This document shows, piece after piece, positions 1 through 64,000 of a DNA stretch of 64,000 bases. Position numbers and translations under genes: made by a program. The notes under the pieces are model-generated. The model ran no database searches. It was not told the DNA's origin and worked only from the letters and a program-made list of their open reading frames with translations. Numbering within the stretch: position 1 is the stretch's first letter; every line of letters starts with the position of its first letter. Origin of the DNA: Chiloscyllium plagiosum (lineage: Eukaryota); assembly GCF_004010195.1 (NCBI RefSeq), contig NC_057718.1:41623803-41687802 (forward strand), read 5' to 3'.

Positions 1-1189
1 AAAACATAGCTGTTTGAAAAAAAACTGAATTTTGGCATTAACCCTAATATTTTCTATGCTGTATAAACCTTTTGAAAAATAACTAAAAAAGCTGAGGCCA
101 AGTCCTGTCACGACTCAAGTAGTGCACAGATAGAATAGTGCCCCACAAGACCTACTTGGTGTACTAGACTACATCCAGGTGCTGTTCAAACTTATACATG
201 ATGCTTGAACAAATATAGATGCTTGAAAGGTTATGAGCGAAAACATCAAGGGAAAAAATCCAACTTTAAATTTGTTGTATAATTGGGTGAAAGTGGTGAA
301 GAAGAGAAAATGTTCCAATGGAACTTAAATATAACCAAGACTAAGCCCAAGAAAGATCCAACTTTTTCATGAAATGAAGTTGCTTTGATTTATATTTTGA
401 CCTTTTTAATTGGAAGGAAGGGAAATCAAAATGTCCACTCCTTCCCTAAACAAAGCAGCCGTCATGCAGACCCATCATTCAAATGAAATTGATAAAATTT
501 AATTACTCTTGCATCTTTCACTACTTCTGCATCAATTATAACAAAATGCATCAAATCCTTCGATGCAGAAGATAAAAATTACAGAGGCCAGGACATAACA
601 CAAGTACATCTACATTAGCAGCTGCTGGGACTTCTGGTACTGACTACTTTAAAGTAGAAGTCAAGATTGAGATCACCTCATTGAAGTACATCCGCCCTAT
701 GGAGAGAAACTCCCAACAAAAACTTGAATAATTTTGAGCTGCATGCACAATTCCAGTCTTCTATTGCCCAGTAGCCCCTACGCCTGCTAGTTAGCAAGCT
801 GATACACCAGCCAAATTCTTCCATTTCCCTTTGGTGCACTGGGTTGGTGATGTCTACCAGGTTGGATTTAGGAAAGCTCCCATTTCTGTACCCTCTCTGA
901 TAGCAGAACTAGGAAATAGGCAAAGATGATTTGGGTTAATAATTTTACAGTGGGAACATACCAGAATGATAGTTAATGAGACATTACAGTATTTAGCTAC
1001 CTCTCCTATCAAGTGCAGAAGGACATTGAGAGGCTGGCTGACCTTGGAAAGTGAACACTTGCCCCACCTATCCCCCTCAGACTGAAGTGCTCCAAGTACA
1101 TGCCAGATGCTTTGTCAGAAGAAACTCTTGGGCATTACAAGGAAGCATCCAAACAACCCCTTGCATCAGTCAAAGGCATACTTAACAAT

Positions 1190-2250
1190 GACCTTAGTTA
1201 TTTGCAATATATTAATTATTTAGGTGAGGGAACTAAATGAAACATCTCCAAGTTTGGATTCAAAGCTGAGTGGTAGGGTGAACTGTGGAAAATGCAGAGC
1301 TGCTTCAGTGTGATTTGTACAAGTTGAACATGTGGCCAAATGCATGGCGGATGAAGTATAATATAGACAAATGCAAGGTTATCCACTTTGGCAATAGATT
1401 GGGAAAGGATTGCCTTTGTACATCAGTCCCTGAAAGTCAGCATGCAGATTCAGCAAGGACTGAAGGCAGAACATGTTGGCCTGCATAGCGAGAGGATTGA
1501 GTACAGAAGCAGGGATTTCTTCCTGCAATTATACAGGTCCTTGGTCAGACCACACCTTGAGTACTGCGTACAGTTTTGGCCTGCTTAACTGAGGAAGGAT
1601 GGCTGTGGAGGGAGTTTAACAAAGGTACGTCAAACTGATATTTGGGATGGCAGAACTGACATTGGAAGAGAGACTAGATGGGTTAGGGCTCAGTTCACTG
1701 GAGTTTAGAAGAAGGAAGACAGATATCTCAGACATATAAAATATTACAAGGACTGGACAGGGTAATTGCAGAAAGGATGTTCCTGTTAACCATAGAGTCA
1801 TAGAAATGTACAGCATGGAAACAGACCCTTCGGTCCAACCTGTCCATGCCGACCAGATATCGCAACCCAATCTAGTCCCACCTGCCAGCACCCGGCCCAT
1901 ATCCCTCCAAACCCTTCCTATTCATATACCCATCCAAATGTCTCTTTAATGTTGTAAAGAATCAGGGATCATTTTCTAAGGATATGGGTAGACCATTTAG
2001 GACTAAGATGAGGAGAAATTTCTTCAACCAAAGGGTGGAGCACCTGTGGAATTCTCTGCTGCAGAGAGTATTTGAAGTCAAAACATTGAATATTTTCAAG
2101 GAGTTAGACATAGTGCTGAGGGCTAAAGGGATCAAAAGGTATAGAGAGAAAGCAGGAAAGTTAGATGACCAACTATGATCATAGTGAATGATGGAACAGG
2201 CTTGAATGATTGAATGGCCTACACCTGCTTGTATTTTCTCTGATTCTGTA
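1190..2250 (+). mobile_element. CR1 LINE 3' fragment with a second CR1 3' end nested in opposite orientation at ~1791-1955
   Basis: Peptides LYRSLVRPHLEYCVQFW and GRPFRTKMRRNFFNQRVEHLWNSL; the insert matches the CR1 tails at 25689 and 55945. Confidence 0.9.
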
Positions 2251-2649
2251 ATGCAAAGTAGCTTCCCCAAGTATTTACAAAATAAACAATTGCACCATTT
2301 TGAAGATATCAGATTCCTGTAAATGGTGCTATATTCATGCTACTTGGGCTTTACCCAGCCATCATGGCATCCCAAACAACTACAAAACTATATTGAAAAT
2401 GCCTAGAACTATCAACTATGCAGGCACATGAAAGTAATTACAAATTATGTTTTATAATATTAAGAGAAGCATTGTTCTGTCTACCAATCTTAAAAAGCAA
2501 TTAACTGGTCAGGGAACAGGTCCATTTGCTCAGTTCTTTTGTTGCAGCCTCAATACATGTAAGCCGCAAAATAGTTGGGTTTGTTGCCTGTACACAAAAC
2601 AGCATCCAGAAGACATTTATTTCACCTTATCTCCACGCGAGCTAGTCCA

Positions 2650-2960
2650 AATCACTATGAAGCAGAATGCAATTTTGACTACATCTCCCAGATATTCAAT
2701 GGAATTACCTTCTCAGAACCTTCGATCAATCAGGAGCTTAACTGCACCAGCTATATAGATACAGTGACGGAAAGATATGGTCAAATATTGGGAACTCTTG
2801 TGAGTAACTCACTCCTAACTCACCAAAGCCTATACACTTGGAAATACATCACCATTCCTCATGGCTGTTGGGTTACGATCCGGCACTCCCCAGTTGACAC
2901 TTTGTGGACTGCAGCAGTTTAAGGAGTTGGCTCGGCACCATATACTCAAGGATGAAAATT
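2650..2960 (+). mobile_element. Old CR1/L2-group LINE 3' fragment
   Basis: Similar to 18700-19350 (FNGITI..., cttggaaatacatcaccattcc, ggactgcagcagtt). Confidence 0.65.
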
Positions 2961-3153
2961 GGTGAGCATGCACCAAAGAAAGAAGTGCAGCAAGACTGCA
3001 CTAATTAGCCTAAAATTACCATGTCACTGATCATTATGATCCTGAATAGATAAATATAAATAAATATAAGGAAACATTTAAAACGTGGCTATGTCACAAT
3101 ACCCACATGATCAACAGAAACGCAAGTGTTCAGTATTACAAAACTCAACATAC

Positions 3154-3355
3154 CTTTTTTACATTATCAACTGGTCTTGCTGCTGAGCCCTGTCGAACAT
3201 TCGGTTCTGATCCTCGGAGCACATCGATGAAATCTTTCTTTGAGACAGAGTACAGTAACTTGGCACGCTTCTGTTCAGACCCACCTACTTCTTTAATTTT
3301 TTTATCCACACTAGCTTGATGCTTTCGAACAGCATTAAATAACTGCACAACACCC
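3154..3355 (-). CDS. RRP15: RRP15 coding exon 4; final exon lies beyond the left edge
   Basis: Acceptor cacag, donor AAG|GTATGT; 202 nt; [48 protein letters not shown], the hallmark (IAT)[10 protein letters not shown] motif. No LRDDF..KDWD-type C-terminal exon found in 1-3153. Confidence 0.96.
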
Positions 3356-3494
3356 CTGTGTATCAAGCAAATAGGTTAGTCAGGCTAGTTATTCCAGTCC
3401 ACTCAGACCACAAACATACAAATTAGGAGCAGGAGGGTGCTATTCAAGGGAAGCTGCTCTACACCTTCAACAAGAACAGGCTGATCAAAATGGT

Positions 3495-3915
3495 AATATG
3501 GTTCAGTTGTTAGCTCTCTTACTTCTGAGTTCAAGTACCATTCCAGGGTAAATAAATAAATCAAAGTTAACATATCAGTGCAGTACTGAGAGGGTGCTGC
3601 ACTGCTGAAGATAACAAATTTCAAATGAGATATTAAGCCAACACTCCATTTGCTTGCTTGAATGGATACAAAGAATTTCAAGGCATGGAATAAACATTAG
3701 CAGGCAAGTTGCTCCCTGTGCACTGACCAATTCTTATCTCAAACATCATAAAATCAAATTACTTGGTCATTGATCAATTACTTGAGAGTTTGAGAGTTTG
3801 CGTTTTGAAAACTGCCTACCATGTTTTCTCCATTATAATAGCAAATCATTGCTATAAAGCACTTTGCAATGCCTGGTGCCCATGAAAAACACTGTATAAA
3901 ATGCAAGTTTGTTTT
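3495..3915 (+). mobile_element. DeuSINE (SacSINE1/AmnSINE-like) in RRP15 intron 3
   Basis: gtactgagagggtgctgcactg...tttcaaatgagatattaagcc...ctgtataaaatgcaagttt follows the Deu-domain layout; second copy at 29325. Confidence 0.7.
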
Positions 3916-4400
3916 GTTTCCATCACGATTACAATGGAGATCAAAATATTAGTTGTCCATTGGATCCAACCTAGCCAACACGTCTGTCACAAATTATCAG
4001 TATAATACAACTATTTTTAATAGGCACTTATGGGTTTCTCAAGTACCTTTCACTTTCTTCAGTTATTTTCAATGCAGATGAACAAAAAATTGCAAAAACA
4101 AGAAGCATTTTTATGAAGGGATTTTGCTTTTGAATACAACAGCATATAGGCCAGAATGAAAGCAAAACTTCTGTGGACGACATTTCTTTGAAGAGCGCAG
4201 CATATTCACTGCCATACAATACCAAAGGCCAGTGAAATTTCAAAAGGTTGTCTGTTTGATTTAGTAGGTCTACATGCTCAAGACATAAGGAGCATGGACA
4301 ACAGAAAAACCAAAAACTGTCTTTGCAAGAACTATTAAGGAAAATACGTAAATTATTTTAACCAGTGGATTTGCTGGTAAATACAACTAACAATTACCAA

Positions 4401-5370
4401 TTAAAATGAACGTAAATTGCTGGAAAAACTCAAGTCTGACAGCAACTGTGATGAGAAAGCAGAGTTAAAGTTCTGGGTCCAATGACCCTTTCAGGGTTCA
4501 GGGTCCCCTTGGTCGTCACTTACCACCCCATAAACATCTACATCCAAAGTCACCATCCACCACCTCTAGTGGGATGCTAGAGGCACACTCTCCTCCCATG
4601 TCAACCTTCCACAGCAACTGTTCCGACTGAGAAACCTTAGCCCACTCCCAACGGCACTTTACCATGCAATCACAGAAATGCAATACCTGCCCGTTTACTG
4701 CCTGTTCACTATCCAAAGCCCCAGACACACCTCCCGGGTTAAGAAGTGATTTACCTGCACTTCACTCAATTAAGTCTACTGTATCCTCTGCTCACAATGT
4801 GGTCTGCTCTACACCAGGGGGACGAAACAGACTGGTCAAACACTTTTCAGATCCTGAACTTCTTGTTGCCTGCCTCTTCAACAGATCACGTATTCCCTGG
4901 ACAACATTGTTGTCTCAGGCTTTCTGCAGTACTCCAGTGAAGCTCAGCCCAAGCTGGAAGAACAACTCATTTTGCCGCATGCAGCCTTCAAGACTCTATA
5001 TTGAGTTTCATATTTTAGGGCCTGAGAACCTTCTCCCATGTCCTTACCCCAACCTTACACAGAAACCCTGTCATCACATGGCCTACTACCACACACAACC
5101 CAATGGCAGCTACTAAAGGTCCCCATTAGCAGCTATTCATTCTCCCAGCCTGACCTTTACCCCATTGATTTGTCTGCTTGTTTTTTTTCTCTCCTTCCCC
5201 AAACCACCCCCCAACACCTTCTGTAGCAGACATACTAACATTTCCCTAGCTAAAATCGGTCCGCAAAGAAGGAGCACAAAATATTAATTCCACTTTCTCT
5301 ACACAGACGCAGCCAGATATGCTGAATTTTGTTTCTGATTTCTAGCGTCCGCAGCTCTTTGGTTTGTATT
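4401..5370 (+). mobile_element. Penelope-like element: GIY-YIG 3' region with inverted terminal segment
   Basis: Degenerate FTCTS..VYCILCSQCGLLY motif near 4750-4812; ends are inverted copies of the pLTR; flanked by 11-bp direct repeat acaattaccaa (4390-4400 / 5371-5381). Confidence 0.8.
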
Positions 5371-6804
5371 ACAATTACCAAATGATTCATCAAGTCAATA
5401 ATGTTTCTACTTTAAGCCCATAGAATAGCAGTTATAAAGATGCTGGAATTGAGATTCTTAAACTGAGGAATGCGCCATTAATGAGATTAGCACAATGCCC
5501 TTCAATCGGCCAATCATAATTCAAACCTTGCCGAAACTGGGAAGGCCATTCTGTTTCTTGTCAAAGTTCCAAACAAATTGAGCTGGTACTCAACATTCAA
5601 GTGCTCAACATTGGGCACTGGCTTTATTTTAACTGGCTTTATTTGTAAGGAAATGTATTTGAAGAGCTAGGGGAGACAAAGCATAATGAGATGTTATATG
5701 TTTCGTAAAACATTAAACCAGCTGATGTTTCCTTTGGTTAATTAGTAGATAACAACCGATCAATTCATACCTGGCACTAAACCCCATTATCTAATTCAAA
5801 TTAATCAAGATAAGACCACATTAAAGGGAGGTATCACATCAAGATAACCTGTGTCTTACTGATTGCACAACTCCAGAAATTATGATCTAAGAGAAAACCT
5901 TTTTTGCAGGTTAACTTACTGTCAATTAGAAATGAGGAATGGCTTATATATACAGGCAATGATAGACATTGGGAGTCCTGAAACTTATTGCTCATTTTGA
6001 TTTGGCAAACAACAGTGAAAGAAGTCACTTCAGGTTGCCCATACCCACCACCTAGTGGGAATATCAAGAAATGCAGAAGTTGAGATTTAAAAGTAGGTCA
6101 GAGCCTAGATGTTCACATTGCAGCATATTTCCAGAAGGATGGGATGTTCACCTGCCATGAATGCGATTTCTTCCCTGTCAATGGGATCTTTAACATGTTT
6201 TGGTGGACTTGTTACAGGACTTAGAGCTGGATGAAAATTGCTTTTTATTGCTACTTCAGAGAACTGACAGGCATGGTGTGCAGACTTTGAGAAGCCTCTT
6301 CGACCAACCCTAACGTTAGATGCCATGTCTTTCAATGAGCCCTTTCTAAATGGAAGCAACAGCAGTACATGCAATACAGATCTTGTTCCAATTTGTTAAG
6401 TGCAGGTGGGCGGTGCAGTTTCTGACACAAGGGTCAGCCTCTGAGGGTGAAGAATAGGCATAAATCAATCACCATGCACATTTCCAAACTGATTTCTTCA
6501 AGATAAGCTGAAATACGGAAGGATTTAGAAAGTGGTGTGTCAAGAGTCTTTCGTCAGCTTTGGGATGGAGATGTGAGAAAAATGGTCAAATGTTTTGTGA
6601 ATGGATGGATTTAAAATTTCTAAAATCAATTTAGCCTTTTCTCATTAAAGCAAAAGTTATGTTAAATTAAAAGCAAACAGAAAAAGTCTCTATTTTATTT
6701 CAAAGATTGTAATAAAATAATTCCAGTGACTTCAAACAAGGATATATTGAGCACATTGTTTACCTTATCCATTTGCAAGCAAATTCACTTTTCAAAAACC
6801 ATGT

Positions 6805-7420
6805 GCTGGCAAATAGGACTAGATTAATTTAGGATATCTGGTTGGCATGGATGAGATGGACCGAAGGGTCTGTATTCATGCTATACATTTCTATGACAAA
6901 GGGTGGCCTTGCAGTTTTAGAACATAGAGGGCCAAAGGGCCTGTGCTGTTCTATGTAGTGCCATCCTTTTATCCTACTGAGATCAGACTAACCTACACAC
7001 TCAATTTACTGCTGTCCATGTTCTTGTCCAGCAGTCACTTAAATGTCCTTAATGCCTCTAACTACTGCCACCGCTGGCAATGCATTCCACGCACCCACCA
7101 CTCTCTGCGTAAAGAGCCTATCTCTGACATCTCCCCTAAACCTTCCTCCAATTACCTGAAAATTATGCTCCCTTGTGATAGACATTTCCGCTCTGGGAAA
7201 AAGTCTCTGGCTACCACTCTATCTATGCCTCTCATCATCCTGTACACCACTATCAAGTCACCTCTCATCCTTCCTCACTCCAATGGAAAAAGCCCATGCT
7301 AGAGGGATATTGGCCAAATGTTGGCAAATGGGACTAGCCCAATTTAGGATTTCTGGTCGCATTGTTGTGTTGGACCAAACTGTCTGTTTACGTGCTGTAT
7401 ATCTCTATGTCTATGACTAT
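6805..7420. mobile_element. Cluster of three CR1 3' fragments (+, -, +)
   Basis: ggaccgaagggtctg and ctatga tails; the minus-strand piece has catccacgcacccaccactctctgcgtaaa-like sequence and tatcaagtcacctctc. Confidence 0.8.
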
Positions 7421-7475
7421 GACTTTACAATTTAGCCATCAGAAATTCTTCTACAGAAAGCTGCACAAAACTTAC

Positions 7476-7573
7476 CTGGTGGCTATTCTTTGGAAAGTCC
7501 GTTCAGTCTCTTGATCTTTAGCTACATTAGGTTTCACTCTGCACATCTGTTCCCATTCTTTCTTTTTATCCAG
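7476..7573 (-). CDS. RRP15: RRP15 coding exon 3
   Basis: Acceptor ctttctttggcag, donor CAG|GTAAGT; 98 nt; [33 protein letters not shown] (Rrp15p domain). Not in the ORF track. Confidence 0.95.
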
Positions 7574-8758
7574 CTGCCAAAGAAAGCACATTTAAGAACA
7601 TGCTGAATAATGTCATAACTTCATTGAAATCAAAGGTTTCTAATGAATAAATTACTGTATTAAATATCCAAACATTTGTTGGGAAATGGTGAAACCACAG
7701 TTTCAGCAGAAACTAAAGCCTCAACAGAACAGTTACTAGTATTAGCAATACTTCTGTAAACACCATTTACAGCTGATGACAGCAAAGCAACTTTTTCTTC
7801 AAATTAAATTGTGCTCAGTGATAGACATATGCCTGAAATGAAATACTTGCCGCATTCAGTCTCAAGCAATTCTGTATCAGGTGTAGCAGAGGCTGGATGC
7901 AGAGTAAATTCCAAGAATGTGCTTTTATGCACCAGTTTAAGATCTACTTTTCTTACACCAGTTTCTGCCAGATTGTCAATTAAACTGAATTGGAAGCAGT
8001 TGTATGTGGTAGGTCCACATCCCACTAGATATGGCCATGGAGCCAGGCAAATTCATTTCACATGAAACTTCTGCATTCAGGGAAAAGAAAATCTGCCTCC
8101 CATCAATTTCCAATGCAAAGGTTAAGAATAATATGCTAACCCACTGCACTCAGTGCCCCTCAGAATCCAAAACATGCCATGTTAATTGGAATTTCAAAAA
8201 TATTAGAAACGTATGTAGATTTAATAGAATTTACTAACAAACAGCATAAATGCTGGAGGTCTGGCACAGGGCTACTGGCAGTACTCCAAGCTTGGGGGTT
8301 TGTTGACAAACTCTTCAAGCTTCAATTTTGTAGCTTACAATGTGACTGAGGGGTTCAAATGGCATTGCTGCCTTTGGATCCATTGCCAGCATCCCTTAAG
8401 TAATCCTCTTTGTTGAAATAAATGGCCAAGGCAAACATTTGTAATTCCACATTGGTCAACAGTAAACAGAGAGTTCGCCAAGTGTAATTTTAGCACACAT
8501 TACCTATACACAGCACATAACCCTAGCAATCCATTCTTATTTATATCCCAAGCAAAAAAAGCATTTCAACTGAAAAAAAAAGCAGCAATAATTAACTTGC
8601 ATGTGACTGGGAGTTAGCAGTTCAAACCAATTCACAATATACAACTTTTCACTTTGCATACTCATTGTTTCTAGTCATCACAAACTAAAATGGGAAAATA
8701 GGATGCATACAAGAGTAGTAACAGCTACAGAGTCTACTACTTAGAGTGTGGAAAACCC

Positions 8759-9106
8759 TGGAGAAAGTGAGGACTGCAGATGCTGGAGATCAGAGTCAAA
8801 AAGTGTGCCCCAAGGGGGATGAGATATAAATGGGAGGGGGGCGGGGAGAAGGGGAGGTACTGTATATACGTCTGGGCGATGCAGAGTTGGAGGGCTGGAT
8901 CTGGGATGGGGGGAGGGGAGGTGAAATGAGAAAACTGGTGAAATTGACATCGATCCGTTGTGGCTGCAGGGTCCAAAGCCGGAAGATGAGACGTTCTTCC
9001 TCCAGACATCAGGTGGCTAGAATTTGGAAGTGGAGACAGTCCAGGACTTGCGTATCCTTGGCAGAGTGGGAGAGGGAGTGGGAAGGGATGTGATCGGCTA
9101 TAGGGC
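8759..9106 (-). mobile_element. Penelope-like 3' fragment with pLTR end
   Basis: ggagaaagtgaggactgcagatgctggagatcagag terminus; minus strand encodes LEEERLIFRLWTLQPQRIDVNFTSF, the PLE GIY-YIG C-terminus; gtggaaaa repeated on both flanks. Confidence 0.8.
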
Positions 9107-9579
9107 AGTGGAAAATGTAGAATGCAATATTATTTGTCTGGGAAGTTCTGTGAACCATGCTTAAGTGTTAGAACATCCTGGAGGTGTCGTAATAAATATT
9201 GCCAAGGCTGTTTCTGCAGAAAAGCAAATTAAACCAGCTAGTTGTGAAAGTCAACTATGACTTCTTCCCACAATATGTACACCACTCACTCAAATGCAAA
9301 CATTCTTTAGAAAAAGATTTTTTTTAAATTGGTCAATTCCATATATCTTCTCTTCAACATTTGGGTCCCTTTCTCCAGAATCAACAGTGAAGCTCACAAA
9401 GAAAAACCTATTTCTAGTGTCAATTTCAATGGGCTTCCCTAACGACTTGTGTCACAACTCTGTTGCCCTTGGGTTTTGGAAGAAAAACAATTATTTCTGT
9501 TCTGGTAGTTACCAGTTTACACTGACATTTCATAATTATTGCGCAAAAAAAAGTCTGAAGAGCATAACGCAATTAATAC

Positions 9580-9830
9580 CTGCTTCATCTTTTCTAACAT
9601 TGCCTGCTTATGTTTCTCTTTTTCTTTCAGGTTCTCTTTATTTTTAGCAAGAATGGTTGGTTTGTCACCAGGAACCTTCTTATTAAGAATTCTGGCCATG
9701 GCATCTGCCCAGCCAGCATTGGGATTTGTTGAACTCAGGTCTGCAGTTTCCTCTCCAAGTTCAGTTTTTGAATCATGATTTTCCTCATCCTGTGAAGAGA
9801 AGTGATCACTTGCAAGATCACCATCAGAAT
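9580..9830 (-). CDS. RRP15: RRP15 coding exon 2
   Basis: Acceptor ctgtttttag, donor CAG|GTATTA; 251 nt; acidic stretch followed by [47 protein letters not shown], matching the RRP15 GWADAM..IL.KK....KPTIL motif. Confidence 0.95.
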
Positions 9831-12139
9831 CTAAAAACAGAACAGATGGGCATATTGTTATGAGTAGGAGGTATACCTTTCAAACATGAATTTCATTGAT
9901 ACAATACTGACATCTAGTGTCAACAAAAGGTTCAGCAATCTCCAAGCCACAGCTTACCAAATTTAATATTCAGCTGTAGCAATATTAAAAAATAAATTAG
10001 AAATCTGTATCCTATTGTGCATCCTAGACTTTTTATTCAAACTTTATTTAAAATCTGAATTTCTGTTTCACAGACCTAACACTGATTTGTTGCCTGTAAC
10101 AGTAATTGCAAATTCAGTTTTGCAAACAAACTTTAAACCATTAAGAATATTCAAAGTCACTGCAATAATATATTATGATTTTAGATATTTACATATATAA
10201 TTCAGTGGCACTTTGATACATGACTGCACTTCAGAACTTTTGAATTTATTTGTGGATAAACTTAATGGATTGGCAAAGTAAACCCAACATAACAATGATG
10301 CCATTAGAATGCAGCGCTACATATTAGCAGATGAACATTCTTCGCCAGAGCACCAGGATACCTTTTCTTATAAAACTCTTAAGGAGATTTTCAGCTGTTC
10401 CAGTGCCATGAAATCCAAAGCCTATAAAACTGTGCCACCTTGAAGACAGAAATGACCAATAGAACACAAAAAAAATTACAAAAGAGACAAAGACAAAGAT
10501 TCTCACCTTACACTCATCAAGGTTGAAATGCAAAAACACAACTTAGAAAAGAATGAACAATTTCTACAACTTGAGAAGAGCTTATTGATTGGCTGGACTA
10601 TGGTTAGCATGGAGATGCAACAAAAACTATTAAGTGTCTCATGTAACTGATTACATTTAAAATAAGGCAAGTTGCTTGGAGTTGTCGGGGTGTTGTCATG
10701 GAGATGCCAAAACACAATATAAAAAAGCTAACCTATCAAATTAAACAATGAAACTGACATCCGTGTCCAACATGCCCTCCAATATTTGCAAAGACTATTG
10801 GCTGCAGTATACACTGCATGCTTTTCTTTAGAGTTACTGGGGTCAGACAAGGCTGTGGGAAAAAGATATCCAAGGACAATCACTCCTAAAGACCAAATCC
10901 AACCTCAATGTCTAGATGGCCACCTTTGCCAGGCCAATGAGCACAATGACAATTGTTAAAATTCAGATGTGCACTTAGTGCGTGCACTGCAAATTATAAT
11001 ATAGGTTGGAGTCAAGACAAGTGAGGAATAAGAGTCAGCTTGGTTTGATATTTTAAGCCCTGCCTACCTCATAGCAAACAGTTACAGGCATGGGAATAAA
11101 CACAGTTGGTCTCTCTTACATCTTCTAGCTAAGTCAAGCAATATGCTCTTTAAAAGGCAGCGACACAAATTCAAGACTTAAAATGAAACATATAAAATAG
11201 ACAGTAGCTGGCAGAATTCTGTCACCTAAGCTATACTTACAAGGTAAACAAGCTTTGAAGTTAGTTTGTGCTGACAAACTGGAATAAATTGGGCACAGTG
11301 AATGATCTATAGGATGGAACAAGTGTTCCTAGGATACACTTGATATTGGGCCTTCTTTGAAAAAAGGAGACTGGTGAATTGCAGATTGTTGTTAGGAATT
11401 CCTAGGTGATGTGTCAGGTGCTGAGATGAGAGACCACAGGCAGCAGTCCTCAGGTAGCTTCCAGGAGATGAGGAGAAAGCATCTGCAGCCCAGCAATTGT
11501 TTTCAGCACTGGAACAGACACAGCAGAAACAATCAAGTATAAAGCTGTTCTTAAAATGGTTCCTTACATTGCTCATTAGACTGCATTTGAACCATGTTTT
11601 CCTTGCGTGCACCCAAACTCTATAAAAGAGACTTCAGCTAAGTCATTCGCCTCCTAGTTGCATTTCCAAAGATTCCAACCGCTGCTTTAGGTGCAGACCT
11701 TTGACAGTTTCCTCTGTATTCACCTGCATCATGACTTACATGCCGTACTGAAGTCCATTTTGCACCACTGCCAGAGTGAAAATGAAAAAGTAAAACAGAT
11801 GCTTTTGCTGCTGCAGCAAGTACAATATGCTGCATTTATAAAATGTTGGCATCACCAAAAATATCCCAAGCACCCAACTAACAAACTCAAATGAAAAGTG
11901 ACGCCAAGCCACAGGTAAATTAGGAAGACAGATAGATTTGGATGATTTCAATGGAAGAATGATATGTTTAGAAAGGAAACTCCAAACAAAACTGATGTGA
12001 TTGGTGATCAATGCTGGGAGTGAGGTGAAAGAGAGGGGAAAGTCAGAGAAGATCAAATAATTGTTATTTTATATTTTTTTCAGAATAATCAATGTATATA
12101 GAGTAGGGTAAATGATGGAAGGAATTGTAGACAAGGTCA

Positions 12140-12610
12140 AGACTAGCCACTTGCCTGGATACTGCAGCTCCAAAAACACCCAAGAAGTTTGACACCATCC
12201 AGGACAAATCAACCCATCATATTAACAAGCATCCACTCCCTTCACCAATGTTCAGTAGCAGCAGTGTACCACCGACAAGATATACTGCAGAAGTTCACCA
12301 AAATACCTTTGGACAATACTTTCCAAACACATGACCACTTCCATCTAAAAGGTCGAGGGCAGAAAATGCATGGGAACACCACTACTTGTAAGTTCCCTTC
12401 CAAAACAATTAGCATCCTGACCTGGAAGTATATTGCATTTCCCTCAGTGTTGTTTGGTCAAAATCCAGGAGTTTGCTCCCTAACTGCATTGTGGGTCCAC
12501 CTAAATCACATAGATAGAAGAGTTTCAAGTCAGCAGTTCGTCCTCTCAAGAGCAACTAGGAAAGGGCAATAAATGCTGGCCAGCCAGCAGCACCATGTCC
12601 CATGAAAGAA
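12140..12610 (+). mobile_element. CR1/L2-group LINE 3' end
   Basis: Homologous to 18930-19390; ends with gggcaataaatgctggcc tail. Confidence 0.8.
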
Positions 12611-13829
12611 TCAAAGACAAATGCTGAATTCGTTATGAAGGAAATGTAAGATCGGGAACAATAGTTATGGATGAGTCGAATAGATGCATAGCTTTGGAGA
12701 AAAGAGTGGAGTCAAAAGTATTTATCAATGTCTCATACATGGTGAATGCAATGTTAGAGGCAAAACTAAGTCAGTAGGTAAACTTCAACATCAGTTCAAA
12801 AACAAACATCAAGATTATAAACTGCCTGGGTCGGGCTGATGTCTGGGCAGGGAAGAGGTGATAAAGGAGGAAAGTCTGCAGTCAGCATCTGAGGAAACAA
12901 CTTCAATCTTCTCATGGCAGAGCAAGACCTGTCTGGGGTTCAATGACAGATAAGACAGCAATGACAGAATTAATGTGATGAAAAAGTAGAGAAACTTATC
13001 TAGCACATTGACTACTGACAGCATTCAGCTATTATAAATGGGATGAGCATGGAGCTGGATGACCAGCAACTTGAACAAAATGCACATCAGCATGGCACCA
13101 GCAGCTAAAGTACAGCACAAACAGGTTAACATAAGCCAAAGGGTTTTCAATCATTTAAATTTCTTCCATTTATCCCCTGTTGTTACACCTACAAATGTAC
13201 ATGTGTAAGTGAACAGTTTAAATCTGCAACTGCACACTATCCAAAGAAACTGGCTTTTAAACATCTAGCTCTGAACAACATAAATCAAGAACAAAGAAAC
13301 CACAGCATTTTAATTTTCATTGCACGACTCAGTCAGCAATATGCTGAATTTGATCGTGATCAATTTACAATTCAACAGAAACCAGCAAGATGTAAGAACG
13401 TTAAGTTTCCACAACATTTCAAGTGCAGGTTCAGAATAGTTTTGTGTGCAACCCAGTAAAGATTACCAAATATGCACACAAGTTAAATAGCACACATTAA
13501 AGTACAATCTTAAAAGTGCAATATTGCAAAACTGGGTGACAGAATCAAACAAGATTCACTCTCAGGTGGTAATATTAAACACTCCTTGACTTAGCTCAAG
13601 CTACCCAGGGCCACCATTTAAATTGCAAAAAAGAAATGCTGGTGGAAGCAAAAGAAGTCAGCTTCAGTCAGACTAATATTCAGGTAAATGAGTTGCGCAC
13701 TATCCTGATCTCGATATTAAACAGTTTAACTTAGAAGTCATTAACATTTTGTCAATGAATATGAAACTGATGATATGCCCTGGCAGTGATGGCCAGGTGC
13801 ACACAACCAGTAAACAAAAATGGAGATCA

Positions 13830-14160
13830 TGAGTGGCCGCAAAATCAGAGGTAGACAAGCAGGAGGCTTGAAAAACACAGTCCTGAAGAAGCATTGACTT
13901 CTCCACCTCCTGATGCTGCGTGGCTTGCCATGTTCTTCCAGCTTCCTGCATCTCTACTTTGGATTCAAGCATCCTCCGTTTTTTTTTGCTGCGAACAAAA
14001 GCAGGTGTATTAAGTTAAAAATCACACAACACCAGGTTATAGCCCAACAGGTTTATTTGGAAGCACTAGCTTTCACTCTCCAAATAAACCTGTTGGAATA
14101 TAACCTGATGTGCGATTTTTAACTTTGTACACCTCAGTCCAACACCAGCACCTCCAAAGA
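13830..14160. mobile_element. Two short Penelope-type terminal remnants, the second a ~50-bp inverted repeat (14012-14125)
   Basis: aagttaaaaatcacac...aacaggtttatttgga / tccaaataaacctgttgg...gatttttaactt arms; first remnant has cctgaagaag and tgatgctgc...ttccagc. Confidence 0.6.
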
Positions 14161-14539
14161 AAATCAGAGTGCCAAAGACAATATGACATCTGGTTTATTT
14201 CTGATAAAGTGAGAAGAATGTCTAACAGTCTCAAGTGGATGGCGGAGGTGAAAAGAGTTACCAACGATTATAAAAGTTAAAAGGTGAATGGAGAAGGTGG
14301 GCAGCAGTTTTCAAACAAACGGTGTGTAATAAACGTAAAGACAAAAAGAAAAAAAATGTGGGAAGTGAAAAAAGGAAAGTGCTTGGACAAATCATCTGAA
14401 TAATCTCGAGCAGGAAATATTGGGTGGAACTTTTGAACGGTATATAAGTTTAAAGTTAACACTGTACACTGAACCCGATGAGCTTCAGGCTGAAGTGAGT
14501 CCTTAAAACACATTCCCCTTCCCACAGCCGCTCCTTCTG

Positions 14540-14870
14540 GCTTTTATTTCCCCCAAAACATGAAGAACCAGCGGTTCCAGCACTTTTCTGGGACCTGGGT
14601 CATATCTATTTACCGCTCAGTCCTGCTCCCACTCCGCCGTCTCCACGTGAAACCGCCGCCATCTTAACCGGTAGGAGCAGCGCCGAGTGCAACCCACACA
14701 ACCTTCCGCCACCGCCAGCTGAAGAGCCCGGAACAAAGAGTCCGCCCGAGCCCTGCTCCTGCTGTAAGTTTAGAGAGAACCTCAGCAAGTGACTACAGTT
14801 TCTACTTTGGTCCCGTTCACTTTCGCACAAGTTAGGTTGAGCAAATTAATGTGACCGTCTTCGAGTCCCT
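14540..14870 (-). promoter_or_regulatory. RRP15 CpG-rich housekeeping promoter / 5' UTR
   Basis: Local GC and CpG enrichment against a CpG-depleted background; YY1 motif AAGATGGCGGC over the ATG; E-box CACGTG 14644-14649; ETS-like GGCGGAAG near 14703-14710; partial ZNF143/THAP11-type GACTACAgtttc near 14791. Confidence 0.7.
14614..14662 (-). CDS. RRP15: RRP15 coding exon 1 (MAAVSRGDGGVGAGLS + G)
   Basis: ATG at 14662 in context aagATGGCGGCG inside a CpG-rich segment; 49 nt then donor G|GTAAAT; phase 1 joins exon 2 in frame (G+AT=Asp). Confidence 0.85.
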
Positions 14871-15639
14871 GGACTGACAAAAGTATTTATCGTCCATTAG
14901 ATGCTTATGCATGACTTTTCCTGAGTCATTTTTGCGGACAGAATTCCATCACACGACAAGCTCAGTTCACACCAGGCAATAGTGAAGCCATTGATTTGCT
15001 GCTGGACAAACATCAAATCTCTCATCTGTCGCCCCTCCACTTTGACGGAATGTTCATGGTGGTGGTGGTAGTGAATGTGCAGAATTGGGTCAATGTTCAA
15101 TTCATATCCAGTTTTGTCTTTTAAAGAACAAATAAAAATGTTTCTTCTTCAGTACTCCTTAAAATGTTAAGATGGCTATGAACTTGAGAAGTGGTCTCAG
15201 TATTTCCAAGTGAATCTGCCCAGGGCCTGGCCATTGTCGCAAACAGAACCAGGCAATGCAGGACCGGGAGGGTGTTGTCCCTGCATTTCTTTTATGTGAT
15301 AAGTTCATATCTGGTTGACCGTTTAGGAGGAGCACATAGTAGTCACCAATACATTCCAGGCCTTCTGCGAGCAGTGGGAATTACGGAGGCTGTTTCCTAT
15401 CATTAACCCCCACCTCAGGGATAATTTGAGCTTTGATACAGTACCGCTTTGGAGCTGTAAATCCAAGTTTCGTTCAGTGCTGTTTAATGTTGAAAGGTTT
15501 TATTGATTTAGAATGGTAGAAATGGCCTCTGGTAAAGAATGGATGTCATCCAAGGTTCCTGGATCTTTCCAGCTTATTTTTCATTTTCATAGGAACATAC
15601 TGGTCTTGAACTCCAATCAATGGCGTTTAAATGGTAGAT

Positions 15640-16975
15640 GTGGATTTACCCTCATACAGCTGCAGCAATCTATATTTCCCAGTTCCTGTCTAATATTGTT
15701 GTAGTTAGCCTGTCCACTATTTAGTGCTTTCACCTGAGGACTACCCTTACCTGTATCCAAAAGTAACTTAAACCTTATGGAATTATGATCATTGTTCCCG
15801 AAATACCCCACTACTGAAACCTGATTGCCTGGCCAGGCTCATTTCCCAATACCAGGTCATGTATGGCCTCTATCCTGGTTGGATCATTTATATATTGCTT
15901 CAATAAACCCTTCTGGATGTACCTAACAAATTCTTCCCATCCAATTCCCTGATATTAAGGGAGTCCCAGTCAATATAGAGGAAGTTAAAATCACCCACCA
16001 CAACAACCCTATTGATTTCAAATTTTTCCATGATCTGTCCACTAGTCTGTTTCAATGTCTTCTACTGACTGTTGGGAGGCCTGTAGTATAATCCCATGAC
16101 AGTGATTGTACTCTTCCTATTCCTGAGCTCTACCTTAATGGCCTCACTGGATGAGACTTCAAAGTGTCCTCCCTTAATATGGCTATGATCGTATTGTTAT
16201 TCAGTAACACAGCTTCCCCTGCTTATTTACATCCGTCTCTATCATGCCTGAAACATCAAACTGCTAGTCTTGTCCCTTTCTCAGCCAAATGTCTGTAATA
16301 GCTACAACATCATAGTTATGTGTATTAATCCAGGCTCTAAGTTCATTTGCCTGTCATGCACCACACATTAAAACAAATACAGTTCAGACCACTAGTCCAA
16401 ATGTGTTTAATAACCTCTTCCTCTTAGCCTTATTGGCCTTGGTATCTAACTCCTCGTCAGTCATTTCACATGCTGACCTACTGTTCTAGTTCCCATCCCC
16501 CTGCCACACTAAACTCCTGAATGGCATTAACAAACCTCCCTGTCAGGTTTAAGTGCGTCCTGCCATAGAAGGCATCCGAATGTTCCACATATCGGAAGTC
16601 CTCCCTCCTACACCAACTGTTTAACTATATATTTAACTGTAATATCTTCCTATTCCTAGCCTCACTGGAACATGGCACAGGGAGTAATTCTGAGATTACA
16701 ACCCTAAATGTCCTACTTTTTAACTTAATACCTAACTCTCTGAACTCCCATTGCAGGGCTTCTTCACCCTTCTTGCCTATGTCATTAGTACCAATGTATA
16801 CAACAACCTCCGGTTGCTTGCCCTCCCTTTTGAAAATATCCTGTGTGTGCTTAGAAACATCTTTGACCCTAGCACCAGGGAGGCAACACACCATCCTGGA
16901 ATTGCTTTTGTGGCCACAGAAATGCCTATCTGTTCCCCTGACCATGGAGTTCCCTATTATAACTGCTCCTCTGCA
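15640..16975 (-). mobile_element. CR1 LINE 5' part: ORF1 SGNH esterase plus start of ORF2 APE endonuclease, degenerate
   Basis: RMVCCLPGARVKDV...PEVVVYIGTNDIG...RVVISELLPVP (ORF 16625-16945); downstream YFGNNDHNSIRF endonuclease motif. Confidence 0.9.
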
Positions 16976-17649
16976 CTTTGAACCTCCAAAAGTAATATTT
17001 TAATTTAAATTTCGTAAGTTTACTTGGAATTTCAGATTTTCTTCATGGTGCCCCCTAGGATGTATTTGCACAATTTTTGTTTAACTTATTCATTTATTAT
17101 AACAGAAACAGGTTCTGATTTTGCGTCACTAAATATTACCATTGAGGTTTTGTTGAACAGTGACATTGGAAAACCTAATCTATTAGTACTCCACTATTTG
17201 ACAGATGAGTTAACTGAAGATCACAATGTTCTTTGCTGTATTGTCAAATTGCTTGGAAGAGCAGAGAATTCCATCAAATTATGGAAGATGAGTCAATCAG
17301 TATCTATATCAGTGGTGAAAAGTCTTTCCTTAAGTGGAGGATCTGTTTTACCATCATAATAAATGCGAGAAGAAAGTACATTCTATGGTAAGTTTTGTTT
17401 TACTCTACAATAAATCCTACAGACAAAATGGACCATGATGAGAAATGCAGAGAAAAAGAAAGAGGATAAGAAATGAAAGAAGAAAATAATATATCTGTCG
17501 GGCAACCCTTTACCAACATGATGGAAGCAGCTGGCTGCATTTACATCTTTAACAAAAATTGACATCTCAGTATATGTTCCTTCATTGACATTCTCCCTGC
17601 GAGAAGAATTTTGATTTCAAGCCATATACCAAAGAACTATCTCATGTCG

Positions 17650-19395
17650 TTCATCTATCTTGGCCTCCTCCAGTGGTCCCCAGCATCACAAATGACAATC
17701 TTCAGCCAATTTGATTCACTCTACGCAATGTCAAGGAACAGTTAGAGGCATGGGGTACTGCAAAAACTATGAACCCTGACAACATTCCAGCAATAGTACC
17801 GAAGACTTGTGCTCTCGAACCTGCTGCTCCCCGAACCAAGTTATTCCAGTACAGTTACAACACTGACATCCAACCAACCATGTGGAAGATTGTGCAGGCA
17901 GGTCCTGTATACAGAAAGCAGGACAAATGCAATCCAGCCAACTACTGCCCCAACAGTCTACTTGTGATCATCAACAAATTCATGGAAGGTGTCATCAACA
18001 GTGCTATTAAGTTGCACCAGCTCAGTAATAACTTGCTCAGTGACACCCAGTTGGGGTTCCACAGGGCAACTCAGCTACTGACCTCATTACACCTTTCGTT
18101 CAAACATGAACAAAAAAAGCTGAATTCCAGAGGTCAGGCAAGAGTGACTGTTTGTGATAAGAAGGGCCTGTGCCCGAAACGTCGAATCTCCTGTTCCCTG
18201 GATGCTGCCTGACCTGCTGTGCTGTTCCAGCAATAAAGTTTCAACTTTGATCTCCAGCATCTGCAGACCTCACTTTCTCCCCACTGTTTGTGATAGCAAG
18301 GCCATGATTGGCCTAGTGTGGCATCAAGGAGCCCTAAAAAAACTGAAGTCAGTGGAAATCAAGGAAAATTCTCTACTGGTTGGAGTTATACCTGACACAT
18401 TGTCGTGATTGTTGGAGGTCAGTCAACTACATTTCCAGGACATCTCTGCAGGAGTTCCTCAGGATAGTGCCAAGGCCCAACCACCATCAGCTGCTCCATC
18501 AATTATGCCTCCATAATATTAGAAGTGGGGATATTCTCCAATGATTGCACAATGTTCAATAATATTTGTAACTCCTCAGATACTGAGGAAACCACGTGCA
18601 AATGCAGCAAGACCTGAATGATATCCAGTCTTGGCCTGAAAAGTAGCAAGCAATATTTATGCAAACACAAATTCCAGGCCATGACCATCTCCAACAAGAG
18701 ACAATCTAACAAAAAAGCCCTGACATTTAATGGTATTACCATCACTAAATCCTCCAACGTCATTAATCTGGGGCTTACGATTGACCAGAAATTGAACTAG
18801 ACTAGCCAGGTAAATACTGTGGCTATAAAAGTAAGTCAGAGACTAGGAATCCTGCAGTAAATCACTCACCGCATGATTTCCCAGAGCCTGTCTACCATCT
18901 ACAAGGCACAAGTAATGAGTACAATGGAATACCTCCCACTTGCCTGGGTGAGTACAGCTTCAACAACACTCAAGAAACTTGATGCCATCAAGGACAAAAC
19001 AGCCCACTCAATTGGTATCCAATCCCTCCACCATCAACACTCAGGAGCAGCAGTATATACCACCTACAAGATGTACTGCAGAAATTCACCAAAGTTCCTT
19101 AGATAGCACCTTCCAAGCGTACGGCCACTTCCATCTAGAAGGACAAGAGCAGTACATGGGAACACCATCATCTGCAATTTCACCTCCAAGCCACTCACCA
19201 TCCTGAGTTGGAAATTTATAACTGTTCCTTCATTGTGACTGGGTCAGGATCTTGGAATTCCCTCTTTAAGGCATTTTTGAAATAACTACAGCACTTGGAC
19301 GGAAGGAGCTCCCCACCTCCTTCTGAAGGTCAGCTATGGATGGGCAATAAATGCTGGTCAGCCAGTGATGCCCACATCCCACAAGCGAATATAAA
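17650..19395 (+). mobile_element. CR1/L2-group LINE, RT through 3' end, degenerate
   Basis: PDNIPAIVPKTCALE...NPANYCPNSLL...LLSDTQLGF; gagttcctcaggatagtg (GVPQ motif); YKAQVMSTMEYLPLAW; gggcaataaatgctgg tail. Confidence 0.9.
18160..18282 (+). mobile_element. Short Penelope pLTR insert within the LINE
   Basis: Flanked by 13-bp direct repeat actgtttgtgata (18147-18159 / 18283-18295); ends cactttctcc. Confidence 0.85.
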
Positions 19396-20190
19396 AAGAA
19401 AGAGACATTGGATTAACAATTAATGTTCAAAATGATGAAATGGGGTGCTCTTGCAAGAAAATAATTTGATAGAATTTGTCATGTGTTGAAAGATAAGAAG
19501 CAGCAAGAATTTAAAACAAGTTGTGAACTAAGAAACTGCATTCTGTTTTTTTTTCTGATGACAGAATTTTCTCCCAGTCGCAGTGGAGAAAGAACAATGT
19601 GGTGCCAAGTCAGGATGGTTGGTGTGAAGGGGAACTTACAGATAGTGATGTTCCCACACAGGTGCTGCCATGTTCTTCTGCATGTTAGAGCTCAGAAGAT
19701 TGAAAGGTGCTGTTCACACCAACTTCTCAAAGGCGAGGGATGAGCAAAAAATGCTGGCCCGGCCAATGAGATCCATATCCCATGAATAAATTTTAAAAAA
19801 AAGAACCCTGCATCACTGAATAATTCATTCAGTTTAACAGGAGCTGATATTTTTGGATGGATACAAAATAACCAAGTTCCGAAAAATAAAACTCTGAAAA
19901 ATAACCACTGGATACAGTTAATTACTCAGATGTTAAAAGGCTTCCAGTGCTTAAATCACTGGTCCTGTGTACTGAGCACTAATGCACCTTGCTCCTTTTC
20001 ATATTACAATGGCAGAGCAGAGGAACAAATTGGATTGTATATTATGTGTATTTTATACATAAATATATATTCACACACATGCACATATATACTTATGTGT
20101 CTTTGTATCAGTGTATATAACATACTTTAAACCAATAAGTGCTTTCCATTGATGTAAATGAAAAACTGAGCTCACAATATAAATTAAGTA

Positions 20191-20392
20191 CAGGTCGTTC
20201 TGCTATAACGTGTATTTTGTTAACGCGAATTCACTGTAACATGATAAACAAATTGGGGACACTGTTTCTAAAGCACAAACATTTAAAATGTGTGTTGGCT
20301 GCAATGTGATTAAGTGCTGTTTCTGAAGTGTGATTTTACTTAATGCAGGGTTGCACAAGCATGCAACCATCACATTATAGAAGATCTACCTG
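20191..20392. mobile_element. Tc1/mariner (pogo/Tigger-like) MITE, copy 1
   Basis: TA|CAGGTCGTTCTGCTATAA...TTATAGAAGATCTACCTG terminal inverted repeats; homologous to 57744-57964. Confidence 0.8.
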
Positions 20393-21369
20393 TTAATTAA
20401 ATTAGATCTTGGTCAGCAAACAGTCATTCACATTTGAAAGCATGAACTCAGCAGTGGTAATGCTTACTGGTCAGAATTCTGTGTAAATGAGAACCCCACA
20501 CTATTAGGATGTTTTTGTCAGATCAAGAAGTCATGCATCAGTTGTAAACAGTGCAAATTGACCTGCAGAGATGGCAGTAGTGGGCCTATGGTAAGACGAG
20601 GATGAGAAGGAAATTCAGCAGGGGAACAAGATGTTGGCCAGCAGCAGACTACAGTTTCACTGTGCAACCATATTTTTTGGTATCAACTTCCATGAATCCT
20701 TGAAGGACAGCTGGCTTACTTAATTCGATTTGAGAAGACTGAATAGAGCGTACAGAATATGTTTGTCAGACCGTTGTGACCCGATTTCACAGAAGTACCT
20801 TCCAATGGCATCAGCAATGGCCTGAAATCTACTTTCAGGTGTGCTGCTTTGAACAGCTCCAGGACCAAGTTAACATGAAGCAATCCTGAAAAAGCACACC
20901 TCATGAACAATGCTGAATGTAATATTCATCCCTTCATACTAGAATGTGCAATTTAATTGGCAGATCCTTGTATTCAGTTTAAATTCAACATTTTTGAACA
21001 GTGGATCTGCAATTGAGACTATCCAAATATACGTTGATTGTTTCATTCAGCAGCATGCTGTCTTTATAAAAAAATTTTTGCTTTACCTGAAAGTTTAAGA
21101 AAATAATAAAGGTTGTCACTCCAGCCTATTATATAGGTATGATATATAGGTAGCATTGTCATCCTTTAGCTTAATTTTAGACCCTCTCTGCCTAATCAAA
21201 TGCATGTTAAGGAACTCACAGCACTATCAGAAGAACAGTTCTTTTTGTGTCTTTTTAACATTGTACCCTCACAAATATTATCAGAATTATTAATCTCATT
21301 GCTGTTGTTTAATCTTTCAATGATCAAGATTGGATCAGTGGATAATTGGCCAGTATGCACCAAAATAAT

Positions 21370-23480
21370 TTATTGTGTCATATTTGTGAGTTTTTTTAAA
21401 GATAGTTTAATGCATTAAACTATCTCCCTAATTTGAGGTAAAATTGAAAGGGGCATATGATTCCCTACACTTTGTGCTTTGGTGTGTGCAGATTACAGAC
21501 TCTCAGGCTGCTAGATTCAGATATCCTGGAGAGAGACAGAGTGGGGTGGGGAGCGATGGGAGGTGTGGTTGCAGACAGAGAGAGAGATACGAAAGATAGA
21601 CAGCAGATATTGTGAACAGGCTCCTTGTTAGTCACCAGGCAGATTGCATGTGGAATTTGCTGTCTGGTGGAAGAGATAGAATATGTAGAGATTTAAGGAC
21701 CCTGGAACATATATCCTATAGTGGTTAGGAGAAGGAGCCACTGGACTGAGCCTGGCTGATGGATGTTTGTTTGGGGATTTGCAAAAAAGGGAGGAAAAGA
21801 AGTTTTGACACTGAACATTACAACTCAGAGAAATGAAGGAGAGCAAGTCCTGCAATAAAGAAAATCTACTTAGAGTGCAGGGTCATCTATAAACAAAGTG
21901 TGGGGCTTTGGTCTTGTTTAGAAATTAAAGGTGGATACCTTTTCTGTGATTCAGCTCTTTGGTTTCTGACTAAATAACAATTGATAGATGTTGATTTTAG
22001 TGTTTTAGAGAAAGTCTTAAAGCATGAAATTTTCTCAAATCTTCTTTGAATTGGCCATTAGGAATTTTGTCTCTCTTTTTAAATGTTATTAGTCTCCATG
22101 GGGATCATACAAATTGAGGGCCTGTCCAGGATATGAATCTGAAGTTTGTATACCAGTTATCTTAGAATTTGCAAGAACTTTAAAAATATGGTTTTGTTGT
22201 GTTAAATGTAAAAGTTAATATGAATACATGTTATGCTTATTTATTTCTGGAAAAATATCAACTATCTATGAACATTTTACAACAGTTAAGAATAGTTAAT
22301 TGAATGCAGTGGTGAAGAAAGGTGGAGTGGATTTAAAAGTAGCAGTCATAGAGGGAAATGTTGGTTCAGTATTGAACCTTGAGGAAGTCAAGAGTGATTC
22401 CAGTGGCACTGGTGTTGAGTTGGCTAGATTCAATTACAAATGTAACAACTGGCATTGGAAAGAGATAGCAAAAAGCAAACATTTGAGTTCAAAGAAAGAG
22501 AGAGAGAAAATAAATTATAAAAATAGAAAAACGAAGTGAAAGGAAAAGTGTAAACTTGAACATCAAAGAGATAAATGTAAACTTGAACTTGAATTCCAAA
22601 GAGGAAATGAAAATGAAAACCTTGCATTCCAGAACAAAAATGAGGAAATGTGATCCTGACAAAGAACACTTTAGCATTATGCCAACTGGGGAGTGGCTGG
22701 AAAATTTGATGATGATTCAGTTTTGACTTGTGACTTTGATTTAGCAAGGAATATTGACATAGTGACAAATTCAATGAGGGAGGAATTGACATTTATTTAG
22801 AAATTAAGAAAATTGCTACAAATGAACAATGGCCGAAAGAAAGTTGGATGATTTTATTGTAAAATATATTCATCGGGAAGCATTAGATGTGCACTCATTG
22901 CTTTTTGACATATAGTCGAGTGATTATAATAAAGTGAAAACTGCTGTTCTCAATGCACGAGTTAGTTCTTGAAGCTTACAGGCAGAAGTTAAGAAATGTA
23001 AGTAAGGAACAAACCAGACTTTTGTGGAATCTTGTAGAGAAAATGACATGATATTTAATAGGTAGTGTAGGTCTTTGAAGGTTGAACATAATTTTGAAAA
23101 CCTTAGGGAGATAATGCTAATGGAGGAATTTTAAAATATTGTCCCCTTGGGAATAATGTCTCACTTGGAAAACCATAAAGTTTCTAAGATACGAGGAGCT
23201 GCCGTAATGGTTAATGATTACACAATGTCTCACAAGCATGTTAGTAGCAGATAATTGTTTATGAGCCCTCAAAGAAACTGGGGAGAAAAGAAGATAACAC
23301 TGATAATGAACAGAACACTAGTTACAGTGAGGAAGAAAGCAGAAATAAAAAGACAGACACTTTTCACAGTAGTTAGATGAAAAACAGTATGGAAGACAGG
23401 TGTGATTCAAAGGACCAATATGTTATCTTTGTCATAAGAAAGGATACATGAAGGCAAATCATTAGAAATTAGCAACCAAG
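21370..23480 (+). mobile_element. Degenerate Gmr1-like gypsy LTR element: probable LTR, tRNA-Pro PBS, gag
   Basis: ...tcatacaaat followed by TGAGGGCCTGTCCAGGAT (22115-22132, 14/18 to tRNA-Pro PBS TGGGGGCTCGTCCGGGAT); QWPKESW, KVKTAVLNA..EAYRQK, FENLREIMLMEEF, AAVMVNDY and decayed zinc knuckle CYLCHKKGYMKANH. LTR 5' boundary uncertain. Confidence 0.8.
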
Positions 23481-25688
23481 ACAGCAGTACTTTGTTAGAG
23501 TGCAGTGTGTTCTCTGAGAATGCTGTGCCAGTAGGGAAAGCTTGTGATGACATTTTTGATTAAGTTTGAAAATTATATGGTTCAGTGTTAAAGAAGGATT
23601 TTAAATTCAAAGAAAGACAACAATGAACGTAAGAGGGGCAAGTTGGCTGTGATTGACTTGGGAAATGCATTGAAACGTATGCTGATAGACGTCAATTGTT
23701 ATATTTAAAGAATTAATACATGGTATAGAAAAAACATCAATTTCTTTAAGGCACAGAAACCCAACAAGTGAATCAACCACAGCTAACATTCCACTTTCCA
23801 TTGCCTTCATTAGAGTCTGCTGTTATATGACGTGTAGTGATATTCTCATCATCCCACAGCGTCCTTGGAAGTTCCACAAGTGATAAGGTGATTTTCTCCA
23901 ACATTCACTTTTTAAAAGTTTATTGCTGTGACCTTTTGCACCATGGACATGACCAGGTTAATTTAGCTAGCAACAACGGCATGATGCAACCTGCCTTTGA
24001 CCATTTTCTAATATCTTAGCACATTCAGTCTGCAAAAATTGCATATGTGTGAAGAAATGATTGCAAATTTAATGTAGCTGAAGTTTCCAAATACATGCTT
24101 CTTGTATTTGCCCCTTCAGTGTCCTAATGTCCAGCACATGTGGAGTCTGTGCTTTCACCCATCAAAGTGACAATGACTCCTCCCACTGTGAGCTGAGATC
24201 ATCCGAGCCATTTTCCAGTTGCATTGCACATCTAGACAATAGCAAGTGATGGCAACAAACACAACTCACAATGGACTCTGTCTGCAACAGGAACTGCCTA
24301 GTTATCGGGTGTCCAATAAAACCTCCCTGTCCAATTGTACCTTGCATTAACCCTTCAGCCCATTTCCAACAATCTCCCCAGTGGAGACCCACCACAGTGA
24401 GCTGCACCTCCAACTGTCCTCTCTGACCCCTGAGCTCTGACATTATATGATGTCCACTCTTGTCCTCTTACCTGAATCCCTCCCTGCCTGTGGCTGCTAT
24501 GTCTACAGGACTGACTGTTACTCCCTGGATGGCAGCCAAACAGATCCCTTGTTGGTGAGTGCCTGAAGCTGATGACTGAGTGTAACCAAACCCCTAGACT
24601 GAATGCAGACTGTGCCTCTGATTGATGTTACCAGGACTCCTGATATACAGCATTCTACCACACCGACTGGCTTGGCCTGAAGAACAGCCCCTACACAGTT
24701 TCTGATGTGGTCATTTGGCTGCATACAAATGCAGTGTGTTTGCTGTCAGAGAATTGGCACATTGTCTGTGGTAGATGAATGTCTCAGTGTGCTATCCAGC
24801 AAGAATTCTGCTCCTGGACAGATTCCCACTGACCAGCAATCTGCCTGTGGCTGTGCAAAGAACTTGTTAATATCGCAGGGTGGATAGTCTTTCACTCTGG
24901 TTGAAGTGGCAACACAAAAGCTCACATGGCACTGGATGGCAAGGAAAGACATGGATGTTGCAAGTACACAGATGGCTGCTAACTGAAGCAACTCTAACAG
25001 AGCAAGCCAGCAGTCCTGAGATGCAGCTTGGTCCATTTCATGACCTGGCCCTGTGCAGAATGAGCCCTTACAGCTACTGTTCAATACTAGTTACTAATTT
25101 GCTCTGAAATACAAGTCTGTGTTTCCAAAGAGGCCTGCCAGTGGATCAGAAAAATGTCATGATGGTCATGAGGGGCTGGCAAATACCAGGTAGCTATGTC
25201 AATGGAAGAAGGAGGTGTGTGGCTGGTGCCTATGGATTGTGCCCTGAGATGCTGTTTGATACAGGTCCACATTGAGGCTTCTCATAGCCAATGTTGAGCC
25301 AAACTTGCCAGGGACTCACTCTGATTTCCATATCAAGATTTTTGAATGTCCAGCTTGTTTGCTGTGTCAAAATCTCAGAATGCAGATGTGAAAAGGATAT
25401 TGAGACATTGACTAATAGCAAATAATTAATGACAATTTGGGGTGAATTGAAACTGTCTAAATTAAACATGCAAACAGAATCTGAGAACAAGGTAGCATAA
25501 CAGAAAGCAACAGTATTCAAAGCCGGTGACAGAACAAAGGAAAGCATTGCTTTGACACTGAAAGACTCAACTACAACCAATAGTGATAGCATAGAGCTGT
25601 GAGGAAGGACACATATTTTTGAACATCAATTAAAGCTTCAAAACGATGAAATAATTGTTCTTGCAAGAAGATAATTTGATGAAATTTG

Positions 25689-27432
25689 TCATGTCATAGA
25701 GTCATAGAGATGTACAGCATGGAAACTGACCCTTATGTCCAACTCATCCATGCCAACCAGATATCCCAATTTAATATAATTCCATTTGCCAGCACTTGGC
25801 CCAAATCCCTCTAAACCCTTTCTATTCAGATACCCATGTAAATGCCTTTTAAATGTTGCAATTGTACTAGCCTCCACCACTTCTTCTGGCAGCTCACTCC
25901 ATACACACACCACCCTCTGCATGAAAATGTTGTCCCTTAGATCCCTCTTATATCTTTTCCCTCTCACCCTAAACCTATGCCCTCTATTTCTGGATTCCCC
26001 CACCCCAGGGAAAATACTTTGTCTATTTATCCTATCCATGCCCCTCATGATTTTATAAACCTCTATGAGGTCACCCCTCAGCCTTCAACGCTCCAGAGAA
26101 AACAGCCCCAGCCTATATAGAACATAGAACATAGAAGAATACAGCGCAGTACAGGCCCTTCGGCCCTCGATGTTGCGCCGATCCAAGCTCACCTAACCTG
26201 CACTAGCCCACTATCCTCCATATGCCTATCCAATGCCCGCTTAAATGCTCATAATGAGGGAGAGTCTACCACTGCTACTGGCAGGGCATTCCATGAACTC
26301 ACGACTCGCTGCGTAAAGAACCTATCCCTAACATCTGTCCTATACCTATCCCCCCTTAATTTAAAGCTATGCCCCCTTGTAATAGCTGACTCCATACGTG
26401 GAAAAAGATTCTCACTGTCAACCCTATCTAAACCCCTAATCATCTTGTACACCTCTATCAAGTCACCCCTAAACCTTCTTTTCTCAATGAAAACAACCCC
26501 AAGTGCCTCAGCCTTTCCTAATACGATCTTTCTACCATACCAGGCAACATCCTGGTAAACCACCTCTGCACCCGTTTCAGTGCCTCCACATCCTTCCTAT
26601 AGTATGACGACCAAAACTGCACACAATACTCCAGATGCGGCCGCAACAGAGTCTTATACAANNNNNNNNNNNNNNNNNNNNNNNNNNNNNNNNNNNNNNN
26701 NNGCTGTAACCTGCCAGATCCTTCCTCACTGTCAACAACTCCTCCGACTTTCGTATCGTCCGCAAACTTGCTCACCCAACCTTCTAACCCCTCTTCCAGG
26801 TCATTTATAAAAATGACAAACAGCAATGGTCCCAAAACAGATCCTTGCGGAACACCGCTATTGACGGCACTCCAAGATGAACCTTTGCCATCAACTACTA
26901 CCCTCTGTCTTCTTCCAGCCAGCCAACTCCTAATCCAAACTTCCAACTCACCCTCAATGCCATACCTCCGTATTTTTTGCGGTAGTCTACCATGGGGAAC
27001 CTTATCAAACTCCTTACTAAAATCCATATACACCACATCTACCGCTTTACCCTCATCCACCTCCTTAGTCACCTTCTCAAAGAATTCAATAAGATTTGTG
27101 AGGCATGACCTGCCCTTCACAAAACCATGCTGACTATTCTTGATCACATTATTCCTATCCAGATGTTCATAAATCCTATCCCTTACAATTCTCTCTAAGA
27201 TTTTGCCCACAACAGAAGTGAGACTCACCGGCCTATAGTTACTAGGGTTATCCCTACTCCCCTTCTTGAACAAGGGAACCACATTTGCTAGCCTCCAATC
27301 TTCTGGCACTACTCCTGTAGACAACGAGGACATAAAAATCAAGGCCAATGGCTCTGCAATCTCCTCCCTTGCTTCCCAACCCTCCAACCCTGGCAACATC
27401 CTTGTCAATCTTTTCTGAACCCTTTCAAGTTT
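25689..27432 (-). mobile_element. Composite CR1: young RT-containing copy (~26118-27377) nested in another CR1 3' end
   Basis: RT motifs [47 protein letters not shown]; inner tail (ttctatg)n, outer tail (ctatgact)n; 41-N gap at 26662-26702. Confidence 0.95.
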
Positions 27433-27719
27433 TGCTTGTTGAAAGATAAAAAGCAACAAGAATTTAAAAGAATATGTGAACTCAGAAACTGAACGTTTTT
27501 TTTCTGATCATCAATGTAACCTTAACAATGTTCTTAATACAAAAGAGGATTTTACTTGAGAAAGTAAAAAAACCCAGCTTGCACATACAAGCATATTGTT
27601 AAAACTTGTATCCAGAACAGAATACTAAATGTTTAACTGTACAACATGTAATTTTACTATTGATAGTTTACCCACTTTGACATCAGCCTGATTCACAGTC
27701 AATGTTTTTCTCACTTTTT

Positions 27720-28368
27720 CACAAGATCTGGACATTGTTGGCTGTGCCAGAATTTATTGCCCATTCCTAACTGCCCTTGATAAGGTGTTAGTGAACTGCT
27801 TTCTTGAACTGCTGCCATGCACCCACAATTCTGTAGAGCATTCCACAATTTTAGCCCAGTGGCAGTGAAGAAAGAGCAAAGTGTTACAGGTAGATAGATT
27901 CTTGTTAGCCAAGGAAATAGAGGTTACCAGAAATAGATGGAAATCACAGAATCACAGATGTGTTATGGAGTTGAGAAATGTTACTTGTATCCTCATGTCT
28001 GTACTGGTTCTTCAAATGAGAATCATTGCCTCGTGCCAATCTTCTGTTTTGTCCCTATATTCTTGTCCACCACTTCTATCCAATATTCACCCAACATATT
28101 TTAAATGCCTCAACTGAACTTGCCTCTGCTAAATTTCCTGGCTGTGCATTCTAGTCTCTAACTACATGCAGTGAGAAAACATTTCTTCTCACGTCATGCT
28201 TACCTCTTTTGCACTTCATTTTAAATATATGCTCTCTTCTTCTTATTCCTTTCACAATCAGGAACAACTTCTGCCTATCTACTCTATCCAGTCGACTGAA
28301 TATTCCCAGAATGTGAAATTTGAAATATCTACACATCAGCTATGATCTTATTGAATGAATGGCCCCTT
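27720..28368. mobile_element. Old LINE fragments (CR1/L2-group tail and CR1 pieces)
   Basis: aatttattgcccattcctaactgcccttga tail; minus strand RLDRVDRQKLF...DVRRNVFSLHVV. Confidence 0.65.
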
Positions 28369-28682
28369 TTAGATTCCATACAGTGTGGAAACAGGCCCTT
28401 CGGCCCAACAAGTCCACACCAACCCTCCGAAGAGCAACCCACCCAGAACCATTCCCCTACATTTACCCCTTCACCTAACACTACGGGTAGTTTAGCATGA
28501 CCAATTTACCTAACCTGCACATCTTTGGACTGTGGGAGGAAACCGGAGCACCCAGAGGAAACCCACGCAGACACGGGGATAATGTGCAAACTCCGCACAG
28601 ACAGTTGCCTGAGGCTGGAATTGAACCTGGGTTCCTGGCACTGTGAGGTAGCAGTGCTAACCACTGAGCCACCGTGATGCCC
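28369..28682 (-). mobile_element. HE1-type tRNA-derived V-SINE
   Basis: Reverse complement of the 44706 copy with A and B boxes; inserted into a CR1 3' UTR. Confidence 0.9.
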
Positions 28683-29324
28683 ATTTCTGCTCTTAATCCG
28701 TATACTTGTATGTTTAAACAGTCTTCTCCATTTAAGTGACCACCTTCAAAGATTTACTTACATACACCTCCAAATCTCTATTTTCCTGTACCCTTTTAAG
28801 AACTATCCCATTCACTTTACATTGTGTATCCTCATTCTTCAAAGCCAGAAATGTATCATTTAATACTTTTCTTCATTGAATTACAAGTGCTGTGTTCTGC
28901 TCATTTCACATTTCTGTCTACATTATCTTGATGTCTGTGAGTATTCTCCTCATGTTTATTATATTTTCATGTTGTGCCATCTTCAAATTTTGAAATTATG
29001 CCTTTTGAACCTGACTCCCAGTCATTATCATATATCAAAGTTTCAGTGGTCTAAATACCAACTCCTGAGGTATAACATTGAGTACCTCCCTTTTTAACAC
29101 TTCTCTCTGTCTTCTGTCCTTTTGTCAATTTCATATCTACACTGCCATTACCCCTATCATGGGCTTTAATTCTACCAACACATATATTACATGGTACTTT
29201 ATAAAATTCTCTTTTTAAAGTCTAAACTTAAATATTGTGAGTGGATGTGGTTTCATAATTCATTAGCCTTTGTGCATTTGGGAATCTGATAACTTCCTGA
29301 CTCCTAAGATAAGTCAATCCTGTC

Positions 29325-29755
29325 TCAGGTAGCACTCTTATCTCTCAATCAGAAATTTGTGGGTTTAATTCTTGCAGCAGACAGTTAAGTCTATAATCAA
29401 GGCTGACTATTTTATACTGAGTTGAGGAAATGGTGCACTATTAGACATCTCATCTTTCAAATGGGACATTAAACCACTTAGGCAGATGCTTAAAGATCCC
29501 ATGACACTATTCAAAGATGAGGAGAGACATTCTCCCAGTGTCCTGACCAATATTTATTCCCCATCCAACATCAATAAAAACAGATTATCTATTTCGGTCA
29601 TCATCTCGTTGTTGCTTGGGAGACTTAATTTTGCAGAATTGTCTATTATGTTTCTTACCTTATAACAGTGACTTTTCTTCTAAAGAAGTTCATGGGTTTT
29701 GGAATGTCCAGAAGTCATGAAAAGCATTATGTAAATTTAAATTTCTTTGGCTTTC
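29325..29755 (+). mobile_element. DeuSINE (SacSINE1/AmnSINE-like)
   Basis: ctttcaaatgggacattaaacc...aaagatcccatgacactattcaaaga...tctcccagtgtcctgaccaatatttattcc...aacagattatct: Deu-domain core. Confidence 0.8.
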
Positions 29756-30290
29756 TTCACATTTTCACTCAACATGCATTGGAAACTGTTTCATATCAGT
29801 ATCAATGCTATAGTGTAACAGTGCCAGTATAAAGATGCTTATTCCTAGATATAGTACTGCATCTGAAAAAACGAGGAAGAACAAGTTATAACATGATTGA
29901 AACAATGTTGTAATTTTGCCTTTGGATGATTCAGCTCCTAATGGATGGATATAAACTCATGCCACATTTGGAATGATTAAAACAGTGTTTAGATGTTTAT
30001 ATCATCATGAAGACATTTTAATATAAAGCACATAATTAAATACCTATTTAGCATTTCCCTCCTGTCAGCTATCTTCTATAACAACTTAGCTGAGAATGAC
30101 AGCTTGTCATCTGGGAGAAACTCAATGGAAATGTTACATAAGTTGGTGACTCCTCACAATTTCAAAGTCCATGGCTCACATGTGACTGCGATATGAAGTT
30201 GCCAATATTCATCTCTTTTCTGATCCAAGGAGGTTTTCCTTCTGTGTTGCTATGACTAAATTAGAGAACATGGCCTACAATATTTATATG

Positions 30291-30484
30291 GAGAAAGTAA
30301 GGGCTGCAAATGCTGGAGATCAGAGCTGAAAATGTGTTGCTGGAAAAGCGCAGCAGTTCAGGCAGCATCCAAGGAACAGGAGAATCGACGTTCCTGAAGA
30401 AGGGCTTATGCCCGAAACGTCGATTCTCCTGTTCCTTGGATGCTGCCTGACCTACTGCGCTTTTCCAGCAACACATTTTCAGCT
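30291..30484. mobile_element. Penelope pLTR-derived fold-back insert with hammerhead-like core
   Basis: 69-nt arms 30324-30392 and 30416-30484 with 2 mismatches; flanking direct repeat cta(c/t)aatatttatatg (30275-30290 / 30483-30498). Confidence 0.85.
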
Positions 30485-33400
30485 ATAATATTTATATGTG
30501 TTTATGCCTATAATTGAGATTAATAACGATTACAATACCTCAATTACCGGTGTAAACTTCAGTCCATTGTTTGGAATAATACAAATAAACTGTCAGGTAA
30601 TCATAAATATAGATCTCATATCTTAACAATAAAACAGCATAGCTGAAAGCAAACAACATAATTGAACTCAGGGAAGAAGCTGTTTATTTAGACACATTGT
30701 TGCTCAGCGTTAACTTGATAAAAGGGACCTATTTGACTTCATTAATATTTGCATACTGTCCTTCAAAAGTAATTCATGATATGCTGTTCTAACATAATAA
30801 CACACTATATAAATGCCAGTTGTACACTATAATAACCAAAGGCAGTGCTTTGTAACAATCCTCACCATGCATTGACCTAAAATCAGCATTTTTTGTGCCT
30901 AATTTGAGAAACTGTCCCTCATACTGTATCAGAGAATGCAACTGAATTGAGGCACTGAAATGATACATGTAAATCAAAAACAAATTTGTAAAATAAATAG
31001 CAATTACTTCCTGAAGATATATCTGCAGCGTGACCAGCCAACTCCTGCGACCTACTTGCAGTCAGAGTCCATGGGTAACATTGTATAAACCTGCTGTTGC
31101 AGATAACGTAAGGGAAATCAACAGCATAGAGTTCATCAAATATTTAGAATGGCTTTCCTGATTTGTTTATTTTTATCAGCAGGAAGTGAATTGTTTTCTT
31201 TTCTCTAAAATGCAATCTTCAAATATACGGACATTTGGTGACAACAAGATGGCCAAAGTATTCTCTACATCATACGAAGCCCGCAAAACTCACTTCAACA
31301 GTAAATAAAGGAATAGGTTAGTTTTGTAAGTTGCACTTTCCTTGAAATTGCCCATGGTTCTAGTTCTCTAGAAACTAATCAGTGGATTATTATTCTAAGA
31401 TGATGATTGTTGTGTCAAGGCTGAAAAGGGGGGCTCAAAGATAACCAAGGCCGCTGAAGCAGTGAGAGACCAACATGTACATATTCACAACAACCATACT
31501 ACAAATCAATGTTGGGCTCTTCATTTCACTTGCTCAATTAAGACTACTGGAACAAAAGTTAATTAATATGTGAAAGTAGAAAATAAATCACTTCAGTTTG
31601 ATGATAAACAAGAACACTGGACTCAATAGCCATAATATAGAGTTCATTAACAAGTCTAATGAACTCCTTTGGGCAATAGAATATAGTGATGACAGATATG
31701 GATAATGGATTTTCTGAGATTTAGTTTCAGGCTAGGGGTTTCTAAAGAGGATGAAACTAATCAGGAAGAACCACTTGAGATGTGATAGGGAAGAGATGAG
31801 TTAAAAGTTATTGATCATAGACATACAATGTATTTGAAGGCTTAAAAAAGATGATGGCAGTTGAATGGCACAGAAAGTGGTATTTCCAACCAAGGTTTAG
31901 ACAATGAACTCAACAATATATAAACTTTCATAATAAAGTAATCTTTTATCAGGGGAAAGGCATTGTCAGTAATCTACCCAAGTCTGATTAAGGATATAAA
32001 GTAATAAACTATCGGAGACTTTGGGGCAATTAGAAAAGTTTTCAAAGAAGAGCCAGGTCTAACATTTCTGAATGGTTGAACAAGTCGAGAAGACTTGGAG
32101 CATGAAAGAGATGCACTAGAAAAGAAGGAAAGAGCTGCTGGTACATATTCGGCATTCTGTTCAGTGTGGACTGGTCTTTGCTACATATCATGGTTGTATA
32201 TTTTTGCTGTGTAATATGTGTTATATTTTATTTTAAATTGTTTAAATTCAACTTATCACCATTTTCATTGCAGTTGCTCATGTTTAGTTAAATTGCTACA
32301 AAACATATTCAAGGATTATTGCATCCCAACATTACTGATACTACAGGCTGTAGCTAGATGTGTGCTAAAAGAAATCTGTAAATTGGAACCCATGTGATCA
32401 AAATTGCTCAATCACCAGTCAAACAGTTTGGTTAATCATATCTATAAGCTGTTTTCTCCAATGAGCAGTACCTGGAACTTAGCTTTAGATTCAGACGATA
32501 AATATTCCAATGTACTATTACAAATGAAAATGAAAAACATTATGAAGTGTAACTATAATATACTACAGTTTTAACCCCTTAAGCTATAAATTAAAGCAAT
32601 ATATTTATAAGTGTACAACTCTGTATTTGATGATATGCAACATAAAGGTTTGATCAAACTTTATCTTTCCATTTTCCATAATCAGTACTTTATAGAATCC
32701 ATTTCAGCTGTTAGAAAAAGACAGGAATATTAGCGTGTGGTTTCTCCTGGGAACATTAAAATATAAATTACAGTACTTTGAATTTCTATTTTATAGGCAC
32801 TTACCTGAGAGCTAAGAATGTATTACTTAATAAGCACTGTCTAGCTTCATTTTTCATAAACTGGTATTCTGATATAAACCATTAATCGGATATAAAAGTA
32901 AAATGGTTCGCCGTTCATGATTTTGTGTGCTTTGCTAAGGGTTAGCATAGGAAATGATCCACAGAGCAACACCATGAGACATATACAGGGAAACAGGCAG
33001 TATGAGAGGTTGCCATGATTCTTCTTGGGTTCTTGTTCATAGAAATGTTTCTTTGGAGTCAGGAGAGAGCGAGTTACAGCTATGAATGATTTGAAATTTA
33101 CAGATTTCTTTTAGCACACATCTAGTTATAGCCTGTAGTGTCAGATTGAGTGTAAGAACCTGCAAAGCTTGTCTTATGATCTAGATAACAGAAAATAAAC
33201 CAACAATGTCCAGTTCATTAAATGTACAAAATGAAAAACTACTGCACTCATTTTTTTCACAGCTGGGGAGAAATATTTTTGTTTCTGAACTTTTCTGTCA
33301 GGAAAGGGTTGCTTCCTCAAGATATTTTCACTTTATAACTGTGCTAATAATTCAAACATATTTGTGGTTATGTCTTCCATTTCAGTTGTGTTAGTACTTA

Positions 33401-33614
33401 ATGATATAGATTAAATGTGTTGCTAATGCACATGCTCATTTTAAGTTCATTCATTCAGCCAATTTGAATTAGAGTTTGAAAACTTCTCCTTTGTATTACT
33501 TTAATATGCATTCAGTGACTCAAATTTGATTATCAAGACAGTTAAGAGCCTGGTTTTGCAAGCAGTATCTCAAGATTGTATTCAGGTCCAATTAAAAACA
33601 TTCCTTTGCTTATG

Positions 33615-33860
33615 GAATCTTAGAGTCAGTGTCACACAGTACAGAAACAGACCCTTAGGTCCAACTAGTCCATGCCAAACATAATCCAAAACTAAACTAG
33701 TCTCACCTGCCAGCTCTTGGTCCATATCCTACCAAACCTTTCCTATTCATGTACTTATTCAAGTATCTCTTAAACGTTGTAATTGTGCCCGCATCCATCC
33801 TTCCCCCAGGAAGATCATTCCACACACGAACCACCTTCTGTGTAAAAAAAAATTGCCTCA
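33615..33860 (-). mobile_element. CR1 3' end
   Basis: Matches the CR1 tail family at 25689 and 55945. Confidence 0.8.
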
Positions 33861-35034
33861 CCTGTCAAGTGCTCAGTAAAGGTGAGATAGAAATGCTTGA
33901 TTTCCAGATTCTTTGCTTCATTACATGGAGTTTTAATAAATACACGAGTTTTCCAACTTGCTTTGTGTTATTAAATAGAATATAGTAGTGTTAGGCTTTA
34001 ATATATCCCATATAAAAGTCCCAAACATAAACCATTAATTATCCTGGCTAATGGGTCTCTGATACCTGGAACGTCTGCATTGCATGAGGGAAGAGGATAA
34101 AAATGTCAAAAGGAAAATAAATTTTTAAGCAGCCAGAGATCAAAAGAATGGCTGGATTCATTAAAGGACCTTTGTAGCCCACAGTCTAATTGAGGGAACT
34201 GTTGAAGTCTACATTCCTTCACCAAATGTTTTACACCTAGATCATATTATCATTAAATTAGATTGAATTAGTTGCAATGATTGAATTAAAGAAGTATGGT
34301 ATCAAGATTTGGCAATTTGTTGTTTTTCATATTCACTCCCACATAGAAATCCTGAACCAATAATAATAACCACAATACTCCTAGGATCAGAATGGGTGGA
34401 AAATCTTATTTGTGCCAAGTAATTTAGGAATTGTGAGGTGAATGAACTTATACAACAGTTTCACTCTATTCAGACTGCTTTTAAGATGTTGATGATGAAT
34501 TTCTGTCCAAAATCTTACACCCAATCCCTCTGTTAAAGCAAGCTTGGGAAGTTTCATTACTTTCCCTAGAATTTATGATAATTCTATCCTTGTGAATTGT
34601 ACCAGCTGACATTTAGTGCGAATTCTGTTTGGGTCTGTAAAAGAAAGTCCAAAACCATGTTTGCTTCATTGTAGATGGAAAGTCTGCAGAGGGACTTCTT
34701 GCAGACTTCATCTAATGTTTCCTTCACGATCAGAGAAACAGAACATTGCTGTAATATTCCACTGATGATTCACTGTAAGTGTCACTAATGAACTATTAAA
34801 GGCATCAAGCGTTTTGTCCTGACAATTATATAACCTACCAATGAACATTCTTTACTTCTGACCTGATGGTAGTTAAGAATATCATTGATCAATGAAGATA
34901 GTTGAACCATGGAAACTATCCTGAGGAACTCCAACAATAATATCATGAATCTGGCCTCCAACAACCACAACTATTTTCCATTTTATTTGAAATAATTCCA
35001 CCAAATAAAAAGTTTTTCTTCTGATCTCTACTGT

Positions 35035-36772
35035 GTGCGGTTCTGGTTGCCCTGCATAGAAAGGATATTATTAAATTGGAGAGGGTTCAGAAAAAATTAC
35101 CAAAATGTTGCTGGGAATGGAGAGGTTGAGTCATAGAGATATGCTGGTTGGCTAGAACATTTTTTACTAGAGCATAAGATATTAAGGGGTGACTTATAGA
35201 GGTATATAAAATCATGTGGGGCATAGATAAGGTGAACAGCAAGGATCATTTCCCGAGCGTAGGGGAGTTAAAACTAGGGGGCATATTTTTAAGCTGAGAG
35301 GAGAAAGTTTTAAAAAGGGCATGAGGAACAACTTTTTTTCTCAGAGAGTGGTTCATGTGTGGAATGAATTGCCAAAAGAAGCGGTGGCTGCAGGTATACT
35401 TACAACATTTAAAAGACTATTGGATATGTACATGAATGGGAAACGTTTGGAGGGAAATGGGCCAAATGCAGACAGATGGGACTATTTTAGTTTGGGAGCA
35501 TGGTCGACATGGACTAATTGGACTGAAAGCTATTTCCATGCTATATGACTCTATCACTTCAATTTTACTAGACTTCCACAATGCCACAATGATCAAATGT
35601 TGCCTGGATGTTTTGTGTTATAAGGTGAGGTTGGTAAGGCTGAGACTCTTTTCCCTGGAGACTAAGAGTTGACCTTAGAGAGATATATAAAATCACGAGA
35701 GGCAAACATAAGGAGATAGCAGACAGTTTTTCCTTATGGTAACGGAGTCTAAAACTAGAGGATGTAGGTTTAAAGTGAGAGGGGAGAGATACAAAATGAT
35801 CCAGTGGAGTAATGTTTTCATGCAGAGGGTGGTGAGTGTCTGGAACGAGCTGTCAGAGGTAGTGGCCGAAGTGAATACAATTTCATCATTTAAAAAACAT
35901 TTAGACAGTTACATAGATGGAGGCAAGCATGCAATGAAGGCAAGCATGCAGGTACAGCAGGTAGTGAAGAAGGCTAACAGCATGCTGGCCTTCATAACAA
36001 GAGGAATTGAGTATAGAAGCAAAGACGTGCTTCTGCAGCTGTACAGGGACCTGGTGAGACCACACCTGGAGTATTGTGTGCAGTTCTCGTCTCCAAATTT
36101 GAGGAAAGACATTCTGGCTATTGAGGGAGTGCAGCACAGGTTCACGAGGTCAATTCCTGGAATGGCGGGATTACCTTACGCTGAAAGATTGAAGCAACTG
36201 GGCTTGTATACCCTTGAATTTAGAAGACTGAGAGGGGATCTGATTGAGACAGAGAAGATTATGAAAGGATTGGACACTCTGGCAGCAGGAAACATGTTTC
36301 CGCTGATGGGTGAGTACCGAACCAAAGGACACAGCTTAAAAATACGGGGTAGACCATTTAGGACAGAGATGAGGAGAAACTTCTTCACCCAGAGAGTGGT
36401 GGCTGTGTGGAATGCTCTGCCCCAGAGGGCATGGAGGCCCAGTCTCTGGATTCATTTAAGAAAGAGTTGGATAGAGCTCTCAAAGATAGTGGAATTAAGG
36501 GTTATGGAGATAAGGCTGGAACAGGATACTGATTAGGAATGATCAGCCATGATCATATTGAATGGCAGTGCAGGCTCGAAGGGCTGAATGGCCTACTCCT
36601 GCACCTATTGTCTATTGTCTATGGTCTATTGTCTATTGATAGGTACAGAGGGATTTGGACCAAACACAGGCAAATTGGTTGAGTTTAAATTGAGAAAACT
36701 AGGCAGCATGGACAAGTTGGGCCAAAGGGTTTGTTTTTATGCTTTTGAACTCAATGACTCAATGACACTATG
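35035..36772 (+). mobile_element. Three CR1 3' fragments; a young copy (~35920-36637) is nested in an older copy (~35600-35919 plus 36638-36772)
   Basis: ORF 35736-36536 is chimeric; LYRDLVRPHLEYCVQF, RRNFFTQRVV; (ctattgt)n tail at 36604-36637. Confidence 0.9.
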
Positions 36773-37814
36773 TTGAGGCACAGCTACTCTCACTTCGTCT
36801 CTCAATTTAGGCTCTATCGTCCATGATTGGCCCAAGTCTGTAATGAGAGCAGGGGGAGTCTGATGCTAGTGAAACTTAAACTGAACAGATTATAGGTGAA
36901 TGTATTTTATGGTGAACAGTTCTATCAGTATTATATCATCAACTTCAATTGTCTCCAAACATATCCACAATTATATTACCTTGAGGCAAAATCTAACTAT
37001 GAAAAAAACTATCCTTCCCCAGAGTTTACTTTACTATTGTCTTTCCATTTATAATGCGTAGACAAGAATATAGAACACTTATTGGATAAACAGCTTACCA
37101 ATCCGAATATTACAGTCAGACAATTTAGACACTCACATAGACACAATTAGGAGATGTGAATGGAATTGGATCTTGATTTATTTGTGGATGTCTGCAAATT
37201 TCATTAAAATCCTGTGTATTATGAGTGAGAAAGAGTGGAGTACTTACTGGGGAACCCTGATGAATTGTACTGATTAAAGAATCTTTAAACACTGTAGCAT
37301 GAAAGTTTAGAATGTCCTTTACAGACTCTTGGAGCATTACATTAAGATCCTACAAAATATCTAGTCTTTGAAAGTAATGCAACAAATAAATCAAGTGTGT
37401 TCAGGAGATTGATGGAGATGTGTCTTGTTTAATATCATAAGAATCTTTGTCATCTATATTTTTAGTTGGGGAGAAGGAATTTGAGGCTGTGCTTTTAGTT
37501 ACTGGTGACTAAAAGCAGCCTGTGTAGATGCAATATACATAACAACTGAGGTTTTCTCATTTTGCATTCATCAGACCATTATATTCTACCATTTATATTA
37601 AAACTAATTATGTAATTCACATTTTTATTTGTTGTTGTCTGATATCTTTAATTATGTGTGACAAGAATGGGAATTCTCTCAGCCAATTGTTTGACAAAGT
37701 GAAAGAAAATCCACAGCTCACGCAGTTGATAAAAAAGTATTTTTTTTGCATTTATAGTCTAATTCATAGTCTACCATATATCAGGCTTTTGAAGAGACTG
37801 CAAGCATAACATAA

Positions 37815-37985
37815 AAAAAAGAACTGCAGATACTGGAGGTCTCAAATAAAAACTCAAATTGCTGGCAAAGCTCAGCAAGTCTGATATCCATTTAAATGAA
37901 GAGTCACTCGATTTGAAACATTAACTCTGCTTTCTCCCCACAAATACTATCAGACCTGTTGAGTTTCACCAGCAATTCCTGTTTT
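37815..37985. mobile_element. Old Penelope terminal remnant
   Basis: ctgcagatactggagg...ttgctggcaaagctcagca / tgttgagtttcaccagcaa inverted pair around a decayed tgaagagtca...gaaacattaa motif. Confidence 0.6.
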
Positions 37986-38478
37986 TCTGGAAATATGTCG
38001 TTGGTCTAATAGAGGCGTTGCGTAAGTCTGCTATTCTTACCTGGTCTATCCGATATTTGATTCCAGTCTCAAAGCAATGCCGGTTAATCGTTAACTCATC
38101 TCTGAAGTGGCCCAGCAAGTGACTCATAAAACTGTCCCAAGGAATAATAGTTGGAGGAGGATCTCCACTACCAAATTCAGAGAGTAATCAAGGACATGCA
38201 ATAACTATGGCCACACCTTTATTACTCAATTCCTGACAATTGAAAGATGCTTTAACCTTCCTTCATCTTGGAAGTAGGTGCTTGGCTGAAGTTGGGACTA
38301 CTCTTGAACAAAGAAGAGGAGGATGTATTCTGATTTGATTAACAATTTTGTACAAAATTGTCTAAAATTGAACATAAGTTTTTTTGGCTCCAGTTTTGTC
38401 TACTTCCCCGGGCACGTTGTCCACACAAGCTCACCTAATGTAAAATGTTGTAATACAGATGCTTGATCCAAACTTATT

Positions 38479-38639
38479 AGGGTAGATCGTGACTTTGTGT
38501 GATAGTGTAAAATGGATGATAGTGAATTGGCAGCCCACTTTTTACCACATCCAGTTTCTAGGAGTTGAGAGATGTAAAATTGGCTGCTGATCGGTTTTCA
38601 GTCATATTACATGGCTGCACAAAATCAAAATATATCCCT
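38479..38639. mobile_element. Palindromic MITE (Harbinger-like termini)
   Basis: agggtagatcgtgactttgtg / cacaaaatcaaaatatatccct termini; inner arms ttggcagcccactttttac / gtaaaattggctgctga. Confidence 0.55.
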
Positions 38640-39857
38640 TGTATAAATGGTGAAATATAACAATTGTTACTACAATGGATCATTCAAAATTTGAGATATG
38701 TGTTGTTTTTAAAAATGTTATTGTTTTGAAAACATGAATTTAGAATTTGTAAGTAACCAATCTATTATGTAGTTATTGCTCTTTCTGTCAATAAAATTTG
38801 ATTTGTAATGTGAACTGAGATATGGGAATGCTATACTTTAAAATTTCTGACTATCACTAGGGTCTTGCACACAGACCATAATTTGCTGATATGAGTTGGG
38901 TGTGTATAAGACTGCATTTGGTACAAGTTGAGAGTATTTTGTTTTATTCTTGGAATAGTTGGGTATTGCTGGCACAAGCAGAATTTATTGCTGATGCCTA
39001 ATTGCTTTTGTGAAGGTGGTGGCTAGCTGTCTTCTTGGACTGCTGCAATTCATGTGGTCAGGTGCAGCTACAATGTTCAGTCTATAACCCACAGAATTGT
39101 GGAGGGCATGGTACAACTCTGTATCAGCTCTATTATGTATAATAATGCTTAAATGCTAATTCACCCTTTGACGTGTTATCTTTAATTATTTCATGCATTA
39201 GGTCACATTTCAGGTCATTGAGACTTGAAGGCTAGGCATTACTGTTGGATTTTTAGGTTCGGCTGGAGAAAAGATGTCTGGAACAAACTTAAATCATAAC
39301 ACCGAAAGTATTCACTGGGGAATTTTTGAAAACTGTAGCAGGGAGAGATGCCTGATATGCCCTTCAGAGATTGCCGGAGCATTACCTTAAAAAAGCCCAG
39401 TAATATAGTCATGGAAAGTGATGGAAAATATATCACATGGTGTCAATTGTGAAAATCTGCAACATTTGTTCAGGAAGCTTCAATGACACTTATGGGGTGA
39501 ACCCTTGAGAAGATACAACTGAACCCCTAAAATAAAAGGCAATGTAATAATTATGGGCACTGTGAGGGAATGGTGAACATTGTTAGAAATTATACAGCTG
39601 TTTCCCTGATTACAAATTAATAATCGTGGAGTTTGCCAGCTACCGATACTTTATCAGAAAAGGTCTTCCCATTTCATTTAATATGTTTCAATGCGTTGAA
39701 AATCATGAACGGTGAGCCCAGAGATTAAGTGAACCAAGGATACCTGTGCATTTTCAAATTCTATAAGGTAATATTAGGCGATGATTAGATCACTATGAGA
39801 TGATAAATGCAATGTGCAAAGTACAATGAGCAGGAACCTTCTTATATTATAGATTGT

Positions 39858-41188
39858 GGCTTAAATTTTCATTTCCAAGTCATGTGAAATTTCCCAACTG
39901 TAGGAACTCAACTTGGGAGAATTTGCCCGAACTCACTGGAGTTGGACTCACTGCCTCTGGAAACAATGCAGCATCTTCACAGGGACTGCCAAACAGTGAG
40001 GCAAACTGTTTAAAAGGCTGCTTTATAAGTAAAATAATAAATATCTCTCGCTCTTACCCCTGATATTGCTCACCTCTGCCTCTGAGACCATGCCCCCCAC
40101 ACTCTCCATGCCCAATTCATGCTAACCTCTGTCCTACATGCACCCCCTCATACCCTCCATATCAACTTATGGTCCTCAGCTACACTCTGTGGCTCCTTAC
40201 AGCTGCTATACCAATTTTATGCCAACTCATGCCAACCCATGATTCTCCACCCATCCCTGTGGTTCTTTATAGTCTCTTTTCCAACTTAGTACCAACCAAT
40301 GCACCCATCCACTGCCCTTTCCACTTACACCCACCATGGCTACTCACCCAGTATCTAACCTAGGCACATCTCAGGAATCTGCTAAGATGAAATGAAGTCC
40401 TAAAAATCTATTACAAACATCATTGCATTAAAAGTACTCTCATTGATAAAAGCTAATTCAATACACTTAAAACATTCAAGTCTTTAATCCATTCTGGAAA
40501 AGTATTTACAGCATCGGATTTAAGTACATTATAACCACTTGATGTTATCAATAAACTTGTAAGATTACAGCCCCCTGCCCCCCCCACCCCCCAACTGTGA
40601 CCAAGAAATGGTGTAGAAGCAGTCAAGTAGAACCAATACTATAATTAGGCTTATGTTAACCTCGGATGCTGCCTGAACTGCTGTGCTCTTCCAGCACCAC
40701 TAATCCAAAATCTGGTTTCCAGCATCTGCAGTCATTGTTTTTACCTTATGTTAACAAACAGCTATTGAAAATGTAAGAACCTTTTTTTTTCAACTGAGAA
40801 TCACAACAGTCTTTTCCAAAATTTTGATGGAGATTGAATTGACAAATTAATTCCAAAGACCTTATCTGTCCCTAATGTACATTTATAGACACTCTTATCA
40901 ATCCCCAAAAATATACTTGACCTCTCCAAAGAACTCTGGGAAGTTTAGACCTTATTCTTGAAATTATCATGACTCTTGTTTCAGGAATTTTGATGATAGA
41001 AAAAAGCTGCTGAGTGAAGGCAACGGTACTTATGAACATGACACTGCCTCAGTGAACAGTTTATATGCAAAGTGGATGCCATACCCCATTCGTCCTCCAC
41101 CTCACAGCAAAAATGGTGGTTGTTGGCTGCAGGAACTGAATGTCCAGATTTTGTGTTCCAACCCTATTTTCCTATGAAAATTCAGGCC
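39858..41188. mobile_element. Candidate non-autonomous PIF/Harbinger-like element
   Basis: Termini ggcttaaattttcat / atgaaaattcaggcc (13/15 inverted match); C-rich low-complexity interior; contains a Penelope insert 40661-40744 flanked by cttatgttaac. Confidence 0.45.
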
Positions 41189-42434
41189 TGCCCCTGAAAG
41201 AACTTGGCTTATACTGACCTTTAAAACAAAAATTTGCAATATTTTTAGAATAATGGTAAAAGTAGATCTTTCATTCTATTTACAAAGTTTCCAAATGCAC
41301 CACTGAAGTACTTACAAAACCTGCTTCACACTGAATTGCTGTTATACTCTGCAATATCAAGGCCAGGTGTTGTGAAATGACTTACCTAATGGAGCTTCAC
41401 ACCACTTAACTTTAATATATTCTAGTGACAGAATTCAAATTGTTTTGCATTGATGCAAAAGTCAAAGTATACTGCACCCTTCAAGATTCCAATCTTAGGC
41501 TTCAGAGCATTAATGTTCTGCACAGAGGCTTTGAACAATATTACGATTTGCCAATACCAGTGATTTCAGTCTGTCTCCCATGCTAAGCATGCTGTAAAAC
41601 AGAAAGGTAGATGGATAATTTTTAGTAAAATCATCTATTGTCTAATGGTTGCTTGTAGCCTGCCTGACTGAATTTCCAAGTGAATCTTGAAATGGGCAGC
41701 CAGTACTGCTACCCCAGCAAATGTGTGCCTTAATAAAATATTTAAATCAGGATGCTGCACTGCTCTTAGGACCCCCAAAGCAATTTCACGCACCAATGGA
41801 TACCTTAATCAAATCACTGGAGGCCACTTCTAAATTCCCCAACATAACCTGTGACCTCACAAAAGTTTTCCCAACCACTGCTAGCTGCTCAGTGAATCCA
41901 GTTTCTCCCTCCCTCCCTCCCAAAGATGACCTCTCTTTCCCCTTTGAAAGTATTTTTGCCGGATGTGGCTGCATAGCAAAAGCCATCAAATTTCTATGAC
42001 CAACACACAACTACACCTTCACACTCTACACTCAGTGAGATGTACATACGCTTGATGCAAGAAATTAGAAACGGTCTCTTTTCAGCCCTAGTTTATATTG
42101 TTGAGGACAACATTCACCAAGTAAAGAGAACAACTGCAGGTATGATCACTTACTTTATTTTCCAATACTGGATAATTGGCATCATTGATGCTTTAAAATC
42201 TGTGAAATAAATCATTTTCAGGAGGTTGATATAGTAAAGTACAGACTTAAAAATGGAAATCAGAGTTTCATTATTTTGTGAATATAAAAATTAATAATGT
42301 TTTAATGTGATTTCTCAATGACATTCCAAGATACTAAATCCATGTTAAGTGGTTCTTCAAGACTTTTCCCTTCACTCTACGCTACAGTGAAAGGTAAAGG
42401 GTTATGTTTTTGGTGGAAATATTTGTTTATAAAT

Positions 42435-42715
42435 AAGAACATAAGATCATAAGATGTAGGAACAGCCCATTGAATCTGCTTTGCCATTCAATGTGATTAT
42501 GGATAATCTGATAATCCTTAATTTCATTTTCCTGCCTTTCCCCATTACCCTTGATTCCCTTACTGATTAAAGTCTGTCTATCTCAGGCTTGAATATACTT
42601 AATAACCCACTTAATAAAGCCCTCTATAATAAGGAATTTCACAGATTCACTACTCTCTGAGAGAAGAAATTCTGCCTCATCTCTGAACCAATTGGGTGAC
42701 TCCTTACTCTGGGAT
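42435..42715 (-). mobile_element. Old CR1 3' end
   Basis: aagaacataagatcataaga tail; acagattcactactctctgagagaagaaattc. Confidence 0.7.
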
Positions 42716-43619
42716 GTTGTCAATTTTTTTTAAAATGTTGAAAACCGATATAATTTGGATTTTGCTATCAAATGTTTATCAAATGATCCATCAATTGAGT
42801 AAAGAATTAAGTGGACAATTTAAATAAAACATTCATAGTTTGTTGAAAGTGAGGAGTTGATTGTTTAGACTTATCTTAAAGTCTTTGGAATTAATGATGA
42901 TTTTTCATTTGGAATGGCCCTCTTCCTGGACTGGAATCAGGCATGCCCCTTGACTGACGAAAGTGGTAGCCCCTGACAGTTTGTAGATCCCACAAAGGAC
43001 TGGCCCCCTTTGACTTTTGGACATGGCCAATTACTTGTCGCACATGCAGCATGTTTGCCACGTAAGCTGCTGGCACATGGTGTAGGCGTGACATTGATGT
43101 AACATGCTGCCATACAGCAACAAATCTACCCTTCCATTGTTCAGTGCTCTGAACTATGACAAACCACCTGCCTCTCTGTCAGCACTAAAATGTAATGCAA
43201 GCCACAATGGCAGCCTCTGAAGTAAGCACAGCATGTGACAACTCAAAGGAATTAAGCTAAGAGCTAAATTCTACATCCAATGTAGATGTGTGAGATTTTG
43301 TGTATCCCCATTAGCAAAGCAACCCCGCAGAAGTGTCCAAATCATAGGTGTCCTTAAGCACCTTCAGAGTGAGGTATTGAAGGGTTGAAGTGGTGCAATT
43401 TGGTCAAAGAGCAGGCATAATGATGTGGCGAGGCAGCTGCTTTGCTGATGCTGGCTTGTATGGATGAAGGATGGAAGAAGATAATGTTAATGGAACATGT
43501 AGGGATGATGTAATGAAGCCAAAGTTTGATGAAGTCATGGAGAAGCAAGAGGTGAGCTCTGATGTCAGGTAACAACTCTGACTTTCATGTTGAGAATTGT
43601 TGTTAACTAGTCTTTTATT

Positions 43620-44400
43620 ATTCACTCCAAGAATGTGGGCGTCATTGGCTGGACTATCATTTATGGCTCATTCCTACCTGTCCTTGAGAACGTGGTGATG
43701 AGCTTCCCTCTTGAACTGCTGCAGTCCATATGCAGTAGGTAGACCCACAATGCCATTCGGAAGGGAATACCAGGGTGTTGACCCAGCAATAGTGAAGAAA
43801 TGGTGATATATTTCTGAGTCATAATGGTGAGTGGCTTAGAGGGCACTTGCAAGTGGTGCTGTTCCCATGTATTTGTTGCCCTTGTCCTTCTAGATGGAAG
43901 TATCATGGGTTTGGAAAATGGTGGCTCAAGAGGCATGGTGAATTTCCGCAATGCATTTATAGATTGTATACACCACTGTCACTGAGCGTTGATGGTGAAG
44001 GATGTGAATGTTTATGGATGAAGTGCCAATAAAGTGGGCTGCTTTGTCCTGGATAGTGTTGAGTTTCTTGAGTATTGTTTGAGTACCCAGCCAGGCAAAT
44101 GGAGAATATTCGATCTCACGCCTGATTTGTGTATTTTAGATAGTGGATAGGATTTGGGGAGCCAGGAGGTGCGTTACCCACTGCTGGATTCCACGTCTTT
44201 GATCTGCTCTTATATGCATAGTATTTATATTGTTAGTCCAGTTCAGTCTCTGGTCAATGGTAACCCCAGGATATGGATAATGGGGGATTCAGTGATGTTT
44301 ATGCCATTCAAAGTCAAGATGTGGTGATGAGATTCTCATTTGTAGGGGATAGTTATTTCTTGGCACTTGTGCGGCATGAATGTTAGTTGCCAATTGCCAG
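43620..44400 (-). mobile_element. CR1/L2-group LINE 3' part
   Basis: Reverse complement homology to 18660-19390. Confidence 0.8.
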
Positions 44401-44705
44401 ACCAATTCAGGGAACGAATGGACAATTAGAAGCTCCAGAGAAATTAGGTGAGTTTAGCTGATGATTTGATGCAAGTACAAGAAAGTAAGGTAGTTGCTTA
44501 TCAGTGAGATTCTGAGTTCACCATTAAAACTTTAATTGGGAATTTTTTTCTCAAGGTTGAGGTTCTGATTTTTTAATTTTCTCATATTTTACCATATTCT
44601 TGCCATTGCTCAACCACACAAGTGAGCAGAAAATTGTACTCAAAGGATACGGAAGTACTATGTGACTGTAGAACTGGAGGACACGATTGCAAAATAATGA
44701 AATGT

Positions 44706-45022
44706 GGGCGGCACGGTGGCACAGTGGTTAGCACTGCTGCCTCACAGCGCCTGAGACCCGGGTTCAATTCCTGCCTCAGGCGACTGACTGTGTGGAGTTT
44801 GCATGTTCTCCCCGTGTCTGCGTAGGTTTCCTCCGGGTGCTCCGGTTTCCTCCCACAGTCCAAAGATGTGCAGGTCAGGTGAATTGGCCATGCTAAATTG
44901 CCCGTAGTGTTAGGTAAGGGGTAAATGTAGGGGCATGGGTGGGTTGCGCTTCGGCGGGTCGGTGTGGACTTGTTGGGCCGAAGGGCCTGTTTCCACGCTG
45001 TAATGTAATGTAATGTAATGTA
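44706..45022 (+). mobile_element. Full-length young HE1-type V-SINE
   Basis: A box tggcacagtgg 44717-44727, B box ggttcaattcc 44761-44771, V-domain gtggagtttgcatgttctccccgtgtctgcgt, CR1-like 3' end gggccgaagggcctgtttcc, (taatg)n tail; CpGs retained. Confidence 0.92.
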
Positions 45023-47523
45023 AAAAATGTAATGAAACTCAGGAATGAAAGAATAATTTTTACTCAGATGAGTTAATTTGTCATCTGAAGTAGTAGCAGA
45101 ATGGCACTAGCTATTCTGGGACCATCTGCAGTATGTAGCCGCTGCCAAAGGATAGTGTGGATACACTGAAGTAGATTAATACCTCAGAATGTTCCTCAAT
45201 TTCCCATTTAGAGAATATAGAGAGCTTAATTTGATGATTTGAAGGGGTCGGGCTCAAGTTGGGAAATTGGGCTCTAGTTTGAATTCATTTTCGAGAAAAT
45301 TGTTTATAGTTAGCAAAGTAAAAATGCCTGATATGCTCCATGGACTTTCCTTATTCCATCCTGTCTAATATTTCTATCAAGCAACAAAAAAGGATTCTGA
45401 ATGATTCAACCTATCCCCTCACACTATGTCCAATTTCTAGTTATTTGAAAATAGATAATAATAGCTGGAATTGGTTCACTTCCTACTTGGCTTGTAGTGT
45501 TCCCCAAGAGTGAAAAAAACATTGTTGATTTTTCGTTAATATGTTCTGTGTCTAAAATTCATTTATATCATGTTGTTGTTAGTCAGGTTTACTGTTTGGA
45601 TTGAAATTTTAAATTTATTATTATGCATTTATTTTTAAAAAATCAATTTTCATGTTGAGTTTATGAAAATGATAATAAAATAATATGTGGTGACATTGTT
45701 CAATTATTAATTAAAACTTCCATATAAACTGGGAAATATCTTCTGGTTCATGACCTGAAGTTGTGAAACTTGATAGACATTCATAACATAAAATCATTGC
45801 TCATTTGGCAGGATCAACTCAAGAAATATTATTTGGGGCTATTCTGAATTAAGGCTTTCCAAATCATTCCCACAATGTTGTTTAATCCGGATCAGACCTT
45901 AATTGAGCTTGTATGCAAATGAAAAGGCTCTTTTCATATTCGCATTTATACTATGATATAAATTGACCCTTACAAGGGTTTGTAATTGGATTACAACATC
46001 AAAGACACTCCTTAACTCTGCAGAACATGCACTATTTGCCCATTTGCAGACCCCAGCAAATGTGGTCTTTAGGAAAATCATGACCCATAGATTGAGCAAT
46101 TACTTTTGTAAACTCTATCTGTGAGGTATGAGTAATTGCAGAATGTTTAGCACGATTCAGACTTGTGATAAGAAGAGAGTTAAATAATTGCCCTGTGTGA
46201 CTTGTGATTGTTAACCTCCGAGGTCAACTAGTTTGAACATAGGTTTAATGAAATCCTGGAGCTAGGATTTATGATACTGCCAGTGAATGTTAAATTGGAC
46301 AATTTACATAAGGAGGACATTAACCTTCTGTGATCTAAATAGCATTTCAGAACCTAGCCGCTAGGGACAAAATAACACATACCATTATTTCTGATTAGCC
46401 TAGCTACCCTGCCTAAAGCCCTCGTGATGACCAATTGGTGCACTAAGTTTAGTGGCATAATTAAATAAATGTACTTGTAAGAAGTAAATTACTATCAGTG
46501 TATGCACTATATCATTAAATTCCTGAGGACTGAAAGATATGAATAATTTAAAAACACATTACTAATTTACCAAGATGAAGCAATTGTATGCCACTTCCAT
46601 GCAGATCTGACCTATAAAATATTGTTTTATGGACTTGCGTGTTATGTGTATGTAGAAGATCCTTGATTTATAGAATAACATATTTCTTTTATTCAGGTTG
46701 TCAAAATTGCAGGGCAGTAAAATAAGATGTTGAACAGTAGAAAATATGTCCTGATCTCTTAAGTTGCAGCATTGGCTGAGATACTTTTTGTTAAACATTT
46801 GTGTGGAATGAAATGCATCGAGGGTAAGTCATGGCCTACTGTAAAATATTATATCTCTTTAAAATTTATTTTCACAGGTCAACCTCATAAGTGGAAGTAT
46901 AAATCATATTGCATAGATGGCCTAAAAACTGTGTTATTTATCACAGAGCTTTCTTTGTGATAATTATTTTTAAAAACTTTTTTTTTAAAAATTCATTTAC
47001 ATGAGAGGATGAGGTGATATCTAATAATTTCATGATGTCTTTATAGCAGGATTGATTTTATTTGCATAATCAGCATTCTACAGTGGTAGTGGGAGGTTTG
47101 TCTTTAGTTTGTATGACTGTTCATATCAGTTTCAATCCTGTACTGATGCCCTATAACTGAGGTATTTGCCTCAAACAACCATGAACTAATTTCTTGCATG
47201 CCATCATTGACCTCATCCACTGGAGAATTTTCCCATTGCTTCCCATTGACCTCATTTTTTTCTTGATCCTTTTTATGCCAGAACTAAATGAAGCTAGACT
47301 TAATGTCAAAGGTAGCTACTTCAATACTCCTCTGGCATTGATTTCTTTGCTGAATTGAGGCTGTGATTAGGCCTGAAACTAAGTAGTCATGGCAGTGTAT
47401 TAGAAATGGTTAATTGGTGCTTCTTGATAGCACAATTAATGACTCCTTCTGTCACTTTGCAGATCATTGAGAGAGTTAATATAGCGAACATTAGATGAAG
47501 AATCATCTAGACTTGAAACATTA

Positions 47524-47839
47524 CATTAGATTAGGCTCCCTCCAGTATGGAAACAGGCCCTTCAGCCCAACTAGATCACACCAACCCTCGAAAGAGTAAC
47601 CCACCCCAGACCCATTCACCCTAACTAATGCACCTAACTCTACAGGCAATTTAGCACAACCAATTCACCTGACCTGCACAACTTTAGACAGTGGGAGGAA
47701 ACCGGAGCACCCGAAGGAAACCCACGCAAACACAGGGAGAATGTGCAAATTCCACACAGAGATTCCAGAGGCTGGAATCGAACCTGGGACTCTGGTGCTG
47801 TGAGGCAGCAGTGCTAACCACTGAGCCACCATGCCACCC
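47524..47839 (-). mobile_element. HE1-type V-SINE inserted in a Penelope terminal remnant (~47490-47935)
   Basis: Reverse complement of 44706 family; flanks rejoin as gacttgaaacattagcttgctctctctcc. Confidence 0.88.
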
Positions 47840-48699
47840 TATTAGCTTGCTCTCTCTCCATGGATATTGCCTGACCTGTTGTGATTTCTATTATTTTTTG
47901 ATTTCCGTACAGATTCCAGCATCTGCAGTAATTTGCTCCAACATTAGATCTTTCTTGTTTGCTTGAAAATATCACAACAGGGCAGCTTTCCACATTGATC
48001 TGCAAATGATAGTGCTTTAGATGCACTCAAACAGCTCAAACAGCTCAAATGTAATAAGGATTGAGAGTGAAACACCTAGTATACAAGTATTTGACATTAT
48101 AGACAAGGTAATGTCAAAACGCCTCACCAAGTGGGTGTGTACTGTGGCCAGTTTCTTTTTTAGTATCTCATGGAATGAACGAAACAAGCTGAACATTAGC
48201 ATCAGTGAATGAAGTTGAATCATCCATACAATATTTTTTGCTGCAGATGCTTCAACCTTATCTTGTGTTATGCTCTGTCAAGTGTTGTAATTTTGAATGG
48301 GGATCTTAATAGAAGTTCCTCATCTCATTAGCAGCCTAAATGACCAATACCATTCCAATTGGAAATGGTAGGGATAGAGTATTGAAATACCTATACTGGA
48401 AATGAATTACTTTTTGACCTTTTATTATGACAAAAGATAATTCTCTGATACAACCTATTCCTTTTGGCAACTTGGGTTTGTCCATATAATCTATCCAGGT
48501 ACTCATGTACTTTGAGTACCTTGTGTAAAATAGCATCATAATCAACTCTTAAAGGTGGTGTGAGGATTTGTGAGGATCTAGGAATGTACTCATAACTTTC
48601 ATAAAACTATCCAGTGTGATACCAAAGCTTTTAAAGTATATTTTACATTTTTAAACATTCTTTTGATTTTTTTTTTAAACAGATAGGCTAAGTTATGCT

Positions 48700-49380
48700 T
48701 TCTGCCAACACCAACTATTGTCTACCATTCACACTACAGAAGGGAATGTGAACTATTAACATTGTGAGGATTATCATTGACTAAAAACTGAACTGGATTA
48801 GCAATATAAATGCAGTGGCTATGAAAGCAGTTCAGAGGTTATGAATCATTTGGCAAATAACTCACCTCCTGACTTGCCAACAGCATCCAGGTACATATCA
48901 GGAATGTGATGGAAAACTCTTCACATGCCTGTATGAATGCAGCTCCAATAATACTCAAGAAGCCTTACATCGTCCAGGGTAAAGCAACTGCCTCTTTGGC
49001 ACCACATCCACAAACATTCATTCCCCCTTCTACTGACACTAAGTGGCAGCAGTGTGTACTATCTACACTGCAGAAATTCATAGAGGGTCCTTTGACAGCA
49101 CCTTCTAAACTCACAACCACAACACTCTAAACCACAAAGGCAGCAAATTTGTGGGAACACCAGCAAAGTTCCCCTCAAATTCATTCACCATACTAACTTA
49201 GAAACACATTGCCATTCCTTTATTGTCTGGCATTCTGACACCACTGTGGGTGTAGCTACATCTCAAGGACTGCAGCAGTTCAAGAAGGCAGCTGACCACC
49301 AGCTTCTCCAAGGCAGTTAGGGATGGGCTATAAATGCTAGCCTTGCCAGCAGAACCAAACTCTATTGAATGAATAAAAAA
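48700..49380 (+). mobile_element. CR1/L2-group LINE 3' part
   Basis: Homologous to 18700-19390. Confidence 0.75.
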
Positions 49381-49994
49381 AAGCACTGACCAGTGTCTTG
49401 GTCATGAATGCTGAAATGATGGCCAGCAACTTCTCCTCCAGAGAATGAGAATGTGCTGTCAGATCTGTCCCTGCTGGAAAGCTGTTTTGGTCTCTGTGTG
49501 CACACTATCTTGTTTTACAATGTGCCAGTGATTGTCACAATGTTTTTGGGTGATAGCGTTAACATGGCTGAAGATCTGTCAGTGTGTGTGAGCTGTGAGG
49601 TAAGTGTGTAGGTACTATCATGACAGCGTGTGAGGGTGAAATACAATCACGTAAACCAGGAGCCATGACTGTTGGTAAAAAGTGTTGATAGATGAAACAA
49701 AAACAAAAATGCTGAAAATACTCAGCTTGTCTGGTAGAACCTTCCCCTGCAGTTCAATTATTGGCCAATAACAGCCAATAATTGAACTGCAAGGCTTGTA
49801 CAGCTGTATAGCCTTCCAGCGGGTGTGGAGATTGCAACATTGATGACCCTAACTCTCATTTGCCTTTATAAAAATATGTTTTGCAGACATCTGAAAACAT
49901 GTACATTGTGAGGTTGTGCCAAGCTCTCCTACTTCCCTCAGTAGCAGCCACTCTGATCCCTGTGGAAGCAACCTGTTGGCTGTCTATCAGTACA

Positions 49995-50120
49995 GGAGAA
50001 AGTGAGGGCTGCAGATGCTGGAGATCAGAGCTGAAAATGTGTTGCTGGAAAAGTGCAGCAGGTCAGGCAGCATCCAAGGAACACGAGAATCGACGTTTTG
50101 GGCATAAGCCCTTCTTCGGG
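49995..50120 (-). mobile_element. Short Penelope pLTR insert
   Basis: Near-identical to 30291-30392 plus the gggcataagccc stem; acagg on both flanks. Confidence 0.85.
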
Positions 50121-51367
50121 ACAGGCAATCTCATTGAACTTCTTGTGTTTAAATTGTGTCTGACCTGCCACCTTTAATTGGTCAGCAAAGGCAGAGATAA
50201 TAAAAAGAGGCAGAGACAGACAGCTTGGAGACAGCCTTACCTAAAGTTGTACCAGTGGGTGTGCTGAAGCTTTGTGCAGGTTCAGGATCTGCATATAGTC
50301 ATGGAATTAGGGTCCTTACATGCATGGAAATATTCCGCTCAAATTCTTCAAGTTCTCAAAGTACATTCCATATCTTTCTACTGCATTTCATTGAATTTTT
50401 TCTGACTTTTTTGCTTATTGATATGAGAAATGTAAGTGTTGAGGTTGTAGACATTTTGATCTACTACTGGACAAGTGCCTGATGCAGGATATATTTCAAT
50501 TTAATTAGTATTGTAGTAATGTCATGTCCACACCCAGATCATTGACTATTAATAACACTTATTGACTACAATATTATCTGCATGAAAAGGCAAGGCATAC
50601 TTAGGACCCAGTTCCATGTGTTCTACCATCACTGATAATATGATCTACTAATTAATATAATTTGACAGTCCCTCGTACCACAAATCCCATCACATCTTTT
50701 ACTCTACTGCTTCTAACCATTAACATTTAAACATTAACATTTTAATTTTATTTCTATTCTTTCAACCCCCATCAAATTCCCTTCCATACAAGGCTTCAAT
50801 TTTTAACAATATTCTCAGCCCTTCTTGAGAACTGTTGTGACAAATATATTCTCACATTGTTGTCCTTGGAGAAACAGTGGAAGACTAAGATTCCGGCCTC
50901 TGACAACAGCTGCTATGTAAACTGTGGGACTGACAATCATCTGAATCCAGTGCAAATCTTCCAGCTCTGCTGGGAAAGTTTATTGCTGTACAGTTTAGTA
51001 CTTTATTGAAGACCAAAGAAAGACTCAAAGCCTCTCACACTTCAACTGGAAAATATTCCTCAGTGTTGGACACGGTTTCTAGGAAACTAGGGAAATGCAT
51101 CGTATCATCACAAACAATTGGAGACTATGGAAGATCTGAAGAAATTGCACATGGGGAGATTCCTTCACATATATCTAATGAAAGTAGAGCTTCTGGGATT
51201 CTATCACCAGCAGCCTGATCCTTAGGAAGCCTTTTATAAAGCTTTTCCATCTGAAGACTTGATGGAAGATTGGACCATGGCAAAATAAATTCTTTATCTC
51301 ATCTGCGAGTTTAGACTGGGTCAGCATTAAGGAATAAATTCTGCATTTTCCTTAACAATTTTTTTCC

Positions 51368-51501
51368 CCAGGAACTGCCCTCCAGATGGTGATGGTCATC
51401 CCTAGCAACAACCCAGGAACAGCCCCTCAGACAGTGATGGTCACCCCTAGCAACAAGCCAGGAACTGTCCTTTAAATGTGATGGCCATCCCTAGCATTAA
51501 C
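51368..51501. repeat. 45-bp tandem repeat, 3 units
   Basis: Units start 51368, 51413, 51458: ccaggaac.......gtgatgg.ca.ccctagca. Confidence 0.85.
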
Positions 51502-51559
51502 TCCAAAGAAGGTCAAGCTAGTCCTGCGGTTCACGGACATGACCCTGCAGATGTCACTG

Positions 51560-51810
51560 GATGTGCCCTCTGAGAGGAAGTCAGTCCTCTTTGCAGCAAA
51601 TCACATCAGGAGTCCAGACTAAAAGCAATGCCGTGTTCATGTGTTCATTTGACATTGATAACCTATTCATCAAAGTCCTACACAAGAAAGCCATAGATAC
51701 CAGCACTGCAGCACCATATCATGGTAATCTAGACCTACCGTCAAAGCATGACTCAGTATTCAATGAACTTATAAACACAGCAATTCACGTGGTTAAATTC
51801 AGTTTTCCAC
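51560..51810 (+). mobile_element. Penelope-like RT fragment
   Basis: FMCSFDIDNLFIKV...AID...VFNELINTA..VKFSF matches the PLE SFD..SLFTNVP motif region. Confidence 0.7.
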
Positions 51811-52448
51811 ATGGTCAAACATTGCCATCGGTCAACTTTCTCCACTGGTGAGAAGTTTTTTGGGAAGGGGAAGTTAATATTATTAATGAAATGTAAATAC
51901 ATGCAAATAAGCTTCTTATCATCTGGTGAGAATTTTATATAGACATCCAAAAAGAGAGAACTGATTTGCAAGAGCTTTTCTCAACAGCAAGAATACGACT
52001 TTTGGACACTTGATTAAGTCATGATGCTCATAACAATTGGCGTCACCTCAGGAAGGGGAAGATCATTTCCATGTTATTGATGTGTGCATCCAAAATCCCG
52101 TGTTTCTTTTAAAAATGCTATTTACTTGAACTGGAGTTATTTATGCTTGACTATGAAATTATTTATTTTATTACAGCCTCCTTGGAAACAGGAAAAACTG
52201 CAATGTTGGTACTTATTCATATAATAAAGGAGTTGCTACGCAGACTTTTGCCACTGCTAGATAGGAATCATGTCTGAAGAGGAACTATAGGACTAATGTA
52301 CCTCTGCATCAATGCTATCTTCAAAGAGCATTGAAACATTCTGAAGAGCCTCCTGCACGATATCATTAAAATTGGCATTCCCATATATTATTTTCACAAA
52401 GAACAATTGTCAGTCCAGCATATCATCTCATGACTTTCTGAAGAAATA

Positions 52449-52803
52449 TCATAGAATCATAAAACTCCTACAGTGTGGAAACAGGCCACTCATCTCAACA
52501 TGCCACACCAACCCTCCAAAGAGTAACCCACCTAGACTGATTCCCTTACCCTATTACTCTATATTTACCCCTTATTAGTGCACCTAACCCACACATCATT
52601 GAACACTATGGGCAATTTAGCATGGCCAATTCACCTAAACAGCACATCTTTGGATTGTGGGAGGAAACTGGAGCACCTGGAAGAAACCCACACAGACACG
52701 GGGAGAATGCGCAAACTCCACACAGAAAGTTGCCCAAGGATGGAATTGAACCTGGGTCCCTGGTTGTTAGCAGCAGTACTAACAACTGAGCCACCATGCC
52801 GCC
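52449..52803 (-). mobile_element. HE1-type V-SINE
   Basis: Reverse complement of the 44706 family. Confidence 0.88.
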
Positions 52804-53282
52804 TTAGTCTCCAGTGTCTCCCGGTTCTTGAACAGGAATAGATTAAGAAATAAAGGAACATAGGACTTTGATCTTTGATTCCCTTGTTCTGAAATATCTA
52901 TTTAACTAAATCTTGAATAAATTCAATGATCCAACCTCCAAGAGAATGCCATAAAACTGACAACCATCTGATTTTTTTTTTAAAAAGTCCTCATCATAAA
53001 CTGTGTTCCCATCTAGTCTCTTACAAATGGAAACATCATCTCAGAACCCACCCTGCAATTTATTTCAAGATCTTATGCTTCAATAACATCACTTCACATT
53101 CTTCTAAACTCCAATATGTGAATGTGCAACATGTTCACCCTTTCTTCAAAAGACAAACCCTTCATCCAAGTCAGGAGTGAAGTGAATCTTCTTTGAACTG
53201 CTTCTCATGTAATTATACCCTTTCATAAATAAAAAGATCAAATTTGTATACAGTACTCCACATGTAGTCTCACCAAGCTCTG

Positions 53283-53800
53283 TATAGAGATGTACAGCAC
53301 GGAAACAAACCCTTCGGTCCAACCTGTCCATGCCGACCAGATATCCCAACCCAATTTAGTCCCACCTCCCAGCACCCGGCCCATATTCCTCCAAACCCTT
53401 CCTATTCATATACCCCTCCGAATGCCTTTTAAATGTTGCAATTGTACTAGCCTCCACCACTTCCTCTGGCAGCTCATTCCATACACGTACCACCCTCTGC
53501 GTGAAAAAGTTGCCCCTTAGGTCTCTTTTATATCTTTCTCCTTTCATNNNNNNNNNNNNNNNNAGGAAGGAGACCAGAATTGCATGCAATATTCCATCAG
53601 TGGCCTAACCAATGTCCTGTACAGCTGCAACATGACCTCCCAACTCCTGTACTCAATACTCTGACCAATAAAGGAAAGCATACCAAACACCTTCTTCACT
53701 ATCCTATCTACCTGTGACTCTACTTTCAAGAAGCTATGAATCTGCACTCCAAGGTCTCTTTGTTCAGCAACACTCCCTAGGACCTTACCATTAAGCGTAA
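53283..53800 (-). mobile_element. CR1 3' fragment with 16-N gap; an older CR1 piece lies at ~52850-53280
   Basis: LYRTLVRPLMEYCMQFWSP; RGNFFTQRVVRVWNELPEE. Confidence 0.9.
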
Positions 53801-53980
53801 ATGTCCTTAATATTTTCCTGCTCTTATGTTCCATTCCCTAGGCCAATATTCCATTTGCCTTCCCAATCACCGTTATTCCCCATATCAAAATTTTATGATT
53901 TACGAATCAGCACACCAGGTTCCTGTGCATCACAGAGTTCTACAATCCCTCTCCAGTTAAATAGGATACTTCTTTTATAT

Positions 53981-55060
53981 TTGAATTGAATTGAATTGAG
54001 TCTCTTGTCACATGTACCGAGGCACAGTGAAAAGCTTTGTCTTGCGAGCAATACAGGCAGATCACAGAGTTAAGTGGCATAGATAAGTAAATAATAGGTA
54101 AACAACAGCAAAAATAAAAACACAGACGAATGTTAAGAGTTTGTGAATCCTTTCAGTATTCTAACGACAGTAGGTAGAAACTGTTACGAAACCGGCTGGT
54201 GCGTGTGTTCAGGCTTCTCTGTACCTTCTCCCCAATGATAGAGGCTGTTGAAAAGCATGGCCAGGGTGGGATGGATCTTTGAGAATGCTGGCGGATTTTC
54301 TTTGACAGCGGGCCTGGTAGATGGATTCTATAGATGGGAGGTTGGCCTTTGTGATTGTCTGGGCCAAGTTCACCGCTCTCTGTAACCATCGCCGATCTTG
54401 AATGGTACAATTGCCATACCAGGTAGTGATGCATTCAGACAGAATGGTCTCGATGGCGCAGCTATCAAAGTTGGCAAGAGTATTCACTGTCATGCCAAGT
54501 TTCCTCAGCTGCCTGAGGAAGAAAAGACATTGTTGGACCTTTGTAACCAGTGCATCCACATGAAGAGTCCGAGATGACAACTCCCAGGATGACAACTCCC
54601 AGGAGCTTGACACTCTCCACTTGTTCCACCTCTGTACTATTAATGTTTAGAGGGGCATGAGTAACATCCTGCCGAAAGTCAATAATGGGTTCCTTGATTT
54701 TGCCACATTGTTCTCTAGGTTGTTCTCAGTGCACCATTTTTCCAGATCTTCCAACTCCCATCTGTAATCTGTTTCGTCGCCATCTGTGATTCGACCGATT
54801 ATGGTGGTGTCATCAGCGAACTTGTAAATGGCATTAATCTGGTATTTGGTGAAGCAGTCATGGGTATATACTAGGGGGCTGAGTATGTACCCCTGGGGGG
54901 CTCCAGGGTTGAGTGTTAGTGACGATGAAATATTGTCCCCAATCTTCACTGATTGTGGGTTGTGGGTTCGGAAACTGAGGATCCAGTTGCAGAGAGTGGG
55001 GCTTAGTCCGAGATCACTAAGTCTAGTAATCAGTCTTGAGGGGATAATAGTGTTGAAGGC
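53981..55060 (-). mobile_element. Rex1/Babar-clade non-LTR retrotransposon, 5'-truncated
   Basis: AFNTIIP..LGLSPTLCNWI...GAPQGYILSP..YTHDC...KFADDTTIIG; LFFLRQL...CITTWYGNC; (ttcaa)n 3' tail at 53981-53999. Confidence 0.9.
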
Positions 55061-55944
55061 CATTTTCCCTGCTAAAATGGACAATTTCACATTTTGTTAC
55101 ATTATATTTAATATATTGGTTTATTACAACCATTCATTCAAGCCATTCCCCTTTGCAAGCTTCCTACATCTTCTTTACAATTTATCATGGTTTATGTTTG
55201 AAGGTTTGTTCTGCTGCTGGAACTCTTCCTCTGCTCCAGTGGAGGTAGGCTTTATTATGATATGCAGAGATTTCAGCAACTGAGCAACTTCCTGCCAATG
55301 GAATATTTTCCTACTATATCACAGCAATGGAAGTGTCTCTTACAGCCTTTCTGTTGACCTGTGAGTGAAGAAGAAAACTGGTGTAATGACTGATTCTATC
55401 GCTTTCCACAAATTTCTTTAAACATTCATTCGTGAACTTCAGACTGTTGTCAGCTGAATGACCATGGATTGAAAAGATATTATTTAGTCCTTTTGCTACT
55501 ATGTAGTACCATGTAGTCTGATAGCTTCCAAGCATCTCAAATTTTAAACTACTGCAAGCAACTGTGCTATTGCTCTAAAGTCAAAAAGTCTGAAGCTTTG
55601 CCAAGGACTGTTTGGATAACTGGATGGCTATTAATTGCACAAGTATGTCAGGATAAGATAGTCTTTAATTGGCTTTGGAAATTCTGGGCCACTAATCAGA
55701 CTGTTGTGCACACGTACTATATTTCGCTATGAATTCTATGAATTGTTTCCTCCCTTGTACTCTTGGGTACAATTAACCAATTGTATTAACCAATCTATGG
55801 TTAAAGACTCAACGATTGCCCCTTCTTGTCAGATATTTCCTCGATTTGTGGTACTTCCGATGGATTGGACTAACTCTTCACCAACTTGCTTGGCAGCATT
55901 TCCTATGCTCTGTATACTCCACATCATCGTTTTATGATTCTTCT

Positions 55945-56570
55945 GACTAGAGTCATAGAGTCATAGAGATGCACAGCACGGAAACAAACCCTTTTGTCCA
56001 ACTCATCCATGCCGACCAGATATCCCAACCCAATTTAGTCCCACCTCCCAGCACCCGGCCCATATCCCTCCAAACCCTTCCTATTCATATACCCCTCTGA
56101 ATGCCTTTTAAATGTTGCAATTGTACTAGCCTCCACCACATCCTCTGGCAGCTCATTCCATATACATACCACCCTCTGCGTGAAAAAGTTGCCCCTTAGG
56201 TCTCTTTTATATCTTCCCCCTCTCACCCTAAACCTATGCTCTCTAGTTCTGAACTCCCCGACCCCAGGGAAACGACTTTGCCTATTTATCCTATCCATGC
56301 CCCTCATGATTTTGTAAACCTCTATAAGGTCACCCCTCAGCCTCCGATGCTCCAGGGAAAACAGCCCCAGCCTGTTCAGCCTCTCCCTGTAGCTCAAATC
56401 CTCCAACTCTGGCAACATCCTTGTAAATTTTTTTCTGAACCATTTCAAGTTTCACAACATCTTTCCGATAGGAAGGAGACCAGAATTGCATGCAATATTT
56501 CAACAGTGGCCTAACCAATGTCCTATACAGCCGTAACATGACCTCCCAACTCCTGAACTCAGTACTCTGG
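55945..56570 (-). mobile_element. CR1 3' fragment
   Basis: ORF 56035-56448 YRERLNRLGLFSLEHRRLRGDLIEVYKIM...; (ctatgact)n tail. Confidence 0.92.
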
Positions 56571-57743
56571 CTACTTGACACTTTTTCTCAGAACTTGATA
56601 AACACTTTGTACTGAATAACAAAAATGGTTTCTTGTTTGGGGTCCAACATTTGGATCCTATATAGATGTATTTTGTAATACCTGTGGTCTGTTTATACCT
56701 AGGAGTGTCTGTAGTTTGACTCAGATAGGCTTCTGCAAAGCTCTGTCAATTTGTATTGTGAGGGAGTACATTATTCTCTCGTACAGACTGTTGCTTCTGT
56801 CTTCCCAGTGTCAAGCACATGACTGCTGATGGTGCTGTTACAGGATCGTATACATAAATACATCAATATTATTTCAATTCTCTACAAAGATGTCGACTCC
56901 ATGATGGCTCATTACGCACAAGGGGTCCATATACTACTGTTACCATGCTAAAATCACACCTACACCCAGGTTAATGAACATTAATATCATTTATTGAATG
57001 CAGCACCACTTACAAACAAAGACAAGGGTGGGTATCTTTGGAAATCTTACACTCAAAGGACTCAGTTCCATAAGTTCCATTATCACTGATTCTACTAAAT
57101 AGCGTATATATCATCCCATCACTCTACGTATTTCAGCAATGCTATTTGATTCCAATCAGACAATGACCCCATGCCACCAAAAGTGCCTACAGCATCTTGA
57201 CCACTTCCTCCTCATCTCACAGCACTAATATCAGTTTCTTCAGCAACCATGGTGCTGTCCCCTCTGTCTATGATTGCAAATTTAGATCTTATTTTTGCTT
57301 TTCTATGTACGATTTAGTGCTCTAAACTTATGCCTTCTAAGAGCTGGACTTAGAGTTATTTTTGATGGAATCCTTACAGCTACCATGAGCAGAAGATGAT
57401 AGACAGCATTCAAATTAGAGTTGTTATTGACTATTACACTGCAAATGGATGTTTGAATTTCTGCTAGGTATTAATGATGAACGTGGCTTCTTACTTGCAG
57501 CATAAATGACCACAAGTAAATTACTGCACTGAACTGTTCAATCTTCTATGACCATTTCTAACATATCTGTAAATTCATTGTGAGAATGGTCAGAAATATT
57601 TTGCTGTTTGACAGGAAGGAAATGTTTGAGCCTTTACTTTGAGAGATAAGTATGGTTCTGTGGACATCTGTTCCTCCTAACTGCTGGGATTTATGATAGT
57701 CGGTTTACAAGTGCACTCCATGCTTCAAAGTCTACAATACATA

Positions 57744-57964
57744 CAGGTTGTTTTGCTATAACACGTGTTTCATTGACATGAATTCACTGTAACGCGACTG
57801 ATGAATTGTGGACACTATGTCTAAAGTGCGAACTTTTAAAACATGGTTGGCTGTAACACGATTACATTGCCAACACTTTGGGGGGTGCTGTTTCTAGAGC
57901 GCGATTTTTCTATAATGCACGGTTGCACAAGAACACAACTATTGTGTTACAGAAGAAGCACCTG
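57744..57964. mobile_element. Tc1/mariner (pogo/Tigger-like) MITE, copy 2
   Basis: TA|CAGGT...ACCTG|TA with TA target duplication; homologous to 20191-20392. Confidence 0.82.
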
Positions 57965-60684
57965 TATATTGCTTTGATAAATTTTAACAATGGTATTCAC
58001 TAAGCAGTTCACTTTCCCTCAAGTAAAAAGAATGAGTTTAGGACTTTATACACAAAATGGCTAGATTGGATTTGTTTCTTTTCTTATACCCCCAACATTC
58101 TAAGGAAGAAAAGATTCAAAGGTTCACAGTCTCAATTACTTAGCGCTCACCTTGTGGGATCTCATAGTTTCTTTATCTCTTTGCTTTGGTCTTGTAGGGA
58201 TATGGGTTGAACCAGAGTACAACTACTCTTGAGGCTGAAACAAGCTATGGTCTTTAGATTTAGTCTCAGACAATACTGTTGGTTATTAATCTGGTTTAAG
58301 ATTTCCACTTCTGTGTATTACAAGTCTTGATTTATGAGACGTATGTTTCCTGTAGTAATTGTGGTTTAGTTAGTTTTTGGATGTATCTCAAAGAAACATC
58401 TTTTCCGGAGACGCTATTACTTTTCAGACATGCCTGTACCCTCAAACACATTAATGAGAATTTTTTGTGAAGCTGGTGATCAATCTTTATGTCAAAATAC
58501 AATGTTATGGACAGAGAACCACGGTCGACTGTAATATTAGTCGCCGTAAACCATCTGGCATCATATGTCAGAAGATAAATAAAACTACAAGACTGCATCT
58601 TAGACTTTGATCAAACACATACAGCTCAGGTTGCATAACCAAATGCAAAAACTCATCTTCACTCAATTATGTTAACATTAACCAGTTAGTGAAATTACAC
58701 TATTTATTGGATGCACCATATTGACAAAGGATCAAGCCTTATTTTACTTGTCCATAAACAATTGCTTCTCTTCCTCAAAAGCCATTCAGTGAAAATTCCT
58801 AACTTGTTTCCATTACTGAAGGTGTTTTTCTCTGACAGCCACCACATTTCAGAGACTGCCTTGGGCAAATCAGCTTGTGTGACAGGAGCGCTTGCAGGTT
58901 GTCAAGTGTTAATGTGAAGTGCCCCAAGACCTTGATGCTTATTTGTCTTCATCCTCTTGACTAATGATTTTCATGTGTTGTTATATGTTGGTAAATTAAA
59001 GAAGCTTTCAGGCAGCTCTGTCAACAGTTTACTGAAATGTATCTCTCATTAGCTAGGTGAACTGTCAACATGTGTGATTTAATCCTGTTAAGATATCACT
59101 CAGATCACCTAAATGGTAGATGAGAGAGGGGATGTCTGGAGGATGCAATCAAATGATAGGCAATGAAATACTGAATGTAGATGAGCCAGGGCAGATGGTA
59201 AGACACAGTTCTGCAATTTACTAGAAGGAGTGCCTTCCATGTTGGAGAAGATCTTACTTGATGATAGACTTATGGCAATAATCTTGTTAAGATTCATTTT
59301 ATTGCACCCAATATTTTTATGACAGAAGAATCATTGCTATTTTAATCAGCTCACCAAAGTTTAAATTTCCCATCTCTTCCCTTGGGAGCTCCATTATGTT
59401 AGTCTGCAATGAGTTTGTACCATCTGGTGTGTTGATGTGTTAAAACCTTAGTATGTTAATCTCTTTGCCACATCACAAAATTAAACTCTGACTTTGAAAT
59501 TAAGATTTCTGATTTAAATGGAGTGAGTGATATTAAAAAAAATGCTTTGAACAAAATGGTGGAAGTTTCTGTATTTAATTGTTTTGATTAAAACTTGTGT
59601 TTGCTTCAGGGTTTTCTATATATCTAAATAGATGTAACAGATTGTAATTGAGAGCTCATAAAGTGTCATCACCAATGCAGTTTTACTCAGTCCCCATTTT
59701 GACTGTTACAAAAAAAGTGTTCTTTCTATTACCATTTTTGATTTGTTTTATCTGTTATTTTCCCCTGTTGATATTTCACTGCCTCTTCCTTACACTGGTT
59801 TTCTTTCAATCTGTTATTTCTGTCCTATTGTTTACATTCTTACTTTTCTGGTTTTCATTTCAGATATTAGACAATGTATGTAAACATTTTTTTTAAAAGT
59901 ATGGGTCCGTGTAAGGGTGAAATTTTCAGTATGGGCACTAAATTGGTGAAACCATGGAACAGCAAGCTTAGCAATTGCCAAACTGGGCCAATGTCATTGG
60001 ATTTTCCTAGGTCAGCATCATTGACTATTCATAGCAGGTTCCTGGCCTAGATTGGGCCTGCCGGCAGCAATTAGCTCTCAGTGAATGGTAGGAAATAGCA
60101 AGTAAAGCCTGCTATTAAAAGGTGTACTTCATTGTTGCTGTGCAGAAAAGCAATGATGCCTGCACACAGGGACAGAGGGTCTGAGTTTTTAGAGGACTGT
60201 AGATTGGCCCTGAGGTGAAACTTAGATGAAGGTATTGTCATTGAGAAGCTGACAAATGATTCTTGCTGTTTATAGAGGTGATTTGATAAGAATTGCTTCC
60301 AGCTTCCCATCCTTGCTTTTGCTTTGCACTTAACAATGCCTAAATGTTTTCTTCCCAATTTCCTCCATGATTATTGCTATGGCACATAATTTTGGACACT
60401 TTCATGTGGCTGAACCATGTTTTAACTGTCTGGTGGAGGCTGGTTTAGATGTAGACAAGGGGTTAAAAACCTGAAAGGTACCAATGGTTCAGAAACCCAG
60501 CATGATCTGTTTCAGTTTTAACTGGACCACATTTAGAGGCAAATAAGAAATCCATTTGGAACTATCAGGAAGTTAATTTTAATATTTAAATTATTAATTC
60601 ATATTAAATTTGATCCAGAACTCCAACATTAATGCCTAGTGAACATATTTCCCAAACTGCACAGAGGTTGCTGAAGTCATCAAA

Positions 60685-61135
60685 TTGGTAGGCGAGAAGG
60701 CAAAAGGTGGATGCGGGTGGGAGGCAAGTGTGATAGGTTGGTGAGGAGAGTGGAGCGGATAGGTGGGAAGGAAGATGGACAGGTAGGATAGGTCAAGAGG
60801 GCAATGCTGTGTTGGAGGGTTGATTCTGGGATGAGGTGGGGGATGGGAAGATTTGGAAACTAGTGAAGTCGATGTTGATGCCATGTAGTTGGAGGGTCCC
60901 AAGGTGGAAAATGAAGTGTTCTTCCTCCAGTTGCTGGGTGGTTTGGATTTGGCAGTGGAGGAGGGTCAGGACTTGCATGAATTTGGGGGAGTGGTTATAT
61001 GGTGAGTGAATCCCAGAGATGCTCCCCGAAATGCTCCACGAGTTGATGTCCTGTCTCCCCGATGTAGAGGAGACCACATTGAGAGCAACAGGCACAGTAG
61101 ATGAGGTGGGTGAATGTGCAGGAACATCTCTATTG
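60685..61135 (-). mobile_element. Penelope GIY-YIG fragment
   Basis: LIYCACCSQCGLLYIGETG and LEEEHFIFHLGTLQLHGINIDFTSF. Confidence 0.85.
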
Positions 61136-61344
61136 GATACATAGAACTTATTTGATAGCAGGCAATCAATCTTTCACCACTATTAAATGTTGCATCTTTG
61201 TTAGCTTAAATTGCTGAGGCAGAAGTAGTCACTGATTGTTGCTATGTTAAAAGATTTGGTGCTGATGAGGAAATGGTAATCCCCTCACACCCCTGCAACT
61301 GAGAAGTGACAGTGAGCCAGTGGTGCATCCAAGGTCCAGCAGGG

Positions 61345-61653
61345 AAATCAAAACAAGGAACTGCAGATGCTGGAAATCTGAAGCAAAACTAAAAAGTGGT
61401 GGAGAAACTCAGCAGGTCTGGCATGCATCTGTAGAAAGAAAAACAGTTAATGTTTCGAGTTCAGAGTCTGGATTTGAAACATTAACTATTTTCCTCTCTG
61501 CAATATGGAAATGTTGTGCTAGATTATAGGAATGGCTTTTGCCTGAAACGTCGATCTTCCTGCTCCTTGGATGCTGCCTGACCTGCCGTGCTTTTCCAGA
61601 ACCACTCTAATCTTGGACTCTGATCTCCAGCATCTGCAGTCCTCACTTTCGCC
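61345..61653. mobile_element. Two Penelope terminal remnants
   Basis: The second (61523-61653) is flanked by a 15-bp direct repeat gaaatgttgtgctag (61508-61522 / 61654-61668). Confidence 0.8.
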
Positions 61654-61779
61654 GAAATGTTGTGCTAGCTAATGAAATTCCGATGACTGGGAATGTCAGT
61701 ATATTGGTCAGCAGTTTTACTAGCTACCCCTCCATAAGGATGTGGTAACGCCTATTGAAGGAAGGCCACAGTGAATACT

Positions 61780-62170
61780 AAACCCATGCTTGAATGGTAT
61801 TGCCAGAGACTAAAAAATGATCACGACATAAGTACCCCAATGACTGGGATAAAGAACTAGATTTTCTGTTTGCCTCCAAGGACTCACTCTATGAGTCAAT
61901 TTACTTCACATTTTCATTAGTTTATAGACACCAAGTGTGAGATATTCTGAAATTAGAGAACAAGAGGCTTTTAGAACAGATGAGAAGGTCTTCATGTTAG
62001 AGTTCCGAGATTCATGAACTTGTGAAGTATTGCGTGAATACTTGAGAATCTCCTGAACAGCGAGAGAGTGAAAAGAAATCAAACATGCCAAGACCAAACT
62101 TTTCAGCCAGAAGGTAACATATTGTACTCCTACCAATCCTTAAATGTCCAGTTCAGGGCAGCCAACCAGA
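61780..62170 (+). mobile_element. Degenerate gypsy (Gmr1-like) integrase fragment
   Basis: LEWYCQRLK...HKYPNDWDKELDFLFASKDSLYESIYFTFSLVYRHQV*DILKL...TFQPEGNIL resembles the gypsy IN DWD..L.FLLFA.R...ESTGF.PFELVYGH motif. Confidence 0.7.
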
Positions 62171-62744
62171 TGTTTGAGAATTCAAATAATGAAAGACAAA
62201 GGCTCTGTAATAAAATGGCAAATCATGAGATTCTTGGATTATACCAGACGTTTGTCCTAAACTCCAGAACAGTTACGACACTTTTGATAGACATGCATCA
62301 GTGAAAAATAACAATAGTATGGATTGAGAAATGCTAAAACCCACTTGAAAAACTGAAGGCCTTTTGAACAAGCAAGCCTGTTTTGACCAAACACTCAATG
62401 TAGTCATTGATGAAACTGACAGCAGGAAACCAAGTTGAGATTGGTGAAACCAATCAGATACTTCTCCAAAAATGAAGCAAGCATCAGAAATTATACTCCA
62501 CTGTGGCAAAGGAAACCCTCAGTTTATTACTGGTTCTCTAAAGCTTTGAGATACATATTCAATCTGGGTACAGAGAGGAGACCACATTTTCTGGACCGCA
62601 GCCCGTTAATCTTAGAGGCAAGGTACAAGTCCAAAAACACCAGATTATTCTATTAGAGCTTGTTCCTTCAGTCATATAACCTAAAAACCACCTACATTGC
62701 TGGGAAATTGAATGTAATTGCGGATACCAGGTCCAGAAATTAAG

Positions 62745-63143
62745 AGTCTAGATTAGAGTGGTGCTGGAAAAGCACAGCAGGTTAGACAGCATCCGAGGAG
62801 CAGGAAAATCGATGTTTCGGGCAAACACCTTTCATCAGGACTGAAGGCAGGGAGCCTCCAGGGTGGAGAGGTAAATGGGAGGGGGGTGGGGCTGGGGAGA
62901 AGGTAGCTCAGAGTGTGATAGGATGAAGGTGGGGGTGAAGGTGATAGGTTGGAGAGGTGGGTGGAGCGGGTAGCTGGGAAGGAAGATCGACAGGTCAAGA
63001 GGATGGTGCCAAGTTGGAAGGTTTTGCACCTCTTTGCACCACAGGGGAAAGTGCCTGGAGAAGAGAGTGGTTGGTGGGGGGGCATGGACCCAGCATCTAT
63101 AGTCCAACTCTGATCTACAGCACCTGCAGTTCTCACTTTCTCC
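62745..63143 (-). mobile_element. Penelope 3' region with pLTR and hammerhead-like motif
   Basis: Minus strand CTGATGAaaggtgtttgcccGAAACATC at 62838-62810; TTLFSRHFP/PCGAKRCKT remnant; inverted terminal piece at 63105-63143. Confidence 0.8.
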
Positions 63144-63694
63144 TAGTTGACTATACTCTCCGCAAATCCAAGATGTAAAATCCAGGATTGTGGTGCACTC
63201 CTTCCTGCCATGCTCTGTATCTGGAGACCAAACCAACCAGGATTCAGCTTCAAACCCCACCTTGCTATGGAAATTACTGAGAAGTCAAAATGACACATTA
63301 ACCATAAAGCCTCATCAACATATTGTTGGTTTCTATTGAGCCACTAACATGGGGATGTAATTTATCTGGTGGGACAACAATAGCCATTGGACACTATGTC
63401 TCTATAAAAGCTGTGTCCACAACTTCCACATCACAGTGACCACTGGAGTGGGTTTTACACAAAATAATCCAACATTTCAACTCCTTCCTCACAAAAATAT
63501 TCCTGTAATTAGTGTTAAAATGGTTTATCTTGAGACGGTTATATCTCCAATAGAAGATCAGATATCAACAGTTATCAGGTCTGACCGAAAATATTGTGAA
63601 AACCCAACATCTTCACAAATATCTCGGACATTGCAGCAAAAACTCACAATTGCTGAGAAAATGTTGGAGACATCCTCTCTGGCAGTGCCTTCCT

Positions 63695-63895
63695 GAGTTT
63701 GACGGAGGGAGGGACAGACCATCTCCTCAAACATGACTGAAGGTCGTCATTGATGGTGATGGAGAGGTCCAGGAAGGGGAGGGAGGTGTCAGAGATGGTC
63801 CAGGTAAATTTAAGGTCAAGGTGGAATGTGTTGGTGAAGTTGATGAACTGCTCAACTTCTCACGAGGTGGCACCGATGCAGTTATCAGTGTAGCT
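63695..63895 (-). mobile_element. Penelope RT fragment
   Basis: YTDNCIGA (decayed YIDD) ...EQFINFTNTFHLDLKFTWTISDTSLPFLDLSI. Confidence 0.85.
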
Positions 63896-64000
63896 TTTGC
63901 TAGAAATTAATAGTCCCAGTTAGAACTGAAATGATAATACTGACCGAGGCTCGGGAAATGAATGTGTGTGAGTTCTTGTGTATTTGATTTTTAAAAACAA

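Follow-up and report, generated by a model that had tools for sequence, protein, structure and literature searches.

The hairpin unit at 30275-30498 of the window, by which we mean the whole 64,000-nt stretch of DNA that was analysed, is made up of the 3' ends of two copies of an abundant Neptune-type Penelope-like element (PLE), both of them 5'-truncated and placed head to head. Whatever the mechanism that formed it, the unit is very probably a single insertion by-product that was dead on arrival. Its parts are the following:

30275..30290, plus strand: left copy of the target-site duplication (TSD), 13-16 nt, its last base common to the element's long terminus
30290..30323, minus strand: PLE tail of 34 nt, on the inverted copy only, stopping at the family's long terminus
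30324..30392, minus strand: left arm, the body of the inverted 5'-truncated copy, which is without catalytic core
30391..30392, no strand assigned: 2-nt microhomology at the head-to-head junction, two bases common to both copies
30391..30484, plus strand: right copy, sense and 5'-truncated, which starts at the hammerhead's 5' edge and stops at the short terminus without a tail
30394..30421, plus strand: minimal type I hammerhead (CUGAAGA, extra A, 4-bp helix II, GAAA, ACGU, GUC)
30416..30484, plus strand: right arm of the 69-bp hairpin, containing the scissile bond
30483..30498, plus strand: right copy of the TSD, its first two bases common to the element's short terminus

An earlier note on this DNA had described inverted arms of 69 nt with 67 matches, and 30324-30392 does pair with 30416-30484 with two mismatches (30354/30454 and 30357/30451), both of which are private changes relative to the family majority. 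What the note had overlooked is that the unit is asymmetric. The minus-strand copy (30290-30392) reaches the long terminus, whereas the plus-strand copy (30391-30484) ends 34 nt earlier, and the 34-nt tail is found on the left side only. The tail end at 30290 is matched by the copies at 18280, 49995, 61653 and 8760, and it recurs as loose ends in 255, 269 and 354 contigs of the DNA runs (contigs aligned to 30040-30760); the short terminus recurs as loose ends at 30479 in contigs from the DNA runs. Past the predicted cleavage site, the left arm goes on for 6 nt, entering helix III/GAAA. The right copy has 5 mismatches in 93 against the copy at 49995-50121. One base over from the junction at 30391-30392, an alternative 3-nt microhomology register is available. 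The unit also has a feature of endonuclease-positive PLEs, namely an inverted 5'-truncated copy at the 5' end with the whole enclosed in one TSD. As 30275-30498 contains no ORF, the link of the family to RT and GIY-YIG comes from sibling copies.

These siblings bear out the PLE origin claimed earlier and allow it to be given more precisely as Neptune-type. BLAST of the unit against the window recovered six other family loci with 77-95% identity (8760-8806, 18159-18280, 40660-40749, 49995-50121, 61530-61653 and 62743-63143), and older relatives were found by profile. In the copy at 8760-9167, a GIY-YIG C-terminus (8961-9167) and 3' UTR are joined to the same tail, while the copy at 62749-63143, which is 83% identical to the right arm of the unit over 83 nt, carries a GTFPC-x3-RCKT linker (62980-63100), the UTR and an intact hammerhead. 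The fragment at 60862-61123 matches Pfam GIY-YIG at an E value of 0.038, a sub-threshold match. A stop-free frame of 43 aa at 60995-61126 found 213 relatives; among the best 150 of these, a YIGET-like motif occurs in 125, and in 55 a CX2-5CxxC linker lies upstream of GIY-YIG. All nine relatives scanned with Pfam contain GIY-YIG, and two of the nine also RVT_1. The linker of the 62749-63143 copy matches the relatives' linker regions (best E 5e-5 in the 150-protein set). A CX2-5CxxC linker between RT and EN is a mark of Neptune (and Nematis) elements (PMC8557442; this and the other sources are cited for those parts of their text that were available), and because of it we call the family Neptune-type, an assignment made by linker and without an RT tree. 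With a frameshifted 125-aa frame as query, none of 217 candidates was kept as a homologue, and Pfam gave no match to that frame. The family must be very large, since each DNA run yielded from 52,034 to 67,758 contigs matching 30040-30760, where depths are not to be taken as copy numbers. Pattern scans for further loci in viral contigs, metagenome contigs and prokaryote genomes found none.

The origin of the unit as an insertion is best seen from its empty site. Four of 24 listed sequencing runs were compared over 30040-30760, from organisms A (second sample), B and C. One of the four was an RNA run, with 0 matching reads in the 6% of it that was read, a share too small to bear on expression. 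In the related species B and C the site is empty, with one contig each running from 30274 directly to 30483, and relative to this the gain is 208 nt, i.e., the insert and one copy of the 16-nt repeat. The direct repeat of 16 nt with one mismatch reported earlier (15/16, 30275-30290 / 30483-30498) is thus a true target duplication of 13-16 nt, with bases shared at both ends, as the empty site holds a single copy of it; a chance direct repeat is ruled out by the same contigs. Because the site is empty in two related species, the insertion is lineage-specific, and the flanks diverge by 4.3% in both (22/513 in B and 22/516 in C). The insertion is recent, lineage-specific and neutral, with about 2% private change as expected under neutral drift. 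Accordingly, of the two origins offered in the earlier note, the recent inversion by-product is the one that the empty site upholds. Both joins between flank and element are present in the second sample of organism A (0 and 1 differences), and the central junction was unbridged in organism A among the matches listed (176,876 further pieces). An assembly artefact was considered and rejected, as both joins occur in the other sample, each arm has a private change and the TSD matches the empty site. Elsewhere in the left flank, at 30078, 13 nt that are present in B and C are absent from organism A.

The hammerhead core has the coordinates given to it before, including the 4-bp helix II, the GUC and the palindromic ACGU. 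CTGAAGA lies at 30394-30400, followed by A at 30401, helix II with a 4-nt loop at 30402-30413, GAAA at 30414-30417, C at 30418 and GTC at 30419-30421; the palindromic ACGU is at 30417-30420 and the predicted cut falls at 30421/30422. Its naming as a minimal type I hammerhead also holds, as the hallmarks of these ribozymes (min-HHRs) in PMC4209133 are present, i.e., the core boxes, an extra nucleotide after position 9, G10.1-C11.1 and a palindromic helix III remnant. The bare pattern CTGANGA-N(1-30)-GAAA matches the window 12 times against 7.7 expected, and 12 was reached by 6 of 100 shuffles. Since the bare pattern is within chance, the hammerhead call rests on helix II, on the min-HHR hallmarks and on the position in a PLE end. 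The Rfam hammerhead models, which the earlier note had suggested as a check, gave no match at E<=10 within 20000-40000, where only sub-threshold miRNA hairpin models appeared. A miRNA was rejected, as scores of at most 38.8 bits against cut-offs of 62-104 reflect merely the hairpin.

Helix I, put at about 2 bp before, does count two Watson-Crick pairs, together with a U-U mismatch and a G-U, compared to 4 pairs in the copy at 62800-62848. It is short in the 30391-30484 copy because the junction replaces its 5' strand. Two subfamily variants were seen: 30424 T>A, which would repair the U-U mismatch of helix I, makes up about one third of the depth in organism C and <5% in A and B, and the loop position 30407 is variable at 15-24% in organisms A, B and C. 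Helix II is paired in 90% of cells across five copies, with no two-sided change and nothing above shuffles, five being few for such a comparison. The core's 5' box was also predicted to pair with the short terminus, but this pairing was dropped, since by eye it is absent from the 18k and 62k copies.

The hairpin itself has a fold of -138.6 kcal/mol (z -17.5), and none of 200 shuffles was equally stable. In the predicted pairing of the whole unit, C30421 has P = 0.9999 of being bound up in the duplex and the helix I pairs have P ~1e-12, while forcing the ribozyme fold would take 15.9 kcal/mol, as against 3.7 for the right copy alone. The model thereby agrees with the earlier suggestion that the long hairpin sequesters the cleavage site, which is predicted to lie within the 69-bp duplex at P>0.999. 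When two copies without left arm were cofolded, the active dimer was not the predicted minimum-energy fold, a result that is not decisive.

Comparison with the rest of the window shows that tailed ends and fold-backs recur:

18159-18280, plus strand: solo tailed copy with a clean TSD of 13 nt; it interrupts a LINE RT fragment
61530-61653, plus strand: solo tailed copy with a clean TSD of 15 nt; it abuts an older fold-back
40660-40745, plus strand: solo tailed copy with a clean TSD of 11 nt
62749-63143, minus strand: head-to-head pair, an internally deleted Neptune-type copy with an inverted tail at its 5' end and no tail at its 3' end; the Cys linker abuts the 3' UTR directly, and the intact hammerhead has a 4-bp helix I
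37819-37986: head-to-head pair, older PLE fold-back
61352-61502: head-to-head pair, older PLE fold-back
13843-13965: head-to-head pair, older PLE fold-back
14003-14134: head-to-head pair, a fold-back of a different repeat family (79% arms) that adjoins the 13.9k unit; its left arm end reads as the complement of GAAA plus palindrome
4416-4965: probable head-to-head pair, an inverted PLE end (minus strand) immediately followed by a plus-strand thumb-linker-GIY-YIG fragment, a textbook inverted-copy layout

Head-to-head pairs therefore number five, probably six, in the window besides the unit. At 62749-63143, 37819-37986 and 13843-13965, where both ends are readable, the tail is on one partner only. 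TSDs were found in 3 of 7 other units tested (11, 13 and 15 nt), and none was clear in the remaining 4. The three older PLE fold-backs have arm identities of 63-79%, and their sense partners seem to start at a decayed hammerhead. Two palindromes unrelated to the PLE end were also observed, at 49745-49794 (84% over 50 nt) and 21400-21425 (perfect, 26 nt).

Contigs of the DNA runs contain at least 314 different joints. Among the 15 of these listed, the inverted parts measure 34-67 nt and 12 land on 30390-30393. The earlier note had taken a unique junction as evidence against a mobile hairpin family. By BLAST, no other family copy of the window has the same junction, so that it is unique in this respect, but the same or a nearby register is found in species without the insertion. 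Two gap-free contigs of organism C cross the junction, 30329-30418 with 8 differences and 30363-30450 with 10, at depths of 20.1 and 15.5, i.e., single-copy. These contigs could not come from a plain inverted copy, for which 15 of 25 loop positions would be mismatched. Further contigs cross the junction with 3-4 gap letters, and the registers vary from about -3 to +4. The register one base longer reaches summed depths of 2964, 2837 and 991 in 9, 15 and 10 contigs, respectively, where overlapping contigs inflate the sums and the register could be partly an alignment effect; a shared hairpin master could also account for it. At some other joints, a single contig reaches a depth of 1175.8 or 460 in C, where the flank has 31.6, and of 291.5 in B, where the flank has 10.7. 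The sides of the joints are mostly short (18-41 nt), with likeness set at 88. The joint from 30345 to 30390 in organism C, with 6 extra letters and about 37 times the flank depth, is absent from the A and B runs and is a species-specific amplification of one junction. Overall, the varied joints are more in keeping with a hot spot that was hit repeatedly than with a single mobile hairpin family.

Joints and 5' ends cluster near the hammerhead's 5' edge and not at the cut site. In 4 of 8 window copies, the two partners being counted apart, the 5' end falls within ~10 nt at the core's 5' box (binomial P 0.006, for an interval picked after looking). Loose ends at 30391 number 438, 480 and 540, and their consensus decays in a few bases (agreement 0.33-0.35); since the sense copy starts there, this pile-up is partly a reference-edge effect. 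No copies starting at the ribozyme cut site were found, and the two copies of the unit pass it by 6 and ~30 nt. As both extend past the predicted cut at 30421/30422, the template RNA was presumably uncut. In the 62k sibling, a predicted 8-bp stem (-13.2 kcal/mol) ends two bases ahead of the core. This stem is a candidate RT stop, and the 5' end of the transcript might be the alternative explanation for the edge. The paper titles and abstract openings that were searched, with subscription journals thinly covered, contained no proposal of such 5'-end clustering at the hammerhead.

As to how the by-product arose, we lean towards double priming, in which each of the two nicked strands primes a cDNA on uncleaved RNA, using one RT start apiece, and the cDNAs join by microhomology. 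In A/T-rich DNA, the GIY-YIG endonuclease would place its nicks in the two strands at a distance of about 16 nt, and uncleaved element RNA would then be reverse-transcribed from each 3'-OH. Copying primed by the top strand would begin at the distal start, which yields the tail, and copying primed by the bottom strand at the proximal one. The two cDNAs would halt early, after ~103 and ~94 nt, within the hammerhead or at its 5' edge, and would join through the 2-nt microhomology before the gaps were filled in. The hammerhead would be a passenger in this process, and any plus-strand transcript would lock it in the 69-bp duplex. Double priming is supported by the one partner ending at the long and the other at the short terminus, by the TSD relative to the empty site and by the varied joints; inverted parts of 34-67 nt, in the 15 of 314 joints listed, are not expected of one fixed unit. 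It also agrees with previous reports that the PLE protein nicks and extends both strands, that two RT starts delimit the tail, and that the main template is uncleaved RNA, with a dimer predicted (PMC11167929). An inverted copy with a one-sided tail and a TSD is typical of PLEs (PMC3846280; PMC8557442). The priming step is one that we infer, no intermediate having been observed. The same titles and abstract openings, again with thin coverage of subscription journals, held no proposal of one cDNA per start site for inverted pairs.

Counter to double priming, PMC3846280 interprets such junctions as self-priming. Applied to this locus, a tail-less cDNA would stop at the hammerhead's 5' edge, fold onto its own GAAA complement and copy itself, and the extension would then anneal to a second cDNA, short and bearing the tail, for which the other strand had been the primer. 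We hold this course of events to be unlikely, although it has a precedent in the self-priming on an antisense template proposed for head-to-head PLE junctions (PMC3846280). The loop is continuous with the tail-less copy, as such folding would have it, but the cDNA 3' end is predicted to pair elsewhere (DNA parameters), with no pairing of >=1% with the junction site among those listed. The 3-nt microhomology register beside the junction seems the commoner form, in favour of self-priming. Against it, many joints have inverted parts of just 34-67 nt, including tail-only ones that self-copying cannot produce. Moreover, the tail would still require a second priming event.

A further possibility, which we consider improbable, is that the unit was copied whole from a hairpin master and so belongs to a non-autonomous fold-back family for which the PLE protein provides mobility in trans. 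The gap-free contigs of organism C across the junction, unlike a plain inverted copy, would be accounted for in this way, and some other joints are multi-copy within one contig in B and C. However, at least 314 different joints exist, the registers at this one shift by about -3 to +4, depth is single-copy in the two same-register contigs and the junction occurs in no other family copy of the window. De novo priming predicts outer ends such as those of the unit, both of which lie at family termini and have primer microhomology. The anole PLE depends on RNA located downstream of the RT start (PMC11167929), a part that the unit lacks, and the start region of the unit is double-stranded. Nor is there support for a retrozyme-like family, the other origin offered in the earlier note, as the unit has only one core, a head-to-head partner without core and no tandem array. 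A related reading, in which some types of fold-back junction are re-mobilised as whole ribozyme-bearing non-autonomous hairpin units, this locus among them, is improbable too, if a shade less so than the hairpin master; the locus would then stand for those fold-backs in which the junction closes on the GAAA/helix III palindrome. If true, the fixed 5' edge would mark the template RNA's 5' end, or a strong RT stop upstream of an uncut ribozyme.

Use of the RNA by the host, either as an active ribozyme or as a long hairpin feeding small-RNA silencing of the family, is very improbable, because the intact core with its near-perfect 69-bp duplex, the presence of the unit in two samples of organism A and the small RNAs from PLE copies in rotifers (PMC3846280) are set against a young, lineage-specific insertion with the ~2% private change expected of neutral drift, a predicted 15.9 kcal/mol for ribozyme formation, single min-HHRs that show no in vitro cleavage (PMC4209133), and a position that is ~15.6 kb upstream of where an RRP15-like gene starts, Pfam having shown no host exon among the 118 ORFs scanned of 234 listed. 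The RRP15-like gene reads away from the unit. An RRP15-like exon is seen at 9520-9879 on the minus strand (Pfam Rrp15p, E 2e-4, sub-threshold), and a CpG-rich likely first exon at ~14630-14800 on the same strand. Near the unit, the Pfam scan of these 118 ORFs gave no host exon and one sub-threshold match.

The locus itself is of little weight, being a young neutral stub, but as a specimen it is unusually clean, with its TSD fixed by the empty site. Its outer ends coincide with the two termini for which biochemistry has given two RT starts as the source, and the unit adds genomic support for PLE copying through an uncut hammerhead. Double priming, with one cDNA per strand and per start, would offer a simple, testable model for the long-noted and unexplained layout of inverted copy plus tail in PLEs.

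The unit is a PLE complex insertion, a layout already published (PMC3846280; PMC8557442). Like the insertions of endonuclease-positive PLEs described there, it has head-to-head copies, a tail at one end (34 nt, compared to 30-40 nt), a TSD around the whole and an A/T-rich target. Unlike them, it is without any ORF and both partners are stubs of ~100 nt, which is why the insert looks like a perfect hairpin. The TSD is 13-16 nt here, compared to 8-10 nt in the rotifer examples (PMC3846280; PMC8557442). In animal retrozymes, units that each bear a hammerhead are repeated in tandem (PMC7229834; 10.64898/2026.07.22.740005). The unit resembles the non-LTR retrozymes of animals in being short, non-coding, PLE-related and equipped with a type I hammerhead, but it is not a head-to-tail tandem, its one ribozyme is minimal and not canonical, and it has no route to a unit-length circle. 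For the min-HHRs of metazoan PLEs, pairs on opposite strands 100-700 bp apart have been reported (PMC4209133). Compared to these, the ribozyme here has a 4-bp helix II, and a helix I of 2 bp plus U-U and G-U instead of 4-5 bp (PMC4209133). Its inverted partner no longer has the core and forms base pairs with the cleavage site.

In L1 twin priming, both target strands prime cDNA, which results in a head-to-head inversion inside one TSD. The cDNAs of our unit differ in that they would copy the same stretch from two fixed starts and not adjoining stretches, and the unit has no poly(A). The closest counterpart in biochemical terms is the Poseidon element PAc of Anolis (PMC11167929). It belongs to another clade, the family here having a Neptune-type linker, but its two RT starts are matched by our termini 34 nt apart, and priming from both strands and copying through an uncut hammerhead would be further likenesses between the two.
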